Origin: a virus | DNA length: 56,457 nt | Virus record (IMG/VR): IMGVR_UViG_3300042990_000014 | Location: 1 to 56,457 of that record | Direction: 5' to 3' (one strand) | Shown: positions 1 through 56,457 of the stretch, piece after piece | Layout of the letters: every line of letters starts with the position of its first letter | How positions within the stretch are numbered: position 1 is the first letter of the stretch | The notes under the pieces: generated by a model | What the model saw: only the letters and a program-made list of their open reading frames with translations | The model's database searches: none | Told to the model about the DNA's origin: nothing | Program-made: the position numbers and the translations under genes

Positions 1-6482: not shown

Positions 6483-7031
6483 ATGACGCAGAACATTGAT
6501 CCCTTCGCGCAGGCCGACGGATCCACCAGCATCAACCCGAACGCGGGTGACCCGTTCAGCCAGCCCTCCGGTGGAGGCAGCTACCTGAAGCCCGTCGACC
6601 TGTTCGGCGCGCTGATCCTGCTCACCCCGATCAAGATCGAGGAAGTGAAGGACAACTTCGACAAGGGCGCTGACCCCAAGCTGGTGGAGCGCCTCACGGC
6701 GGACACGGTTGTGCTGGACGGCGTGCACGCGGGCAAGGAGTTCGACGCGATGTGGTGGAGCAACGCGCCCATCGTGGGGTCCGGCAAGGCCGCGCTGGAG
6801 CGGCGAAGCGGGGCCATCCTCGGGCGCCTGTTCCGCTTCCCCATCGGCGAGGACAAGAAGGCCGGAAAGTACCAGACGCCTGCGGACATTGAGGCCGCGC
6901 TGACGGCGTGGCGTCCGGGCATGCCCAACGTGCGCTTCTCCTGGAAGCTGGCGCCGTTCAACCCGGAGGACGCGCAGGTCGCGCGCGCCTACCTCGCCAG
7001 CAAGCAGCCGGTGAGCCCGTTCGGCGCGTAG
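6483..7031 (+). CDS. hypothetical protein (182 aa)
   Basis: I chose the ATG at 6483, preceded by AGGAG, because the ORF-track start at 6399 lies inside tRNA-like element F. GC3 is high. Confidence 0.8.
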   Translation: MTQNIDPFAQADGSTSINPNAGDPFSQPSGGGSYLKPVDLFGALILLTPIKIEEVKDNFDKGADPKLVERLTADTVVLDGVHAGKEFDAMWWSNAPIVGSGKAALERRSGAILGRLFRFPIGEDKKAGKYQTPADIEAALTAWRPGMPNVRFSWKLAPFNPEDAQVARAYLASKQPVSPFGA

Positions 7032-7042
7032 CTCTATCCGAA

Positions 7043-7083
7043 ACAGCCCCTCCCGCATGCCAAGCGGGAGGGGCTGTTCTTTG
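7043..7083 (+). terminator. rho-independent terminator
   Basis: 14-bp stem ACAGCCCCTCCCGC/GCGGGAGGGGCTGT followed by TCTTT. Confidence 0.8.
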
Positions 7084-7095
7084 CCCCCACAACGG

Positions 7096-7125
7096 TTGAC
7101 GTATTCGTAGCCCGTCGCCTAAGAT
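7096..7125 (+). promoter_or_regulatory. class 2 promoter (ACGGTTGACGTA box), copy 1
   Basis: TTGACG 7096-7101, 18-nt spacer, TAAGAT 7120-7125. The ATG at 7132 lies 6 nt downstream (leaderless). Confidence 0.55.
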
Positions 7126-7131
7126 CACCTC

Positions 7132-7308
7132 ATGACGGAAGACGAGAAGCCGAAGAGGACCGCGAAGGCCACGGCCGCGCGCAAGTGGGCGGCCGACAAG
7201 CGGATGGCGCGCGTGCTGGCTGATCGCGGGTGGACGCTGAAGACTCCGGGCGGGGACGACTGGGCAACGCTCATGAAGCGCGAGGAGGCCGGCATTATCG
7301 ACCCGTGA
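7132..7308 (+). CDS. small basic hypothetical protein (58 aa; below the ORF-track size cut-off)
   Basis: ATG 7132 to TGA 7306-7308 read by hand (MTEDEKPKRTAKATAARKW...). GC3 is high and it sits directly after a promoter. Confidence 0.6.
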   Translation: MTEDEKPKRTAKATAARKWAADKRMARVLADRGWTLKTPGGDDWATLMKREEAGIIDP

Positions 7309-7391
7309 AAAGGAAGTAGACCCCGGGTTGCTGCCCGAGGTCTACCGTGAAACGCATCTGCCAACCAGCTACCCCGCGAAAGGTAATCCCG

Positions 7392-7772
7392 ATGATCCAA
7401 ACTCTAACACCCATCACCGCCCCGCTCATCATCCGCACGGCCGCCGCGCTGATCGGCGAGCACGGCTGGGGGTCCATGGCCGGATCGCACGTGACGCCCG
7501 AGCCGGGCGTACGCGGCCTCTCGCTGACCACCGCAGTCCTGTGGGCCATTAAGGGCTCCGGAGCCTCTGCGCGCGATCTGAGCCCCCTTCAGGCCACCCA
7601 CCTTGCCGAGACGGTGGACACGCTGGAGGTGGGACTCGACATGAGCGTGATCGCGTTCGAGCGGCGCTACGCTCATGCCTCCCCCCGACAGGTCGCTACC
7701 ATCCTGCGCGAGATCGCGTGGGCCGTGGAGGGCGAGCTGGAGCCCGGGGATGCCGAAAGGTTCGACTGGTAG
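7392..7772 (+). CDS. hypothetical protein (126 aa)
   Basis: ATG at 7392 preceded by AAAGG, in the same frame as ORF 7347-7772. Confidence 0.7.
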   Translation: MIQTLTPITAPLIIRTAAALIGEHGWGSMAGSHVTPEPGVRGLSLTTAVLWAIKGSGASARDLSPLQATHLAETVDTLEVGLDMSVIAFERRYAHASPRQVATILREIAWAVEGELEPGDAERFDW

Positions 7773-7776
7773 ACGG

Positions 7777-7805
7777 TTGACGTACCCGTCGATCGTTGAT
7801 AGCGT
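7777..7805 (+). promoter_or_regulatory. class 2 promoter, copy 2
   Basis: ACGGTTGACGTA box; TTGACG 7777-7782, 17-nt spacer, TAGCGT 7800-7805. Confidence 0.55.
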
Positions 7806-7886
7806 GGAAGTTGGGGAGAGCAAGGGCGCGGCGAGGCTGCCGACGAAGCTCCGGACTCGGAACCGCTGTCGCTCTCCCCAACTTCC
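7806..7886 (+). promoter_or_regulatory. 16-bp perfect inverted repeat enclosing 49 nt in the whiB-like leader
   Basis: GGAAGTTGGGGAGAGC (7806-7821) and GCTCTCCCCAACTTCC (7871-7886). Confidence 0.6.
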
Positions 7887-7910
7887 ATCCCCCGCACCTG
7901 GAGGTACCCC

Positions 7911-8231
7911 GTGGACGCTCGACGGCTGGGGGCGCAGATCGACAAGCGCGCTCAGTTTCTTAGCCCGGTCTCCGGCCACGACGAGAGCTGGCGCAAGGAT
8001 GCGGCCTGCCTCACTGAAGAGCCGGAACTGTTCTTCCCGGTGGCGCGCGGCATGCACGCCGAGCCGCGCAATGCTCCCGCCAAGCGGGTGTGCGCGCGCT
8101 GTCGCGTTCGCGCGGACTGCCTCGCGTGGGCGCTGGGTGCCTCCATCGCGCCGGAGGGTGTGTGGGGTGGCACGTCGCAGGAAGAGCGCGCAGAACTTAT
8201 CCGCAACAAACGTCAGAAAGAGGACTCATGA
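7911..8231 (+). CDS. whiB: WhiB-family Fe-S transcription factor
   Basis: GTG start 6 nt after GGAGG. Four Cys (C-x28-C-x2-C-x5-C) followed by GVWGG. Confidence 0.85.
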   Translation: MDARRLGAQIDKRAQFLSPVSGHDESWRKDAACLTEEPELFFPVARGMHAEPRNAPAKRVCARCRVRADCLAWALGASIAPEGVWGGTSQEERAELIRNKRQKEDS

Positions 8232-8929
8232 TCGCGCTTCCCACCCGTGAGATCACCGGCATGATCGGCGACGTGCTTCCGTTCGTCAGCCCCGACAAGG
8301 ACGACCTGCGCCACCACTGCGTGCGTATCGAGTCCCGCGATGCGCACGTGAAGATGCTGGCCACCAACCGCACGCAGGCGGTGCGGGTGAGCTGGACCGA
8401 GGACGACGTGGACGCGACGCCCGAGGACGACGACGCGGTGTTCGCGGAGTACGGCCCCGAGACCGGTCACCCCGCGTTCGACGTGCGTATCGGCGTCGCG
8501 GAGGCCAAGTCCCTGGCGAGCGCGTTCAAGCTGCCCACGAAGCTCGGCTGGGCGCCGGTCTCCCTGCGAGTGATCGGCGACAGTTACGCCGCGAACCTCT
8601 ACACGCTGATCGTGGAGCGCAAGGCCTCCGGCGAGCTGTGGCCCGCGCTCACCATGCGCGTGTCCGGCGTCGGCGTTCCCATCCCGGAGAACGGGGACAC
8701 GGCGGAGGTGGACATCCACCAGGCGATCGACATGGTGAGCGGTAAGGCGCCCACCCCCCTCCACGGGGTCGCGTTCAACCCCAAGCTGCTGGGCAACTTC
8801 GCGAAGGTGGAACGGCACGGCGCGATGCGCATGTTCTTCACCAGCGCGGTGGACGGCGCGCCCGTGCACATCGAGATGGGTACCCGGTTCGAGGGCATCG
8901 CCCACCAGGTGAAGCTGGACAAGTCGTGA
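8228..8929 (+). CDS. hypothetical protein, possibly a sliding-clamp (DnaN)-like fold
   Basis: ATGA overlap with the whiB stop. 233 aa. N-terminal pattern L..V..D....H.V.I......MLATNRTQAV and FNPKLLGNF are reminiscent of beta-clamps. The functional call is weak. Confidence 0.6.
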   Translation: MIALPTREITGMIGDVLPFVSPDKDDLRHHCVRIESRDAHVKMLATNRTQAVRVSWTEDDVDATPEDDDAVFAEYGPETGHPAFDVRIGVAEAKSLASAFKLPTKLGWAPVSLRVIGDSYAANLYTLIVERKASGELWPALTMRVSGVGVPIPENGDTAEVDIHQAIDMVSGKAPTPLHGVAFNPKLLGNFAKVERHGAMRMFFTSAVDGAPVHIEMGTRFEGIAHQVKLDKS

Positions 8930-9117
8930 ACGGCCCGGAGCACTACCGACGCGCGGAGGAACTGCTGGACCTGAATCGACCCGGTAGCGACGCGGGGGTC
9001 GCCGCGCGCCTCCAGGCCGCCGCCGTGCACGCGCAGCTTGCCGCTGTGGCGCTGGCGTACGACGCGGTACCCGATCAGGTTCTCCACGAGGCCGAATGGG
9101 CGAACGTCACGCAGTAG
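8926..9117 (+). CDS. hypothetical protein (63 aa)
   Basis: GTGA overlap with the upstream stop; ORF track. Confidence 0.6.
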   Translation: MNGPEHYRRAEELLDLNRPGSDAGVAARLQAAAVHAQLAAVALAYDAVPDQVLHEAEWANVTQ

Positions 9118-9133
9118 GTGGGTCAGTACAAAA

Positions 9134-9168
9134 AGCAGCCCGGACCAATCCCAATGGTCCGGGCTGCT
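9134..9168. terminator. convergent-arm terminator hairpin
   Basis: 13-bp stem AGCAGCCCGGACC/GGTCCGGGCTGCT. A TTTT tract follows it on the - strand. It lies between the ends of the + arm (9117) and the - arm (9185). Confidence 0.75.
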
Positions 9169-9184
9169 TCGCACCACGTTCCCC

Positions 9185-9835
9185 TTACCGCCACCGTACC
9201 ACCGGTCCGCCCCAGTCCACCTCGCGCGCGTCCGTGGCCAGGAAGTGGCGTGCCACCCGGCGCCCGGCGTGGCCCACCAGCGACGCACCCTCCGGGTGAT
9301 CCACCAGGGACGGCCATGGGAACCAGGCCTCCAGCTTGCGCTGACGCGCCCACCGTCCCACCCGCATGTCATCCGGGATGCCGCGCTGGCGGTCACCCCA
9401 CAGTAGCATCTCCGGGACCAGATGAGTGGGGACGGCCAGCGCCACTCCCCACATCACCATAGGCCCCACGATCCACGCAGCGGCGCCTTCGTCCGCCCGG
9501 CGGGCAAGATCGTGCCACACTCCGGGGACTGGCCGGCCGGTACCGACGTACAGGCTCACCACCGCTGGGCACGGCACGTGATCGAGCGCGCCGGGGAGCG
9601 CGGCCAACAGGTGCGGCGCCACGATCGCATCGTCCTGGAGCAGCAGGTGCCAGGCGGCGGCCGGATCGTACAGTCGCCAGGCCGCGCGCGCGGTACGCCA
9701 GAGGCGCTCGTGATCCCGTGACGGTGGACCTTCGTTGTCCCACGCGATCGGCACTCGACGCCCCAGCTCGTACTGGAGTGCGGTCACCTGCGCGCGGCGG
9801 TCCGGGTGCGCCATCACGCTGATACTGACGGTCAA
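9185..9835 (-). CDS. glycosyltransferase-like protein
   Basis: 216-aa ORF with a DxD-like LLQDDAIV motif. Last gene of the - arm. Confidence 0.55.
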   Translation of the reverse strand: MTVSISVMAHPDRRAQVTALQYELGRRVPIAWDNEGPPSRDHERLWRTARAAWRLYDPAAAWHLLLQDDAIVAPHLLAALPGALDHVPCPAVVSLYVGTGRPVPGVWHDLARRADEGAAAWIVGPMVMWGVALAVPTHLVPEMLLWGDRQRGIPDDMRVGRWARQRKLEAWFPWPSLVDHPEGASLVGHAGRRVARHFLATDAREVDWGGPVVRWR

Positions 9836-10128
9836 CGCAACGCCTCGATGATGGCCATCTTCGTCCGCCGTGCACCCAGCACCACGCCGCGCCTGACTGC
9901 CAGCGCGCGCAGCTCGGCCACGGTCAGATCGTCCAGCTCTACCGCCTCCGGCTGGAGTGGGCGCGGCTGGACGGCCCCGACGATGACCTTCTCCGCGACT
10001 TCGCGGGCTGCGGCAGTCGCGACCGCGAGCACTTTCGGAGCGTCCACGCTGATCGCGACCACCGGTCGCGGCGCCACCGGCCCGAGCGCCCGGAAGAACT
10101 TCCGTCGATCCCTGCGTCGCCGGCTCAC
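9832..10128 (-). CDS. hypothetical protein with C-terminal HeH/Rho-N-like motif
   Basis: GTGA-coupled GTG at 10128. C-terminus LTVAELRALAVRRGV...TKMAIIEAL. Confidence 0.6.
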   Translation of the reverse strand: MSRRRRDRRKFFRALGPVAPRPVVAISVDAPKVLAVATAAAREVAEKVIVGAVQPRPLQPEAVELDDLTVAELRALAVRRGVVLGARRTKMAIIEALR

Positions 10129-10628
10129 GGGATTACCGCGAACTCGCTGCTGTAGCCGACGCGTACGCACGCGATTCCGGAACGGTTTCCCGTACCGTAC
10201 TGGCCGTAGATCGCGAGCGTGCCGGTACCCGAAGTGCGCTGGAGGCTCACGAAGTAGTTGACGTCTTCGGTGGCCGAGGCCACGAAGTCATCCCAGGGGT
10301 ACACCCCGCGCGCCGTGGTGATGCCGGCGGCAAAGATCGTCCACTCCTGGATGATGGTTCCCGTAAGCGCGGTGTCCCGACGAACCAGCATCTTGAACTC
10401 GTCGGTGGCCACCGATGCCTGGACGATCGCATGTAGGTTGAATTGGTACAAACCTCCATTGACCTGCGGAATGGGGCCTAGCGCCATCTTCGGGATGTCG
10501 AGCTGGGTGGTGCCCGACGTGGTGTTGATGATGCCGGCCGTGGATACCTCGATGGACTTGAGTGTCTTCTGTGTCGCGTCATTGAGCTGACCAGCGGTGA
10601 GCCGCTGACCTGCGAGAAATGGATTCAC
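10125..10628 (-). CDS. tail-associated hypothetical protein (167 aa)
   Basis: GTG at 10628 preceded by AGGAGGGG. Lies downstream of the large tail protein. Confidence 0.65.
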   Translation of the reverse strand: MNPFLAGQRLTAGQLNDATQKTLKSIEVSTAGIINTTSGTTQLDIPKMALGPIPQVNGGLYQFNLHAIVQASVATDEFKMLVRRDTALTGTIIQEWTIFAAGITTARGVYPWDDFVASATEDVNYFVSLQRTSGTGTLAIYGQYGTGNRSGIACVRVGYSSEFAVIP

Positions 10629-10636
10629 AGCCCCTC

Positions 10637-13600
10637 CTACCTGGCCAGCACGGGCTGGAACCACAATGTGACGGCGGAGCCTGCGTCATGCGCGCGCGCC
10701 GCTCCGTTGATGTTACGTACCACGGTGAAGGCTTGCGTCGGGCCAGTAAGTCCGCGCAGCACGTACAGCCGGCCGTGGTTGTCGTTGGCGCTCGACGCGA
10801 GCGGGATGAGTACAGACTGCACGCCCGACTTCGCCACCCGCTTTGCCCAGACGCGCGTCCGAGAGGTGGTGATGGTGGCGGTCACGCTGTCGGTCACCGC
10901 CATCCACGTGCTGTCCGGTGCGCCCATGGCGCCCGCCGGGTCCCAATCCCAGCCATTGATCAACAGCAGCCAGTCGCCCACCAGGGGCGCGCCCGAGGTG
11001 GCGAGCGTGAGCGGCAGCGAAATCGCGACCCCACTCACTACCTCCACGACCACGGGCGAGCCGCTGCCCGCGTGTACCACCACGGAGGTGGCCGTCCACT
11101 TGTCCGGAGTGCTGAACGTCGCGGTCTGCGTCCCGGTGGCGCCGCTGGCGCCCAACGTCTTCGTGGCCTGCTCCAGAGAGGTGAAAGCGGCGTCAGTGCG
11201 GGATCCGATCGTCATACCTCCTGGGAGTGTGTAGGTGCCGGTGCTCAGGAAGCTGAGCCACGAACAGATAAGCAGGTCTCCGACGGCGGGAGCCACCACC
11301 GATGGCGCTACGAAGCTAACGGTGTTCGCCCCGGTATACGCGGTCGCGGCTGCCGTAGTAGCTGCCGCCCCGGCGCGCGCCGCGATGTCGGTCACCGTGA
11401 GGCGCTCGCCGCCGATGCGAATGTCGAAGGGCGTCTCCGCGTTGTCCGCCGTCCAGTCGGGGCCGGCCGTGACTGCGACAGCTAGCGCGGTGTCGTCAGC
11501 GTCGATCGTGAGCGCCAGCTCGGATCCATCCGTCTCCAGGCGCAGCAGGTACGCGGCATCCACCCCGGTACCGTCGATCACCCCGACATCCCATACCGCA
11601 CCCGGGGAGCAGTTCACGATTGGAGCCCACGTGACGGGGCTGACGGGCTCCACGTACCCCTCCGCGATGACGCGTACCGGCTCCGTGGAGTGCTGTGGCG
11701 GCAGGTTGACCACGTCCATCCGCGCGCCCTGATCCACCGTGAGCCAACCGTCGATCACCTCCGGCGCTACTCCCAGGTTCGTACTCACCTGCGGGTAGCG
11801 CATACCAGGGGCGGTGCCCTGGTGGAGCAGCCATCCGGCGGCCCCAGGAAGCTGCGTGTCGCTGTACAGATTGAGCGTGACCGCTTCGTCGTACGTGCCG
11901 CGCTTGGCGATGCTGGCGGCGTCGAGGACTTCGAGGGAGGAGCCGCTCTGTCGCGTCACCGTGACGTCATTACGTAGACGCTGGTCATCAAGCACGGGCG
12001 AGAAGGGATTCTGTAGTTGCCCCTGGAGTGCGTCCAGGGTGAGGTTCGCCGGCTGGTTGTACATGCTCTCTCGGGTGCGGTACACCAGTCCAACGGCGTC
12101 CTGGCGCTCATAGAGGACGCCGCCGTCCGCACTCTCTGCGTCGTTGAGCAGCGTGAGCAGCGTCGCGATCTGCTGCACTCCCATCTGCTCAGTGGTCTCG
12201 CCGTCACCGATAAGACGGATGGAGATTCCCTGCTCCGCGCACAGGCGCGCGATCCGGACGGCGGCGGCCTCGCCCAGCCAGCCCGTGGCCGCGTTATCCC
12301 AGGAGCCGGCGGCGGCGACGTCGAGCACGGCCACGTGCCCCATGGAGATTCCGCCCAGTTCCGCGCCCGGAGGTACCCCCCAGCCTGTCACTCCCCCCAC
12401 TACACCCGCGTAGGTGTTGGTGAGGAACGACCCAACCGGGAGCGGGTATTCCACCGGGAACCAGATCAGCGTCCAGTCGACGTTGCCTGCGTTCTGCTCC
12501 GCGTACAGGCGCAGGTGCACCCAGCCCGCGAAGAAGCCGACCGGCGCGCCCGTAGCTGTGGTGGCCGTACCGCCCACAGCGTTCTGTCCGGTCACAGTAA
12601 CGGCCGCGCCCGTGATTGTGATCTTCCACAGCACCACGGTGCCGGTCGAGGTACTTACCGTCATGATCGTGGTAGCGCCAACCGGTCCGGGGCTGGGGAT
12701 GTTGACGTACCAGTCCACTTGCCAGAGTCCTGAGAAGGTGCCGGAGACTGCGCCGGAGATGCCGGTGGAGTCGTCCAGTGTGGGCAGCGGTTTGCTGCCG
12801 GCCAGCGTGTCGTCGGAGGCGAAGTCGATCACCCCCGTGAAGGTGGCGGGCGCGCCGCCCTCGATCCCGCTCGCGATCTGCGTAGAGTCCTTGCCGTCCT
12901 CCATCGGCCAGTAGGCGCGCAAGGTGGGCTGAAAGACGATGGAGCGCTTGACGGGGGACTCCAGAGCGCTCGCACCTTGCCCCAGTCGGCGAAGGATTCC
13001 CGCGATGGCCAGCCCTACTCGCGCCTCGCCTCCACCCAGGCCGCCGTCCTGTTGCGCGGACAGATCACCCCAAGGCCAGGTAGGCGTCCACTCGTCCACC
13101 GTGCCAACGATGCGGAACCACCTGTCGCTCAGCTCGGCCGGTGCGTAGATGGTCCAGGCCAGCCCGGTGGAGTCCACGAACGCGTTCAGGCCGGACACCT
13201 GCGCGGTGAAGTCGGCATCGGCGATGACCGTACCGCCAATGCCGTTACGAAGCTGGAAGCGGTAGACGGTGGCGTCCGCCGCCTGTTGCTCAACGCCGCG
13301 CGGATCCGACCCCACCGTGAGCGGCTGGGTCGCATTGAAGATCGAGGTGACACCCACCCCGGTAACCGCAGTCCCGATTTGCGTGAAGGTGCCGGTCACG
13401 GAGTCGGACAGGTAGAAGGTGGCCGTCCAGCCACCGGCGCCGTTGTTCACGTCCAGCGTCGCGCGGACCGTGGCGCGCGCGGAGGACGGAAGCACGGGCA
13501 TCGTGGAGGTGGCCGACAGGATGGTGGAGCCGTCCGGAGACCAGAAGAGGGAAACCGTGCTGTTGGGCCATGCGAACAGCTCCCAGGAGAAGGTGCTCAG

Positions 13601-14653
13601 GGGGTTTGCACGCCCCGCGACGATGGGTGGGGAGCCACCTGCATCCATGGTCTTCAGGTGCAGATCCACCCTGACATCGAGGTCCGTGGTGATGTTCAGC
13701 GAGGAGATCGACGCCACCTCGGCGCGCGCGCCCAGCGTGGGCGACAGGTACAGCCGGGTGGACCCAGCGTTGAGCCACCACCGCGCCGGGGTACCCAGGT
13801 CGACGTTCGGATAGTAGGCGCCCAGCGGGTTGTCCGGCGTGTAGTCACCTGCCGGATTGTCCAGGTCCATCTCGGCGGAGGTGGGCGCCACCTGGCTGGA
13901 CTCGTCCGCGCGCCCACGCGAGACGGACACGTCCTGACTCATGAAGTCCGAGCTGCCCTCGGGCGTGACGTCAGTCCAGTCCCAGGTGGCCGGGTCTGCA
14001 CTCAGGTCGGCCCCGAACGCGAGCTCCAGCCCGACCGGAATCGCTCCATTGGGGAATTCGACGTCGGGCGGTGCGACGAAGTTGACATTGGAGATCGCGG
14101 TCATTTTGGCGGTGGCCAACGCCAGGTAGCAGAAGGTGCGCGCGCGCATGTACAGCGCGGTAATCGCGATCGTGGGCACCACGGAGGCGAGCACGGTCCA
14201 CGCGCGGTGGTCAGGGCTGGCCTCGAAATGTACGGTGCCGGCCGCCTGGCGGACGCGGAGCCAGCGGTGGGCGGTCGGGCTATATGCGGGAGTGGCCAGC
14301 GCCGTTCCGACGCCCGCCACGAACTGGTAGCACCCGAGAAAACCACCGGCCACCACGATCAGCAGGCTGTTAGTGATGTTCGCGGGGTTCTGCGTGAGGA
14401 TGATGGGGTACATCTCCAGGCCTGACTCCTGCACCCCCGCGCTGATCAGCTCGATGTGCAGATGCGACCCGGTGAGGTCGTACGCGATGTCGCTGTCCAG
14501 TGAGGCATCTCCAGTGGCGCCAGCCTGGACGATGAAGGTGTACTGCCCGCCGGCCTGCTGGCCGCTGTTGCCCGCCGCGTTGACGGCGTTCCACAGCGCG
14601 GTGTTCAGCACCGCCGCGCGGAAGCTGTCTACCAGTGCGCCCAGCAGTGCCAC
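10637..14653 (-). CDS. large minor tail protein / tail-tip fibre (1338 aa)
   Basis: ORF track. Sits two genes after the tape measure. Gly/Thr/Ala-rich beta-type sequence. Confidence 0.75.
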   Translation of the reverse strand: MALLGALVDSFRAAVLNTALWNAVNAAGNSGQQAGGQYTFIVQAGATGDASLDSDIAYDLTGSHLHIELISAGVQESGLEMYPIILTQNPANITNSLLIVVAGGFLGCYQFVAGVGTALATPAYSPTAHRWLRVRQAAGTVHFEASPDHRAWTVLASVVPTIAITALYMRARTFCYLALATAKMTAISNVNFVAPPDVEFPNGAIPVGLELAFGADLSADPATWDWTDVTPEGSSDFMSQDVSVSRGRADESSQVAPTSAEMDLDNPAGDYTPDNPLGAYYPNVDLGTPARWWLNAGSTRLYLSPTLGARAEVASISSLNITTDLDVRVDLHLKTMDAGGSPPIVAGRANPLSTFSWELFAWPNSTVSLFWSPDGSTILSATSTMPVLPSSARATVRATLDVNNGAGGWTATFYLSDSVTGTFTQIGTAVTGVGVTSIFNATQPLTVGSDPRGVEQQAADATVYRFQLRNGIGGTVIADADFTAQVSGLNAFVDSTGLAWTIYAPAELSDRWFRIVGTVDEWTPTWPWGDLSAQQDGGLGGGEARVGLAIAGILRRLGQGASALESPVKRSIVFQPTLRAYWPMEDGKDSTQIASGIEGGAPATFTGVIDFASDDTLAGSKPLPTLDDSTGISGAVSGTFSGLWQVDWYVNIPSPGPVGATTIMTVSTSTGTVVLWKITITGAAVTVTGQNAVGGTATTATGAPVGFFAGWVHLRLYAEQNAGNVDWTLIWFPVEYPLPVGSFLTNTYAGVVGGVTGWGVPPGAELGGISMGHVAVLDVAAAGSWDNAATGWLGEAAAVRIARLCAEQGISIRLIGDGETTEQMGVQQIATLLTLLNDAESADGGVLYERQDAVGLVYRTRESMYNQPANLTLDALQGQLQNPFSPVLDDQRLRNDVTVTRQSGSSLEVLDAASIAKRGTYDEAVTLNLYSDTQLPGAAGWLLHQGTAPGMRYPQVSTNLGVAPEVIDGWLTVDQGARMDVVNLPPQHSTEPVRVIAEGYVEPVSPVTWAPIVNCSPGAVWDVGVIDGTGVDAAYLLRLETDGSELALTIDADDTALAVAVTAGPDWTADNAETPFDIRIGGERLTVTDIAARAGAAATTAAATAYTGANTVSFVAPSVVAPAVGDLLICSWLSFLSTGTYTLPGGMTIGSRTDAAFTSLEQATKTLGASGATGTQTATFSTPDKWTATSVVVHAGSGSPVVVEVVSGVAISLPLTLATSGAPLVGDWLLLINGWDWDPAGAMGAPDSTWMAVTDSVTATITTSRTRVWAKRVAKSGVQSVLIPLASSANDNHGRLYVLRGLTGPTQAFTVVRNINGAARAHDAGSAVTLWFQPVLAR

Positions 14654-14662
14654 GGGTCTCTC

Positions 14663-15163
14663 CTACGGTCCGACGATGGTGACGTTCTCGCCCACGCGCT
14701 TGCGCACCGTGAAGCTCACCAGGATGCGCGAGCCTAAGCCAGAGCGTAGCCGCTGCTGCTGCGTGAGCTGCGAGACCCGTACGGGATACACGTTCACGGG
14801 GGCGGTGGGGTGGTCGAGGTAGTGGCCACTCGGGAGTAGGACGATGTTGCCTTCCTGCCCCCGGATCCAGAGTGTGCGCACATCCACCCCCGCGCGGTCA
14901 GCCGCGAACATCAGGCGCGAGTCTGCGCACTTCTGCTCACCCATTCGTTGCTCCTCGAAGGGTCCCCAGTCGCCATCGCGCAGGACATCGGTATCCACTT
15001 CCCAGCCGATAATGTCGGTCAGGTCGTACAGTGCCTGGAGGTCGATGCCGGTCGCGATCTCCACGTCCGTAGGTGCCTGCACGTCCACGATCGTGGGCAC
15101 CCACAGCGCCTGGATGCTGAGGTCGTAGGCGTACGGCCCGGTGAGGTCACACGGTGCGGTCAC
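14663..15163 (-). CDS. minor tail protein (distal-tail-like position)
   Basis: GTGA-coupled GTG at 15163, immediately after the tape measure stop. Confidence 0.65.
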   Translation of the reverse strand: MTAPCDLTGPYAYDLSIQALWVPTIVDVQAPTDVEIATGIDLQALYDLTDIIGWEVDTDVLRDGDWGPFEEQRMGEQKCADSRLMFAADRAGVDVRTLWIRGQEGNIVLLPSGHYLDHPTAPVNVYPVRVSQLTQQQRLRSGLGSRILVSFTVRKRVGENVTIVGP

Positions 15164-18123
15164 TGCGCGCCCCCTTGAGTCTTGCCGAGCACCTTCTGTA
15201 CATCGCCGCCTTGTAGCCGTACGGCCTTGCTGATCGTCTCGATCAGCAAGGCACTCATCTTCGAGCCATCGCTGACCAGCGTGAGCGTCTTGGTGTCCGC
15301 CGCCGGCTGGTTGGGCCACACGCGGATGCCGCCCTGCGCCTGGCCAACACTGGCTCCGTCGCCACCCTGCACGCTACCGGGCGTTAACGGCGAGCTGGTC
15401 AGCGCGAGATCCGACGCCATCGCGGCCATGGCCTGACGCAGTGCGGCACGGCGCTTGTCGATTCCCTCGGCCACTCCCTCCGCGATGCGGATACCTGAGC
15501 GCTCGGGCGAGCCACTGCCGGACAGCGGTCCGGTTTTCGCAGGGGAGAAGGGCAGGAAGTCACGGATGCCGGAGGAGACCACGTTGCTCATGGTCGACTT
15601 CAGCTCACCGAGCTTGCTCTGAATACCGTTGATCAAGCCCCGGATGATGTTGCCGCCGGCATTCCAGAGCAGGCCGCCGACGTCGCCAAGCGCGCTCAGG
15701 ATCTGCCCTGGCAGCGAGCGAACGGAGCCAGTCAGGTCGGAAACCCACTTACCGACAGCCCGGAAGGCGCCAGTCAGCCGGTCAATGAGCCAGCCGAGCG
15801 CATCGCCGATAGCCACGGTCGCGGTAACCATGGCCCGGATGATCGGCAGCCAGAAGCCCGAAATGACGTCGACCATCTTCACCAGGATGACGATGGCGGC
15901 CATGATCACCGGGAGGAAGAGCTCGAACAGCTTTCCAGACAGTTCGGTGATAGCGGGAACAAGCGGAAGGACTGCGTCAATCAGGTCTATAAAGTTCGGG
16001 ATCAGCGGCAGTAGCGCGGTCAGAATCTTGACGAAAGCGTCGATCAGCTTGGGCATTTCGGGCAAGACCGACTTGACAATGACGTCAACAATCTTGATCA
16101 GCGCCGGGACCAGAAGGGCGATAGCGTCAATCAGCGGCTTCGCCAGCGCCTTGGCAGCGTCCACGATCAGCGGGATCAGCGGGATCAGTGCGGGCACGAG
16201 CCCCTCGACTAATTGCGCCACAAGCTGTGAAAGTGGGACAAGTAGGGGTACGAGGGCGACAACCAGGTCAAGGAACGCTTTGGTGACGATCGGCAGCACG
16301 CGCCCCAGCGAGCCCACCAGCACGTTCGCCACCGTGACCAGCGTGGGCACGATCGCGGTAACCGCATCAGCGAGCTGGCCGGCCACAGCGTCCGCCACGG
16401 CGGCGAGAACGGGCAGCAGGGGGGCGAGGCCCTCCACCAGCTTCAGGATCGCGCCGGTGATCTTGGGCAGCACCTTCCCAAGCGTGCCACCCAGCGCCAG
16501 TGCGAACTTCGCGACGAAGGGGGCGATGACGGTCAAGGTGTCGGCGAGCTGCCCGCCAATCAAGGTGACCATGTTCGCGAGCACGAGCAAGAGTGGGGCG
16601 GCGGCGGTGACCACGGACAGCAGGGCCTTGGCGATGACGGGCAGGATATCGCCCAAGCCCTTGCCCAGAATCTGGACCATTGCGGCGATAATGGGCGTTA
16701 TGCCCGCTATCACCCCGGCGAGCTGGTCCCCGATCACGTCCACGAGGCCAGCCACTACCGCGATCAGCGGCGCGACAGCCTGGAGCAAGTCGCCTATTAC
16801 CGTAGCTATCTGGCCGATAGCGGGAGCGATTGTAACGACCGCTGCGCCCAGGATGGGCAGCACCACGGCGAAGACGTCCGACAGCGCGGCGCCTACCTCG
16901 GCAAGCGCGCTGAAGATCGCGTGAAGGGCGGACAGCCCCTGAGTCGTCGAGAGGAAAGCGCTCGCCGCGTCAGTGATCTTGACTAGCGTGTCCAGCAGGT
17001 TCACGCCGCTGGCCGCGCCCGCATTGAACACCAGGAACAGGACGCTGCCGACGTTGGAAAGTAGATCTCCCAGCTGGTGAAGGACGCCCAACGCGTTGGC
17101 CAGGAACGCGTCCAGCTGGCCGCTCTCGGCAGCCTGCGATAGGAAGGTGCCGAAGCGCTTGCTGAGGTCACCGAAGGCGACGCCCAGCCCCTCGACCAGC
17201 GGCAGCCCGGCCTTGGCGGCGGCGGCCAGCCCGGCGGTGAGCGCGCCTACCCCGCCGCTGGCGCTGACGAAGGCGCGCGCGGTCCCGGCCAGCACGTCGT
17301 TGATCGCGGACACTACCGCCGGCAGCTTGGCGGCCTCGGCGAACTTCGTGACGAAGCCGCCAAGGGCGGACGCGATCGGAGGAAGCTGCTTCTGGAGCAG
17401 GGGTAGATATAGCGTGGCCAGCGCCTTGATCTGCTCCGCGAACCCCGCGAAGAAAGCGCCCTGGACGGCCTTGCCGAGATTGTCCAGGGCGGGCTTCAGG
17501 CTGACGATAGCCTTCACGGCGGACTGCGCGGCCGGCGCCAATCCCTTGAGGGACTCGGCGAACTTGTCCGCGTCCCCGGAGAAGCCAGCCTTTAGCGCGT
17601 CGCCCACCCCGCGCAGCGCCAGCTTGAGCACGCCGAGTGCGCCGACGCCCGCCAGCAGCACCGCCGGCAGTCCAGCCGCGATGCCGATCGCGGGGAGTAG
17701 CGCCGCTGTGAACTGGCCTGCCACCACGGCAGCCTGTGCGATGGCGGTGGCCAGCAGTGCCCACTTGCCCACGCTGGCCAGCAGTGAGAAGGCGCCGGTC
17801 AGCGCCTTGCTGAAGACGGCGGAGAGGCTGCCCAGACTTTTACTGAGTCCGGCGGTGAAGGAGCTGCCGAACTTCGCGCCCGCCAAGCGTCCCCGGCGGT
17901 TAACCGAGCTGGACCCGGAGGACTTCGCGACGCCCTCGGCGAAGGACTTGCCCACCAGCTCGCCCTCAAGGCGCGCCCTCGCGGCCGACGCCCCGGCATC
18001 GATCTCCACCTCGGGCTTGACCTTGACCGTCTTCAGCGCGGCCTTAAGTTCGCGACTGACCTGCGCGGCAAATTTCGACGTGTCGGCGACAACGTCGATC
18101 TGCACCTGTCCGCGAGAGGCCAT
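15160..18123 (-). CDS. tape measure protein
   Basis: 987 aa, Ala/Leu/Gly-rich with long predicted helical and TM-like stretches. Located after the tail chaperone genes. Confidence 0.85.
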   Translation of the reverse strand: MASRGQVQIDVVADTSKFAAQVSRELKAALKTVKVKPEVEIDAGASAARARLEGELVGKSFAEGVAKSSGSSSVNRRGRLAGAKFGSSFTAGLSKSLGSLSAVFSKALTGAFSLLASVGKWALLATAIAQAAVVAGQFTAALLPAIGIAAGLPAVLLAGVGALGVLKLALRGVGDALKAGFSGDADKFAESLKGLAPAAQSAVKAIVSLKPALDNLGKAVQGAFFAGFAEQIKALATLYLPLLQKQLPPIASALGGFVTKFAEAAKLPAVVSAINDVLAGTARAFVSASGGVGALTAGLAAAAKAGLPLVEGLGVAFGDLSKRFGTFLSQAAESGQLDAFLANALGVLHQLGDLLSNVGSVLFLVFNAGAASGVNLLDTLVKITDAASAFLSTTQGLSALHAIFSALAEVGAALSDVFAVVLPILGAAVVTIAPAIGQIATVIGDLLQAVAPLIAVVAGLVDVIGDQLAGVIAGITPIIAAMVQILGKGLGDILPVIAKALLSVVTAAAPLLLVLANMVTLIGGQLADTLTVIAPFVAKFALALGGTLGKVLPKITGAILKLVEGLAPLLPVLAAVADAVAGQLADAVTAIVPTLVTVANVLVGSLGRVLPIVTKAFLDLVVALVPLLVPLSQLVAQLVEGLVPALIPLIPLIVDAAKALAKPLIDAIALLVPALIKIVDVIVKSVLPEMPKLIDAFVKILTALLPLIPNFIDLIDAVLPLVPAITELSGKLFELFLPVIMAAIVILVKMVDVISGFWLPIIRAMVTATVAIGDALGWLIDRLTGAFRAVGKWVSDLTGSVRSLPGQILSALGDVGGLLWNAGGNIIRGLINGIQSKLGELKSTMSNVVSSGIRDFLPFSPAKTGPLSGSGSPERSGIRIAEGVAEGIDKRRAALRQAMAAMASDLALTSSPLTPGSVQGGDGASVGQAQGGIRVWPNQPAADTKTLTLVSDGSKMSALLIETISKAVRLQGGDVQKVLGKTQGGAQ

Positions 18124-18193
18124 GTGCCCAGTCTCGACGGCGCGGCGCCACCGCGCACCCTGGCGGGTGTGACATCTGGGCTACGGTGTCCGC

Positions 18194-18646
18194 ATGGACA
18201 TCAGGCGCGCGATGATCGAGGTGGTGGGGCTGGACCAGGTGCGCGTCTGCGTGCTGCCGTGGACAGTTCAGGCGCGAGTGGAGGCGCGCGACGGGCGGCC
18301 GGTGCTGGTCGATCTGCGCATCCAGCACGTCGAGGGGATCACTGCCGCACGCCTGGCCACGCTGCCGGTACGCCATCTCACGGCGCTGGCCGCGAGCGCC
18401 GTGTGGGGCGCCGAAGAGACGATCTACCGCATGAGCGCTACGCCGCTGGATGACCGGCGGCAGCGGGCGGCGGGGGCGCGCTCACATCCGCCGGACCACT
18501 ATCAGCGGGTAGAACGGGTGGCGGCATGGGCGATTCGATCGGGGCGCCAAGGCGGTCCTGCGGCCTGCGTTGCACAGTTTTGGGGCGTACACGTACGTAC
18601 GGCTCGGCGCTGGCTGGCACGAGCGCGGGCGGACGCGGCCCTTTGA
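18194..18646 (+). CDS. reverse-oriented helix-turn-helix DNA-binding protein (150 aa)
   Basis: This + ORF fills the only gap in the - strand tail operon (18124-18437). GC3 is very high in the non-overlapping part. C-terminus is AACVAQFWGVHVRTARRWLARAR. Confidence 0.6.
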   Translation: MDIRRAMIEVVGLDQVRVCVLPWTVQARVEARDGRPVLVDLRIQHVEGITAARLATLPVRHLTALAASAVWGAEETIYRMSATPLDDRRQRAAGARSHPPDHYQRVERVAAWAIRSGRQGGPAACVAQFWGVHVRTARRWLARARADAAL

Positions 18647-19115
18647 CCGCCGGCGGGGTGTCGCTCGGCGCCTGCCGCTCCAGCACGCGGTTGAGGTTGG
18701 CTAAGCCCTTCTCGTCCATGCCTGCCGCGATGGTGCCGTAGATCGCGTCCAGCGCCGCGCCGAGCGGGAGCAGGTCCAGGCGCACGCCGCGCCGCGCCAG
18801 CTCGCCGCCCACCCTGCGCCAGTTCTCAGCGGCGAGATGGGCGAGCGCGAAGGTCTCCCATGCCGAGCGGCCGGACGCACCCTCCACCAGTCGCTCCAGC
18901 GCGTCCTCCAGCTGTGCTCGGGTAATGACGCCGTCCAGCAGCATCCGACGGAGGCCGATATCCTCGATCAGACTCCGCACGCCTCGCAGGTCCAGGCGCA
19001 TCAGGACGGGTAGCCAGTCCCCAGCGGGAAGTGGTGGGATGCGCAGCACCCGCCCCGCCAGATCCACCTCCACCGCCCAGATGCCCAGCGAGGCAACCGG
19101 GTCCACCCCCGGCAC
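18438..19115 (-). CDS. tail assembly chaperone, downstream (T-like) ORF
   Basis: 225-aa ORF in the -1 frame relative to 19115-19558. GTG at 19115. The Pro-rich C-terminus overlaps the 3' end of the + strand HTH gene. Confidence 0.55.
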   Translation of the reverse strand: MPGVDPVASLGIWAVEVDLAGRVLRIPPLPAGDWLPVLMRLDLRGVRSLIEDIGLRRMLLDGVITRAQLEDALERLVEGASGRSAWETFALAHLAAENWRRVGGELARRGVRLDLLPLGAALDAIYGTIAAGMDEKGLANLNRVLERQAPSDTPPAVKGPRPPALVPASAEPYVRVRPKTVQRRPQDRLGAPIESPMPPPVLPADSGPADVSAPPPPAAAGHPAA

Positions 19116-19558
19116 TACGCCTTCGCGCGGCGCGCGGCGCGGTTCGTCGGTTCGGCGTCGGCCAGCTCATCCTTGTACGTCTTCATGACGTCGAGCACGA
19201 GAGTGGCGCTGGCCTCCAGCGTGATGGTGCCCCGGATGCGCCCCTTGCGGTACCACGCCCGGTCGGCGTCGCTCGGGAGAACGGAATTGATGATCTCGAC
19301 GAAGTCGCCCACCAGCGCGAGGGTCTGTTCGACCGTCATCTCGGCGGCGTCGAGACTCTGCCACTCCTCGATCAGTTCGTTCCACGCAAAGAGCTGATCC
19401 GGCGTTGGCGTCTTCACCTCCACCTCGCGCCCCAGGAACGTGGTGGTCTGCGGCTTGATCGCGACCGGTGCCGGTTCGGCGTTGGCGGGGCGACTGGCGG
19501 CGCGCGGCGTCTTCGTGGCGCGCTTGACGGGGGCGGCGGCCTTCTTGGCTGGACTCAT
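19115..19558 (-). CDS. tail assembly chaperone (G-like)
   Basis: 147-aa ORF at the canonical position before the tape measure, with an acidic C-terminal half. Confidence 0.65.
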   Translation of the reverse strand: MSPAKKAAAPVKRATKTPRAASRPANAEPAPVAIKPQTTTFLGREVEVKTPTPDQLFAWNELIEEWQSLDAAEMTVEQTLALVGDFVEIINSVLPSDADRAWYRKGRIRGTITLEASATLVLDVMKTYKDELADAEPTNRAARRAKA

Positions 19559-19567
19559 GGCGCCATC

Positions 19568-20008
19568 CTAACCGCCGTCCGGTGTGACATCTGACTTCGA
19601 TGGCACGAACCGCAACCCCTCAGCGACCGCCACCAGCTCGGCGGCGTGGCGCAGGAAGGGGCGCGGCGGCGAACCGGGGTGGTGGACCTTCGTGGCGTAC
19701 ACCACGCGGCCGGCCACGACGAAACGCAGCGCCTTCTTCTTCTTGGGCCGGATGATGTGCGGCCCGCTGCCGTCATGCACGGCGGCGGCGTACTTCACCG
19801 CGTACACCACCACGCCTATCGGGCGGTTGCGGGCGATGCGGAACTTCATCTTGCCGCTGGCGCGTAGTCGCCCGGTGTCGACCGGGCACAGGACGGTGCT
19901 CTGCTTCAGCACCTTGCGCGTCACCTGCCGTGTACGCGGGATGGAGAGCCGGATCGCGTCGATGGTCAGGCCATTCTTGTCCAGCTTGTCCAGCTTCGCG
20001 ATAGCCAC
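19568..20008 (-). CDS. HK97 gp10-like neck / tail-completion protein
   Basis: GTG at 20008 overlaps the upstream TAG. Motif PVDTGRLRAS...YAAAVHDG. Confidence 0.7.
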   Translation of the reverse strand: MAIAKLDKLDKNGLTIDAIRLSIPRTRQVTRKVLKQSTVLCPVDTGRLRASGKMKFRIARNRPIGVVVYAVKYAAAVHDGSGPHIIRPKKKKALRFVVAGRVVYATKVHHPGSPPRPFLRHAAELVAVAEGLRFVPSKSDVTPDGG

Positions 20009-20562
20009 TACGAGCCGCCGGCCTCGGAGCAGTCGCACGCCGGACCGCGCACCACAAGCTGGAGGATGCCGCCCACGCACCCGCCTTCCACGTCGATGGG
20101 CTGCCAGTCCAGCGGCAGCGTCGATGCCGCGCGCGCCGGGTTGCCGGCCACGAAACAACAGATCGCACGACGCATCGCGGCGGCGTCATCCATGATCGCG
20201 TCGACCACCGCGTTCCAGGTGGCGTTACTGGGGATGCTGTTCTCGTCCGGCGTCGGGGAGCATCGCACCACGCCCATCTCCAGCGTGATGGCCCACGCCC
20301 GAGTGCCCCCGTTCTTCAGCGGGAACGGGTCCTCATCCTGCGCCGGGAAGGTGCCCGAGCTGGGAACGAACCCGACGCAGCGCACCCACGCGAGGCCCTG
20401 ACAGCACTCGTCCGAGGTCATCGAGATCAGGTGGTCTACCTGCTGTCCAGGGCGCAGGCCACGGTACAGCGGCGGGCTGTCCACCTTGTCGATCTCTTCC
20501 TCCAGGCAGGCCAGCAGTTCGTACATGAGCGGCGACACCATCGGATCGTGCAGTCCCATCAC
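20008..20562 (-). CDS. head-tail connector protein (184 aa)
   Basis: ORF track; coupled to the adaptor gene; call is based on position. Confidence 0.55.
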   Translation of the reverse strand: MMGLHDPMVSPLMYELLACLEEEIDKVDSPPLYRGLRPGQQVDHLISMTSDECCQGLAWVRCVGFVPSSGTFPAQDEDPFPLKNGGTRAWAITLEMGVVRCSPTPDENSIPSNATWNAVVDAIMDDAAAMRRAICCFVAGNPARAASTLPLDWQPIDVEGGCVGGILQLVVRGPACDCSEAGGS

Positions 20563-21413
20563 GGTCCCCCGATGATCGTGCGCCGGTCGCGGTTGTCCTG
20601 GAGATCCGGCGACAGCACGACCGGGGGCCGGGTGCGGCGACTTGGGTTCTCCGCCCGAATGACCATGTCCACCAGGTTGATTCCGGTGGTGAAGGTGTCC
20701 ACGTCGATCGAATCCGTGATGAACTCGGCGCTGACGCCCTGGCGAGTAAGCGCGGACAGGCGCGGTGGCAGCCCGCAGTCAGCGCCACCGATCTGCTTGC
20801 CCAGAGTGCACGCGAGGATGGCGGTGGCCCCCAGCACGGAATCCGGTACCGGGGCGCCCCGCCCGTAGGTCACCTGGAAGGCGCCCACCTCGTCGCCGGC
20901 CACGTTGAAGTCCTGGCACGTTGGCCAGCAGCCGGCGGAGGTCTTCACGAGCCAGTAGCCGCCCTGCGCCACGTCCACCCGGTACTCCGTGGATGGCACC
21001 ATGACGCCGTCCACCAACACCTCCACGATGCTGTCGACCGGGCCGTCCATGAGGATGGCGCAGCGCGGCCGGCAGCAGCAGCCGACGCCGCATCCGCAGT
21101 TCGCCCACACTCCGCCGAACAGGAAGGGGAACGGTCCAGCGAACCCATCGCCGGACCACCACACGGGATAGGCGCGGTACGCCTCGGCGCGCTCGCGGGT
21201 CTGGCACGGCCGCACCGTAACCTCGCATGGCCCGAAGCGGCGCCCGGTGGCCGCCCACATCACGGTGGTGGCCACCGACAGTGCGAGCTCTCGCGTAGCC
21301 TCCGGCCACGTCGCCCAGTCTGCGCACAGGTCGGTGGGGTCCACGTCCCACCCACACCATCCCTCGCTGCCGGGCGGTGCGGGGAGCGTGCCTGGTACCG
21401 GGATCACTGGCAT
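20559..21413 (-). CDS. head-to-tail adaptor (Cys-rich)
   Basis: 284 aa. Motifs WAATGRRFGPCEVTVRPC and CGCGVGCCCRPRC. Confidence 0.6.
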   Translation of the reverse strand: MPVIPVPGTLPAPPGSEGWCGWDVDPTDLCADWATWPEATRELALSVATTVMWAATGRRFGPCEVTVRPCQTRERAEAYRAYPVWWSGDGFAGPFPFLFGGVWANCGCGVGCCCRPRCAILMDGPVDSIVEVLVDGVMVPSTEYRVDVAQGGYWLVKTSAGCWPTCQDFNVAGDEVGAFQVTYGRGAPVPDSVLGATAILACTLGKQIGGADCGLPPRLSALTRQGVSAEFITDSIDVDTFTTGINLVDMVIRAENPSRRTRPPVVLSPDLQDNRDRRTIIGGP

Positions 21414-21433
21414 GAGCGCAGCCTACTTCCTGA

Positions 21434-21694
21434 TCATGCGTAGTCGAGAGGCCAGGCCCCGGCGCCCACTCCGAGTGCGCGCGCGTCTTCCTCGTAGTCC
21501 ACCAGTTCCACGCTGGCGTCGTACGCGATCAGCGTGAGCGCGGCATTGGGCAGCGTCTTCAGGCTCACCATGACGCCCCCGTTGGGGCCAGACTCGCCCA
21601 CGGCGGTGATGATGGCCGGCATCTTGTCCTCGCCCCCGTTCACCAGCGGGGTGGCGGGCGTCTGGACGGTAAGACCTACGTAGGCAGTGGGCAC
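21434..21694 (-). CDS. hypothetical structural protein (86 aa)
   Basis: GTG at 21694 preceded by GGGGGAAC, just after the fibre gene stop. Confidence 0.55.
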   Translation of the reverse strand: MPTAYVGLTVQTPATPLVNGGEDKMPAIITAVGESGPNGGVMVSLKTLPNAALTLIAYDASVELVDYEEDARALGVGAGAWPLDYA

Positions 21695-21702
21695 TGTTCC
21701 CC

Positions 21703-24300
21703 CTAGAACTTCACGCCCGCGAACGGGCTGTCGGTGTCGGTCAGGCTGCCGATGGTGGTGTTGGCCGGCAACGTCCCGGTGACGCCGGTCTGCACGTACG
21801 CGTTGTCCCATCCGGTGCCGGTGCCAGCCGGGAAGGCGGCGCTGCTCACGTAGGGATTAAAACCGGCGCCGTGCCGCGCGCTGGGGGCTGCCGTCTGGAA
21901 ACAGATGGCCAGCCAGTTCACCCCGGCGGACAACGCCTGACTGACGGCGGTGAGCAGCGCGCCGGAGGTGGCGGCGGCAAATGTGCCGAAGTCCGCCACG
22001 AGCGCGTCCGGCAGGTTGTTCGCGTTGGAGGCGTACACCCCGAAGCGCACCACGGCGTTGGCCGTCGAGCTGGTCAGCTCGATCGCGATGGATGTGAGCG
22101 TCGCCGCGTTGAGCAGCGGCATGGGCTCCAGGTACATCGCGTTGAGCGTGACTGCCTTCGAGGACCGGACAGTGATCACCCCGCCCACCTGGTGGTAGGC
22201 CGCGCGCGCCTGCACTGCGAACGAGGCGCCACCCGGCGTCGCGGGGGTTGCCCACTTCAGACCGTTGGTCACCGCGCTGTCGGCCGTCAACACCTGGCCG
22301 TTGGTGCCCACACCCTGGCGCGCGATGGTGGCGCTGGCCGTGGCGACGTATAGGTCACCCTTCGCTGTGAGGTCGCTCTTTTGCTGCGCGCCCACGATGC
22401 GGCTGTCGTTGCCGGCGGCGGCCGACGTGCCAGAGGTGCCGAGCACCACGTCGAAAGTGCGGTTCGCGGAGAGGTCACCGCCACCAGAGAGCGCGGTACC
22501 GGCGGTAATCGTTCGCGCGGTGGGCACCGCGCCGACGTCTGCGGCGGTGATGGCCAGATCCGCTTTCACCTGCGCCATGGTGCGGGCCACCCACAGCCCG
22601 CCCTTGCGCTGGATGATGTCGTCGTCCGGAGGCGCGAGCCCGGCGATGGCAGTGAGATCGCTGTCCAGCGGCTGACTGGCGGCCTGCGCGGCAGCGGCCG
22701 ATCCAATTGGATCCGCGCCAACGTCGGACGCGGTGAAGGTGTGCCACTCCAGGCCGGTCCCGATAGCGCTGTTCGCGCGCAGCGCCTGCCCGTCGGTGCC
22801 CACCGCCAGCCGAGAGGTGGTGTCGGCGCCGGTCCCCGCGTACAGGTCACCCTTGGCGTCGATCGTGGTGATGGGTTGCGCGCCAACGTCGGCGGCGGTG
22901 AGCACCACCGCGCCCGTCTGCCCGTTGACCGAGCTGACGGGCGCCGCCGTTGGCGTGGTCCAGTTCAGGCCGGTGGCCTGTGTGCTGTCGGCGGTGAGCA
23001 CCTGGCCATTCGTGCCCACGGAGCGGCGCGCGGTGGTGTTGTCGGCGGTGCCCGCGTAGAGATCGCCCTTGGCGTCGATCGTGGCCAGCGCCTGGGAGGC
23101 GGCAGCTACGGCGGCAGCAGCGCCCGCCGCGTCCGCGCCAACGTCGGCGGCGCCGAGCACGACCACGCCCACCTGCCCGTTGACCGAGCTGACGGGAGCG
23201 CTCGCGGGGGTTGCCCACTTGATCCCATCAGTCTGCGCAGCGTCGGCCGTGAGCACCTGTCCGTCGGCGCCGATGCCGCGCCGGATCACGGTGGCCGCGC
23301 CCGTGGCCGCGTAGAGATCGCCCTTCGTGGTGAGCGTCGAGCGCTGCTGTGCGCCTACGATCCGCGAGTCGTTGCCCTCGGCGACGGTTCCGCCCGTGGT
23401 CCCGAGGTCCACGTCGAAGGTGCGATCGGCAGAGAGATCGCCGCCGCCGGAAAGCGCGATACCGGCAGTGAGGTTGCGGGAGGTGGGCGGCGCGCCCACG
23501 TTCGCGGCGGAAAGCACCACCGCGCCCGTCTGCCCGTTCACGCTCGATACGGGGGCGCTCGCCGGAGCCGCCCACTTCAGGCCGTTGGTCAGTGAGCTGT
23601 CCGCCGTGAGCACCTGGCCGTCCGCTCCCACCGCCTGGCGCGCGGTGGCGTCGTTGGCAGTGCCCACGTACAGGTCACCCTTGGCATCGATCGTGCCGAT
23701 GGGCTGCGAAGCGGAGGCAGCGGCGGCAGCAGCGCCCGCCACGTCCGCGCCTACGTCGCCGGCATCCAGCACCACCGCACCCACCTGGCCGTTCACCGAG
23801 GTGACCGCGCCGCCTCCGCCGCCGGCCGCCCACTTCATGCCCACGGGCTCGGCGGAGTCCGTGGTGAGCACGAGGCCGTCCACGCCAGCGGCGAGCCGGT
23901 CCGTGGCGTCCGGGCCGGTGCCTACGTACAGATCGCCCTTGGCGTCGATCGTGCCGATGGGCTGCGCGCCCACGTCAGAGGCGCCGAGCACCACCACGCC
24001 CGTCTGGCCGTTGACGCTGTCCACCGCCCCGGGCGCCGCCCCCAGGTTGACCAGGACGCTGTCACCGCTGCCGACCGGACCCACGAAGATCCAGTACGCG
24101 CCGTCGGGGGCATAGAAGGTGAGCAGGCCCGCGCCGTCGGTGAGGGTGGGGTTAGCTAGCGGGATAGTCATGCCGGCGTCGGCGAAGATGGGCGCGAAGA
24201 CGTTGTCGTTGCCGGGGCCGAAGATCGCGGCGCGCTGGTTGCTGGCTAGCACGCCGTCCGCGTACCACCATTCGACGGGGCCGTACTGCGTCACGATCAC
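21703..24300 (-). CDS. repeat-rich fibre protein (865 aa) within the head/neck module
   Basis: Five copies of SVNGQxGxVVLxAxDVGA and six copies of KGDLY...G.DGQVLTADS...GLKWA modules. Confidence 0.7.
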   Translation of the reverse strand: MIVTQYGPVEWWYADGVLASNQRAAIFGPGNDNVFAPIFADAGMTIPLANPTLTDGAGLLTFYAPDGAYWIFVGPVGSGDSVLVNLGAAPGAVDSVNGQTGVVVLGASDVGAQPIGTIDAKGDLYVGTGPDATDRLAAGVDGLVLTTDSAEPVGMKWAAGGGGGAVTSVNGQVGAVVLDAGDVGADVAGAAAAAASASQPIGTIDAKGDLYVGTANDATARQAVGADGQVLTADSSLTNGLKWAAPASAPVSSVNGQTGAVVLSAANVGAPPTSRNLTAGIALSGGGDLSADRTFDVDLGTTGGTVAEGNDSRIVGAQQRSTLTTKGDLYAATGAATVIRRGIGADGQVLTADAAQTDGIKWATPASAPVSSVNGQVGVVVLGAADVGADAAGAAAAVAAASQALATIDAKGDLYAGTADNTTARRSVGTNGQVLTADSTQATGLNWTTPTAAPVSSVNGQTGAVVLTAADVGAQPITTIDAKGDLYAGTGADTTSRLAVGTDGQALRANSAIGTGLEWHTFTASDVGADPIGSAAAAQAASQPLDSDLTAIAGLAPPDDDIIQRKGGLWVARTMAQVKADLAITAADVGAVPTARTITAGTALSGGGDLSANRTFDVVLGTSGTSAAAGNDSRIVGAQQKSDLTAKGDLYVATASATIARQGVGTNGQVLTADSAVTNGLKWATPATPGGASFAVQARAAYHQVGGVITVRSSKAVTLNAMYLEPMPLLNAATLTSIAIELTSSTANAVVRFGVYASNANNLPDALVADFGTFAAATSGALLTAVSQALSAGVNWLAICFQTAAPSARHGAGFNPYVSSAAFPAGTGTGWDNAYVQTGVTGTLPANTTIGSLTDTDSPFAGVKF

Positions 24301-24354
24301 TCCTCAGTGAGGGTGGACCCGCGCGCCGCCCAGGCGCGCGGGTCCGGTCGTGCT

Positions 24355-25047
24355 CTAGCTGACCAGCTCCAGGCAGCCGCACTCCGGGAGCGGCGGCGGC
24401 AACTGCGTCGCGAGATCCAGGTAGTGCGTGTCGCTGGTGATAGCGGTGGGCAGCGGCGCCGGGAGGCCGCCACCGTCGAGCATGACGTCGTACGGTCCGA
24501 CCCCCCACGTGTTGCCCACGCGGGTGCGTCCCGCGAACGTGAAGGTGATCAAGTCGTTGGCCACCGTGATCGACTCGGTGAGCTTCCCGTCGAGCGTGAA
24601 GGGCAGCAGGATGTACCCGAAGAACGGTGCCGGAACGCCGGGCGGGCACACCTCCTCGGCGGTGCCGAGCCAGATTTCCAGCGCGAACGTCCCCGTCGCG
24701 TAGTTGTCGCTCGTGATGACGTTCCCGGCCGACTTGCTCCCGTAGTCCAGGAAGATGTCCGCGCCGGTCATCAAGAAAAATAGCTCCGGGTCCTTCACCG
24801 CCATGACGATCTGGTAGTCCATCCAGTTCAGGATGGTGCGTGCCTGCTGGTTCACCAGCGGCACACCAGCGGCGTTGAGCTGCTGGAACGTCTGGCCGTC
24901 GGTGGTGTTGGGTGTGATCTCGATCTGCGTCTGTCCATCGCTGACCGCGTACGAGCACGGCCCGAAGGTGGGGTTTCCGCACGCGTCCAGCTCGGTTACC
25001 CGAAAGGTGGCACCCTGAAGCGGCTTGTAGCAAACCAGATTCGTCAT
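24355..25047 (-). CDS. structural protein, putative major tail (tube) protein
   Basis: ATG at 25047 preceded by GGAGG. 230 aa. The beta-rich sequence MTNLVCYKPLQGATFRVTELDACGNP resembles tube proteins. The function is tentative. Confidence 0.45.
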   Translation of the reverse strand: MTNLVCYKPLQGATFRVTELDACGNPTFGPCSYAVSDGQTQIEITPNTTDGQTFQQLNAAGVPLVNQQARTILNWMDYQIVMAVKDPELFFLMTGADIFLDYGSKSAGNVITSDNYATGTFALEIWLGTAEEVCPPGVPAPFFGYILLPFTLDGKLTESITVANDLITFTFAGRTRVGNTWGVGPYDVMLDGGGLPAPLPTAITSDTHYLDLATQLPPPLPECGCLELVS

Positions 25048-25048
25048 A

Positions 25049-25909
25049 TCAAGAACCTCCATTCGGGTTGAAGAGGGCGCGCCCGGTGGCGCAGTCGAAA
25101 CCGATCGCGTACTCCCGCTCAGAGAGCAGAAGGCGCTGGTTGGTGAAGCGGTCCATGGTCTGATCCACCGGGTAGGTGAACACGTCGCTGGAGCGCCACA
25201 CCGTCGTCTGGCCGGTGACGTAGAGGTAGCTGCCGCCGGCCGGCGGTGCCGCGCCCCCGGCGCCCGTGCCGGGATAACCGCCGCCAAAGATCCAGATGGA
25301 TCCGTACGGCGTCTTCTTGAGCGGGCCGTCCTGCACCACCAGGTGGTGATCTCCAGCCCATGCGGCCATGTCCACGGAGGCGTGGATGTAGGCCGTGTTG
25401 CCGTAGCCGGCGGTGTAGTAGATGTACCGCTCCAGCGCCCCAACCACCTCGGCGAAGTCGCCCTCGTCGGCCACAGCGATGTCTACCGCCGAGTCCTGAA
25501 GGTTCTCGATGCCCAGCGGCGTACCGCCCACGGTGACGGCGCCGGTCCACAGCGCCAGTTCCACCGCGCCCTGTTCGCCGTTGGCGAGACGGCGCTCCAC
25601 CTTCTGGCGGAACTCCGTCTCGCTGTAGCCGAGCGCCCCGCACTCGATCGAGGCGTACACCACGAAGGGCAGCGCCTCAACCAGCGCGTTGTCGGACTGC
25701 CCCTCCTTGACGTCGTGCGCCACCAGGCCGTCCACGCACGCGACCGGGTACGGCGTCGCCTCCCCGCACGTGACGGGGACATAGCGAACGCCGCCCCCGC
25801 GTCCGTGCTCGGGCAGATCGATGGGGCCGGCGGCGGCGGACAGAAGTCCGTACCGCCGGCCTACCGGTTCCGGTCCCGCGATCAGCGGACCCGGGATGAT
25901 TCCTGCCAT
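25049..25909 (-). CDS. capsid-associated structural protein (286 aa), function unresolved
   Basis: ATG at 25909 preceded by GAAAGGGTGAGG. Lies directly after the major capsid gene. Confidence 0.5.
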   Translation of the reverse strand: MAGIIPGPLIAGPEPVGRRYGLLSAAAGPIDLPEHGRGGGVRYVPVTCGEATPYPVACVDGLVAHDVKEGQSDNALVEALPFVVYASIECGALGYSETEFRQKVERRLANGEQGAVELALWTGAVTVGGTPLGIENLQDSAVDIAVADEGDFAEVVGALERYIYYTAGYGNTAYIHASVDMAAWAGDHHLVVQDGPLKKTPYGSIWIFGGGYPGTGAGGAAPPAGGSYLYVTGQTTVWRSSDVFTYPVDQTMDRFTNQRLLLSEREYAIGFDCATGRALFNPNGGS

Positions 25910-25952
25910 TGCCTCACCCTTCCTCTCGTGAGTGGTGCGTGAGAGTGGGGGG

Positions 25953-27668
25953 TTACGCGCAGCAGCCGACGACGCCGGACGGGTCCACGGAGACCGTGTA
26001 CAGCCGGCTTTCCGGGCACGTCTGGATGACGTTGAAGCCGTCTTCCGCGAACACAGCCGTGTACTGGTTCGTGGTGAGAAGGGCGTTGTCGTAGATGGTG
26101 TCCAGGTTGACAACGTCCTGAACGATCTTCGTCCACGTGCCCGCCGGGTACAGCAGGAAGTCCACCGTCAGCGGCAGCGCGGTCAGCGGGGTCGCGCCAC
26201 CGGGGCCGGTCACCAGGCCGGTGTACGCATCCTGCCAGTCGTAGACGAAGCGCGGCAGCGCCTTACGGATGGCGAACCACGCCAGGATCATCGCGTCCGT
26301 CACGTCGAGCATCGCCACGCCGTAGCGGCGGGCGAGCGCGGCGCGCACCTGCACCAGCATCCAGTACGGGAACACCGCCTCGATGGTGGTGCCCTGCTCC
26401 ATCCGCCAGCGGTACTTCATGTCCTGGATGGCCAGGTCGATCCCGCTCAGGACGGCGCTGGCCGCGTCGTCACCGGAAGCATCCGCCGGGATGACGATGG
26501 CGGGACCGGACGCGGTGGCGATGCGGTCGATGACCGACGCGTTGACCTTGTGCGCCAGGGCCTTCATGGCCTGCTGCGAGAACAGCTCGATGACCTCGGG
26601 ATACCCGCGACGCTGGAGCAGCGAGCCGGTCAGGCACAGATACGCCGCGTCGAGCCGCACCTCAGTGAAGTCCGGGCACGGGATCTCGAAGCACTCCTTC
26701 AGAGCGCCGTTCTCGATGTCGTACTCCGTGAGGATGACGTCACCGACGTTGCCGATGCCATCCCACACGACGGAGAAGTCGGGCCCCCCGTTCAGGGGGA
26801 GCTGGAAGCCGCCCCGGGACGCCTGGAGCTCCGGGATGTCCAGCATGCCGTCCAGCGACGTGAGGTCACACAGGCTGTAGATGACCTCGGAGGGGGCGCA
26901 CCAGCCCACCGCCGCCGTGATCGCGCGACCGCCCTTCACGAGCAGCTCGGCGGACTTGAGCAGCGAGCCGCCAGGGAGGCGGGACTCCTTCGTCGCGGCC
27001 AGCACCTTCCCGTACGCGTTGTCACCCGCGTTGAGGCGCAGCGCCTCCGGGAACTGGCGGCGGAACATCACGCCGCCGTGGCGGACCGTGGTACCGCCGG
27101 GCTGGATGGAGAGCTGGCGGCCGGAAGGGGCGTTCTGCGCGGCCATGCGCTGCGCGGCAGTGGGCGCCGGGTAGCGCGACAGGCGCGCCTCGATGATCTG
27201 GCCGGCCTGCGCAAAGCTCTTCAGTTCGACGCCGCCCGCGAAACCGGGGACGTCCGGCGCGGACACCATGATCACGGCCGCGTCTTCGGTGGTGACCGGG
27301 GGCACGTCGATGGTGGAGCGCTTCTTCCCGCCGCGCGCGGCAACGACGGTCGGGGCCTGCGTGGCGGCGACAACCTCAGCGGCGGCCTCTTCGGCCTCTT
27401 CCTCGACGTCGGCCTCTTCGTCCTCGTCGACCTCTTCCTCGGTCTCGTCCAGCGAGGACGCGAGGGCGGCGCGGGAGGTGGCGACAGCGGCGCGGCTGTT
27501 CTTCTCGGCCAGCACCGCGCTGAAGGCGGTGGCGGCGGTTTCGATGTCAGCGGCTGGCGAGTCGTCGTTTTCGGCAACGCCGCGCGCGTAGGCGCGAACC
27601 TCGGTAACGAGCGCCTCCAGCTCGGCGGTGGACAGCGCGGTGATGTCTTCGGGCAGCTTGAATGCCAT
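25953..27668 (-). CDS. major capsid protein with N-terminal scaffold-like (acidic coiled-coil) domain
   Basis: ATG at 27668 preceded by AGGAGC. The N-terminal ~130 aa are Ala/Glu-rich (EEEVDEDEEADVEEEAEE). The C-terminal ~400 aa domain contains a GWCAPSE motif. Confidence 0.7.
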   Translation of the reverse strand: MAFKLPEDITALSTAELEALVTEVRAYARGVAENDDSPAADIETAATAFSAVLAEKNSRAAVATSRAALASSLDETEEEVDEDEEADVEEEAEEAAAEVVAATQAPTVVAARGGKKRSTIDVPPVTTEDAAVIMVSAPDVPGFAGGVELKSFAQAGQIIEARLSRYPAPTAAQRMAAQNAPSGRQLSIQPGGTTVRHGGVMFRRQFPEALRLNAGDNAYGKVLAATKESRLPGGSLLKSAELLVKGGRAITAAVGWCAPSEVIYSLCDLTSLDGMLDIPELQASRGGFQLPLNGGPDFSVVWDGIGNVGDVILTEYDIENGALKECFEIPCPDFTEVRLDAAYLCLTGSLLQRRGYPEVIELFSQQAMKALAHKVNASVIDRIATASGPAIVIPADASGDDAASAVLSGIDLAIQDMKYRWRMEQGTTIEAVFPYWMLVQVRAALARRYGVAMLDVTDAMILAWFAIRKALPRFVYDWQDAYTGLVTGPGGATPLTALPLTVDFLLYPAGTWTKIVQDVVNLDTIYDNALLTTNQYTAVFAEDGFNVIQTCPESRLYTVSVDPSGVVGCCA

Positions 27669-27750
27669 GGTGAAGCTCCTGAGCAAGCACACCGTTCAGG
27701 CGGACCGAAGCCAGACCCTGATACGTATGCCGTCAGGGTAGCACCGCAGG

Positions 27751-28590
27751 CTACGGCCAGACGATCATGCGCGTGGGCGGACCTGGCTTCGCGTCGAGGT
27801 CAACCACCTGGTGGTCCGGGTAGGAGTGCGCGGCGGCGTTCATCTGCGCCGTGGTCATGCCAAGGATCTGGTCAGCCTGCTGATCGACGGAGCCCACCAG
27901 CCTCGCGCCCTCGCGGTGGTAACCGGTAAACCCCGCGTGGTAGGCGCGCGGCAGTGCGGCGTACGCCACGCGCTGGCCGTCTCGCTCCACCACCCGGTTG
28001 ATCAGGCCGTCCTGCTCCGCATTGCCCACCGGGATGAGCGAGCGCGGGAACTTCTTACGGCAGTACGCGATGGGGTCATGGAAGTACGATGGCACCGCGT
28101 GCGCCAGCACGGGCGCCAGGCGCTCAGGCCGGAAGCTCACCGCCACCGACTGGTACTGCGACCCGAGGTACAGCGCGGCCGGATCGGGGTCCGGGTCGTG
28201 CGGGTGGTTCTGATTCCGCGCGGCGCTCACCGCCAGCACGTCCGGCGCGAGCTCGTGGGCGGCGCGGTGGAAGTCGAAGTAGTCGATGCCCACCAGCACG
28301 TCCTCCTCCACCAGGTGGACCAGCTCGGCGGTGGCCATGACAGCCTCTTGATATGAGCGCAGCACGTTGTAGCTGTTCCCCCGGTACGGGTGGCTGCGCC
28401 CGAGCACGCGGGTACGTGCGGTGCCGCGCGCGTGCAGAAATGCGGCGGCCACCTGCGCGGTGCCCGCATCGTGCCTGCGATCCAGCGCGATCCAGATATG
28501 CAGGTCCCCGCCATCAGCCAGCGCCAGCCTGCGCAGTGTCGCGGAGAGGAAGGCCGGCCGCCGCCACGCGGGCACGATCACGATCTCCAC
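27751..28590 (-). CDS. glycosyltransferase (GT-A-like)
   Basis: N-terminus IVIVPAWRRPAFL...L and acidic LVEEDVL motif. 279 aa. Confidence 0.6.
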   Translation of the reverse strand: MEIVIVPAWRRPAFLSATLRRLALADGGDLHIWIALDRRHDAGTAQVAAAFLHARGTARTRVLGRSHPYRGNSYNVLRSYQEAVMATAELVHLVEEDVLVGIDYFDFHRAAHELAPDVLAVSAARNQNHPHDPDPDPAALYLGSQYQSVAVSFRPERLAPVLAHAVPSYFHDPIAYCRKKFPRSLIPVGNAEQDGLINRVVERDGQRVAYAALPRAYHAGFTGYHREGARLVGSVDQQADQILGMTTAQMNAAAHSYPDHQVVDLDAKPGPPTRMIVWP

Positions 28591-28592
28591 GC

Positions 28593-29219
28593 TCAGACCT
28601 CGATGACCAGGACGCCGGTCTCATAACCGTCACCGTGACGTTTCTCCAGGCGGTACGGGGTACCGTGCGCGTCGAGCCACGGGACGATCTGGTGGCCCTT
28701 CACGACGCCCGTGGAGTCCAGGTCCACGTCATCCACCATGATCAGCCCGGGGCTGCGCATCATGTGATTGACGATCATGTACTCGCCCAGAGTCAGGCCG
28801 CTGTCGTTGTCGCTGTCGAGGAACGCGACGTCCACGAACCCGGCGCCACCCAGCGTCAGCCGGCCACCGCTCGTCTTCTTGGCATTTCCGAACGCGCTGG
28901 CCAGCATCCCGGCCAGCACGTCGATCGAGTAGCCCTGATGGAGCGTGACCAGATGATCCAGCCCGCGCGCCTGGAGCACCTCGCGGGCAGCGGACACGTC
29001 GAGGTCGATCGCCACCAGGCTGCCGCCATGCGCCTGCACGTCCTCGGCGAAGGTGAGCGTGGACCACCCGTCGTTGACCCGGTACTCCTCGCCTGTGTTA
29101 CGGATGGTGCCCGTCTCCATGATGTCGAGGGGCGCCGCGCGCTCGGCGCGCTCACCGGCCGCCGCGATCCGCTCGCGCAGCTTGCCCAACTCGGCGTTCA
29201 GAATCTCACTCAGGTGCAT
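28593..29219 (-). CDS. class I SAM-dependent (O-)methyltransferase-like protein
   Basis: 208 aa. Contains IMETGT...GGSLVAIDLD...VDVAFLDSD, typical of the Rossmann methyltransferase fold. Confidence 0.55.
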   Translation of the reverse strand: MHLSEILNAELGKLRERIAAAGERAERAAPLDIMETGTIRNTGEEYRVNDGWSTLTFAEDVQAHGGSLVAIDLDVSAAREVLQARGLDHLVTLHQGYSIDVLAGMLASAFGNAKKTSGGRLTLGGAGFVDVAFLDSDNDSGLTLGEYMIVNHMMRSPGLIMVDDVDLDSTGVVKGHQIVPWLDAHGTPYRLEKRHGDGYETGVLVIEV

Positions 29220-29220
29220 A

Positions 29221-30144
29221 TCAAATCCTCGCCAGTAGGGACAAAGCTGTCTCGGTGAAGCTAGCGTTGCGCGCCTCGAAGTGCGCGCGTGCCTTCTTGC
29301 TCATGTCGGCGCGCAGAATCGCGGGGACTGCCTCAGCGGCGCGTACCGCCTCGGCGAGCTGGCTTGCGGTGACGGCGCTGGCCGCCACGAGGCCGTGACG
29401 CGCCGAGCTGGCCGGCGGAACGAGTAGGCCCCAGTCAGGGTGCACGTGTTCGTTCATCGGGCTGGCGTCCATGGTGATCACCAGCGCGCCCACGCTCAGC
29501 GCCTCGGTGATGTAGTGCCCCCAGCCCTCCGCCTTGGAGGGGCACAGGTGGATGCTCGCCCGGTTCATCTCCCTGACCAGCTCCTCGTCAGAGATTCGTC
29601 CCAGTACGCGCACATAGTCCGGCACGTGCAGCGGCACCGCCGAGACGATGGTGAGCGGAGGCAGCGTCGGATTCAGGCGCCACGCCTCGATGACGCGGTC
29701 CGTGTTCTTGAAGTCAGAGTGCCCGCGCAGATGCAGCACCGCCTGTTCGCGGGTCACTCTCAGGTCATGCAGGTCCCGGGACAGGAATCCGGTCAGCGTG
29801 GAACTGCGCAGACGCAGTCCCTGGTAGGCCACATGCGACTCGATCGACTTCGCCCATAGCTGGTGGATCCGGGGAAGGTCGCGCTGCCAGCCACTCTGAA
29901 ACCACTCCAAGTTGAAGACACCCACGGTGCGCTTGGCGTACCGCGCGAGGCGCGCGGACCACAACTCCAGGAAGATGGCGACGTCGCAGCGGCTCATGGC
30001 CGTGGCGCGCCAGTCGACCCGGGTCACGTGGTGGCCGGCGCCGGTCAGCATCGCCTCCAGCAGCCGCATGTCCACCGTGAGTCCCACGCCGTTATCCCGG
30101 CTCACCAGATTGATGGCGAGCTTGCGACCGGCAGGCAAGGTCAC
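29221..30144 (-). CDS. glycosyltransferase (GT-B / GT4-like)
   Basis: 307 aa. C-terminal PSKAEGWGHYITEALSVGALVI motif (E-x7-E type). Confidence 0.65.
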   Translation of the reverse strand: MTLPAGRKLAINLVSRDNGVGLTVDMRLLEAMLTGAGHHVTRVDWRATAMSRCDVAIFLELWSARLARYAKRTVGVFNLEWFQSGWQRDLPRIHQLWAKSIESHVAYQGLRLRSSTLTGFLSRDLHDLRVTREQAVLHLRGHSDFKNTDRVIEAWRLNPTLPPLTIVSAVPLHVPDYVRVLGRISDEELVREMNRASIHLCPSKAEGWGHYITEALSVGALVITMDASPMNEHVHPDWGLLVPPASSARHGLVAASAVTASQLAEAVRAAEAVPAILRADMSKKARAHFEARNASFTETALSLLARI

Positions 30145-30147
30145 GCG

Positions 30148-30285
30148 CTATCCCTTCGCGTACGTGGCGCCCGGGTGCCGGTCAGCGAACGCCTTCGCGT
30201 CCGACTCGCTGGACTTGACGAACGTCATCCCGGTGGTCAGCTTGACTATCCACCGCTCCCGCTTCTTGCCACAGTTACAACCCAT
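30148..30285 (-). CDS. small hypothetical protein (45 aa, MGCNCGKK...)
   Basis: Hand-translated. ATG lies 2 nt after the protease stop. High GC3. Below the ORF-track cut-off. Confidence 0.5.
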   Translation of the reverse strand: MGCNCGKKRERWIVKLTTGMTFVKSSESDAKAFADRHPGATYAKG

Positions 30286-30287
30286 GC

Positions 30288-31607
30288 TCAGGCCTCCAGT
30301 GCTCGGGACAACTCGTCCCTCATCATCTCAGCGTCCCCCGCCAGCGTCGCGGTCAGCTCCTCACGCAGGCGTGCGGCGTCAGCCCTCCGGGTCTTCTCCT
30401 CCTCGATCACGGCGTACGCGGTACGGAAGATCTCCGTGTAGTCCGGCACGTGACTGGGGTCGTCGGCCTGCGGCCCCAGTGCGGCGGTGAGCGCCACCTG
30501 GCGGCCGTGACTGAAGGCGAACACCGGGAAGCCGGGCTCCGAGACGGCGCGCGGCCCCTTCTTCAGCGCCAGCACCTCGATCAGCGCCAGCCCCGACGCG
30601 GTCTCTTCCCACCCACCGGACACCTTCCGGCGGGAGAGGATCTCCATGGTGGCGTCATCCAGGTCATCGGCGATCGGACCGCAGACGAAGATGCCCCACT
30701 CATCCTCGCTGGCCAGCACGCGCGCGGCCTCGATCATGTCGTCGTGATGCTGGCGCATCGCGTGCGCACCGAGACCCACCTCCGCCGGGTGCCTGCCGCC
30801 TGCCGTGATCCGCCCGGCGTACACCGGACCCTTGTCCGTCTCCGTGCGGTGAATGTGGAAGTCGTGATAGTCGCTAGGGTCATGCGGCGCCAGAATGCAC
30901 GAGTCCTTGAACCCCTCGTGGCAAGTGCCCCAGGTCGCGATGTGCCCGTAGGCGCGCGGCGGGGTGGCTGCGAAGTCGTACGTCATCGGCGTCGGTCCAG
31001 TGATCGGGACCGGCGGGGAGAACGCGGCGAAGGGAATGAGCTTGGCGCCCATGCTCGCGATCAGCGCGGCGTCCGCCTCGACCGGAGTCTCGGCGCCCTC
31101 GGCAGTCGCGTCTTCGTACGTCAGCGTGATGGTGTGATTGGTCTCCACGAACGCTGGGATTGCCACGAGCGTGGCTGAGCGGATGCGCCCCCTCGTGATC
31201 AGGAGCTCCATCTCCGCATCGTCGTCCATGAAGTCGTCCATGCTGGCGGGGGTGTCGGTGCCCTTGAGTACGGGTACCGCCTCGAAGTCATCGAGGTCGA
31301 CCGAGAAGCCAACGATGCCCTCCTCGATCATCTTCGTGGCCTCGGCCACGTTCTCGGCGAGGCGAGGCGTCGCCTCGCGATCGGCGTCTAACAGGTGACC
31401 CTCCAGCCAGATCTCTCCGGCCATGCTCATGTCCACACTGTCGATCGCGGCGACACTGACGGCCTGATCGTGGCCACCCACATCCATGCTGACGTACCGC
31501 CCCGGCATGGGGCAGTCAGCAGCCTCCAGCGAGTCGTCAGCGAAGCGGCGCTGATCTCCGGTGGACGCGTCCACCGGACAGGCCAGCGCGCGGAAACGGA
31601 CTACCAT
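30288..31607 (-). CDS. capsid maturation protease
   Basis: 439-aa ORF between the MuF-like and capsid genes. Its N-terminal domain is typical of prohead proteases by recollection. Confidence 0.65.
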   Translation of the reverse strand: MVVRFRALACPVDASTGDQRRFADDSLEAADCPMPGRYVSMDVGGHDQAVSVAAIDSVDMSMAGEIWLEGHLLDADREATPRLAENVAEATKMIEEGIVGFSVDLDDFEAVPVLKGTDTPASMDDFMDDDAEMELLITRGRIRSATLVAIPAFVETNHTITLTYEDATAEGAETPVEADAALIASMGAKLIPFAAFSPPVPITGPTPMTYDFAATPPRAYGHIATWGTCHEGFKDSCILAPHDPSDYHDFHIHRTETDKGPVYAGRITAGGRHPAEVGLGAHAMRQHHDDMIEAARVLASEDEWGIFVCGPIADDLDDATMEILSRRKVSGGWEETASGLALIEVLALKKGPRAVSEPGFPVFAFSHGRQVALTAALGPQADDPSHVPDYTEIFRTAYAVIEEEKTRRADAARLREELTATLAGDAEMMRDELSRALEA

Positions 31608-31608
31608 G

Positions 31609-32424
31609 TCATCTCCTCTTGAGCTGTCGGTGGGACAGGTCTACAGTTTCGCCCTTTTCGAGCAAGAGCGTGGTGCACCGGCACTGTATGACCTCTTTTG
31701 CCGGGCCGTCCGGGTCACCCGGGGACATGAGCGCGAATCCGCCCACCATGAACGGGTCGTTAAGCCCCACGCGCTGGCCGTCGGCGATCACGTGGGTGGG
31801 GCGCGTGCGGGTGTCGGCCGTGGCTAGCCACATCCGCTCCAGCTCCTCGTCCGTCTCGTCATCGAACGCCAGGAAGGCATCGGTGCGGCTACCGTTGAGC
31901 GCGCCCAGCGTTTCGGTGCGCGCGATCACCACGGCCCGGTTCGGCCAGCGCTCGCTGGCGGCGGTGGACAGCACTTCCTCCACCCGATCCGCGATCTCCG
32001 GGATACCTTCGCCGAGCGTCACGCCCCCCGCGATCTGCCCGCTGACGAGGTCGAACACCTCACCAGGGACGCCGCTCAGTCGGTTTCTGACGCCAGCGAG
32101 GTACGTGAGTGCGTTCGGGCGGTCATTCCACTGGAACTCGCTGCCGAATATCTGCCTGTAGCTGCGCGCCATCACGGGAATGATCGAGGTGGCGATGATC
32201 TGCGAGATGTGCCGCTCCCAGCTCGGAACCTGGGCCCAGATCACATCCGGATCCGGGATCACTCCGCCGAGCACGCGCCGCGCGGTGGTCACCAGCCACG
32301 CGGACAGCGCCGCCCACACTGAGGCATGAATCTCCCTCTCGGCCTTGGCAGCTTTTAGCATCGCGTCCAGCCGGTACGGCAGCCACGGATCCTGACCGTC
32401 GCCATCCCACACCGGCCCCGTCAC
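31609..32424 (-). CDS. MuF-like minor capsid / head morphogenesis protein
   Basis: Motifs ARTETLGALNGSR, TRTRPTHVIADGQ, and PGDPDGPAKEVIQCRC at the C-terminus. Confidence 0.8.
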   Translation of the reverse strand: MTGPVWDGDGQDPWLPYRLDAMLKAAKAEREIHASVWAALSAWLVTTARRVLGGVIPDPDVIWAQVPSWERHISQIIATSIIPVMARSYRQIFGSEFQWNDRPNALTYLAGVRNRLSGVPGEVFDLVSGQIAGGVTLGEGIPEIADRVEEVLSTAASERWPNRAVVIARTETLGALNGSRTDAFLAFDDETDEELERMWLATADTRTRPTHVIADGQRVGLNDPFMVGGFALMSPGDPDGPAKEVIQCRCTTLLLEKGETVDLSHRQLKRR

Positions 32425-34223
32425 CGGCTCGCTCCAGCCATGAGTGCGGCCAGCCCGTAGGACAGCAGATCATCACTGTGGGCCAGCCCGCGCGTGAGCA
32501 GCTCGACGCAGTAGCCGTGCAGGAAGCGCTGAAGTGCCTCGGGCGGTAGCTCCATCGCGGCGGCGGCGGTCGGAAGCTGCGCCCACGCGCCCTCCAGTAG
32601 CCCGCTCGCCTTGTCGGGGGTGATCGGACCAACGCGGCTGTGCAGGTCATACCGCGCGGTACCAGCCCAGCGCTGCCTGCGCTCGCCGGGCGTGGTCAGC
32701 CGGCCGCCGGCAAGCTCCATCGCGCGCAGCACGTGGCTGCGCGCGAGCGCGAACCGCAGGCGCTCGGCGGCGGCCTCGCCTCCGGGGTTCGCCGGTTCGG
32801 CCGGTGGTGAGTTGTCCGGGGCTGGCGCCTCCACGGCGGGGGTGGAAGGAAGTGCAGGCCGGTCGATGGCCGGCGCGAGGCTGGTGATGCCGAGCGCCTC
32901 GCGGATGCCGGGATCAGCGAGCAACGTCGGGTCCTTCGCCACCGAGCGAAAGAGCAGCATTTTGAGCTTCTCCTCCTCGGTGGGCATCTGCCCCTTCGTG
33001 AAGGCGCCGGACTTCACGGTCTCCACATCCGTCAGCATGAAGCGGTCCGACAGCTCAAGTGCCTCGGGAAGCCTGTTCGGTCGGACGGACAGCGGCGCTA
33101 CGTCGAAGGCGTACGCGTAGCGCTCGGGGTCCTTGCCTGCGCGCTCCAGTGCCGGGCGCAGAAAGCCGCGCGTCAGGGTATCCGCGATCGTGGCCAGATA
33201 CGGCTTGATCCGCTTGATGCCCTCTTCGGAGATGGCCCACGCGTTCCAGTGGTTCGACTGGCCAAGGCCGTGGAGCAGCTCGGTGGGGATCTCGAAGGTT
33301 GCCCCCAGTCGCTCTATCGCCTTCTCTTTCAGCAGGATGATCTGATCGGACAGCTCTGACCAGAAGGTGATGGGCTTGAGCTTGTCGACGTGCTCCATCA
33401 TGTGGTCCGGGACCGTGAACATGATGGGCACCATCGCGCTGGCGCGCGACTGGTCCTGGATGTTCAGCGCGGCGGCGCGCTGGAGCAGCGCCATGAAGCC
33501 GTCGGTGCCCTCCGGATCACCCTCGCCGCGCGGGAAGTCAAAGCCCTCCGGCACCGCCATGATGCCCGCGCCGGTCAGCCGGCTCTCCAGCTCGGCAAAC
33601 TCCCGCTTCGTCAGTAGCTCGATCTCACGGAGCGCCGGGATCGCGGCGCGCGTCGGACTGTCGGATTGTTCAATCGCATTCGGGTGGGGACGCCACGCGC
33701 GCATCAACAGGTCCACGCCGTCGGTGAGCGTGAGCACCCCGCCGCCCACCTGCATGGGGCGGTTCACGTCGATCACGGCGCCGGTACGGCGAAGCTGGCC
33801 GGGTGACACCACGAACCAGTTCTCCGGGTCCGCCGTGGCGGCGCCTTCGCCCACCACCCACGATTCCCCGCACACCGCCAGGCCGATGCCCATTAACCGG
33901 AGGTTGTCGTCCCGCTGCGAGCCGGAGCCCAGCGGTTCGGCGGCAAGCTTGGCGATGCCAAGGTCTTCCGTCTCCCCGGACTCCTCGCCGCTGTCGTTGA
34001 TCTCCGTGACGTACAGGCGCGCCTGACTGACGCTGTCGCCGATCCAGCCGGCAAGGAAGCGCAATTCGCCCACGATGTCATATAACCGCCAGGCCTCGAT
34101 CTGCCAGTCTCTGTTGCCGTACCGCCAGCTACTCCAGGCGCTCGCCGAGCCCAGCGGGATGGTGGCGGTGGCGGCGGCAAGGGCGCGCTTCACCTCGGGG
34201 GTGCGTTGACGGCGAAGGGCCAT
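32421..34223 (-). CDS. portal protein
   Basis: 600-aa ORF immediately upstream of the MuF-like gene (ATGA coupled). Confidence 0.8.
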   Translation of the reverse strand: MALRRQRTPEVKRALAAATATIPLGSASAWSSWRYGNRDWQIEAWRLYDIVGELRFLAGWIGDSVSQARLYVTEINDSGEESGETEDLGIAKLAAEPLGSGSQRDDNLRLMGIGLAVCGESWVVGEGAATADPENWFVVSPGQLRRTGAVIDVNRPMQVGGGVLTLTDGVDLLMRAWRPHPNAIEQSDSPTRAAIPALREIELLTKREFAELESRLTGAGIMAVPEGFDFPRGEGDPEGTDGFMALLQRAAALNIQDQSRASAMVPIMFTVPDHMMEHVDKLKPITFWSELSDQIILLKEKAIERLGATFEIPTELLHGLGQSNHWNAWAISEEGIKRIKPYLATIADTLTRGFLRPALERAGKDPERYAYAFDVAPLSVRPNRLPEALELSDRFMLTDVETVKSGAFTKGQMPTEEEKLKMLLFRSVAKDPTLLADPGIREALGITSLAPAIDRPALPSTPAVEAPAPDNSPPAEPANPGGEAAAERLRFALARSHVLRAMELAGGRLTTPGERRQRWAGTARYDLHSRVGPITPDKASGLLEGAWAQLPTAAAAMELPPEALQRFLHGYCVELLTRGLAHSDDLLSYGLAALMAGASR

Positions 34224-34230
34224 GGCTCAC

Positions 34231-34539
34231 CTACCGGCCAATCTGGGAGGTCATCCCGACAAGCTGCGCGAAGGCCAGCACCGTGGCCGGAATCAGTAGA
34301 TAGGGACTGTGGCCGAAGAGCCACGCCAGCGGCACCACGGCAGCGCACACCCACACAGCCATGCACCACTGACACGTGACCAGCTTCGCGATGTACGACC
34401 CGAGACTACGCGGCGTCGGATCCAGCCACCCGAGCAACGCATCGCGGGGCGCGTCGAAGAGGACATCGTCCACGATCATGCCGGTGAGGCGCGCGGCAGC
34501 CAGGAAGTAGATCACGAGTGGGAGCAGCTCAACCGGCAT
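34231..34539 (-). CDS. membrane protein (DUF1360-like)
   Basis: 102 aa, 3 hydrophobic helices, CQWC motif. Confidence 0.65.
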   Translation of the reverse strand: MPVELLPLVIYFLAAARLTGMIVDDVLFDAPRDALLGWLDPTPRSLGSYIAKLVTCQWCMAVWVCAAVVPLAWLFGHSPYLLIPATVLAFAQLVGMTSQIGR

Positions 34540-34560
34540 GGTGCCAGGCTACGCGATCTA

Positions 34561-34611
34561 GCAAAAAGTCAACCCCTCGCGCCCGCCTGAAGTGGCGCGA
34601 GGGGTTGACTT
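34561..34611 (-). terminator. strong rho-independent terminator ending the FtsK-like module
   Basis: 18-bp perfect stem (34566-34583 / 34594-34611) followed on the - strand by TTTTGC. Its 3' arm contains TTGACT, a possible -35 for the next unit. Confidence 0.8.
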
Positions 34612-34639
34612 CCGACCCGTGGGGGTACGTTCGCCGATC

Positions 34640-35101
34640 TTACTGGACCGCGCGACCCCACACGAGCCACCCCGCCACGCAGAGCGCGCCCGTGGTCACA
34701 GCCCACATGATCGCGCTGAGCTGCCACGTGCCGCTGACTCCGCCCGCGATCAGCGCGGTGGCAATGATCATGGTGGTGATGGGCCGGCGGTAGCTGGCGC
34801 GCCGCACGCGGGTACCGCGTCGGTAGTTGTCGTTGTGCTGCACGTTGTGGATGGGCGCCTCGGTCTTGATCGCGCGCCACTCCGCCTCCAGCGCCTCGCG
34901 CCGGGTGCCATGCCAGCGGACGGTACGCGAGGACACCTCACGCCACCAGGGCTTATCGGACGCATGCTGAGCAAAGCGGTGCTTGAGCGAATTGGTGATC
35001 CCCACGTAGAGCAGCCGACGGCGCCGGTCGTACAGGCGGTACACGGCAGTGCGACCCTGTCGCGCGGGCACGTCAGGCAGGTAGCGCGGCGGCTTCATCA
35101 T
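34640..35101 (-). CDS. GIY-YIG domain protein with C-terminal transmembrane segments
   Basis: ATGA-coupled ATG at 35101. Motifs VYRLYD...LLYVGIT..L..R...H and EA..I. Two hydrophobic helices lie at the C-terminus. Confidence 0.7.
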   Translation of the reverse strand: MMKPPRYLPDVPARQGRTAVYRLYDRRRRLLYVGITNSLKHRFAQHASDKPWWREVSSRTVRWHGTRREALEAEWRAIKTEAPIHNVQHNDNYRRGTRVRRASYRRPITTMIIATALIAGGVSGTWQLSAIMWAVTTGALCVAGWLVWGRAVQ

Positions 35102-37029
35102 GCGGCCTTTCTCGAAAGAGTCTTGCCGGTCGGGTAGTAGCGCCCCTGCGGAGCGCCAGCGGGCTGGTGCAGCACGCCGAGCGCGACCAGCTCCTTGAGC
35201 GCGATGCCCGCCCACCTCTCCGAGTAGCCCAGGTGCTTGGCCACCAGGTGCGGCATGGTGAAGCCAGCGGGGGTAACCGCGCCGGAGGCCACAGCCTCGG
35301 CCACCTTGCGGTGCACCTCGGCGATGCGCGGACCGGCGGCGGCCACGTTGGCCGGCGGCGTGGAGGTCCACACCGGGAAGCGCGTCACGTCCGGCAGCGG
35401 CGGCGCGAGCCCGGTGGGGGCTGCCGCGCCCACCGGCCGCCCAGCCTTGCGCGCCTCGACGCGCGCCCGCTTGACGTCCATCGCGGCGGCCTGGATCTTG
35501 AACCGGTCGAGGTACTGGCGCCCGGCGGCATTCGCCGCACCCACGTCCAGCCCGCGCCACGTGCTGGTGGGCAGGTACTCGGCGGCCTGCGCATCAGTGA
35601 AGTGGTAGCTACGGAAGGGCGCGCTGCGCCCGCCGGGCAGCAGGTCCACCAGGTAGGCATAGCCCGGGGTGGGTGGGAAGCTGCTGGGGTTGATCGAGAT
35701 CTCAAAGATGTGCTTCACGTCCTTGCTCTTGCTCCGGAACGCCAAGCCGTTGCCCATCAGCAAGTTAGACCGAATCGACTCGGCGTAGTTCTTCGGGCTC
35801 GACCCGCCGAACGCGTCCAGCAGGGGAGACTGACTGGCCAGGATGCAGGCCACCCCCACCTTGCCCCCCTCGCGCGCGATGGTGGCCACCATCTCCTGGA
35901 TCTCCGGGAAGATCAGCAGCTTGTGGCACTCGTCCATGAAGATCAGCAGTCCGGGGCGTGCTGCGGTGGGAGTGAACCCCGTCCACCCCTCGATGTCGTT
36001 CTCGTCCTGGCGGAGGTCAATCACGCGCAGCGCGTCCCGCAGCATGATCACGGTCTCGGCCGGAGTCTTGGCCACCCGGTCGGCGTACTTCGTGAGCACG
36101 GTGGGCGACGACGCGCCGCCCTGCCCGTCGGCGTACTGCACCACGGTGGGGTGGCTGACGCTGGCCGCGATCGAGACCATGATCGAGTCGCCGGTACGGC
36201 TCTTGCCGGAATCCGTGCCACCCTGCATGTACCCGCCGTAGAGCCGGCTCTTGCTGTACACCCGCCAGCGCGCGACACCGATGCCGTCCGCGAACGGCCC
36301 CAGCGCCACGGTGCCGGTGGCGCTGTCGAACGCGCTCGGCCCCGGCCACAGGATCTCCTGCTTGATCGGGGACGTGGTCACGATGGTGAGTAGCTGGTGA
36401 GGCTCCGGCAGCGTGGTGTGCCTCTCGATGATCAGCTCCTGCCCGTCACGCAGCGAGAGGCCGCCCCGGATCCTCTCCATGGCCCCCGTGACGGTGCTCT
36501 GCTCCTGCACGCCGGGCACGAGGCGCAGCGTGTACCGCACGCCAGATCCGATTACTTCGGGATCCACCAGGCGTGAGCCGGGCACCGCGCGGCTGGGGGC
36601 GCCCACGTTGCGCTCCCAGCGCTCGGCGTACTCCGTGGGCGCCGCTGCGCGCTCGACGACAGCGTCTTTAATCCGGTGGGTACGCCACCAGTTCAGGGAG
36701 ATCACGCTGACCATGAGCGCCAGCACCTCGACGGCGCCCCAGGACAGCCCGGTGGCCGTGACCGAGGTGAGCCAGCCGGCGGCAGCCAGCAGGAATGCGG
36801 CGAGGCGTGAGCGCGACTTCGGGCACGAGATCTTCTGGCCGCGCTTCATCGCCACCAGCACCGCCAGCACGAACGCGGTCGCGCCCACGCTGGCGGCGGT
36901 CGCGGCCTCGTGGCCGGTCGCACTGGCAACTGCGTGGGTCGCGGCGGCGGCCACAACCAGCAGCCCCACAGCAGCGTGGGGCGCGAGCTGTACGCCGATG
37001 CCTGTGTGAGGCTGCTGGGTAGCGATCAT
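35098..37029 (-). CDS. FtsK/SpoIIIE/TraB-like membrane DNA translocase
   Basis: ATG at 37029 preceded by GGAGGAG. N-terminal TM helices, Walker A GGTDSGKS, Walker B LLIFMDECH, ILASQSP, and a C-terminal winged-helix-like tail. Confidence 0.85.
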   Translation of the reverse strand: MIATQQPHTGIGVQLAPHAAVGLLVVAAAATHAVASATGHEAATAASVGATAFVLAVLVAMKRGQKISCPKSRSRLAAFLLAAAGWLTSVTATGLSWGAVEVLALMVSVISLNWWRTHRIKDAVVERAAAPTEYAERWERNVGAPSRAVPGSRLVDPEVIGSGVRYTLRLVPGVQEQSTVTGAMERIRGGLSLRDGQELIIERHTTLPEPHQLLTIVTTSPIKQEILWPGPSAFDSATGTVALGPFADGIGVARWRVYSKSRLYGGYMQGGTDSGKSRTGDSIMVSIAASVSHPTVVQYADGQGGASSPTVLTKYADRVAKTPAETVIMLRDALRVIDLRQDENDIEGWTGFTPTAARPGLLIFMDECHKLLIFPEIQEMVATIAREGGKVGVACILASQSPLLDAFGGSSPKNYAESIRSNLLMGNGLAFRSKSKDVKHIFEISINPSSFPPTPGYAYLVDLLPGGRSAPFRSYHFTDAQAAEYLPTSTWRGLDVGAANAAGRQYLDRFKIQAAAMDVKRARVEARKAGRPVGAAAPTGLAPPLPDVTRFPVWTSTPPANVAAAGPRIAEVHRKVAEAVASGAVTPAGFTMPHLVAKHLGYSERWAGIALKELVALGVLHQPAGAPQGRYYPTGKTLSRKAA

Positions 37030-37286
37030 GACTTCGGGGACTCCTCCGTCAGTGTGATGACATGGGGCCTGAACGGCAGCGCCTCGGCGCGGACCCGTTC
37101 GGCGTACGCGACGCCCGCGATGAACGCCTGTCGCCAGACTTCGGCGGTCGCGCGCTCGGCGTCGTGCTCCCATCGCGCACGCAGCTCGCCACCCCAGCTG
37201 CGCCCAGCGCCCGAATCCACGCCGAGCTCGGCCACCCACTTCACGAGGTGCGCGGGCGGCTTAATCTCTTCCTCCAGGCTCGCCAC
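37026..37286 (-). CDS. hypothetical protein (86 aa)
   Basis: I chose the GTG at 37286, which follows GGAGAGGGAGAG. The ORF-track start at 37325 is also possible. Confidence 0.55.
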   Translation of the reverse strand: MASLEEEIKPPAHLVKWVAELGVDSGAGRSWGGELRARWEHDAERATAEVWRQAFIAGVAYAERVRAEALPFRPHVITLTEESPKS

Positions 37287-37364
37287 GATCTCTCCCTCTC
37301 CTCGCGCTGATCTAGCATCTTGCACCGCACCCCGCCGAAGCGGGGTACCGTGCGAGCGGCTCGG

Positions 37365-38120
37365 TCAGCGGCCACCCGTGAGGTGTTCCTTGTCCCCGGA
37401 AGCCTCCGGACTGGCCAGGTACGCCTCCTGCACACCCTTGTTGATGTCGGTGAGCGCCTTGGCGAGCATCGCCCACGCGGCCTCCGCCGCACTGGACTTA
37501 ATCCGCGCCTCGCTGGCCAGCGCCAGGACGGTGGGACCATGCTTCGCGGCCTCCAGCCCGGCGAGGAAGGTCTCCCCGCCCCCGTGCTCGGCGTACACCT
37601 CGGCCACCGCCTGCGCGTGGGCGATGGCGGGGTCGAGACCGGTAACTTCGGACATGATGGAACCTGCTTCCTTTTTCGGGAACATGTGGACAACGTTGGA
37701 AGGCGCCTCGGTGGCGCTCTCCGGTGGCGCGACCGGCGCTGGCTGGACGGCCGGTAGCGCAGGTGCGGCGGGGATTAAATGGATGGCTTGCGCAGGCACG
37801 AAGGCGTCGTCAATTCGCTGACTGGCCGGGCGCCCCTCGCCAGCCACCGCCAAGAAGCTGTCCGGCGCCGTCGGTCCGGATGTCTTGGCGGTGTGCGCGC
37901 GGCGCGCTTCGGTCTTCGCGCTGAGCATGTCGCCCCACAGGTCCATGCACCACTCTTTCGAGCCGTAGCGGGGCTGGTATCCGGGCTGCCCCTGCTGGCG
38001 CAGTTTCTCCAGCTTCCGCTCCCAGCGCGGAGAGGTCTTGCCCTGCGCGGCGTACTTCAGGTCGGTGGCCGCGCGCGTGGCGAGGTAGTACGCGCAGTAG
38101 ATGAGCAGGACAATCTCCAT
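37365..38120 (-). CDS. membrane-anchored hypothetical protein (251 aa)
   Basis: ORF track; N-terminal hydrophobic helix. Confidence 0.7.
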   Translation of the reverse strand: MEIVLLIYCAYYLATRAATDLKYAAQGKTSPRWERKLEKLRQQGQPGYQPRYGSKEWCMDLWGDMLSAKTEARRAHTAKTSGPTAPDSFLAVAGEGRPASQRIDDAFVPAQAIHLIPAAPALPAVQPAPVAPPESATEAPSNVVHMFPKKEAGSIMSEVTGLDPAIAHAQAVAEVYAEHGGGETFLAGLEAAKHGPTVLALASEARIKSSAAEAAWAMLAKALTDINKGVQEAYLASPEASGDKEHLTGGR

Positions 38121-38122
38121 GA

Positions 38123-38611
38123 TCAGTACCCCTCGTCCATGCCGGGGGCGCCGCGCTTGCCCTTACCGAACAGGTGGCCACTCTTCACCGTGCGCTGCGC
38201 GAAGGCGATAGCCACGCCCAGCAGGACCAGGGTCACCACGGTGGGCGCCGCCTTGCCCAGCGCACTGTGGATGGGGTCAGTCGCCCACTCCGCCGCGTCG
38301 TGCGAGCGGTCCATCACCCACTTGCCGACGCCGCCTGGCGCGATGCCCGCCAGGGTCGGCAGCACGATCGCGGAGTAGACGGCGATTTTGTTGGGCTCCC
38401 CGTCCATCGCGAGGTCACGAATGGTCAGCGCCAGCAACGGAATGAATATCACCAGCACGTACCAGCCCAGCCCGTGACCCACCGACTCGACGGTGTCCCC
38501 GACCCACATGCCGGGCGCGAACGCGCCCGCCAGGATCGCGCACCCGAACGAGGCCCACGCCATGATCGGGACAGTGACGCCCCTGATCTGCGCTTTCACG
38601 CCCTTAGCCAT
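38123..38611 (-). CDS. polytopic membrane protein (162 aa)
   Basis: ATG at 38611 preceded by AAAGGAG; at least 4 hydrophobic helices. Confidence 0.7.
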   Translation of the reverse strand: MAKGVKAQIRGVTVPIMAWASFGCAILAGAFAPGMWVGDTVESVGHGLGWYVLVIFIPLLALTIRDLAMDGEPNKIAVYSAIVLPTLAGIAPGGVGKWVMDRSHDAAEWATDPIHSALGKAAPTVVTLVLLGVAIAFAQRTVKSGHLFGKGKRGAPGMDEGY

Positions 38612-38627
38612 GATCAATCTCCTTTCT

Positions 38628-39077
38628 CTACAGGAAGATCCAGCCGGCGAGAACGCCAGCGGGACGAATGAGGTAGTCCGCGACCCAAGGCCCCGGACCC
38701 ACCAGGATGAACAGCTTCCACGCCGCGAACACGGGCAGCGCGCGCCCGGGACGCTGTGCGATCCACTCGACGTAGCGGCACACCACAGTGGCGGGACGCC
38801 CGATCAGCCGGAAGTACCCGATGCCCAGCGAGCGCAGCAGCCCGACGTCAGCCGTCCAGCCGGCGCCGTGCGCGTACACGCGCAGCTCGCGGACGCTGGA
38901 CGGCCGCGCGGTGAGCACACTCGGGGGTGTGAAGTACGTGTGAAGTTTCGCGCGGACGTCACTGCGCGTGACTGCCGACTTCCGACCGATCGGACCACCG
39001 GGGAGCGTTTCGCGCTCGGCGGGGGTGTCCTGAAGGTCGGAAGTTCCGACTTCGGAGTTACTGAGCGTGGTGGTCAT
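38628..39077 (-). CDS. membrane protein (149 aa)
   Basis: ORF track; ATGA coupled to the upstream gene. Confidence 0.65.
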   Translation of the reverse strand: MTTTLSNSEVGTSDLQDTPAERETLPGGPIGRKSAVTRSDVRAKLHTYFTPPSVLTARPSSVRELRVYAHGAGWTADVGLLRSLGIGYFRLIGRPATVVCRYVEWIAQRPGRALPVFAAWKLFILVGPGPWVADYLIRPAGVLAGWIFL

Positions 39078-39247
39078 CGCCGCCCCCTCATCAGCTCGAC
39101 GGTCAGCGCGTGCGCAGACCAGCCCGCACTCATGGCGAGGACGGCGGCCACCCAGGGCCAGCCGCCGTTGACCAGCGTGAAGGTGGTCAACGCCAGTTCA
39201 TTCAGCAGGGAGAGCCCCCACAGCCATGCCCATCCGCGACTGGTCAT
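39074..39247 (-). CDS. small membrane protein (57 aa)
   Basis: ATGA-coupled ATG at 39247 (MTSRGWAWLWGLSLL...). Confidence 0.5.
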   Translation of the reverse strand: MTSRGWAWLWGLSLLNELALTTFTLVNGGWPWVAAVLAMSAGWSAHALTVELMRGRR

Positions 39248-39414
39248 CGGCTCAGCCTGGACAGCATCCAGACGAACGCCAGCGGGAACGGCGCGTTGAA
39301 CGCCAGCAGGAGGATGAGCCAGTACGGCGCGCCGTTCACCGTGGCGTGCGCCAGCGCAACGAGATCGGCCACGGTCAGCAGCGCGAAACACGCCCAGATC
39401 AGTACGCGTGCCAT
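39244..39414 (-). CDS. small membrane protein (56 aa)
   Basis: Hand-translated MARVLIWACFALLTVADLVALAH.... GAAGGAAGG RBS. Below the ORF-track cut-off. Confidence 0.5.
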   Translation of the reverse strand: MARVLIWACFALLTVADLVALAHATVNGAPYWLILLLAFNAPFPLAFVWMLSRLSR

Positions 39415-39484
39415 GATGAACCTTCCTTCTTCTCTGCTCGGGAAACGGGAAATGCGGGGCGCGCCCTAGCCGGCGCGCCCCGTT

Positions 39485-39874
39485 CTAGCTTTCGTCCAGC
39501 AGGGTCCAGGACAGCACGATCGCACTGGTGACGCCGTTACCCTCGCAGGCCCGGCCCAGCTCGCGGACGTCCTCGTAGGTGCGGATGGGTTTGCCCAGAT
39601 CACGCCACGCGGCGCCCACATGCGTGATCCCGCCCATGTAGGCCGAGTAGGTCACGTAGTAGGGGTAGCTCGTGCGCGCGAGGGAAGCGCCCTTCACCCG
39701 CGCGCTCAACTCGATGACCTGCTCCAGTAGCTGGACATTCTCCGCCACGAGGCGCTCGGTGTCGGCGGTCGCGACGTCCAGCTCGGCCACCGCCTGCCGG
39801 ATGACGGTGGCGTGCTCCGGCCGCACCTGACGCGCCAGGCGCTCGATCGTTTCGCGCTGCTCATTCGTCAGCAT
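39485..39874 (-). CDS. hypothetical protein (129 aa)
   Basis: The ATG at 39874 (MLTNEQRETIERL) overlaps the upstream stop. Confidence 0.6.
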   Translation of the reverse strand: MLTNEQRETIERLARQVRPEHATVIRQAVAELDVATADTERLVAENVQLLEQVIELSARVKGASLARTSYPYYVTYSAYMGGITHVGAAWRDLGKPIRTYEDVRELGRACEGNGVTSAIVLSWTLLDES

Positions 39875-40050
39875 CAGCGCTGCCCCTCGCTCGTCCTCGA
39901 AATCGCCTTGATCTCCTGAATCAGCAGGGCGAGCGCCGAACCGGTCCCGCACCCCGCACCCACGGACACCCACCACGGCACACTCTCCGGGAGGTACCAC
40001 ATTGCTACGCCGCTCAGGATCAGGCATGCCGTGCGGAAAACGATCATCAT
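39874..40050 (-). CDS. small membrane protein (58 aa)
   Basis: ATG at 40050 after GGGGAGAG; two hydrophobic helices. Confidence 0.5.
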   Translation of the reverse strand: MMIVFRTACLILSGVAMWYLPESVPWWVSVGAGCGTGSALALLIQEIKAISRTSEGQR

Positions 40051-40113
40051 TGCCGACTCTCCCCACATTCATCTCTCGGCGAAGCTCTCACGGTACCACG
40101 GTCAACGCATCCG

Positions 40114-41070
40114 TCAACCGTTCTGAAGTGTCGCATTCCGGCGCGCCAGGGCGCTCTTGCGTGCACTCCCGATCGCGATCAACGCCCCGGTGGCCATGAC
40201 CATGAGCCCGTCCACCGCCAGCGGTCCGAATGCGACGGTCGCGCCGTCCTCGCCCCAGTGCTCCAACAGGCCGGACAGGTGCCGGTAGGAAACGAACGCG
40301 GCCACCAGGGCCACGGGCAGCAGCCCGACGTACCGGAGCGCGATCCAGCGCGCGCCGGAAGGCCACACAACGCGCGCCAGAATCTCTACCGCCACCAGGA
40401 CGGCGACGGGCCAGAAGGCGGAGGCGATGACGGCTCCGGGCTCCGGAGACCAGCCGGAGGGCGCGCCCTCCGGCCCCACGAAGGAATGCGCGACGTTCGC
40501 GGCGATCGACCCGACGCCACCCAGAAGGGCTCCGGCGTACGCCCAGAGCCGGCCGGTGGGGCGGAGCCCTCCGGAGGCCAGAGCCTCCGGCAGAGGTGTG
40601 AGGGCCGGAGGCTCTGGCGTCGAGCGCTCCGCCCTCCGATAGGTGGCTCCACGCCAGAGCCTCCGAAGCCCTCCGGCGCTCTGATCCTCCGGCGCTCCGC
40701 CCTCCGGACTCTGGCCATCTCCGGAGGGCGGAGCCTCCGGAGGGGAATCCTGCACCTCCGGGCTCCGGCCATCCTCCGGAGGTTTAACCTCCGGGCTCCG
40801 GCGCTCCGGGAGAGCCTCCGGCAGGCTCTGGACAAGCCCTCTGATCCTCCGGGCGCGCGACTCCCCGCACCTCTGGTCAGAGGGGAAGAGCTGGTCAGAG
40901 GTCCTCTGGATAACGGAGGCCGCCAGAGGTGCGGAGCGCCAGTCGACTCCGGCGGCCTCCGCATCTCTCCGGAGCCTGGAGACCAGCAGAGCGTCATCGG
41001 CAAGACTAAGGATGCGGCCGGAGGGCACCCCGCTTGCCGGAGGGCTAACCGTCTGCGTAGAGTTGATCAT
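40114..41070 (-). CDS. membrane protein with DUF2637-like C-terminal domain and Pro/Glu-rich linker
   Basis: 318 aa. The C-terminal four-helix region is AANVAHS...WPVAVLVAVEIL...VSYRHL...PLAVDGLMV. Confidence 0.7.
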   Translation of the reverse strand: MINSTQTVSPPASGVPSGRILSLADDALLVSRLRRDAEAAGVDWRSAPLAASVIQRTSDQLFPSDQRCGESRARRIRGLVQSLPEALPERRSPEVKPPEDGRSPEVQDSPPEAPPSGDGQSPEGGAPEDQSAGGLRRLWRGATYRRAERSTPEPPALTPLPEALASGGLRPTGRLWAYAGALLGGVGSIAANVAHSFVGPEGAPSGWSPEPGAVIASAFWPVAVLVAVEILARVVWPSGARWIALRYVGLLPVALVAAFVSYRHLSGLLEHWGEDGATVAFGPLAVDGLMVMATGALIAIGSARKSALARRNATLQNG

Positions 41071-41310
41071 GGTTCGGGTGCCCTTCGAGAGAGGGTGTCA
41101 GATCCTCTGGCTCCGGAGCGTGGTGACACACCCTCCGGAGCTTTTCTGTTCATCGGAACGCTACTCCTCCGGCTTGTGCTCCGCAAGCCAGAGGCTGTAT
41201 CCTCCCGCGCATGAAGCCCAGACGCTCGGTAGTGGGGTGGCGACTCCCCCCGGAGGTGACGGCAGCGGTAGCGGAGTACGGCAGGCAGACCCGGAGGTCT
41301 GCCGCCGGAG
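40434..41310. repeat. dense array of CTCCGG/CCGGAG motifs (about 30 copies, nine as the palindrome CTCCGGAG)
   Basis: Manual scan. Full 8-mers start at 40441, 40569, 40719, 40735, 40774, 40967, 41111 and 41133. The array spans the linker-coding part of 40114-41070 and the non-coding region upstream of it. Confidence 0.8.
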
Positions 41311-41396
41311 CGGCGGAGGTTCTGCTACTGGCCGCACTGAAGGCGGCAGCGGAGCGTGGGGAGTATCGGCCAGCGCCGGAAGGCTGAGCCCACAAG

Positions 41397-41431
41397 GAAG
41401 CCCCGGACGCTTTGGGCGGGTCCGGGGCTTC
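41397..41431 (-). terminator. terminator-like hairpin after the lysis cassette
   Basis: 12-bp stem GAAGCCCCGGAC/GTCCGGGGCTTC with an 11-nt loop. No clear U-tract. Confidence 0.45.
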
Positions 41432-41482
41432 ACTGTCGCGCGGCGCACTCCCTGCGGGCTGGCCCGAAGGAACGTGCCTACC

Positions 41483-41737
41483 CTACAGCGGGTCGTTGTA
41501 CTTCATGATGCGCGGGCGCAGCGCCTGCCCGAAGTTGTCGCGCGGGTCGCTCAACGGCGTCACCTCGCCGCGCACCCAGTACTGCACCCCGAGCTGGATC
41601 GCGGCGAGCGCGAGCACGATACCGGCGGCAACCTTCGCGCCGAACAAGTCGACAAGGAACGCACCGCCCGTCAGCGCCTGGAGCGTGGCCAGCAGCGACA
41701 TGGCGAGCAGTACGGGGTTGCGTTTGATCCGGGTCAC
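41483..41737 (-). CDS. holin-like membrane protein (84 aa, two TM helices)
   Basis: ORF track; last gene of the lysis cluster. Confidence 0.5.
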   Translation of the reverse strand: MTRIKRNPVLLAMSLLATLQALTGGAFLVDLFGAKVAAGIVLALAAIQLGVQYWVRGEVTPLSDPRDNFGQALRPRIMKYNDPL

Positions 41738-41955
41738 GATGTCGCGTCCTGGCGGGCCACAGCCGCGTTCGCCCAGAACATGACCTCCTCCAGCTTCGTC
41801 ATCGCCAGCGCGTACTCACGGCCGGCGGGGAGCAGCTCGCCCAGTTCCAGCGCGAGCCCCATGCACGCCGCGCGCACTCGCTCGTGCTCCGCCTTGCGCT
41901 CCTCGGTCAGCGCCGGATAGAACCTGAAGCGACTACTCAAATCCTGCGGTCCCAT
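41734..41955 (-). CDS. hypothetical protein (73 aa)
   Basis: ORF track; ATGA coupled. Confidence 0.6.
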   Translation of the reverse strand: MGPQDLSSRFRFYPALTEERKAEHERVRAACMGLALELGELLPAGREYALAMTKLEEVMFWANAAVARQDATS

Positions 41956-41965
41956 CTCGTCTCCC

Positions 41966-42211
41966 TCAGTTCTTCGTGATCAGCCCGAAGATGGCCACAA
42001 CCAGGCCGCCCAGCGCCACCAGCCCCGCGATCACCTTCCACGGCCAGCGGTTCTCTTCCAGCTCGCGGAGGCGCCGCTCGTGGTCGCCCTGCGCGGCCTT
42101 GACCGCCTTCACATCGCGGGCCGTGTTCACGGTGGTGGCCTCCACCCTGGTCAGCTTCTCGTAGATGCTGCGGAGAGAGATGACCACGCCGGGCTCCGGG
42201 ACGGTGGTCAT
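41966..42211 (-). CDS. membrane protein with C-terminal TM anchor (holin/spanin-like)
   Basis: 81 aa; coiled N-terminal half followed by WKVIAGLVALGGLVVAIFGLI. Confidence 0.5.
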   Translation of the reverse strand: MTTVPEPGVVISLRSIYEKLTRVEATTVNTARDVKAVKAAQGDHERRLRELEENRWPWKVIAGLVALGGLVVAIFGLITKN

Positions 42212-42960
42212 TCCTTCATCCGCGCGGAGATCATGTTCCCGACCTGCGCGGAGATGGAGCCGCCGATGATCGCGGCCACCCGCTGCGCGAGCTCTTCGAG
42301 CTGCGCGGGGGTGAGCACGGCCGCCGGCCGTGCAATGAGCGCATCCACCTTGACGGTGAGTGCCTTCAAGTTGGCGCGCCCCGCCGGCAACGGCGAGCCG
42401 CTACGCACGTCCATACCGTCGCCCAGCCACTGCTGGAGCCCGTCGTTGGTCAGGCCGCCCGGACCGCCAAGAAGTTCGGTCTTGAGCTGACGGATGGTGT
42501 CCGCGTCGAGCGTCATGCTGTCTCCACTCGTGAAGGGGTCGTAACTGCCGATGGACTGGGTGGCCCAATCGGAGAAGCACGACAGGTGTACGTGCTCGTC
42601 ATCGCTGTCGTACCGGTGCTGGAAGCCGTCCTCGTGCGTGCAGTGGCCACCGCCAAAGTTGATGTACTTGAGCCACGGGAGCTTGCCTGCGCGCGCATCG
42701 CGCAGAATGGCGGCGCCAAGGCCGTTGACGTTCGCGAGGTCGCACGCGCACACGTAGCCGTTCGCCGGGACCGGCTCGGCGGTGTAAGAGAACGGGGTGT
42801 GATCTTCCGGGGTACCAGCCTGGAGGTGGTCTTCGTTACCGATCGTGCCCAGCACCACGATGCCGTGACGCTGCGCAACGGCCACCATGTCCGCGATCGG
42901 GCGTGCCAACGTCCAGTGCCTGCCAGCGTTTACCCAGGTCCAATACGCTTGAGTTGCCAT
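42208..42960 (-). CDS. endolysin, zinc peptidase (M15/VanY-like) type
   Basis: ATG at 42960 after AGGGAGGG. Contains His/Asp metal-ligand-like strings EDHTPF, CACDL and DDEHVHLS. Located next to the holin-like genes. Confidence 0.55.
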   Translation of the reverse strand: MATQAYWTWVNAGRHWTLARPIADMVAVAQRHGIVVLGTIGNEDHLQAGTPEDHTPFSYTAEPVPANGYVCACDLANVNGLGAAILRDARAGKLPWLKYINFGGGHCTHEDGFQHRYDSDDEHVHLSCFSDWATQSIGSYDPFTSGDSMTLDADTIRQLKTELLGGPGGLTNDGLQQWLGDGMDVRSGSPLPAGRANLKALTVKVDALIARPAAVLTPAQLEELAQRVAAIIGGSISAQVGNMISARMKE

Positions 42961-43010
42961 CGCCCTCCCTAGATCGAATGCCACACACTCTCACACCGTA
43001 CGCGCCACGG

Positions 43011-44525
43011 TTACGCCAGTGGTGACAGAGAGGTATGGGGAAGATGCCCGGCAGGCTGGCTCACGGTGACCGGGGAGCGTACGGCCTCGGCGTACATGAC
43101 CATGGCGACAGCGTCACCACGGTCCGGCGAGCGCTTCAGGCGCGTTATGACGTCATCCTTGTTCTCCACCTTGATCTTCGGTGGGATGCCGGGGGCGATG
43201 GACCACGTGGGGGTGGTGAGATCTGACGTCAGCAGGTCATCCGGCGGCAACGCCAGCGTGGGCGCATACTCCGGATCCAACAGCTCACGCAGGTGCCAGT
43301 ACGCGGCGGAGCGCACGTTCACGAAGCCGTACTCCCGGGACCGGTCGCGCAGCGGACTCTTGCCAGCGCCCACGTAGGCCACCGGGTGCAGCTTCTTCTC
43401 CCGCATCCGGTCAAACACCCCGGCGCCCACGCCGGCCACGTCCACGATCGCGCGCCCGCGCTCGGCTTCGGCCAGTTCAGCCACCTTCATCGTGTCGCGC
43501 CCCTGGTGGGGCTTAAGCGTGATGACGTGGCCGGAGCGGTGCGCCAGGACGGACAGGTCCCCGCCGCGCCCCACATCCACCCCAGTCCAGTACGGCAGCC
43601 CGGCATCCGGCTTGCCCGAGCGCCGCCATTCGTGCCAGCGTTCGTTGGCGTCTTCGATCCAGCGCAGCGGAATGACGCTGTCCTCGTCATCGGCGTGGAA
43701 GTTCCCGAGGACGCGCCCCTGGTACAGCGCGGACTGCTCACCCCACTGGATCATGCGCTGGGCTGCCCACTGTGCCGAGATGCGCCCGGCGGCGATGGCC
43801 TGCTCCAGCGTGACGTGGATGGTGTGCCAGTCCTCGTAGCCCGGCGCGCGACGGTGGATGTCGTAGAAGCGGCCAGCGGGTCCGCCGGGCGTGGACATTG
43901 CGAAGATGTACGCCTCCGTGCCGCTGGCCGTGCCCGCGTTGGACAGCGCACCCTCGATCGCGTCCCAGGTGGCGGGGTCGATGATCTTCGCCTCGTCCAG
44001 CACGTACAGGATGTGGTCACCGTGCGCGCCCTCGATCCGCTCCGGCTGATTGGAGGCCACGGCAGTGGCGGCGCCGTAACGCAGCTTGAGGTGCAGGTCC
44101 AGCAGCTCGGTGCGCTCACTGAACGGCTCGCGTCCGACCACGTCCCAACGGATGCGGCGCGCCCATTTGTGGATCTCCGGCCACAGGTAGACGGAGAGCT
44201 GCCGCCAGACGCTAGCGGTGGTGATCGCCTTCCAGTCGATCTCCAGCGCGTCCCGCGTGGTGGCGAACCACAGCACAGCGATGGCCATGTCCGTGGTCTT
44301 GCCCAGCCCGTGGGGTCCGCGCTCGGTCACCCGTTTGTGCTCCACCAGGGCGTTGAGCCCCTCCTCCTGGTACGGAGCCAGGCCCCCGCCCGGTGGCCAG
44401 CGGATGCAGTCACGCGCCCACCCGGCGGGGTCGTTCACGTACTTCAGGGCCACGCGCTTGGCGCGCTCGCCCTGCTGTTGCTGGAGATCTCGCAGGCGGC
44501 GGAGTGCGGCGAGATACTCGCTCAC
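43011..44525 (-). CDS. terminase large subunit
   Basis: 504 aa. Walker A GPHGLGKTT, Walker B-like ILYVLDEA, and a C-terminal nuclease-like domain. Confidence 0.85.
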   Translation of the reverse strand: MSEYLAALRRLRDLQQQQGERAKRVALKYVNDPAGWARDCIRWPPGGGLAPYQEEGLNALVEHKRVTERGPHGLGKTTDMAIAVLWFATTRDALEIDWKAITTASVWRQLSVYLWPEIHKWARRIRWDVVGREPFSERTELLDLHLKLRYGAATAVASNQPERIEGAHGDHILYVLDEAKIIDPATWDAIEGALSNAGTASGTEAYIFAMSTPGGPAGRFYDIHRRAPGYEDWHTIHVTLEQAIAAGRISAQWAAQRMIQWGEQSALYQGRVLGNFHADDEDSVIPLRWIEDANERWHEWRRSGKPDAGLPYWTGVDVGRGGDLSVLAHRSGHVITLKPHQGRDTMKVAELAEAERGRAIVDVAGVGAGVFDRMREKKLHPVAYVGAGKSPLRDRSREYGFVNVRSAAYWHLRELLDPEYAPTLALPPDDLLTSDLTTPTWSIAPGIPPKIKVENKDDVITRLKRSPDRGDAVAMVMYAEAVRSPVTVSQPAGHLPHTSLSPLA

Positions 44526-44683
44526 GTATCGTCGCCTGCGACGTACGGCCCGCGCTCCCAGGAAGGATCGACAGGCTCAGCGACGGGAGGGCGACCGCTC
44601 TTGTCCAGAGTCCAGTAATCGCTCCCCACCTCCAGCCGGTCGCCCGGCTGGAGTGGCAGGATCTGGATCTCCTCGTCGCTCAC
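44522..44683 (-). CDS. hypothetical protein (53 aa)
   Basis: GTGA-coupled GTG at 44683 (VSDEEIQILPL...), in the same frame as ORF 44522-44707. Confidence 0.5.
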   Translation of the reverse strand: MSDEEIQILPLQPGDRLEVGSDYWTLDKSGRPPVAEPVDPSWERGPYVAGDDT

Positions 44684-44841
44684 AGCGCATCCCAGCGCCG
44701 CGCCCACCGCACACCGTCACGCCAGGTGGCGCGCGGCCTCACGCCCATACTCACGTCCACGACCCACGCCACGGGGAACAGACTGGCGGCCACCACCATG
44801 CGCCCGCTGACGAGCGCGAACCGACGCAGCGCGCGGATCAC
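44680..44841 (-). CDS. hypothetical protein (53 aa)
   Basis: Hand-translated VIRALRRFALVSGRMVVAAS.... GTGA coupled at both ends. High GC3. Fills a gap in the ORF track. Confidence 0.45.
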   Translation of the reverse strand: MIRALRRFALVSGRMVVAASLFPVAWVVDVSMGVRPRATWRDGVRWARRWDAL

Positions 44842-45380
44842 GGCGCGCTCTCTCCGGACGCGATCTCCGCCTCCACCCGCGCGATCTCCGCCTGGATCGC
44901 GTCGAGAGAAAGGTTCTCGAACTTCGTCGGGGCGTCGAGGCCGCGCAGCTTGGCGAGACGCTCCTCGGCCCGCGACATCCGGTCCATGGCGGCCAGCTTC
45001 GGCATGTCGTCAATGAGCGGGACATCCTTGCCGCTCTCCGGATCCTTGACGCACACCACCTTGCCGTGACTCACCGTCGGGTGGTCCGTGCGCGCGACGT
45101 CGCGCGCCATCACGTAGATCTCCTCCGCCCGGAGTACGGCCCGCGCGCGCAGCTCCTCGGCCGGAGCCTTGATCGTCTCCAGGAGAACGGTCTTGATCGC
45201 GCGGTGCGCATTCTGCTTGCCGCCATACCCAAGCGCGTCAGAAATCTCCAGGTAGCTGGCTCCGGCGGTGTACATCTTGCACGCCTCGGCGTCGCGTTCG
45301 GCACCCTCTACGGTGCGCCGCAACCTGCCATTTCCGTCCCGGGGGCGGTCGTCCTGGCCAGGAGTCATCTTGGCTACCAT
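44838..45380 (-). CDS. terminase small subunit (HTH)
   Basis: ATG at 45380 after GGGGGAGG. HTH-like AGASYLEISDALGYGGKQNAHRAIKTVL. Lies upstream of the large subunit. Confidence 0.65.
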   Translation of the reverse strand: MVAKMTPGQDDRPRDGNGRLRRTVEGAERDAEACKMYTAGASYLEISDALGYGGKQNAHRAIKTVLLETIKAPAEELRARAVLRAEEIYVMARDVARTDHPTVSHGKVVCVKDPESGKDVPLIDDMPKLAAMDRMSRAEERLAKLRGLDAPTKFENLSLDAIQAEIARVEAEIASGESAP

Positions 45381-45697
45381 GCCCGAAACCTCCCCCACAT
45401 CGTGATCATCTTCCCCAGTATCCACCGGCCTGCCTGCGACAGTAACCAGCAGGTCCAGATGACCGCCAGCACGGGCACCGTGAGCGGCGAGGCGATCACC
45501 GCCACGATGCGCACCCTCTTGCCGATGTGCTCATCTTCCCAGGTCAGCTCCTGCTGCGCACTCAGGATGGCCTGCTGGATCGCGTGCGCGTCCCGAGGGT
45601 CCGGGAAGTCCGCGAGGATCTCCTCGATGGGCATCGTCCGGGCGCGCTTCGCCGAGTAGTAGGCCGCGCGCGTGCGGACGTCCTCGATCGCGCTCAC
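45374..45697 (-). CDS. membrane protein (107 aa)
   Basis: ORF track; GTGA coupled; C-terminal TM helix. Confidence 0.6.
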   Translation of the reverse strand: MSAIEDVRTRAAYYSAKRARTMPIEEILADFPDPRDAHAIQQAILSAQQELTWEDEHIGKRVRIVAVIASPLTVPVLAVIWTCWLLSQAGRWILGKMITMWGRFRAW

Positions 45698-45993
45698 CCG
45701 AGGTCCCTCACGATCTTCGCCGCCCAGTCCCCGTCATTCAGGAAGCCGCCCTTCTCGTACTTCGGCCGATCGATCCGGCCAGCGCGCGACAGTTCCATGG
45801 TCAGCTCGATCTGGCGCGCCGCGTGCTCACGCACCTGCTCAGAAATAGCGTTCCACACCGCCCACACCGCGATCTCCGCAATAGAGGGCATGTGGTCTGC
45901 GGCTTCATGAGCCAGCGCCACCGTGCCGTGGCGCGCCATGTAGTCAGCGATGGCGTCGCGCGCCATCTCGTTGATCTCCGCCCCGGTCTTCAC
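45694..45993 (-). CDS. hypothetical protein, paralogue B (99 aa)
   Basis: MKTGAEINEMARDAIADY...AADH...IAE, similar to the adjacent gene. Confidence 0.7.
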   Translation of the reverse strand: MKTGAEINEMARDAIADYMARHGTVALAHEAADHMPSIAEIAVWAVWNAISEQVREHAARQIELTMELSRAGRIDRPKYEKGGFLNDGDWAAKIVRDLG

Positions 45994-46292
45994 GTGGTCT
46001 CACCCCGCGCGATCTTCGCAAGCCATACTCCCAGCGTGATCGACTGGCCGTCGATCCACTCCTCGCGCACGTAACGCCCCGTCGTCTGCCTGATCCAGGC
46101 CGCCTCGACCTCCCCCGCCGCCTGCGCACGTGCGTGCTCCGCGATCTCGTGCCACACGGTCATCACCACCGCCTCCGCGATGGCGCCCACGTGATCGGCG
46201 GCAGCGTGAAGCAGCGCCTGCGACTCGCAGCCCAGCAGGTAGGCGTCGATGGCGTCACGCGCCATCTCCTCGATCTGCTTGCCGGTCTTCAC
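45990..46292 (-). CDS. hypothetical protein, paralogue A (100 aa)
   Basis: MKTGKQIEEMARDAIDAY...AADH...IAE. Confidence 0.7.
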   Translation of the reverse strand: MKTGKQIEEMARDAIDAYLLGCESQALLHAAADHVGAIAEAVVMTVWHEIAEHARAQAAGEVEAAWIRQTTGRYVREEWIDGQSITLGVWLAKIARGETT

Positions 46293-46630
46293 GCAGCCTC
46301 ACCGTGCACGATCTGCACACCTTCCGCGATCATGTGCTCCACCATGTGGGCGGCGGCCTCGACGCCCGCCACGTACCGCTCCAGCTTCGTGAACCGGTGC
46401 ACCCGGGTAGGGTCCAGCGGCTTGCGGTCGAACTCGGCGTAGGCCTCTCGGTACTCCTCGCTCCGCCGGCAGTGCTCCGCGTACTCGCGCAGCGACAGGT
46501 ACACCCCCTGGAGCGTCACCGCGTGCGCGTTCAGCGCGGCGGCGTGCTCCGGGTGCAGGATCTCCATGTGGTCCATCGCCATCGCCTCCGGCACCTCGTT
46601 GTCCGTCTTCGGACACAGTTCGCAGATCAT
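46289..46630 (-). CDS. hypothetical protein (113 aa)
   Basis: ATGA-coupled ATG at 46630 (MICELCPKTDNE...). Confidence 0.65.
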   Translation of the reverse strand: MICELCPKTDNEVPEAMAMDHMEILHPEHAAALNAHAVTLQGVYLSLREYAEHCRRSEEYREAYAEFDRKPLDPTRVHRFTKLERYVAGVEAAAHMVEHMIAEGVQIVHGEAA

Positions 46631-47166
46631 CCGTTCACTCCCTTCAGTTCGGGCCAGGTGACGGCCTCCAGCGCCTTCGCGTTGAGCGCCGGTACCTTCG
46701 TCAGTGGCGCGCCATAGTGGTGCTGCGCCATCGCCGCGAGGATCACCGCGTCCGCCTGATTGTTGTCCGCCACGTCCACGAGGTGCCCATAGCGCTTCAC
46801 GGTCGCGATCAGCACGGCGTCCTTGCTCGCCGCCCCACTGCCGGTCGCGTACTTCTTCAGGCCGCCGGGGGTAATCGTCACGTACGGAATGTCCTCGCGC
46901 CACAGCGTGTGCACCACCAACCACCACAGGCCAGCACGCTCGTGGTGCCCCTGCTGGCCGCCCTGCTTGCCGTAGGCGGGGCTCTCGATCACCACGAGGT
47001 CAGCGCCGGGGACAGCCGCACGAATGCACCGGTCCAGGACGAATTGCAGGCGTGCGTTGCCGGTCAGCCTCGGGCAGCTCACCGTCTCGACGGTGAGCAT
47101 GTCGCCACCGTTCACCCGGCAGATGCCGGTACCGGTCAGCGAGAGATCCAGCGCGGTGATGATCAT
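46627..47166 (-). CDS. RuvC-like Holliday junction resolvase
   Basis: ATG at 47166. Motifs MIITALDLSLTGTG, VVIESPAY and ADAVILA. Confidence 0.8.
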   Translation of the reverse strand: MIITALDLSLTGTGICRVNGGDMLTVETVSCPRLTGNARLQFVLDRCIRAAVPGADLVVIESPAYGKQGGQQGHHERAGLWWLVVHTLWREDIPYVTITPGGLKKYATGSGAASKDAVLIATVKRYGHLVDVADNNQADAVILAAMAQHHYGAPLTKVPALNAKALEAVTWPELKGVNG

Positions 47167-47258
47167 CGGGAGCCACCGCCCCCGAGATACCAGGCCAGCC
47201 ACAGGTACCCGAAGGCAAAGGCTACGAGAAACCCGACAACGCCAGCAATGATGATCAC
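47163..47258 (-). CDS. micro-ORF iv, single-TM peptide (31 aa)
   Basis: Hand-translated VIIIAGVVGFLVAFAFGYLWLAWYLGGGGSR. GTGA/ATGA coupled at both ends. Confidence 0.4.
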   Translation of the reverse strand: MIIIAGVVGFLVAFAFGYLWLAWYLGGGGSR

Positions 47259-47341
47259 TCGAATCCCGCCCACATGATGCCGATGCCGACAATCAGCACG
47301 ACAATGCCGATACCCATGAGAATCTGTTCACCCGCGTTCAC
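47255..47341 (-). CDS. micro-ORF iii, single-TM peptide (28 aa)
   Basis: VNAGEQILMGIGIVVLIVGIGIMWAGFE. GTGA coupled at both ends. Confidence 0.4.
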   Translation of the reverse strand: MNAGEQILMGIGIVVLIVGIGIMWAGFE

Positions 47342-47442
47342 CGGGGACCCTCCAGCGTGCCCTTGAACCACGCCCATCCGATCGCCACCAGCACGATCGC
47401 GCACAGAACGCCCATCGCGATGCGCACCGGGTCGCTGGTCAC
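47338..47442 (-). CDS. micro-ORF ii, single-TM peptide (34 aa)
   Basis: VTSDPVRIAMGVLCAIVLVAIGWAWFKGTLEGPR. GTGA coupled at both ends. Confidence 0.4.
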   Translation of the reverse strand: MTSDPVRIAMGVLCAIVLVAIGWAWFKGTLEGPR

Positions 47443-47564
47443 AGCGTCCTCCCGATGGACATGGCCAGCACCGTCAGCGCCAGCAGCAGCGCACACAGCG
47501 CGATCGCCTGATAGACGCCGCTCATCGCAGCCACGTTCGCCGCGATCCTGTGAATGATCTTCAC
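47439..47564 (-). CDS. micro-ORF i, single-TM peptide (41 aa)
   Basis: VKIIHRIAANVAAMSGVYQAIALCALLLALTVLAMSIGRTL. GAAGGGAG RBS. Sits just downstream of promoter 47589-47617. Confidence 0.45.
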   Translation of the reverse strand: MKIIHRIAANVAAMSGVYQAIALCALLLALTVLAMSIGRTL

Positions 47565-48082
47565 GTTGCACTCCCTTCGTCTCCGCTGACGCTATCAACG
47601 ATCGACGTATTCGTCAACCGCGAAGGCGTCACCAGGTACGCGCCCAAGCTCAACGCGTCCGGGTGCGCCTTGCTGGCCGTGAGCGGCACCACGGTGGGCA
47701 TCATGCCGGCCCCCCAGGCGTACGCGCTGTCCGCGCTCCACTTACTTGCACCCGGACCCACCGTTAACGGCCCCAGGATCGCCGCTGACGTCCAAACGGC
47801 CGCCGCCCTATACCGAGTATGGGGAAGGTGCATTCGCAACGCCACAGAGTGCGTGAGCGCCTTCGCGTGGCCACTGGAGTCCACCGCGTGGCCCTTGGCG
47901 TAGGTGGGAAGCACTTCCCATCCCGCCGCAACCGCCGCCTTCATCACGCGCCTGGCGCCGGTCGGGATCTCCTCCGGCGTTGCCGGGCGGGCACCCACCT
48001 CCGGCGCGGGGTGCGGCGCGGCGGGCACGTCCTGCGGTTCGGCCTGCCACCGCCTGCGGTAGTCGACGGCTTCGAGGGTCAC
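47561..48082 (-). CDS. hypothetical protein (173 aa)
   Basis: GTGA-coupled GTG at 48082 (VTLEAVDYRRRW...). Confidence 0.65.
   Translation of the reverse strand: MTLEAVDYRRRWQAEPQDVPAAPHPAPEVGARPATPEEIPTGARRVMKAAVAAGWEVLPTYAKGHAVDSSGHAKALTHSVALRMHLPHTRYRAAAVWTSAAILGPLTVGPGASKWSADSAYAWGAGMMPTVVPLTASKAHPDALSLGAYLVTPSRLTNTSIVDSVSGDEGSAT
47589..47617 (-). promoter_or_regulatory. class 2 promoter, copy 3 (on the - strand)
   Basis: On the - strand: TTGACG, 17-nt spacer AATACGTCGATCGTTGA, TAGCGT. The last 12 spacer nt plus the -10 (18 nt in all) are identical to the 7777-7805 copy. Confidence 0.55.
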
Positions 48083-48270
48083 GAGTGCGTTCCGTAGGTG
48101 GCGTGCATCTCCGCCTCGTCCTGCTCCGCCTGGAGGTGGCCCCATCCGGTGTCCGCGTCCCGCGCCGCGAACCACTCGCTCGCTCCCCGCATCTCGCCCT
48201 CCAGCTTCTCCACTCGCTCCGTCAGATCGCGGATCGTGTTCTCTAGGTCGTCCCGTTCCATCTCGTTCAT
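48079..48270 (-). CDS. hypothetical coiled-coil protein (63 aa)
   Basis: ORF track. Confidence 0.6.
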   Translation of the reverse strand: MNEMERDDLENTIRDLTERVEKLEGEMRGASEWFAARDADTGWGHLQAEQDEAEMHATYGTHS

Positions 48271-48298
48271 GATCCAGTTCCTTCCGCTCGGCCGTTTC

Positions 48299-48637
48299 CT
48301 AGATGTCCGTTGGCCATTCGATAAGGCGCAATGTCCTGTTATCCACGTTGGCCTTTCGGAGCTTGCGTTCGTACTCTCCGGTGCGGCTCACCAGCCCGCC
48401 CGAGATGGCTTGTCGGATTATGTTGTCCGCCGTTTTGACGGCAATGTCACTCGCTCGGAGCATCGTCGCGAGAGCCTCACTCCACGTCACCCCACTAGGC
48501 GTTCCGGCCAGCAGTGTGCGCAGGGCTTGCGTGGCAGGTGCGAGCCTTGGCGCCTTGAGGGGGTCTAGGGATCTGATCATGAAGATGCGGTAATCGTGCG
48601 CCTGTCGCTGGCGGATCAGTTCCTCATCGCTGGTCAT
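48299..48637 (-). CDS. hypothetical protein (112 aa), first gene after the iteron region
   Basis: ATG at 48637 after GGGGGGAGGATGG. Confidence 0.6.
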   Translation of the reverse strand: MTSDEELIRQRQAHDYRIFMIRSLDPLKAPRLAPATQALRTLLAGTPSGVTWSEALATMLRASDIAVKTADNIIRQAISGGLVSRTGEYERKLRKANVDNRTLRLIEWPTDI

Positions 48638-48703
48638 GCTTCCATCCTCCCCCCTATGGGGCGAGAGGGTCAAGCTAGTGGACGGAGGTCTTCAAAATCT
48701 CCA

Positions 48704-49015
48704 GTCGCACGGCTGGGCTCGCAAGCCAGGTCGCACCCCTCCGGGGTTCCCTAGAAACCCCGGAGTCGTGCGACCTGGCAGCTCGCGAGGTTCCGGGTCT
48801 AGTCGCAAAGTTAGTCGCTTTTAGTCGCAAGATTGTAAAACCCCAGGTCAGACTAGCGACTAATCTTGCGACCTCTTGCGACCTGGCTCTCCAAGACATC
48901 GATGAACCACCTAGTCGCAAGCTAGTCGCAAAGGCCATTTGGAGATCAACTTTGCGACCTGCCTCTGACCTGCGGTTTCTCAAGATCATGCGACTAATAT
49001 ATTACCGCTTGCGAC
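48704..49015. repeat. iteron array: about 14 copies of GTCGCA/TGCGAC cores, extended consensus CTAGTCGCAAG, in both orientations
   Basis: Cores start at 48704, 48730, 48769, 48802, 48814 (variant), 48824, 48855 (variant), 48867, 48877, 48914, 48925, 48953, 48989 and 49010. This is the only long non-coding, locally AT-richer stretch. Confidence 0.8.
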
Positions 49016-49020
49016 TAGTA

Positions 49021-49064
49021 GTAAAACGGAAGAACCGGACACCACGACGGTGCCCGGTTCTTCC
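49021..49064 (-). terminator. rho-independent terminator after the primase/helicase gene
   Basis: 15-bp stem GGAAGAACCGG.CACC/GGTG.CCGGTTCTTCC followed on the - strand by GTTTTAC. Confidence 0.75.
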
Positions 49065-49076
49065 GCCCCGCACGAC

Positions 49077-51194
49077 CTAGTACGTGTGCTCCGGCAGCAC
49101 ATACCGGCGCCCCATTCGGACCATGAGCCCCTTGGCGCACAGCGACGTAAGCGCGGTCCCCGCTGAGTTGCTTGCGATCTCGCGCCCCTTGACCTCCTTT
49201 ACGAACCGGATCAATTCGGACGCTAGCGCGCCGCCATCGTGGTTGGCGTGCTCGCGCAACGCCTCAAGGAGATCTTGCTGGTTGGGTACCAGGTTGCCGA
49301 TATGGTCCGGTACCGGGCGGGGCGGTGGCTGGCTGAACGGGTTGGCCGGCGCCAGCGCCAGCGACGTGAGCCGGCGCCCGGTCACTGGATCATCGCCCAA
49401 CTCCACCACCTGGAGCTGGATATCGAACGCTTCGGACTCGTCCCCGTCCTTCTGTTTGTCCGTGGTGATCGCGGCCGTCAACAAGGCGCGTTCGGACTTC
49501 TTCGACGGCCGCTCCACCCGGATCTCCGTGTCCTGCGCCCCGTCCAGAGCGCTGCTGCCGCGCGCGTCGCCGCCATCCCTACCCGTGTGGTGCACCACCG
49601 TCACGCACGCCCCCGTGGCCGCCTTCAACCGGCGCACAGCGTCGATCAGGATGCCCATGTCCTTCGCGCTGTTCTCCTCCAGCCCCACCGTGATGCGGGC
49701 CTGGGTGTCCAACACGATCAGCACGGGCTCCAGCCGGCGACACGCCGCAACGAGCACCGCCCACCCCTCGGCGTTGCTCACCTGGACCGGCTCAGGCAGG
49801 AACCGCACGTTCGCCACGCGGTGCCCGTAGGTCCCCTCCCACGCGCGTACCCGCAACGGCAGTCCCTTGGCGCCCTCCGCTGCGACGTACACCACCGTGC
49901 CCTGGTGGACCTTCTTGCCACGCCAGTCCAATCCCAGCGCCACGTGGCAGGCCCAGTCCAGCGCCACAAAGCTCTTGAACCCGCCGGGCGCGCCGATGAT
50001 CCAGGTCTCCGAGTCCAGGTCCAGCATGTCCCGAATCAGCGGGCGCGGCGCAGGGATCTTCGCCAGCGCATCCCGGTCCAGCATCCTGGCCAGCAGCGCC
50101 TCCACCGGGTCCAGCTTCGGCGCCAGCGGCCTCGGGTCGAACATCAGCCCGTCGCACTCCCCCGCCGGGTCCGCCGAGCCGTCAGCCGTGACGACGGACC
50201 CCGAAGGAGGGTGGTCGAACATCAACCCCTCGTGCGGGTCCGGCGGCATGGGCCTGCCCTGGCCCACCACCTTGCTCTGCGCTGACCGGAACGTCTTGGC
50301 GAACTCCTCGGAGTCCTGCCCGCCGCCGTCCCTGCCGTACATCGTCTCCCGGATGTGGCGCGCCTGCTCCAGCGCTGCCGCCGCGTCGTGCACCCCCAGG
50401 GCATTCCAGGGGGATTGCACCACTTCCAAGATGTTGCACGCGCTGGCGAAGAGCTGTTCGTTGCCCCGCCCCCGGGGCGCCTGGGCGTACGCCGCCGCCT
50501 CATTGCGCAGCACCGCGTTGGCGTACCTGGTCACGCGTTCCTGCTCCGCCGGATCCAGGCTGGCGTACTCCGGTAGATCTTCCGCCGCGATGGACGGCCC
50601 CACCTCGAACCCCGCCGGGATCACCAGCAGGTCCAGCAGCCACTGGGGCGCGGCCACGATGGGGTCCCCCCGCAGCAGGGAGTACGGCCCGACGCCGCTC
50701 ACGCTGGGGGGCGCCACCACCTGCCCACCCGTGGCCCGCACGTCGATACCGCCGGCCAGCTTCTTGCTGTTGTTGCGCAGCGGAAAGTCCGGCATGAGGA
50801 AGTAGTAGTGCATACCGCCCGATCCGGTCTGCACGGTGCGGGTGTACGGCAGCGCGCCGTGCACCGCCTCCAGCGCGGCGAGCTGCGCGGGGCCGCCGCT
50901 CTTCGGGTCGATGTCCAGCACGAAGAAGCCGGAGATCTCCCCGGTGCGGATCCCGATGTTCCAATCCGGGCCGTCCTCCTGCCAGGTGGCGTAGGCGTCG
51001 GCGTTGGACATGGCTGGCCCGGACGTCCAGCCGGTGTACACGGGGTGCTTGCCCACGTTGTCGCAGGTAGGGCGCCCGCACGTGCACTTCTTCAGGTCCA
51101 CGTCCGTCAGCCCGTGGACCGCGATCACGGCCCACCCGCGCGCGATGTACTCCAGTGCGGCGGTATAGGTGGAGTTGGTGCTAATATCGTTCAC
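49077..51194 (-). CDS. bifunctional primase-polymerase plus RecA-like (AAA_25/RepA-type) helicase
   Basis: GTG at 51194 after AAAGGAG. Motifs GWAVIAV, GKHP, FFVLDIDPKSGG, GGMHYYF. C-terminal Walker A GAPGGFKS and Walker B LIVLDTQA. Confidence 0.8.
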   Translation of the reverse strand: MNDISTNSTYTAALEYIARGWAVIAVHGLTDVDLKKCTCGRPTCDNVGKHPVYTGWTSGPAMSNADAYATWQEDGPDWNIGIRTGEISGFFVLDIDPKSGGPAQLAALEAVHGALPYTRTVQTGSGGMHYYFLMPDFPLRNNSKKLAGGIDVRATGGQVVAPPSVSGVGPYSLLRGDPIVAAPQWLLDLLVIPAGFEVGPSIAAEDLPEYASLDPAEQERVTRYANAVLRNEAAAYAQAPRGRGNEQLFASACNILEVVQSPWNALGVHDAAAALEQARHIRETMYGRDGGGQDSEEFAKTFRSAQSKVVGQGRPMPPDPHEGLMFDHPPSGSVVTADGSADPAGECDGLMFDPRPLAPKLDPVEALLARMLDRDALAKIPAPRPLIRDMLDLDSETWIIGAPGGFKSFVALDWACHVALGLDWRGKKVHQGTVVYVAAEGAKGLPLRVRAWEGTYGHRVANVRFLPEPVQVSNAEGWAVLVAACRRLEPVLIVLDTQARITVGLEENSAKDMGILIDAVRRLKAATGACVTVVHHTGRDGGDARGSSALDGAQDTEIRVERPSKKSERALLTAAITTDKQKDGDESEAFDIQLQVVELGDDPVTGRRLTSLALAPANPFSQPPPRPVPDHIGNLVPNQQDLLEALREHANHDGGALASELIRFVKEVKGREIASNSAGTALTSLCAKGLMVRMGRRYVLPEHTY

Positions 51195-51258
51195 GAACCG
51201 GGCTCCTTTGCTCTGCTGTACCTGGCCCCGATGTTGACGCATCGGGGCTGCTTTGCGT

Positions 51259-51660
51259 CTACGCCTCGACGGTACGGGTGTCGCGCTCGCGCCCCTCCGC
51301 CGCTATTGCGGCGAACCGTCTTCCCCGCTCCCTCTTCAGGCGCGCCTCGACCGAGGCTAGACCTACCGTCAGCGCCCAGCGCACGACGCGTCCGATTCCC
51401 CGGGGTCCACCGGCCAGCAGGTCCACGCGCGCCTTCATCTCCGTCGTCACCAGCACGCTGACCTGCCCCCCTAGGGTGGCGCTCAGCACCTCTTCCGGCA
51501 CCCCGGTGTTCTCCATCAGCGGCAGCGCCCTCTCCAGCACTTCGCGCACCACGTCCCCCTGGCTCACCGGGTAGGTGGCCTCCAGGTGGGTGATGCGCGC
51601 CTTCATCTTGTCGGTGACCTTCGCGCTCAACTGCGTGTCCAGCCCCTGATTCCGTGCCAT
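51259..51660 (-). CDS. tandem ribbon-helix-helix (CopG/Arc-like) DNA-binding protein
   Basis: Two RHH-like repeats, LSAKVTDKMKARITHLEA and VSVLVTTEMKARVDLLAG. First gene of the - arm, at the divergent control region. Confidence 0.6.
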   Translation of the reverse strand: MARNQGLDTQLSAKVTDKMKARITHLEATYPVSQGDVVREVLERALPLMENTGVPEEVLSATLGGQVSVLVTTEMKARVDLLAGGPRGIGRVVRWALTVGLASVEARLKRERGRRFAAIAAEGRERDTRTVEA

Positions 51661-51683
51661 GTCCTCGATCCTCTCGGTAGATG

Positions 51684-51714
51684 TTGCACAACCCTACCAT
51701 GTAGCTGTTAGAGT
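51684..51714 (+). promoter_or_regulatory. promoter with degenerate class 1 operator at the divergent control region
   Basis: TTGCAC, CTACCATG-TA-GCTGTTAG, TAGAGT 51709-51714. The ATG at 51721 lies 6 nt downstream. Confidence 0.5.
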
Positions 51715-51720
51715 GGGCGC

Positions 51721-52293
51721 ATGACTGAAGAGCTGAGAGAGCTGTACGACGAAATCGGGGCCCTGCGCTCCGGGGTCATCAGGGCGATAAAGAAAGCGGC
51801 AACGCTCGATCTGCCGGAGGATCGTGGCGCCCGCCCGGCGCTGCGCGTGATGGTGCAGCGACTGAATAACCTTCTGGCGGAACTGCGCGACGTTCCGGCC
51901 TGGGCGCCCGCCGCCCCGACCACCGTCACCGAGCGCCTGGAGGAAGCCATCGCGCTGCGCCCGCTCGGCGGTGACCCGGGAGACGGACCGTACCCGGTCA
52001 GCGTCGAGGACGTGGCCGCTGAGATCCACGCCTTCCTTCTCCATCTGGAGAACGAGAGCGCCACCGGCCTGCTGGACGCGCTGCTGCCCGGCCTGCTGTC
52101 GCTCCAGCGCGAGCGGCGCTGGGAGGCCGCGCGCGCCAGGCTCCAGCCGCTGCTGGACGAGCTGACCATCAATCTCCTGATTCCCGAATTGCGCGAGGCC
52201 GGGGTCGAGAACCCGGAGCAGTACCGCCTCGATTACGACATGAGCCCGATCACGCCGCGCTCGAATATCGACCCGTTCGAGGATGGAGAGTGA
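51721..52293 (+). CDS. hypothetical protein (190 aa)
   Basis: ORF track; first gene of the + arm. Confidence 0.8.
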   Translation: MTEELRELYDEIGALRSGVIRAIKKAATLDLPEDRGARPALRVMVQRLNNLLAELRDVPAWAPAAPTTVTERLEEAIALRPLGGDPGDGPYPVSVEDVAAEIHAFLLHLENESATGLLDALLPGLLSLQRERRWEAARARLQPLLDELTINLLIPELREAGVENPEQYRLDYDMSPITPRSNIDPFEDGE

Positions 52294-52580
52294 GCGCCAC
52301 CCGGGCGATGTGCGACGCGCCCGACTGCCCCAATGCCATGGTCGGTTACGACGCCGACGGGCAGTGGTGCGCGGAGCACTCCTCCCGGCGCGTCATGGGC
52401 GCGGCGGACACCCGTACGCGAGAGCTGTACGCCAAGGTACTCACGCTCCGGGAGGAGATCCTGACGGCCTTGCTACGCGAGATCATCCCGGAGCCCGGAC
52501 GCGCCGCGCTAATGCTGGCCAGCGCCGAGCTGGACAACGCAGTTGCGCACCTGCGTGACATGGGGCGAGGGACCTCGTGA
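52290..52580 (+). CDS. hypothetical protein (96 aa)
   Basis: ORF track; GTGA coupling. Confidence 0.7.
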   Translation: MSATRAMCDAPDCPNAMVGYDADGQWCAEHSSRRVMGAADTRTRELYAKVLTLREEILTALLREIIPEPGRAALMLASAELDNAVAHLRDMGRGTS

Positions 52581-52780
52581 GCGCCACCGACGCGCGCGAG
52601 ATCATCGAGGCCGTTCGGCTCGCGCGGCGCGTGGCCGTCACGTGCCTGGAGGAGTCCACCGATCAGCAGTACGCACTAGAGGAGGTGGATCGCATGCTCC
52701 AGCGCATCGTCATGCGTTACGAGGCGAAGAGAGCGCTGGCCGCCGCCGAGCTGCGCGATTGGCTGGGGGACACGTCGTGA
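52577..52780 (+). CDS. hypothetical protein (67 aa)
   Basis: ORF track; GTGA coupling. Confidence 0.7.
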   Translation: MSATDAREIIEAVRLARRVAVTCLEESTDQQYALEEVDRMLQRIVMRYEAKRALAAAELRDWLGDTS

Positions 52781-53145
52781 CCATCACCTGGTGGCCCACC
52801 ACCTGGGGGCGCCTTGCCCCCGGGGACCTGATCCAGGCGCCGGACGGCAGCGCGTGGACTGTGGGTCCGGCGCTGGTCAGCGACGGTGCGGGAGAGTGGT
52901 GCATCTCCAGCGAGCGCGGTACCGCCTGGACTCCTCACCGCGAGGATGAGCCGGTGAGCGCGGCGCGCCCCGCCGTAGATGCTCAGCACGCCTCCCTGCT
53001 GGCGCTGGCCAGCGATCCCGAGGTGATCCTGGGGCGGTTGCGTCTGGCGTTCGGCGAGGTGGAGGCCGTGCCGCTGAATGACACCGGAGTGCGCACGGGC
53101 GTGAAGTGGCTGGGCTGTGGGCGTGAAAGGTGCGTGTGCCGGTAG
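52777..53145 (+). CDS. hypothetical protein (122 aa)
   Basis: GTGA-coupled GTG at 52777 (VTITWWPTTWGRL...), in the frame of ORF 52543-53145. Confidence 0.65.
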   Translation: MTITWWPTTWGRLAPGDLIQAPDGSAWTVGPALVSDGAGEWCISSERGTAWTPHREDEPVSAARPAVDAQHASLLALASDPEVILGRLRLAFGEVEAVPLNDTGVRTGVKWLGCGRERCVCR

Positions 53146-53148
53146 GTG

Positions 53149-53178
53149 TTGACACACCTAACAGGCACCTGTCATACT
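53149..53178 (+). promoter_or_regulatory. class 1 promoter/operator, degenerate copy
   Basis: TTGACA 53149-53154, CTAACAGG-CA-CCTGTCAT, CATACT. Confidence 0.5.
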
Positions 53179-53222
53179 TCAGGGGTAAGGCCGAACGGCA
53201 CACCACGCTGAGGGAGAATCCA

Positions 53223-53921
53223 ATGATCAAGTGCGGACACTGCAAGGGACGCCACGCCACCGTCAACGACATCCGTCAGTGCGCGGCGCCGATCATGCCG
53301 ACCGCCACCCGCGCTCCGGTCCACCCGGTGCGGCTGCGCGACGCGGTGGCCGGGATCCTGTCCAGCACGGCAGGGGTTGAGCGCATGGTGCAGGTGGGCC
53401 GCGAGCACAGGGCTACAGTGCCCTTCGTCGGATACTCCGACTACATGGCCGCCAAGTCGTACACCGTTTCGTGTTCGTGTGGCTGGAGCCGGACGCTGAT
53501 CGGCAGCGAGAACGCGCTGTGGGCCGCCTTCTACGCGCACCACGCCGAGGTCCTCGCCTATGGCGAGAATCAGCCCGAGATCGACCTGGCGGAAGCTGAG
53601 ATGGCTGCCGACCAGGCGCGTGAGCTGTCCGCCCCCGCCATGGAGGGCATGTACATCAAGAGCGGTGAGATCTACAAGATCCAGAAGGCCGTGCACGGCA
53701 GTGGCCACCTGTACGCCAAGCGCCTGGACAAGGCCACCCAGCGTTTCGAGTACGCCACCGGCATGGTGCGCCAGCTCACCCAGGCCCACAAGATGACGCT
53801 CGCCGAGGCGAAGGAGTACGGCGCGCTCTACGGCGTGTGCTGCGTCTGCGCCCGCACGCTCACCAATGAGGAATCCATCGCGGCGGGCATTGGCCCGACC
53901 TGCGCGGGTCGCATCAGCTAG
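53223..53921 (+). CDS. hypothetical protein with N-terminal CxxC and C-terminal Cys-rich (DUF6011-like) motif
   Basis: ATG at 53223 after GAGGGAG. C-terminus YGALYGVCCVCARTLTNEESIAAGIGPTCAGR. Confidence 0.7.
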   Translation: MIKCGHCKGRHATVNDIRQCAAPIMPTATRAPVHPVRLRDAVAGILSSTAGVERMVQVGREHRATVPFVGYSDYMAAKSYTVSCSCGWSRTLIGSENALWAAFYAHHAEVLAYGENQPEIDLAEAEMAADQARELSAPAMEGMYIKSGEIYKIQKAVHGSGHLYAKRLDKATQRFEYATGMVRQLTQAHKMTLAEAKEYGALYGVCCVCARTLTNEESIAAGIGPTCAGRIS

Positions 53922-53984
53922 TCGTCACCGGGCGCCGGTATCCAGCCGGCGCCCACAGTACCGCCGGACCTGGGGAGGACCGAC

Positions 53985-54218
53985 GTGCACCACGCGCACC
54001 ACATCATCCAGCGCGCACGCCATCACGTGCGTGACCAACGGAAGGAACGAGAGGCCATGGCCAAGCACGCGGACAAGAGTGAGCCGAGCACGCCTCAGCC
54101 CACCGCCGCCGAGAGGCGCACGGCGGAGCTGAAAGCCATTGCCGTGGAGAAGGGAAAGCAGTCGCTGGCGAGTCTGCCGAAGAACGCGCCCCGCCTGGAC
54201 CTCAGTAAGGGCAAGTAG
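53985..54218 (+). CDS. hypothetical basic protein (77 aa; alternative start 54057)
   Basis: GTG at 53985, 6 nt after GGGGAGG. An internal ATG at 54057 is also preceded by a purine-rich tract. Confidence 0.55.
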   Translation: MHHAHHIIQRARHHVRDQRKEREAMAKHADKSEPSTPQPTAAERRTAELKAIAVEKGKQSLASLPKNAPRLDLSKGK

Positions 54219-54224
54219 CTGCCT

Positions 54225-54260
54225 GGAGGGAGTGTCAGTTCGCTGACACTCCCTCCTTTT
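54225..54260 (+). terminator. rho-independent terminator (repeat family T, copy 3)
   Basis: 14-bp stem GGAGGGAGTGTCAG/CTGACACTCCCTCC, TTCG loop, TTTT. Confidence 0.8.
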
Positions 54261-54263
54261 GGG

Positions 54264-54291
54264 TTGACACCTAACAGGTGCCTGGTAGACT
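54264..54291 (+). promoter_or_regulatory. class 1 promoter/operator, copy 4
   Basis: TTGACA 54264-54269, CTAACAGG-TG-CCTGGTAG, TAGACT 54286-54291. Confidence 0.7.
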
Positions 54292-54319
54292 TCAGATATG
54301 CCAACCAAGGGAGCGTGAA

Positions 54320-55024
54320 ATGAACAAGGATCGGGCGAACGTCGCACAGCAAACCATGATCAGGGAGGCGATACGCGCCAGCGGCGACTTTTCCGCGAGG
54401 GCGGCGCACATCGAAATCCTGGTGGAGTGCCGGGCGAACGGCTGGATCGTGACCACGAGCCACTCCCGGCATGTGGCCACCCGCGCTGGATACCGCGCCG
54501 TGGCGCAGGCGCCTTGGGATACCGCTCTGGCGCCGGAGCCGCTGCACCCCGCGCAGGAGCGGCCGTTTCCGGAGCCCGTCGCGCCGGAGGAGCTGCCGGC
54601 GGACGCGCTCGCGATGCGGCTCCAGGCGGATCAGGTGCACATGCGGGGCGGTGTGCGCCCGGAGCAGATGCTGTATGCGGAGGACGAAGTGCACCGGCTC
54701 GCGACACCCAGCAACCCCGAGGTACTCAACGCTATCTTGGCGGGGCGCACCGTGGATCGACTGACGGAGTTCGAGCCCCGCCCGGTGGCGGGCGCCCGCA
54801 TGACGGCCGCGATGGTCGAGACCGTGAACAGGATCATGGCGGAGCGCGAGAACGATTACATGACCACCGCCAAGTACACCAGCGCGGAGCGCGACCTGAT
54901 GGACGCCACCGCGCGCCACGAGGAGCGCCGCGCCATCGCCCACCAGGTGCGCGGCATGTTCGACGGGCAGCCGCTGTCGAAATCGATGCTGGAGTACATC
55001 GCCCACCAGATCGAGCTGGGGTAG
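54320..55024 (+). CDS. hypothetical protein (234 aa)
   Basis: ATG at 54320 after AAGGGAG. The ORF-track start at 54278 lies inside the promoter. Confidence 0.75.
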   Translation: MNKDRANVAQQTMIREAIRASGDFSARAAHIEILVECRANGWIVTTSHSRHVATRAGYRAVAQAPWDTALAPEPLHPAQERPFPEPVAPEELPADALAMRLQADQVHMRGGVRPEQMLYAEDEVHRLATPSNPEVLNAILAGRTVDRLTEFEPRPVAGARMTAAMVETVNRIMAERENDYMTTAKYTSAERDLMDATARHEERRAIAHQVRGMFDGQPLSKSMLEYIAHQIELG

Positions 55025-55028
55025 CGCC

Positions 55029-55283
55029 ATGGACAACGAAGAGCTGTACGCGAAGCTGGTCACGCAGGGATATACCGATGACCTGCTGGAGGACTGGGTG
55101 GAAGCGCACTCCGCGCCACTGATCGCTAAGGCGGCAAGGGTCGAGCGCGCGAGGATCGCGATGGAGGTTCGGGGGTTGCTGGGCAATCACGACACTTACC
55201 GCCACATGGACGACATGGTGGGTGAAGTGCGCGCCATGGAGAAGATCGTTCAGTACGTCGCCGATCAGATCGAGACGCGGTAG
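55029..55283 (+). CDS. hypothetical protein (84 aa), C-terminus related to the preceding gene
   Basis: ORF track. Shared ER..IA..VRG ... Y(I/V)A(H/D)QIE ending. Confidence 0.7.
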   Translation: MDNEELYAKLVTQGYTDDLLEDWVEAHSAPLIAKAARVERARIAMEVRGLLGNHDTYRHMDDMVGEVRAMEKIVQYVADQIETR

Positions 55284-55287
55284 CGCT

Positions 55288-55500
55288 ATGCGCAAGCTCA
55301 AGGCCACCCTGCACCACCCGGACTTTCCGGAATGCCCAGAGGCGCCGCGCGGTACCCGTCGGGTACGCAAGACATGGGAGTACCTCGCGAAGGTCCAGGA
55401 AGGGCGTTACCCGCAGGTCACCGTTTGCGGGCTGTGCCTGCCGGATCCAGATTGGATCGCGCACGACGTGATCCACGTGACCAGCAAGGAGGAATCATGA
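55288..55500 (+). CDS. hypothetical protein (70 aa)
   Basis: ATG at 55288, in the frame of ORF 55222-55500. Confidence 0.65.
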   Translation: MRKLKATLHHPDFPECPEAPRGTRRVRKTWEYLAKVQEGRYPQVTVCGLCLPDPDWIAHDVIHVTSKEES

Positions 55501-55565
55501 TCAAGTTCCACGGCGGAGACGACGACGACTGGAAGATCGGTTGGCCGAAGGGGTGCGCGGCATGA
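55497..55565 (+). CDS. micro-ORF (22 aa, MIKFHGGDDDDWKIGWPKGCAA)
   Basis: ATGA coupled at both ends, bridging two genes. Confidence 0.35.
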   Translation: MIKFHGGDDDDWKIGWPKGCAA

Positions 55566-55945
55566 GCCCCGTGTTCGGCGGCAAATCCGTCACCAACGAG
55601 GAGTACCTGCACCTCAGCGCGAAGAATCAGCGCCTGTCCCCGCCGACGGCGGAAGCCATCGCGCACGCCCAGCACGAGGACACCGGGTGTTGGACGTGCA
55701 CCGACAACCATGAGAGCGCGTACCGCCAGCGGGAAGAGCTGGCGAAGCTGGAGGACCTGCGCGCGCTGTACGCGGTGGGCGTCCTGGGGATCACGCAGAA
55801 GCTGAGGGAGTGGGAGGGCGCGGACAAGCGCGGCGCGCAGGGTCTGGAGGCGCTCGCGACGCCCACCGCCGAGGATCGCCTGGTGCTGATCACGAAGGCG
55901 CTCAAGTCGCTCGACTCCAGGGGCATGAGGGAGTGGAAAAAGTGA
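55562..55945 (+). CDS. hypothetical protein (127 aa)
   Basis: ATGA-coupled ATG at 55562. Confidence 0.7.
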   Translation: MSPVFGGKSVTNEEYLHLSAKNQRLSPPTAEAIAHAQHEDTGCWTCTDNHESAYRQREELAKLEDLRALYAVGVLGITQKLREWEGADKRGAQGLEALATPTAEDRLVLITKALKSLDSRGMREWKK

Positions 55946-56169
55946 GCAAGATCCAGAGCGTCAAGGTCGAGTCCGGTCAGATTTGGGCGGACTGCGACAA
56001 GCGTTCCGAGGGGCGCAAGGTGCGGGTGGTCGCGTGCACCGTCGGCTACGCCTATGTGCTGCCGGCGAGCGTCGGGCACGGTACGGCCACCCGCATTCAG
56101 TTGGACCGGATGCGCCCCACCCCCAACGGCTACCGCCTAGTGACGAATGCAGATGGGAGCCCGGCGTGA
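55942..56169 (+). CDS. hypothetical protein (75 aa)
   Basis: GTGA-coupled GTG at 55942. Confidence 0.65.
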   Translation: MSKIQSVKVESGQIWADCDKRSEGRKVRVVACTVGYAYVLPASVGHGTATRIQLDRMRPTPNGYRLVTNADGSPA

Positions 56170-56457
56170 GCGAGTGCATGGAGGCGCACCTGGCGTTCCT
56201 GGTGCGGTGCCTGGATGAGGATGCGGCCGTGGCCCACGAGGCGTCGAGGCGAGACGGGAAGTACGTGCCGGACGGCGCCCACTGGGTGTGGGAGGAGACC
56301 CGCACGGATCGGGAGTGCGAGTTGGATCCGGTTACCCAGGAGTTCGTCGGCGAGGACCATCGAGCGGGCGCCGTGTCACTGCGGAGTCGGGAGGAGTTTC
56401 CTTCCGAACTCTCCGGGCGTGGATTTCCCCAGTTCGCCATCGGCAGCGCGGAGGAAG
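56166..56457 (+). CDS. 5' part of junction-spanning gene (continues at 128-363 after removing the duplicated 127 nt)
   Basis: GTGA-coupled GTG at 56166. The frame runs open to the window end and is in phase with 1-363. Confidence 0.7.
   Translation, partial: MSECMEAHLAFLVRCLDEDAAVAHEASRRDGKYVPDGAHWVWEETRTDRECELDPVTQEFVGEDHRAGAVSLRSREEFPSELSGRGFPQFAIGSAEE
56331..56457. repeat. terminal overlap, copy 2 of 2
   Basis: Identical to 1-127. Confidence 0.95.

What the first reader, a model, noticed from the sequence alone, without database searches (positions are those of the whole stretch)
34561..41482. Actinomycete conjugation-like DNA-translocase module inserted between lysis genes and portal
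This ~6.9-kb self-contained - strand unit is bounded by a 410-bp non-coding leader (41071-41482) and an 18-bp-stem terminator (34566-34611). It encodes:
- a DUF2637-like polytopic membrane protein (40114-41070);
- eight mostly small or membrane proteins;
- an FtsK/SpoIIIE/TraB-like translocase (35098-37029) with TM anchor, Walker A/B and a C-terminal winged-helix-like tail;
- a GIY-YIG protein with TM helices.

In Streptomyces-type plasmids, a single FtsK-like TraB plus membrane Spd proteins move double-stranded DNA between hyphal compartments. Finding that architecture splitting the terminase-portal block is unusual. It raises the idea that this element spreads or partitions its DNA cell-to-cell, or excludes competitors, independently of virions.
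Basis: partly seen in the sequence, partly recalled or inferred. Interest (0 to 1): 0.8.

Follow-up and report, generated by a model that had tools for sequence, protein, structure and literature searches.

The report
Plasmid-type DNA pump operon in phage
A complete 56-kb actinomycete phage genome carries a separately controlled operon for a membrane DNA pump related to the one Streptomyces plasmids use to push double-stranded DNA between cells, so the phage may also spread its genome without virus particles, though this is untested.

Summary
The genes are real and at the stated coordinates. One detail is wrong: the "410-bp non-coding leader" holds a conserved 58-aa gene on the + strand (41211-41387) and a hairpin. 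The true intergenic gap is 140 bp, with two conserved palindromes.

The 643-aa protein has four TM helices, an FtsK-type motor and a C-terminal winged helix. Its predicted fold matches FtsK best (Foldseek E 2e-14). Its sequence profile is much closer to actinomycete plasmid Tra proteins than to E. coli FtsK, and does not match this phage's own terminase or helicases.

The first gene's membrane domain is 75% identical to the DUF2637 protein of classic AICEs. The cassette g149-g164-g251-Tra recurs across Micromonosporaceae; g149, g251 and Tra also occur in other actinomycete families, including plasmids.

The module is not a one-off insertion. It sits in the same slot in at least five related phage contigs, but phiAsp2 lacks it. 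It also occurs in Micromonosporaceae proviruses next to NUDIX and GntR genes.

An unexplained array of about 40 CCGGAG half-sites covers the first gene and its promoter.

Homology to conjugative translocase systems is well supported. DNA transfer between cells is plausible but untested. I rate this a new variant of a known kind.

The parts
41392..41436 (.). Hairpin between the convergent genes g84 (minus strand, lysis cassette) and the 58-aa ORF (plus strand). Probable bidirectional terminator and upstream boundary of the module.
   Evidence: Inverted repeat I17. Free energy -33.9 and -35.6 kcal/mol on the two strands, z = -3.2 and -4.2.
41211..41387 (+). Conserved 58-aa basic protein transcribed divergently from the operon. 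Candidate repressor in the position that KorA/TraR holds on plasmids. The ribbon-helix-helix-like sequence pattern is not verified.
   Evidence: 75-81% amino-acid identity in L028, L033 and L035 at the same position and orientation. No Pfam or PDB hit. The AF2 monomer shows an extended N-terminus and one long helix.
41071..41210 (.). Divergent promoter/operator region. It has two CTCCGGAG palindromes 22 bp apart (41111-41118 and 41133-41140) and a 12-bp inverted repeat, CCTCTGGCTTGC-N6-GCAAGCCAGAGG in the consensus of the four phages and 11/12 in this window (41166-41194).
   Evidence: 83% nucleotide identity across four phage contigs, with both palindromes conserved.
40434..41310 (.). Array of about 40 CCGGAG/CTCCGG half-sites. 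It includes 8 of the window's 9 CTCCGGAG palindromes. It overlies the 5' two-thirds of the first gene, the intergenic gap and part of the 58-aa ORF. Its function is unknown.
   Evidence: Density is 39 per about 0.95 kb against 1.76 per kb elsewhere. 32 sites lie in the gene, against 6.7 +/- 2.2 expected when synonymous codons are resampled (0 of 5000 reach 32). All three codon phases and both orientations are used.
40114..41070 (-). First gene, 318 aa: a soluble N-terminal domain, a Pro/Glu-rich linker and a C-terminal DUF2637-type polytopic membrane domain.
   Evidence: Pfam DUF2637 25.5 bits against a 22.8 cut-off. Residues 172-301 are 75% identical to the AICE DUF2637 protein P0115. Three TM segments.
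39874..40068 (-). g64, a small membrane protein.
   Evidence: GC3 0.83. One TM segment passed the hydropathy threshold.
39485..39874 (-). g129, a soluble protein with a coiled-coil-like N-terminus. Conserved in the closest phage relatives.
   Evidence: GC3 frame support. 31-46% identity in L033 and L035. No family hit.
39244..39414 (-). g56, a protein with two TM helices.
   Evidence: GC3 0.89. TM prediction.
39074..39247 (-). g57, a small hydrophobic protein. Its start overlaps the g56 stop as ATGA.
   Evidence: The GC3 frame switches at about 39280. Sequence.
38628..39077 (-). g149, a conserved partner of this Tra subfamily. It has an FTPP...LTERP motif and a hydrophobic C-terminus.
   Evidence: Found directly upstream of the Tra gene in all Micromonosporaceae loci. 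A profile search also finds it in Actinomadura, Kutzneria plasmid pKutB-C4, Pseudonocardia plasmid pLS2-1 and Amycolatopsis.
38123..38617 (-). g164, a conserved polytopic membrane protein with 3-4 TM helices.
   Evidence: Alignment A3 and TM prediction. Present in all Micromonosporaceae loci. No similarity to pIJ101 SpdB.
37365..38120 (-). g251: an N-terminal TM helix, a conserved juxtamembrane motif, a variable Pro-rich middle and a conserved helical C-terminal domain. Conserved partner of the Tra gene.
   Evidence: Alignment A5. Profile hits upstream of the Tra gene in Actinomadura, Actinophytocola and Kutzneria plasmid loci.
37026..37325 (-). g99, a lineage-specific small soluble ORF. Its stop overlaps the translocase start.
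   Evidence: GC3 support. No homologue in any related locus.
35098..37029 (-). TraB/Tra-type FtsK-like dsDNA translocase, 643 aa. TM helices span residues 11-117, an alpha/beta domain 131-217, the motor 240-490 and a winged helix 571-633.
   Evidence: AF2 pLDDT 85.4. Foldseek top hits are the FtsK motor (E 2e-14) and TcpA. PDB profile hits EccC at 3e-7. PHROG 1358 at 6e-7.
34640..35101 (-). Membrane-anchored GIY-YIG nuclease, 153 aa, translationally coupled to the translocase by an ATGA overlap.
   Evidence: Pfam GIY-YIG 1.1e-7 and PHROG 3312 endonuclease 1.6e-19. The C-terminal stretch is hydrophobic: one segment passed the threshold, and I judge about two helices from the sequence. The same coupled gene occurs in L004, L028, L029, L033 and L035.
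34561..34611 (-). Intrinsic terminator that closes the operon.
   Evidence: 18-bp perfect stem plus UUUUU, -42.3 kcal/mol, z = -6.75.

Best explanation
The region is an autonomous transcription unit of the kind that drives double-stranded DNA transfer in actinomycete plasmids and AICEs. It has become a conserved accessory cassette of a lineage of Micromonosporaceae siphoviruses.

Shown here:
- A TraB/Tra-family FtsK-like motor with an N-terminal membrane anchor and a C-terminal winged helix.
- An AICE-type DUF2637 membrane protein.
- Three conserved partner membrane proteins (g149, g164, g251).
- A coupled, membrane-anchored GIY-YIG nuclease.
- A divergent small gene and conserved palindromic operators.
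- Hairpins flanking the unit on both sides.

Inferred:
- When derepressed, the membrane proteins and a ring of the translocase assemble at hyphal septa or contact sites.
- The winged helix and/or the DNA-binding membrane protein capture phage DNA, possibly at the CCGGAG array.
- ATP hydrolysis pumps the double-stranded phage genome into the neighbouring compartment or hypha. This would give virion-independent spread in a mycelial host.
- The nuclease may cut or linearise the substrate, or degrade resident DNA.
For: Translocase identity:
- The predicted fold matches the FtsK motor best (E 2e-14, TM about 0.63), then the conjugation coupling protein TcpA.
- Profile-profile probability is 99.1% to the pFRL1 Tra-like protein and 98.1% to experimentally characterised pIJ101 Tra. 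The pIJ101 alignment is collinear through the C-terminal winged helix. The value for E. coli FtsK is 30.7%.
- The family profile scores Kutzneria plasmid pKutB-C4 at 400 bits and Pseudonocardia plasmid pLS2-1 at 244 bits. This phage's terminase and helicases score about zero.

Synteny with transfer systems:
- The order DUF2637 ... Tra occurs on pFRL1.
- Classic AICEs have GntR / DUF6284-DUF2637-Tra-Rep-Xis-Int.
- The window's TM domain is 75% identical to the AICE DUF2637 protein.
- NUDIX and GntR genes flank the module in Micromonosporaceae proviruses.

Signs of selection:
- Same position and intact ORFs in L004, L028, L029, L033 and L035, at 46-67% translocase identity.
- The family has 469 representatives at E <= 1e-30.

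Autonomous regulation.

Precedents:
- Clt sites are arrays of short repeats bound by TraB (PMC4447253, PMC3583192).
- SpdB2 homologues on phiC31 and VWB were proposed to help spread phage DNA (PMC4447253).
Against: - There is no functional data.
- The small membrane proteins have no detectable homology to the one characterised Spd protein tested.
- No GntR regulator, integrase or AICE-type Rep gene was recognised in the window among the ORFs scanned. It is therefore unclear in what state the genome would be transferred.
- The motif array does not co-vary with the translocase recognition helix. L029 has an almost identical helix but a GAGACC array. L003 and L009 have identical helices but different arrays. 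The array is thus not demonstrably a clt read by the winged helix.
- Pfam FtsK_SpoIIIE does not hit the protein.
- The terminator-flanked, self-regulated layout is equally typical of morons that serve exclusion or defence.
Confidence: 0.5

Rival explanations
1. The module is an exclusion or defence moron. The operon would be expressed on its own to keep out competing DNA such as superinfecting phages, AICEs or plasmids. The membrane-anchored GIY-YIG nuclease would cut incoming DNA, and the FtsK-like motor would feed or expel it.
For: - The unit is self-contained, with its own regulator and flanking hairpins.
- A nuclease with a membrane anchor is translationally coupled to the motor.
- There are weak PADLOC hits: PDC-S14 at 6.6e-6 for the nuclease and mad8 at 1.5e-4 for the ATPase.
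- An Acb2/Tad1-like anti-defence gene lies next door.
- Chromosomal copies sit beside NUDIX genes. In pSAM2 this class (Pif) is an immunity factor against redundant transfer (PMC2440964).
Against: - The PADLOC hits are marginal and cover only generic domains.
- The closest characterised relatives of the ATPase are transfer proteins.
- The conserved partners g149 and g251 travel with the Tra gene on plasmids that lack the nuclease.
- The nuclease is absent from the chromosomal versions.
Confidence: 0.2
2. The translocase works like SpoIIIE. It would pump or retain the phage genome across sporulation or vegetative septa so that spores or daughter compartments carry the phage. This serves carrier-state or vertical transmission rather than horizontal spread to new hyphae.
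For: - The protein has the FtsK motor fold plus a sequence-reading winged helix.
- The hosts (Micromonosporaceae) are sporulating mycelial bacteria, inferred from the taxonomy of all homologues.
- ftsK-like genes in actinophages have been suggested to manipulate host development (PMC10117723, PMC13587820).
Against: - Sequence affinity is to plasmid Tra, not to chromosomal FtsK.
- The associated DUF2637, NUDIX and GntR genes are conjugation-type features.
Confidence: 0.12
3. The module is a protein-secretion ATPase system resembling EccC of type VII secretion. It would export g251 or other small products rather than DNA.
For: - The best sequence-level PDB hit of the family profile is EccC (4nh0, E 3e-7).
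- g251 has a conserved helical C-terminal domain.
Against: - There is one ATPase domain, not three.
- A C-terminal winged helix is aligned with that of pIJ101 Tra.
- Foldseek ranks the FtsK DNA motor and TcpA above EccC.
- No WXG100 or Ecc component hits were found.
Confidence: 0.05
4. The module is a selfish or decaying passenger: a fragment of an AICE or plasmid captured by the phage, with no function in the phage life cycle.
For: - phiAsp2 lacks it and carries unrelated genes in the slot.
- No integrase or Rep gene accompanies it.
Against: - All ORFs are intact, with host-like GC3 values.
- Start/stop overlaps that allow translational coupling are preserved.
- The operon and its operator region are conserved at the same site in at least five diverged phage contigs.
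Confidence: 0.08

Closest known systems
Streptomyces plasmid Tra/TraB translocases (pIJ101 Tra/KilA, pSVH1 TraB) with their kil-kor control and Spd operons
   Same: - The protein architecture is the same: TM anchor, FtsK-type motor, C-terminal winged helix.
- Profile homology to pIJ101 Tra is 98.1% over 412 columns.
- The gene sits in an operon of small membrane proteins with translational coupling.
- A divergently transcribed regulator gene faces palindromic operators.
- A short-repeat array lies nearby, as in clt sites (PMC4447253, PMC3583192).
   Different: - It is carried by a tailed phage.
- The regulator is a 58-aa protein, not a GntR-family one.
- No homology to pIJ101 SpdB was detected.
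- The repeat array lies at the 5' end of the operon inside the first gene, and does not co-vary with the winged helix.
- There is an extra membrane-anchored GIY-YIG nuclease.
- Pfam FtsK_SpoIIIE is not matched.
Micromonosporaceae AICEs (GntR / DUF6284-DUF2637-Tra-Rep-Xis-Int), for example loci L044 (Dactylosporangium) and L045 (Actinoplanes)
   Same: - The DUF2637 membrane domain is 75% identical.
- A Tra-like ATPase lies downstream of DUF2637, immediately in L044 and after one small ORF in L045. The L044 ATPase aligns with the family profile at 93% probability.
   Different: - The window has no integrase, excisionase or AICE Rep gene.
- In the window protein the DNA-facing domain and the TM domain are in the opposite order.
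- The window carries four to eight additional genes and complete virion, lysis and replication modules.
Plasmid-phage pZL12/phiZL12 of Streptomyces (Zhong et al. 2010, J Bacteriol 192:3747; cited in PMC3583192 and PMC4487206; details from my own knowledge)
   Same: One replicon combines tailed-phage structural genes with a Streptomyces-type tra locus. In pZL12 this is a major tra gene plus adjacent genes required for conjugal transfer.
   Different: - pZL12 is a 90-kb plasmid with RepA and ParAB. No partition or plasmid replication genes were recognised in this 56-kb genome.
- I did not test homology between the two tra loci, because pZL12 was not retrieved.
FtsK/SpoIIIE-like and SpdB2-like genes annotated in actinophages (PHROG 1358; phiC31, VWB; Streptomyces phages Jaresh and AndoPrime)
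   Same: - There is a weak match to PHROG 1358 (6e-7).
- The literature already speculates that such genes help spread phage DNA or manipulate host development (PMC4447253, PMC13587820, PMC10117723).
   Different: - No protein-level match to any of 50,697 deposited phage genomes at E 1e-5.
- Here a whole conserved operon is present, with DUF2637, partner proteins, a regulator and a nuclease, rather than an isolated gene.
pMEA300 RepAM, which binds multiple identical 8-bp repeats inside its own coding sequence (PMC2440964)
   Same: An AICE-world precedent for a dense array of short identical repeats embedded in the coding sequence of a DNA-binding protein's own gene.
   Different: RepAM is a replication initiator and its array is a putative origin. 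Here the gene encodes a membrane protein, and the binding partner is unknown.

Membership tests
FtsK/SpoIIIE-HerA superfamily of P-loop translocases | Walker A and Walker B motifs and the conserved glutamine after strand 4 | tested here: met
   GGTDSGKSR (G270, G275 and K276 invariant), FMDECH (D366 and E367 invariant) and ASQ (Q400 invariant) across 31 homologues.
FtsK/SpoIIIE-HerA superfamily of P-loop translocases | FtsK motor (alpha + beta domain) fold | tested here: met
   AF2 model with pLDDT 85.4. Foldseek top hits are 6t8o, 2iut and 2ius (E about 2e-14, TM on target 0.62-0.66, about 400 columns).
FtsK/SpoIIIE-HerA superfamily of P-loop translocases | Match to Pfam PF01580 (FtsK_SpoIIIE) at the gathering score | tested here: not met
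   No Pfam hit at E <= 0.1. The family profile does hit EccC at 3e-7, HerA at 4e-5 and FtsK at 8e-3 in the PDB.
Actinomycete conjugative translocase TraB/Tra | Architecture of N-terminal TM segment, translocase domain and C-terminal winged helix | tested here: met
   TM helices at residues 11-117, motor at 240-490, winged helix at 571-633. The winged-helix region weakly matches MarR/ArsR folds and aligns with that of pIJ101 Tra.
Actinomycete conjugative translocase TraB/Tra | Homology to an experimentally characterised Tra protein that is stronger than to chromosomal FtsK | tested here: met
   hhalign gives 98.1% and E 1.3e-13 for pIJ101 Tra, 99.1% and E 1.4e-18 for pFRL1, and 30.7% and E 5e-4 for E. 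coli FtsK.
Actinomycete conjugative translocase TraB/Tra | [quoted passage not shown] | tested here: inconclusive
   A highly significant CCGGAG array exists. Across relatives the array motif follows the first gene, not the recognition helix. No repeat cluster lies at the 3' end of the tra gene.
Actinomycete conjugative translocase TraB/Tra | Kil-kor pairing with a GntR-type repressor (KorA/TraR) | tested here: not met
   No GntR gene was found in the window. A divergent 58-aa ORF with conserved palindromes holds the equivalent position. GntR genes are present beside chromosomal homologues.
Actinomycete conjugative translocase TraB/Tra | Hexameric pore that transfers dsDNA between mycelia | not testable with these tools
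   Needs biochemistry and mating assays.
AICE (actinomycete integrative and conjugative element) | Integrase plus Rep plus Tra in one element (PMC3218068) | tested here: not met
   Only the Tra component is present. No integrase or AICE-type Rep gene was found among the ORFs scanned. The genome instead has portal, MuF, large terminase and lysis genes.
Spd (spread) proteins of Streptomyces plasmids | Sequence homology to a characterised Spd protein | tested here: not met
   The g164 profile against pIJ101 SpdB gives probability 0.6%. Other Spd proteins (SpdB2 of pSVH1, pSAM2 SpdA-D) were not tested.
DUF2637 (PF10935) | Pfam match above the gathering score | tested here: met
   25.5 bits against 22.8, partial, residues 249-311. 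75% identity to a DUF2637-annotated AICE protein across the whole TM domain.
GIY-YIG nucleases | Pfam PF01541 match above the gathering score | tested here: met
   32.4 bits against 22.6, E 1.1e-7. PHROG 3312 endonuclease at 1.6e-19.
Phage-plasmid (pZL12 or P1 type) | Plasmid replication and partition genes (RepA, ParAB) alongside virion genes | tested here: not met
   No Par or Rep family hits among the ORFs scanned. Many small ORFs are still unannotated, so this is weak negative evidence.

The most novel reading that the evidence does not exclude
This phage lineage, and related Micromonosporaceae prophages, would have two transmission routes. One is ordinary virions. The other is a conjugation-type, TraB-driven transfer of the double-stranded phage genome through hyphal septa or hyphal contacts. 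A membrane-anchored DNA-binding DUF2637 protein would tether the genome through the CCGGAG array inside its own gene, and a coupled GIY-YIG nuclease would prepare the substrate.
Probability: 0.3. Interest if true: 0.85.

Novelty: new variant of a known kind. Interest (0 to 1): 0.62.

Why it matters
If the operon moves phage DNA between compartments or hyphae, infection of mycelial actinomycetes would not be limited to virion adsorption. That would change how plaques, containment by development and phage-host dynamics are read in antibiotic-producing actinomycetes.

It would also blur the line between phages and conjugative elements in a second way, beyond phage-plasmids.

The coupled membrane nuclease bears on an open question in Streptomyces-type conjugation: how a circular double-stranded molecule is threaded through a hexameric pump.

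The module is compact, flanked by terminators and conserved, so it is directly testable by deletion.

Even if the function is exclusion, it would be a new use of a TraB-type motor.

Tried and rejected
- Nucleotide and protein searches of the module against 50,697 phage records found nothing. Cultured-phage synteny could therefore only be checked through portal and large-terminase hits, which led to phiAsp2.
- The first genome-contig scan with the single protein, and an attempt with the 31-sequence alignment, both failed. A 10-sequence alignment worked.
- I tested the idea that the repeat array is a TraB recognition array read by the winged helix. I reject its simple form. Elements with near-identical recognition helices (window and L029; L003 and L009) carry different arrays or none. 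Elements with different helices (L003, L008, L010) share GGCGGAA.
- I tested whether the arrays are only a by-product of repetitive peptides. For the window and L028 I reject this, because sites occur in all codon phases, in both orientations and in non-coding DNA, and are about 5-fold above synonymous resampling. For L003 and L026 most copies share one phase and strand. There, duplication of peptide-coding repeats remains possible.
- The classic AICEs and plasmids checked (L044, L045, L030, L031, L019) show no comparable array.
- The ribbon-helix-helix assignment for the 58-aa ORF could not be confirmed. It has no Pfam or PDB hits, and the AF2 monomer gives one long helix.
- PADLOC, NCBIfam and Pfam gave nothing for g64, g129, g56/g57, g149, g164, g251 or g99.
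- A search for integrase, partition or repressor genes in the rest of the genome found none. The phage's lifestyle stays undetermined.
- The pZL12 paper (PMC2897331) is not held, and the Kutzneria plasmid record is not in the annotated collections.

Full report
**What the window is.** The 56,457-base window has an exact 127-bp overlap between its two ends. It is therefore a complete circular or circularly permuted assembly of about 56,330 bp. It has 64-73% G+C. It encodes a portal (PHROG 776, E 5e-142), a MuF-like protein, a large terminase (TerL), a holin-like protein, a primase/helicase, a helicase, an exonuclease and a RuvC-like resolvase.

There is no nucleotide match to any deposited phage. 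The nearest cultured relative by protein is Actinoplanes phage phiAsp2, with 55% identity for portal and 63% for TerL. Every homologue of the module's proteins comes from Micromonosporaceae or from soil metagenome contigs. The host is probably a mycelial actinomycete of that family; this is an inference.

**Checking the observation.**
- The terminator at 34566-34611 is an 18-bp perfect stem followed by UUUUU, at -42.3 kcal/mol and z = -6.75.
- The GIY-YIG domain (Pfam 1.1e-7) with a hydrophobic C-terminal tail is real. Its start (ATG 35101) overlaps the translocase stop.
- Eight ORFs lie between the first gene and the translocase. g56 and g57 overlap by ATGA.
- The DUF2637 call is valid but partial: 25.5 bits against a 22.8 cut-off, over residues 249-311.

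One element is wrong. The "410-bp non-coding leader" holds a + strand ORF of 58 aa (41211-41387) that is 75-81% identical in three related phage contigs, at the same place and orientation. It also holds a hairpin (41392-41436) between this ORF and the convergent last gene of the lysis cassette.

The real intergenic gap is 140 bp. It is 83% identical across four phages and carries two CTCCGGAG palindromes 22 bp apart plus a second 12-bp inverted repeat.

**The ATPase.** Pfam does not recognise it. PHROG 1358 ("FtsK/SpoIIIE-like") hits at 6e-7. An alignment of 31 homologues shows invariant Walker A, Walker B and the post-strand-4 glutamine.
- The profile hits EccC (3e-7), HerA (4e-5) and FtsK (8e-3) in the PDB. 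Its C-terminus hits MarR/ArsR winged helices weakly.
- The AF2 model (pLDDT 85.4) shows four TM helices, an alpha/beta domain, the motor and a winged helix.
- Foldseek ranks the FtsK motor first (E 2e-14, about 400 columns), then the conjugation coupling protein TcpA, EccC and HerA.
- Profile-profile comparison gives 99.1% to the Tra-like protein of Streptomyces linear plasmid pFRL1. It gives 98.1% to pIJ101 Tra, with 412 collinear columns including the winged helix. It gives 93% to the Tra of a Dactylosporangium AICE and 30.7% to E. coli FtsK.
- A profile HMM scores Kutzneria plasmid pKutB-C4 at 400 bits, Pseudonocardia plasmid pLS2-1 at 244 bits, pFRL1 at 69 and pIJ101 Tra at 25. This phage's own TerL and primase-helicase score about -3 bits and its 946-aa helicase +1.0 bits.

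The family has 469 representatives at E <= 1e-30 among 1.84 billion clusters, nearly all 630-780 aa.

**The partners.**
- The first gene's TM domain (residues 172-301) is 75% identical to the N-terminal TM domain of DUF2637 proteins. These have more than 780 relatives, many fused to HTH_11, HTH_23 or ArsR-type DNA-binding domains.
- Two such proteins lie in textbook AICEs: GntR, then divergently DUF6284, DUF2637, a 690- or 714-aa Tra, a DnaB-primase or Prim-Pol gene, Xis and Int.
- On pFRL1 a 605-aa DUF2637 protein (Pfam 2.5e-49) lies 2.7 kb upstream of the Tra-like gene.
- g149, g164 and g251 precede the Tra gene in every Micromonosporaceae locus.
- Profiles of g149 and g251 also find partners upstream of the Tra gene in Actinomadura, Actinophytocola, Amycolatopsis and Pseudonocardia, including plasmids pKutB-C4 and pLS2-1.

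They are therefore conserved companions of this Tra subfamily, comparable in role to the "adjacent genes" that theta-type Streptomyces plasmids need for transfer (PMC3583192). I found no homology to pIJ101 SpdB, so "Spd" is an analogy, not a membership.

**Is it an insertion?** phiAsp2 has no homologue of the translocase. Between holin and portal it carries unrelated genes (pas68-76, the genome ends, pas1-3). Only the DUF1360-like gene next to the portal is shared. Relative to phiAsp2 the module is thus an indel in a variable slot.

The same order recurs in L004, L028/L034, L029, L033 and L035, at 46-67% translocase identity. That order is TerL, lysin, holin-like, Acb2/Tad1-like, TM protein, (regulator), first gene..., Tra, GIY-YIG, DUF1360, portal. 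The terminase and portal are already apart in this lineage without the module.

In Micromonospora, Plantactinospora and others, the module sits beside NUDIX and GntR genes, and once beside Xis-Int. Holin and tail genes follow in the opposite orientation. IMG/VR lists three such regions from isolate genomes as 40-44-kb proviruses. In L025 and L027 host genes abut the NUDIX side with no integrase there. This suggests, but does not prove, that module and virion genes form one element.

**The repeat array.** CCGGAG/CTCCGG occurs 39 times in 40434-41310, against 1.76 per kb elsewhere. Eight of the window's nine CTCCGGAG palindromes lie there, where 2.35 are expected in the whole window.
- 32 copies are inside the first gene. 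Resampling synonymous codons with the genome's own usage gives 6.7 +/- 2.2, with a maximum of 17 in 5000 trials.
- The copies use all three codon phases and both orientations, and extend into non-coding DNA.
- L028 and L033 share the motif. L035 has a one-base variant (CCAGAG). L029 has GAGACC/GGTCTC and L004 has CTCTC-type motifs.
- Chromosomal relatives have their own motifs (GGCGGAA, CGCGTCA, CCGGTACC and others) in the same gene. There most copies share one frame, so duplicated peptide repeats may contribute.
- The motif does not follow the translocase recognition helix. Classic AICEs and plasmids lack such arrays.

I therefore do not call it a clt. It could be an operator or tether array for the 58-aa protein, or for the DNA-binding part of the first gene product. 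A precedent is pMEA300 RepAM, which binds identical 8-bp repeats inside its own gene (PMC2440964). This feature remains unexplained.

**Mechanism.** Shown: an autonomous, terminator-flanked, divergently regulated operon. It encodes a TraB-family motor, an AICE-type DUF2637 protein, conserved membrane partners and a coupled membrane nuclease.

Inferred, from pSVH1 and pIJ101 biology (PMC4447253, PMC3429521):
- the motor forms a membrane ring;
- its winged helix or a partner selects phage DNA;
- ATP hydrolysis drives double-stranded DNA across septa or hyphal contacts.

[quoted passage not shown] From my own knowledge, pZL12 combines a tra locus with phage particles; it is cited in PMC3583192 and PMC4487206.

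Exclusion or defence, spore or compartment segregation, protein secretion and passive carriage are the rivals. None is excluded. PADLOC gives only marginal generic hits.

**Novelty and verdict.** FtsK-like genes in actinophages and Tra-bearing plasmid-phages are known. What is new is a complete AICE/plasmid-type Tra operon, with DUF2637, conserved partners, its own regulator and a membrane-anchored nuclease. It is conserved at a fixed site in a phage clade with no match among 50,697 deposited phage genomes, and it recurs in Micromonosporaceae proviruses. A striking DNA-level repeat array accompanies it. I rate it a new variant of a known kind, of moderate to high interest, with function untested.

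Noticed in passing
window 1-127 and 56331-56457: The two ends of the window share an exact 127-bp direct overlap. This is the signature of a complete circular or circularly permuted assembly, with a unique length of about 56,330 bp.
   Followed up: yes
window 41734-41955 (-): A 73-aa protein in the lysis cassette matches the Pfam Acb2/Tad1 hairpin domain (E 2e-19, 70 bits; PHROG 1454). It is a likely anti-CBASS/anti-Thoeris nucleotide sponge. It is conserved in L004, L028 and L035.
   Followed up: partly
window 27751-30144 (-) and 9185-9835 (-): Glycosyltransferase (GT1, GT2-like) and methyltransferase genes lie between the head-morphogenesis and capsid genes, and a further glucosyltransferase-like gene lies elsewhere. 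The cluster is conserved in relatives L004, L028 and L029. It suggests virion or cell-surface glycan modification.
   Followed up: partly
L003 about 6045-6670; L005 about 6100-6725; L008 about 6877-7625; L010 about 945-1740; L011 7293-7666; L026/L007 about 6645-7566; L029 5955-7137; L004 4848-6566: Each homologous module has its own dense array of a different 6-10-bp motif in or just upstream of its first gene. Examples are GGCGGAA(GAG), GGCGGAGCAG, CCGGTACC, GGCGCGTCA, GAGACC and CGCTCTC. Counts are well above synonymous-codon expectation for most of the motifs tested. The motif tracks the first gene, not the translocase winged helix.
   Followed up: partly
window 41071-41210; L028 6109-6218; L033 and L035 equivalents: The divergent intergenic region is 83% identical across four phages, more conserved than several flanking genes. 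It carries a pair of CTCCGGAG palindromes 22 bp apart and a 12-bp inverted repeat (CCTCTGGCTTGC-N6-GCAAGCCAGAGG).
   Followed up: partly
L019 (Kutzneria buriramensis plasmid pKutB-C4, 56,887 bp): This phage-sized plasmid carries the strongest plasmid-borne homologue of the translocase (400 bits), with g149- and g251-like genes upstream. I could not tell whether it is a conjugative plasmid or a phage-plasmid, because no annotation is held.
   Followed up: no
L003 8754-9923, L025 8393-9919, L027 8769-9923: Chromosomal homologues of g251 carry long insertions with several CxxC pairs that look like zinc ribbons. These lie between the conserved N-terminal TM/juxtamembrane motif and the conserved helical C-terminal domain. 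The phage versions have only a Pro-rich linker there.
   Followed up: no
window 6357-6437 (+): ARAGORN calls an 81-nt tRNA-Ala (anticodon GGC) that overlaps the start of ORF 6399-7031. The length and the overlap make it doubtful.
   Followed up: no
window 42208-42984 (-): The 258-aa protein sits in the lysin position but has no Pfam or PHROG hit. The equivalent gene in L028 is an Amidase_2 lysin. Only the C-terminal 34 residues are shared with L033, which suggests a swapped catalytic domain.
   Followed up: no
window 37330-37345 (-): A small GC-rich hairpin (CCCCGC-TTCG-GCGGGG) lies between g251 and the lineage-specific ORF g99, just upstream of the translocase gene. It may act as an internal attenuator or an RNA stability element.
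   Followed up: no

What the first reader, a model, noticed from the sequence alone, without database searches (positions are those of the whole stretch)
40434..41310. About 30 copies of CTCCGG/CCGGAG (nine palindromic CTCCGGAG) in under 900 bp: candidate cis site for the FtsK/TraB-like translocase
By manual count there are about 31 hexamer hits, where base composition alone predicts only one or two. This assumes roughly two-thirds G+C, which I estimated by eye. The array covers the Pro/Glu-rich linker coding region of 40114-41070, where CCG-GAG reads Pro-Glu. It then continues for 240 bp into the non-coding region upstream, with 8-mers at 41111 and 41133 and hexamers at 41167, 41250, 41291 and 41305. 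That continuation argues for a DNA-level function.

FtsK, SpoIIIE and TraB all read short 8-bp repeated motifs (KOPS, SRS, TRS/clt) through a C-terminal winged helix. The translocase encoded 4 kb downstream has such a tail.
Basis: partly seen in the sequence, partly recalled or inferred. Interest (0 to 1): 0.75.

Follow-up and report, generated by a model that had tools for sequence, protein, structure and literature searches.

The report
Binding-site array inside a phage gene
A phage of filamentous actinomycetes carries about 64 copies of a 5-7 bp DNA word packed into the front half of one membrane-protein gene and its promoter; the word is selected at the DNA level and dictates the peptide, and is most likely a docking array read by that gene's own product rather than by the nearby FtsK-like DNA pump.

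Summary
Window 40434-41310 has 31 distinct CTCCGG/CCGGAG sites (8 palindromic CTCCGGAG, not 9) against about 1.5 expected. The real unit is the pentamer CRGAG (7-mer S-C-R-G-A-G-S), in both orientations: 64 copies in 40419-41193, and no other cluster in the 56-kb phage-like window.

It is DNA-level. Recoding the 318-aa protein with the phage's codon usage predicts 6.8±2.2 hexamers; 32 are seen. The intergenic 140 bp holds 8 pentamers against 0.7 expected.

Seven related lineages keep the array at homologous codon positions but switch the word in concert (CCGGAG, CAGAG, CCAGAAG, CCGGAA). Synonymous codons and linker composition (PE-, QS/AE- or QK-rich) follow the word.

The FtsK-like C-terminal tail stays nearly unchanged while the word changes, so it is a poor candidate reader. 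So is a newly noticed divergent Arc-like 58-aa gene (41211-41387), which explains part of the "non-coding" stretch.

Best reading: self-encoded sites for the gene's own three-helix N-terminal domain, which a disordered linker joins to a DUF2637 membrane anchor. This resembles SpdA2/sps or lambda O/ori and would tether phage DNA within a TraB/Spd-like module. No binding was tested.

The parts
40419..41070 (.). Intragenic part of the array. It holds 56 CRGAG/CTCYG pentamers, including 6 palindromic CTCCGGAG and several CAGAG-C-CTCCG-type 11-mers. It spans the codons for the N-terminal domain and the disordered linker.
   Evidence: Positions are listed. Flanking-base consensus is S-C-R-G-A-G-S. 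Recoding null: 32 hexamers against 6.8±2.2, and 57 pentamers against 13.4±3.0. Codon-permutation null gives z = 11. The part encoding the transmembrane (TM) helices has none.
41071..41210 (.). Divergent intergenic (promoter/operator) region that carries 8 further pentamers.
   Evidence: 8 pentamers against 0.70 expected, p = 8e-7. The region is conserved in L001, L003, L008 and L014, and there the lineage's own word replaces CCGGAG.
41111..41140 (.). Inverted pair CTCCGGAG-N14-CTCCGGAG, 22 bp centre to centre, about 40 bp upstream of the ATG at 41070. The 14-bp spacer is exactly inverted in L001/L003.
   Evidence: In L008 the flanks change in a compensating way (GTTCCGGA...TCCGGAAC). In L014 the pair reads CCAGAAGGTG-N6-CACCTTCCAG.
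41166..41194 (.). Palindrome/hairpin CCTCCGGCTTG-N7-CAAGCCAGAGG. Its core GCTTGC...GCAAGC occurs in every lineage that has the small Arc-like gene, so it is probably that protein's operator. It is flanked by array words.
   Evidence: Alignment and consensus fold. The core is present in L011, L013 and L014. It is absent in L012, whose 227 bp of available upstream sequence also lacks the small gene.
40114..41070 (-). Gene that hosts the array. It encodes 318 aa: a three-helix N-terminal domain (about residues 21-82), a disordered Pro/Glu-rich linker (about 85-170), and a four-helix membrane domain related to DUF2637.
   Evidence: Pfam DUF2637, E = 1.3e-5. AlphaFold2 models. The TM domain is 63-78% identical (mostly 65-75%) to Micromonosporaceae DUF2637 proteins. 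The N-terminal domain family has only 4 true member clusters among 1.84 billion cluster representatives; the search returned 6 hits at E<=1e-3, two of which are unrelated repeat proteins.
41211..41387 (+). Divergent 58-aa ORF, probably an Arc/ribbon-helix-helix-like repressor.
   Evidence: Translation. 68-81% amino-acid identity in five lineages by tblastn; L014 by alignment A9. Synonymous differences equal or exceed non-synonymous ones in 4 of 5 comparisons. Weak PHROG hit to an Arc-like repressor, E = 0.009. No Pfam or PDB hit.
41392..41436 (.). G+C-rich inverted repeat directly after the small ORF. It looks like a terminator and lacks a T-run.
   Evidence: Inverted repeat I16. Conserved as a hairpin in alignment A4.
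37026..40072 (-). Six small genes lie between the array gene and the FtsK-like gene; most are syntenic in relatives. Predicted products are 195, 105, 149, 164, 251 and 99 aa; at least the 164-aa one looks hydrophobic by eye. None has a Pfam or PHROG hit. By position they correspond to Spd-type genes.
35098..37029 (-). FtsK/SpoIIIE-like ATPase. By eye it has hydrophobic N-terminal segments, a Walker A motif (GGTDSGKS), a Walker B motif (LLIFMDECH) and a conserved C-terminal tail.
   Evidence: PHROG 1358, E = 6e-7. No Pfam or PDB sequence hit. About 100 homologue clusters, mostly from Micromonosporaceae; some are named 'FtsK domain-containing' by UniRef.

Best explanation
Proposal: the array is a double-stranded-DNA binding-site field for a phage-encoded, lineage-specific DNA-binding protein. 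The most likely reader is the three-helix N-terminal domain of the protein whose gene hosts the array.

Shown here:
- The window holds about 64 copies of S-C-R-G-A-G-S in one cluster.
- The copies are independent of reading frame and strand.
- They extend into the promoter region.
- They are kept at homologous positions in seven lineages, while two positions of the word change in concert.
- Codon choice and linker composition follow the word.

Inferred:
- Many copies of the membrane-anchored protein coat about 0.8 kb of the phage's own DNA.
- The inverted pair and the copies flanking the promoter palindrome give autoregulation.
- The coated DNA is held at the membrane next to the co-transcribed Spd-like membrane proteins and the FtsK/TraB-like pump.

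The purpose would be to hand phage dsDNA to the pump so it can move between hyphal compartments, or to partition or position it. On this reading the array does the job of a clt or centromere, but the sequence-specific reader is the anchor protein and not the motor's tail.
For: DNA-level selection:
- Recoding null: 32 hexamers against 6.8±2.2.
- Conservative codon-permutation null: z = 4-11 in six genes.
- The commonest 6-mer count is 32, against 9.6 in the null and 7-9 in four control genes of the same window.
- Rare codons (AGG, AGA, GGA, CCT) are used to build the word.

Localization:
- It is the only cluster in 56 kb.
- The intergenic copies are significant on their own.

Concerted evolution:
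- Conserved L-P-E..L-P-E is CCG GAG in window/L001/L008, CCA GAA in L014/L013, and CCG GAA in L011/L012.
- I-Q-R is CAG AGG where I-Q-K is CAG AAG.
- CCAGAA encodes 0 of 26 Pro-Glu pairs elsewhere in L014 but 3 of 5 in its array gene.
- 30 of the 31 CAGAAG copies in the 16.6-kb L014 locus lie in its array.

Link to the N-terminal domain:
- The array is present in all 7 lineages that have this domain, whichever membrane domain is attached.
- The two residues after the conserved Cys-Gly at the start of helix 3 differ wherever the word differs, and are the same (Glu-Ser) in the two lineages that share CCGGAG.
- Related DUF2637 proteins are commonly fused to recognised HTH domains through similar linkers.

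Precedents:
- SpdA2 of pIJ101 binds palindromes that lie inside its own coding region (PMC4170104).
- SpdB2-like membrane proteins of actinophages have been proposed to help spread phage DNA (PMC4447253).
Against: - No binding was tested.
- The N-terminal domain has no detectable similarity to any known DNA-binding fold. Pfam, PHROG and PDB sequence searches were empty. Foldseek gave nothing below E = 6.
- The structure models have moderate confidence (pLDDT about 80 over 60 residues).
- The covariation rests on seven lineages. The one shared case (window/L001) is also the closest pair, so common descent could explain it.
- Related words (CGGAAG-type, GAGAG/GAGAC-type) also appear in relatives whose DNA-binding domain is a different C-terminal HTH. 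That could point to a shared reader that has not been identified.
- Copies in both orientations also raise folding potential (z = -3 to -4), so a structural role is not excluded.
Confidence: 0.45

Rival explanations
1. One reading: the array is a clt-like loading site read by the C-terminal winged helix of the FtsK/TraB-like translocase encoded at 35098-37029.
For: - The array gene and the FtsK-like gene are syntenic in every relative examined.
- TraB proteins recognise clustered 8-bp repeats through their C termini (PMC4170104, PMC4447253).
- AICE-like relatives L009 and L010 carry clusters of 7-8-mers, also in both orientations, right after their TraB-like genes.
- No other repeat cluster exists in the window that could serve as clt.
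Against: - The tail is nearly invariant across lineages whose words differ. Window and L015 share SE[RK]WAGIALKELV but use CCGGAG and GAGAC. L001 and L014 share SERWAHE.LK.LV but use CCGGAG and CCAGAAG.
- The unit is 5-7 bp, and there are 64 copies against about 10 in the candidate clt clusters.
- The array lies inside another gene that has its own candidate DNA-binding domain.
- The FtsK-like protein is only remotely related to the AICE TraB-like proteins (BLAST E = 0.02-0.09).
- The tail's fold was not modelled.
Confidence: 0.17
2. The array is an extended operator for the divergent 58-aa Arc/ribbon-helix-helix-like protein. It would polymerise along the repeats, as omega or ParR do, and so repress or insulate the operon.
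For: - The small gene is adjacent and divergent, and is conserved in 6 of 7 lineages.
- It has a weak hit to an Arc-like repressor.
- From general knowledge, ribbon-helix-helix proteins bind arrays of short direct and inverted repeats; the omega protein of pSM19035 binds heptads in this way.
- Eight copies lie in the shared promoter region.
Against: - Its putative DNA-reading strand ([SRAK]-[VTA]-[VA]-[GT]-W-R-L, with the central G/T-W-R-L nearly fixed) does not track the word.
- It co-occurs instead with the invariant GCTTGC...GCAAGC palindrome.
- L012 has an array but neither the small gene nor that palindrome in the 227 bp available upstream.
- Relatives L016-L019 have an HTH_17 gene at that position, and L015 has an unrelated 70-aa ORF.
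- Assignment to the family rests on E = 0.009 only.
Confidence: 0.1
3. The function lies in nucleic-acid structure rather than protein recognition. The sense and antisense copies would pair to form hairpins in the mRNA, in single-stranded DNA, or as cruciforms. These could control translation or stability of a toxic membrane protein, or act as a priming or recombination signal.
For: - The array regions fold 3-4 SD more stably than synonymously recoded versions in three lineages.
- Arms of 15-20 nt with 94-100% complementarity are present.
- In L008 the upstream pair changes in a compensating way, and its loop is inverted in L001/L003.
Against: - Pairing alone does not require all sites in a lineage to adopt the same word, or to keep S flanks.
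- Two TM-coding control regions also reach z = -1.8 and -2.7.
- There is no Rfam family; only sub-threshold miRNA-like hairpin hits were found.
- Covariation support is minimal (4 sequences; covariation term -1.2 kcal/mol).
Confidence: 0.1
4. The words are read by a host factor, not a phage protein. Candidate roles are a decoy or sponge for a host regulator or restriction system, or a Chi-like cluster that protects an entering DNA end.
For: - Related purine-rich words occur in relatives that have different phage DNA-binding domains.
- The switch from CCGG-containing to CCAG-containing words would remove CCGG/TCCGGA restriction sites. This point is inference.
Against: - Closely related phages use clearly different words. 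That fits a co-evolving phage-encoded reader better than a conserved host protein.
- The array is tied to one gene and its promoter in every lineage.
- The hosts are unknown, so this could not be tested directly.
Confidence: 0.08
5. There is no function. The hits would be a by-product of a low-complexity Pro/Glu-rich linker encoded with preferred codons, or of replication slippage.
For: - CCG and GAG are the preferred Pro and Glu codons.
- 11 of the 21 sense-strand copies read Pro-Glu in frame.
Against: - The peptide explains about 7 of 32 hexamers.
- Copies occur in all three frames, on both strands and in intergenic DNA.
- There is no tandem-repeat structure.
- Lineage-specific rare codons are used at conserved residues.
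Confidence: 0.03

Closest known systems
SpdA2 and its sps palindromes on Streptomyces plasmid pIJ101 (Thoma et al. 2014, PMC4170104)
   Same: The cis site lies inside the coding region of the gene for the protein that binds it. The site is palindromic, repeated, and imposes a recurrent peptide motif. The gene belongs to the spread/transfer region of a TraB-type element.
   Different: sps is a 12-bp palindrome present 1-3 times; here a 5-7 bp word is present about 64 times in both orientations. SpdA2 is not described as membrane-anchored. No sequence similarity to any PLSDB plasmid was found. Binding has not been shown here.
TraB-clt/TRS of Streptomyces conjugative plasmids (PMC4447253, PMC4170104)
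   Same: A single cluster of short repeats lies on an element that encodes an FtsK-like membrane ATPase together with small membrane (Spd-like) proteins. The expected role is to bring double-stranded DNA to the pump.
   Different: Known TRS are 8-bp direct repeats read by the TraB C terminus and specific to each plasmid. Here the tail does not covary with the word, the copies run both ways, they lie in another gene 3 kb upstream, and there are far more of them.
Phage lambda ori iterons inside gene O (general knowledge)
   Same: The binding sites lie in the stretch that encodes the flexible linker between two domains of the protein thought to bind them through its N-terminal domain.
   Different: Lambda has four 19-bp iterons next to an A+T-rich segment, and O recruits the replisome. 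Here the C-terminal domain is a membrane anchor. No 100-bp bin falls below 57% G+C, and the cumulative GC-skew extremes lie elsewhere, near 28 and 52 kb.
Centromere arrays bound by small repressor-type proteins, e.g. omega heptads of pSM19035 and ParR-parC of R1 (general knowledge)
   Same: Many short repeats in direct and inverted orientation lie next to the promoter of the operon. An adjacent small Arc-like gene is present.
   Different: No ParA or ParM partner was identified. The Arc-like protein does not covary with the word. Most of the array is intragenic.
FtsK-KOPS and SpoIIIE-SRS (general knowledge)
   Same: Short words could be read by the winged helix of an FtsK-family motor.
   Different: KOPS and SRS are spread over the whole replicon with strong strand skew. 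Here there is one cluster and no skew.
SpdB2-type four-helix membrane proteins, with homologues noted in actinophages phiC31 and VWB (PMC4447253)
   Same: A membrane protein with four predicted helices is encoded near an FtsK-like gene. Such proteins have been suggested to assist the spreading of phage DNA in mycelium.
   Different: SpdB2 binds DNA non-specifically and no site array is known for it. Homology to SpdB2 was not tested here.

Membership tests
clt/TRS site of a TraB-type translocase | A single cluster of a short repeated word lies on the element. | tested here: met
   There is one cluster of 64 pentamers at 40419-41193. The background is about 1 per 200 bp, with a maximum of 6.
clt/TRS site of a TraB-type translocase | The repeats are direct 8-bp units. 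| tested here: not met
   The core is 5 bp, or 7 bp with the S flanks. Orientations are 38 sense and 32 antisense.
clt/TRS site of a TraB-type translocase | The word is specific to, and changes with, the C-terminal recognition domain of the translocase. | tested here: not met
   The tail is nearly invariant in window, L001, L008, L014 and L015, while the words are CCGGAG, CCGGAG, CAGAG, CCAGAAG and GAGAC.
clt/TRS site of a TraB-type translocase | The translocase C terminus binds the repeats in vitro, and the site is required in cis for transfer. | not testable with these tools
   This needs EMSA or footprinting and genetics.
FtsK/SpoIIIE/TraB family (protein 35098-37029) | Membrane-anchored P-loop translocase domain that matches family models. 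| tested here: inconclusive
   PHROG 1358, E = 6e-7, over residues 257-404. No Pfam hit at E <= 0.01 and no PDB sequence hit. Walker A and B motifs were seen by eye. Some homologues are named 'FtsK domain-containing' by UniRef.
KOPS/SRS-type guide words | Replicon-wide distribution with strand skew. | tested here: not met
   Outside the array, counts per 5 kb are low and balanced on the two strands. The 8-mer occurs only once elsewhere.
SpdA/sps | The site is located within the coding region of the gene for the presumed binder. | tested here: met
   56 of the 64 pentamers lie within codons 1-217 of 40114-41070(-).
SpdA/sps | Sequence homology to the SpdA N-terminal region. | tested here: not met
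   tblastn of the whole protein against 72,556 PLSDB plasmids gave no match at E <= 1e-3. SpdA sequences were not compared individually.
Origin of replication with iterons (lambda O type) | Iterons are flanked by an A+T-rich unwinding segment, and the gene product is a replication initiator. | tested here: not met
   The lowest 100-bp G+C content in 39900-41700 is 0.57-0.63. The C-terminal half is a DUF2637-type membrane domain. The primase/helicase genes lie elsewhere, at 1819-4659 and 49077-51242.
Ribbon-helix-helix (Arc/CopG) repressors (ORF 41211-41387) | Match to family models and a strand-helix-helix fold. | tested here: inconclusive
   PHROG Arc-like repressor, E = 0.009. No Pfam hit. 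The PDB profile search gave only a chance-level hit. The structure was not modelled. The sequence pattern fits the fold by eye.
Helix-turn-helix DNA-binding domains (N-terminal domain of 40114-41070) | Recognisable HTH fold or family match. | tested here: inconclusive
   AlphaFold2 gives three helices at 21-40, 51-61 and 70-82, with pLDDT about 80. Foldseek against the PDB gave nothing below E = 6. Pfam, PHROG and PDB sequence searches were empty.
DUF2637 (PF10935) | Match above the Pfam gathering score. | tested here: met
   25.5 bits against a cut-off of 22.8, over residues 249-311. 63-78% identity (mostly 65-75%) to Micromonosporaceae proteins annotated as DUF2637.

The most novel reading that the evidence does not exclude
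Phages of mycelial actinomycetes (Micromonosporaceae) may carry a complete plasmid-style DNA-spreading apparatus: an FtsK/TraB-like pump plus Spd-like membrane proteins. Its cis site would be a field of about 64 binding sites written into the linker codons of a membrane-anchored adaptor protein. The adaptor would coat its own gene and present the phage chromosome to the pump. The phage genome could then move as naked double-stranded DNA between hyphal compartments without lysis. The site word and the adaptor would co-evolve lineage by lineage, and the peptide sequence would be dragged along with them.
Probability: 0.2. Interest if true: 0.85.

Novelty: new variant of a known kind. Interest (0 to 1): 0.7.

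Why it matters
If the reading is right, three things follow.

1. It is an extreme case of a cis-acting DNA site dictating a protein sequence. The same linker is Pro/Glu-rich, Gln/Ser-Ala/Glu-rich or Gln/Lys-rich depending on which word the lineage uses. This is a caution against reading such low-complexity linkers as protein-level features.

2. It would identify the sequence-specific component of a TraB/Spd-like DNA-moving module as a membrane adaptor and not the motor tail. That bears on the open question of how Spd proteins and DUF2637 proteins work in actinomycete conjugation.

3. It gives a concrete, testable handle on the old suggestion that actinophages use Spd-like proteins to spread their DNA through mycelium (PMC4447253). 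The handle is a swappable word together with a swappable domain.

The protein domain involved is unannotated and very rare. It has 4 true member clusters among 1.84 billion cluster representatives; the search returned 6 hits at E<=1e-3, two of them unrelated repeat proteins.

Tried and rejected
Searches that found nothing useful:
- Megablast of 34000-46000 against INPHARED phages gave no match.
- tblastn of the array protein and the FtsK-like protein against INPHARED phages gave no match.
- tblastn of the array protein against PLSDB gave no match.
- Tandem Repeats Finder found only three trivial 7-bp runs, so this is not a tandem array.
- Rfam found two tRNAs elsewhere. In the array it gave only sub-threshold miRNA-like hairpin hits, 20-35 bits against gathering scores of 69-100.
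- The promoter scan found no sigma-70-like site.
- The word-indexed homology search with the N-terminal domain found nothing.
- The metagenome scan returned two false positives, L006 and L007, which encode an unrelated large protein.
- The genome scans returned nothing or chance hits, L024-L026.
- The 17-mer scan returned unrelated L004 and L005.

Ideas tested and dropped:
- I first guessed that the N-terminal domain was ribbon-helix-helix. AlphaFold2 shows three helices and no strand, so I dropped this.
- Foldseek of both models against the PDB gave nothing significant.
- I first read the high conservation of the 'non-coding' upstream region as a structured RNA. It is mostly explained by the 58-aa ORF.
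- Origin of replication: there is no A+T-rich segment and no GC-skew turn at the array.
- A KOPS-like role: there is no skew and no dispersed copies.
- Pentamer spacing shows no clear helical or heptad periodicity, only mild preferences for 7, 8 and 10 bp.
- Pfam on ten further ORFs found no integrase or ParA. This covered only part of the window and does not settle the lifestyle.
- One literature search was wasted on unrelated 'TraB/CLT' hits. The Vogelmann 2011 paper is not held, so TRS details come from the two Thoma papers only.
Full report

The stretch 40434-41310 holds 24 CTCCGG and 15 CCGGAG on the + strand. That makes 31 distinct sites once the 8 palindromic CTCCGGAG are counted once. 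The rest of the window predicts 1.55 hits for a stretch of this size. Density is 44 per kb inside the region against 1.8 per kb outside.

De novo word counting shows a second enriched word, CTCTGG/CCAGAG: 11 observed against 0.27 expected. The common unit is the pentamer CRGAG, with C or G strongly preferred on both flanks, i.e. S-C-R-G-A-G-S. There are 64 copies in 40419-41193. They run in both orientations, 38 sense and 32 antisense relative to the gene when counted over 40400-41360 (70 sites). Spacing shows no strong periodicity. No other 200-bp window of the 56-kb sequence has more than 6 copies, and copies outside the cluster show no strand skew. Tandem Repeats Finder sees no array, so these are interspersed words and not tandem units.

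**2. Context**

The window looks like a complete siphovirus-type genome. It has:
- primase/helicase genes, an exonuclease, a tape-measure protein and a major head protein;
- a portal gene at 32421-34223 and a large terminase gene at 43011-44525;
- two tRNA genes.

On the minus strand the gene order runs:
- terminase, a putative lysin (homology-unassigned; by position and a conserved C-terminal segment) and holin-like small genes;
- an intergenic region, then the array gene (41070 to 40114);
- six small genes, at least one of which looks membrane-embedded by eye;
- an FtsK-like ATPase (37029 to 35098), a GIY-YIG nuclease, a 102-aa protein, and the portal.

The array gene encodes 318 aa:
- a three-helix N-terminal domain (about residues 21-82, pLDDT about 80);
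- a disordered Pro/Glu-rich linker;
- four membrane helices that match DUF2637.

The array fills the domain and linker codons and stops at the membrane part.

**3. DNA level or peptide level?**

I resampled synonymous codons for the actual protein, using the codon usage of 12 confident genes of the window.
- The null gives 6.8±2.2 CTCCGG/CCGGAG (maximum 15 in 5,000 trials). The gene has 32.
- The null gives 13.4±3.0 CRGAG pentamers. The gene has 57.

Permuting the gene's own codons among identical residues is a conservative null. It still gives z = 11. The commonest canonical 6-mer occurs 32 times, against 9.6±2.0 in the null and 7-9 in four control genes of the same window.

Of the 21 sense-strand CCGGAG copies inside the ORF, 11 read Pro-Glu. 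Six sit in frame 1 and use the rare Gly codon GGA. Four sit in frame 2. Ten further copies are antisense.

The truly intergenic 140 bp (41071-41210) holds 8 pentamers against 0.70 expected, p = 8e-7. The Pro/Glu peptide therefore explains about a fifth of the hits, and the word is selected in the nucleic acid.

**4. Relatives**

The family is rare.
- An exhaustive HMMER search of 1.84 billion cluster representatives with the N-terminal domain returned six hits at E<=1e-3. Four are true relatives; two are unrelated repeat proteins.
- The other relatives came from viral-contig scans and from homologues of the FtsK-like protein.
- This gave seven lineages with the domain: window, L001/L003, L008, L014, L011, L012 and L013.

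All seven have a significant array in the 5' half of the gene and none in the membrane-coding half. The word differs between lineages:

| Lineage | Array word |
|---|---|
| window, L001 | CCGGAG, with some CCAGAG |
| L008 | CAGAG (20 copies against 2.9 expected; no CTCCGGAG at all) |
| L014 | CCAGAAG(G); 30 of the 31 CAGAAG in the 16.6-kb locus lie in the array, p about 1e-64 |
| L011 | CCGGAA and CCGGAG |
| L012, L013 | CRGAA(G) |

A codon alignment of the domain shows that the sites sit at homologous positions and switch together within a lineage:
- The conserved L-P-E..L-P-E is CCG GAG in window, L001 and L008. It is CCA GAA in L014 and L013, and CCG GAA in L011 and L012.
- I-Q-R is CAG AGG where I-Q-K is CAG AAG.
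- P-S is CCC TCC G, CCC TCT G or CCT TCT G, according to lineage.

Codon-pair counts agree. In the other genes of L014, CCAGAA encodes none of 26 Pro-Glu pairs. In its array gene it encodes 3 of 5.

Linker composition follows the word. It is Pro/Glu-rich in window and L001, Gln-Ser/Ala-Glu-rich in L008 and Gln-Lys-rich in L014. The peptide is the passenger and the DNA word is the driver.

That is met in form. But the codon changes are concerted with the lineage's word, which argues for function and not against it.

**5. Who reads the word?**

Concerted change of dozens of sites calls for a co-evolving reader encoded by the phage. There are three candidates nearby.

(a) The FtsK-like C-terminal tail.
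- It is nearly identical in window, L001, L008, L014 and L015, although the words differ.
- The two variable positions in the presumed recognition helix pair window with L015 (CCGGAG and GAGAC) and L001 with L014 (CCGGAG and CCAGAAG).
- So there is no covariation with the word.

(b) A 58-aa divergent ORF that I noticed at 41211-41387 (+).
- It explains most of the striking conservation of the 'non-coding' upstream region.
- It is a real gene. tblastn gives 68-81% amino-acid identity in five lineages, and L014 matches by alignment.
- Synonymous differences equal or exceed non-synonymous ones in four of five comparisons.
- It has a weak Arc-like repressor hit, E = 0.009.
- Its putative reading strand, which is nearly invariant (G/T-W-R-L core), does not track the word.
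- It co-occurs with an invariant palindrome, GCTTGC-N5-GCAAGC, which is probably its operator.
- L012 has an array but neither this gene nor the palindrome in the 227 bp available upstream.

(c) The N-terminal domain of the array gene's own product.
- It is present wherever the array is, whichever membrane domain is attached. The window's membrane domain is 63-78% identical (mostly 65-75%) to DUF2637 proteins of Dactylosporangium, Actinoplanes and other Micromonosporaceae, including one (P0009) encoded in an AICE-like locus. L001, L008 and L014 carry another type.
- The two residues after a conserved Cys-Gly at the start of helix 3 track the word:

| Residues after Cys-Gly | Lineage(s) | Array word |
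|---|---|---|
| Glu-Ser | window, L001 | CCGGAG |
| Gln-Thr | L008 | CAGAG |
| Pro-Ala | L014 | CCAGAAG(G) |
| Ala-Ser | L011 | CCGGAA and CCGGAG |
| Ala-Thr | L012 | CRGAA(G) |
| Pro-Tyr | L013 | CRGAA(G) |

- The wider DUF2637 family is commonly fused through Pro/Ala-rich linkers to recognised HTH domains (HTH_11, HTH_5, HTH_23). The source names include ArsR-, CsgD- and lambda-repressor-like regulators.
- More distant phage relatives (L015-L019) and a Micromonospora chromosomal locus (L020) have the reversed order, membrane domain-linker-HTH. Their own arrays are weaker and of mixed significance: L015 did not exceed its codon-permutation null and L018 was borderline (p = 0.04). L020 has GGCGGAAGAG.

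A membrane-anchored DNA-binding protein is thus the common theme, and (c) is the best candidate.

The caveats are real. Seven lineages is a small sample. The one shared residue pair belongs to the closest relatives. No known DNA-binding fold could be assigned.

**6. Mechanism proposed**

- Shown: a single, dense, lineage-specific field of short words covers the 5' half of the gene and its promoter. It includes an inverted pair 22 bp apart just upstream of the ribosome-binding site, and words that flank the promoter palindrome.
- Inferred: many copies of the adaptor bind this field, repress their own promoter, and hold the phage chromosome at the membrane.
- Inferred from synteny and from the literature: the adaptor works with the co-transcribed small membrane proteins and the FtsK-like pump. 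This would parallel the TraB-Spd complex that spreads plasmids through Streptomyces mycelium. SpdB2-like proteins of actinophages have been suggested to do the same for phage DNA (PMC4447253).
- Closest precedent for a site within its binder's own gene: SpdA2/sps of pIJ101 (PMC4170104).

In two AICE-like relatives, candidate clt clusters lie right after the TraB-like gene. These are CCGCTACC in L009 and CCGCTAG in L010, each with about 10 copies in about 170 bp and in both orientations. So a short-repeat cis site is a regular part of such modules, but it normally sits elsewhere.

**7. Rivals**

- The FtsK-tail model remains possible if the tail recognises a degenerate purine core common to all the words.
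- An RNA or single-strand structural role is suggested by stronger folding than in recoded controls (z = -3 to -4) and by compensating changes in the upstream pair. It does not explain why all sites in a lineage share one word.
- An origin of replication is unlikely. There is no A+T-rich segment, no skew turn and no initiator-type C-terminal domain.
- A pure coding by-product is excluded.

**8. Novelty and verdict**

The ingredients are known: sites within the binder's gene, short-repeat centromere or clt arrays, and FtsK-like pumps with Spd proteins. The combination appears to be undescribed in the literature I could search. It comprises:
- about 64 sites written through a folded domain and a linker;
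- concerted word switching that drags the peptide along with it;
- a membrane adaptor as the likely reader;
- a phage as the carrier.

The protein domain has no annotation. I rate it a new variant of a known kind, interest 0.7.

Noticed in passing
window 41211-41387 (+): A conserved 58-aa ORF (MKPRRSVVGWRLPPEVTAAVAEYGRQTRRSAAGAAEVLLLAALKAAAERGEYRPAPEG) is transcribed divergently from the array gene. It fell below the 60-aa ORF cut-off. It is probably an Arc/ribbon-helix-helix-type repressor whose operator is the invariant GCTTGC-N5-GCAAGC palindrome at about 41173-41187.
   Followed up: partly
window 41110-41141 vs L001:5930-5961 and L003:6721-6752: A 32-bp segment (GCTCCGGAG-N14-CTCCGGAGC) is 100% identical but inverted relative to its flanks between the window and L001/L003. 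This is an exact inversion of the spacer between two 9-bp inverted repeats. It may be a template-switch or cruciform-type event, or a sign that orientation of the site does not matter.
   Followed up: partly
L009:4470-4745 and L010:10944-11100: In two AICE-like loci with a DUF2637 gene next to a 690-700-aa TraB-like gene, clusters of 7-8-mers begin at or just after the stop codon of that gene. The words are CCGCTACC/GGTAGCGG in L009 and CCGCTAG/CTAGCGG in L010, in both orientations. They are candidate clt sites for Micromonosporaceae AICEs, for which none seem to be described.
   Followed up: partly
L020:5671-6822 (Micromonospora sp. NBC_00362, JAPENH010000001.1): A 383-aa protein has a membrane domain, a long Ala/Glu/Arg-rich segment and a C-terminal HTH. 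Its gene carries 10 of the locus's 11 GGCGGAAG copies, built with the rare GAA codon. It lies downstream of GntR-type regulators and upstream of an FtsK-like gene, next to phage tail genes.
   Followed up: partly
window 40114-40560 vs L001:6520-6960, L008 and L014: The membrane domain of the array gene has been swapped. The window's version is 63-78% identical (mostly 65-75%) to DUF2637 proteins of Dactylosporangium, Actinoplanes and Phytohabitans; one of these (P0009) lies in an AICE-like locus. Relatives that share the N-terminal domain and the array carry a different four-helix domain.
   Followed up: partly
window 41483-42984 (-): A putative lysis cassette (a 258-aa protein without family hits that shares a conserved C-terminal segment with the ~260-aa protein at the same position in relatives, plus holin-like small genes) and the whole FtsK-like module sit between the large terminase and the portal genes. 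This is an unusual place, and it is conserved in all relatives examined.
   Followed up: no
window 34640-35101 (-): A GIY-YIG nuclease gene directly follows, and overlaps the stop of, the FtsK-like gene. It does so in most relatives examined (Pfam-supported in L014, L015, L017-L019; tblastn in L001, L008; no call in L016). Its role next to a DNA pump is unexplained.
   Followed up: no
window 6116-6183 and 6357-6436 (+): Two tRNA genes (Rfam 40 and 51 bits) lie in the early/replication region.
   Followed up: no
L015:16789-19140, L016:17032-20073, L018 and L019: Relatives carry glycosyltransferase and methyltransferase genes inside the head-gene block, after the portal and MuF-like genes. This could indicate virion glycosylation. 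I did not check whether the window has them.
   Followed up: no
window 7556-7563: This is the only CTCCGGAG outside the array. It is isolated and lies in an unassigned early-region ORF.
   Followed up: no
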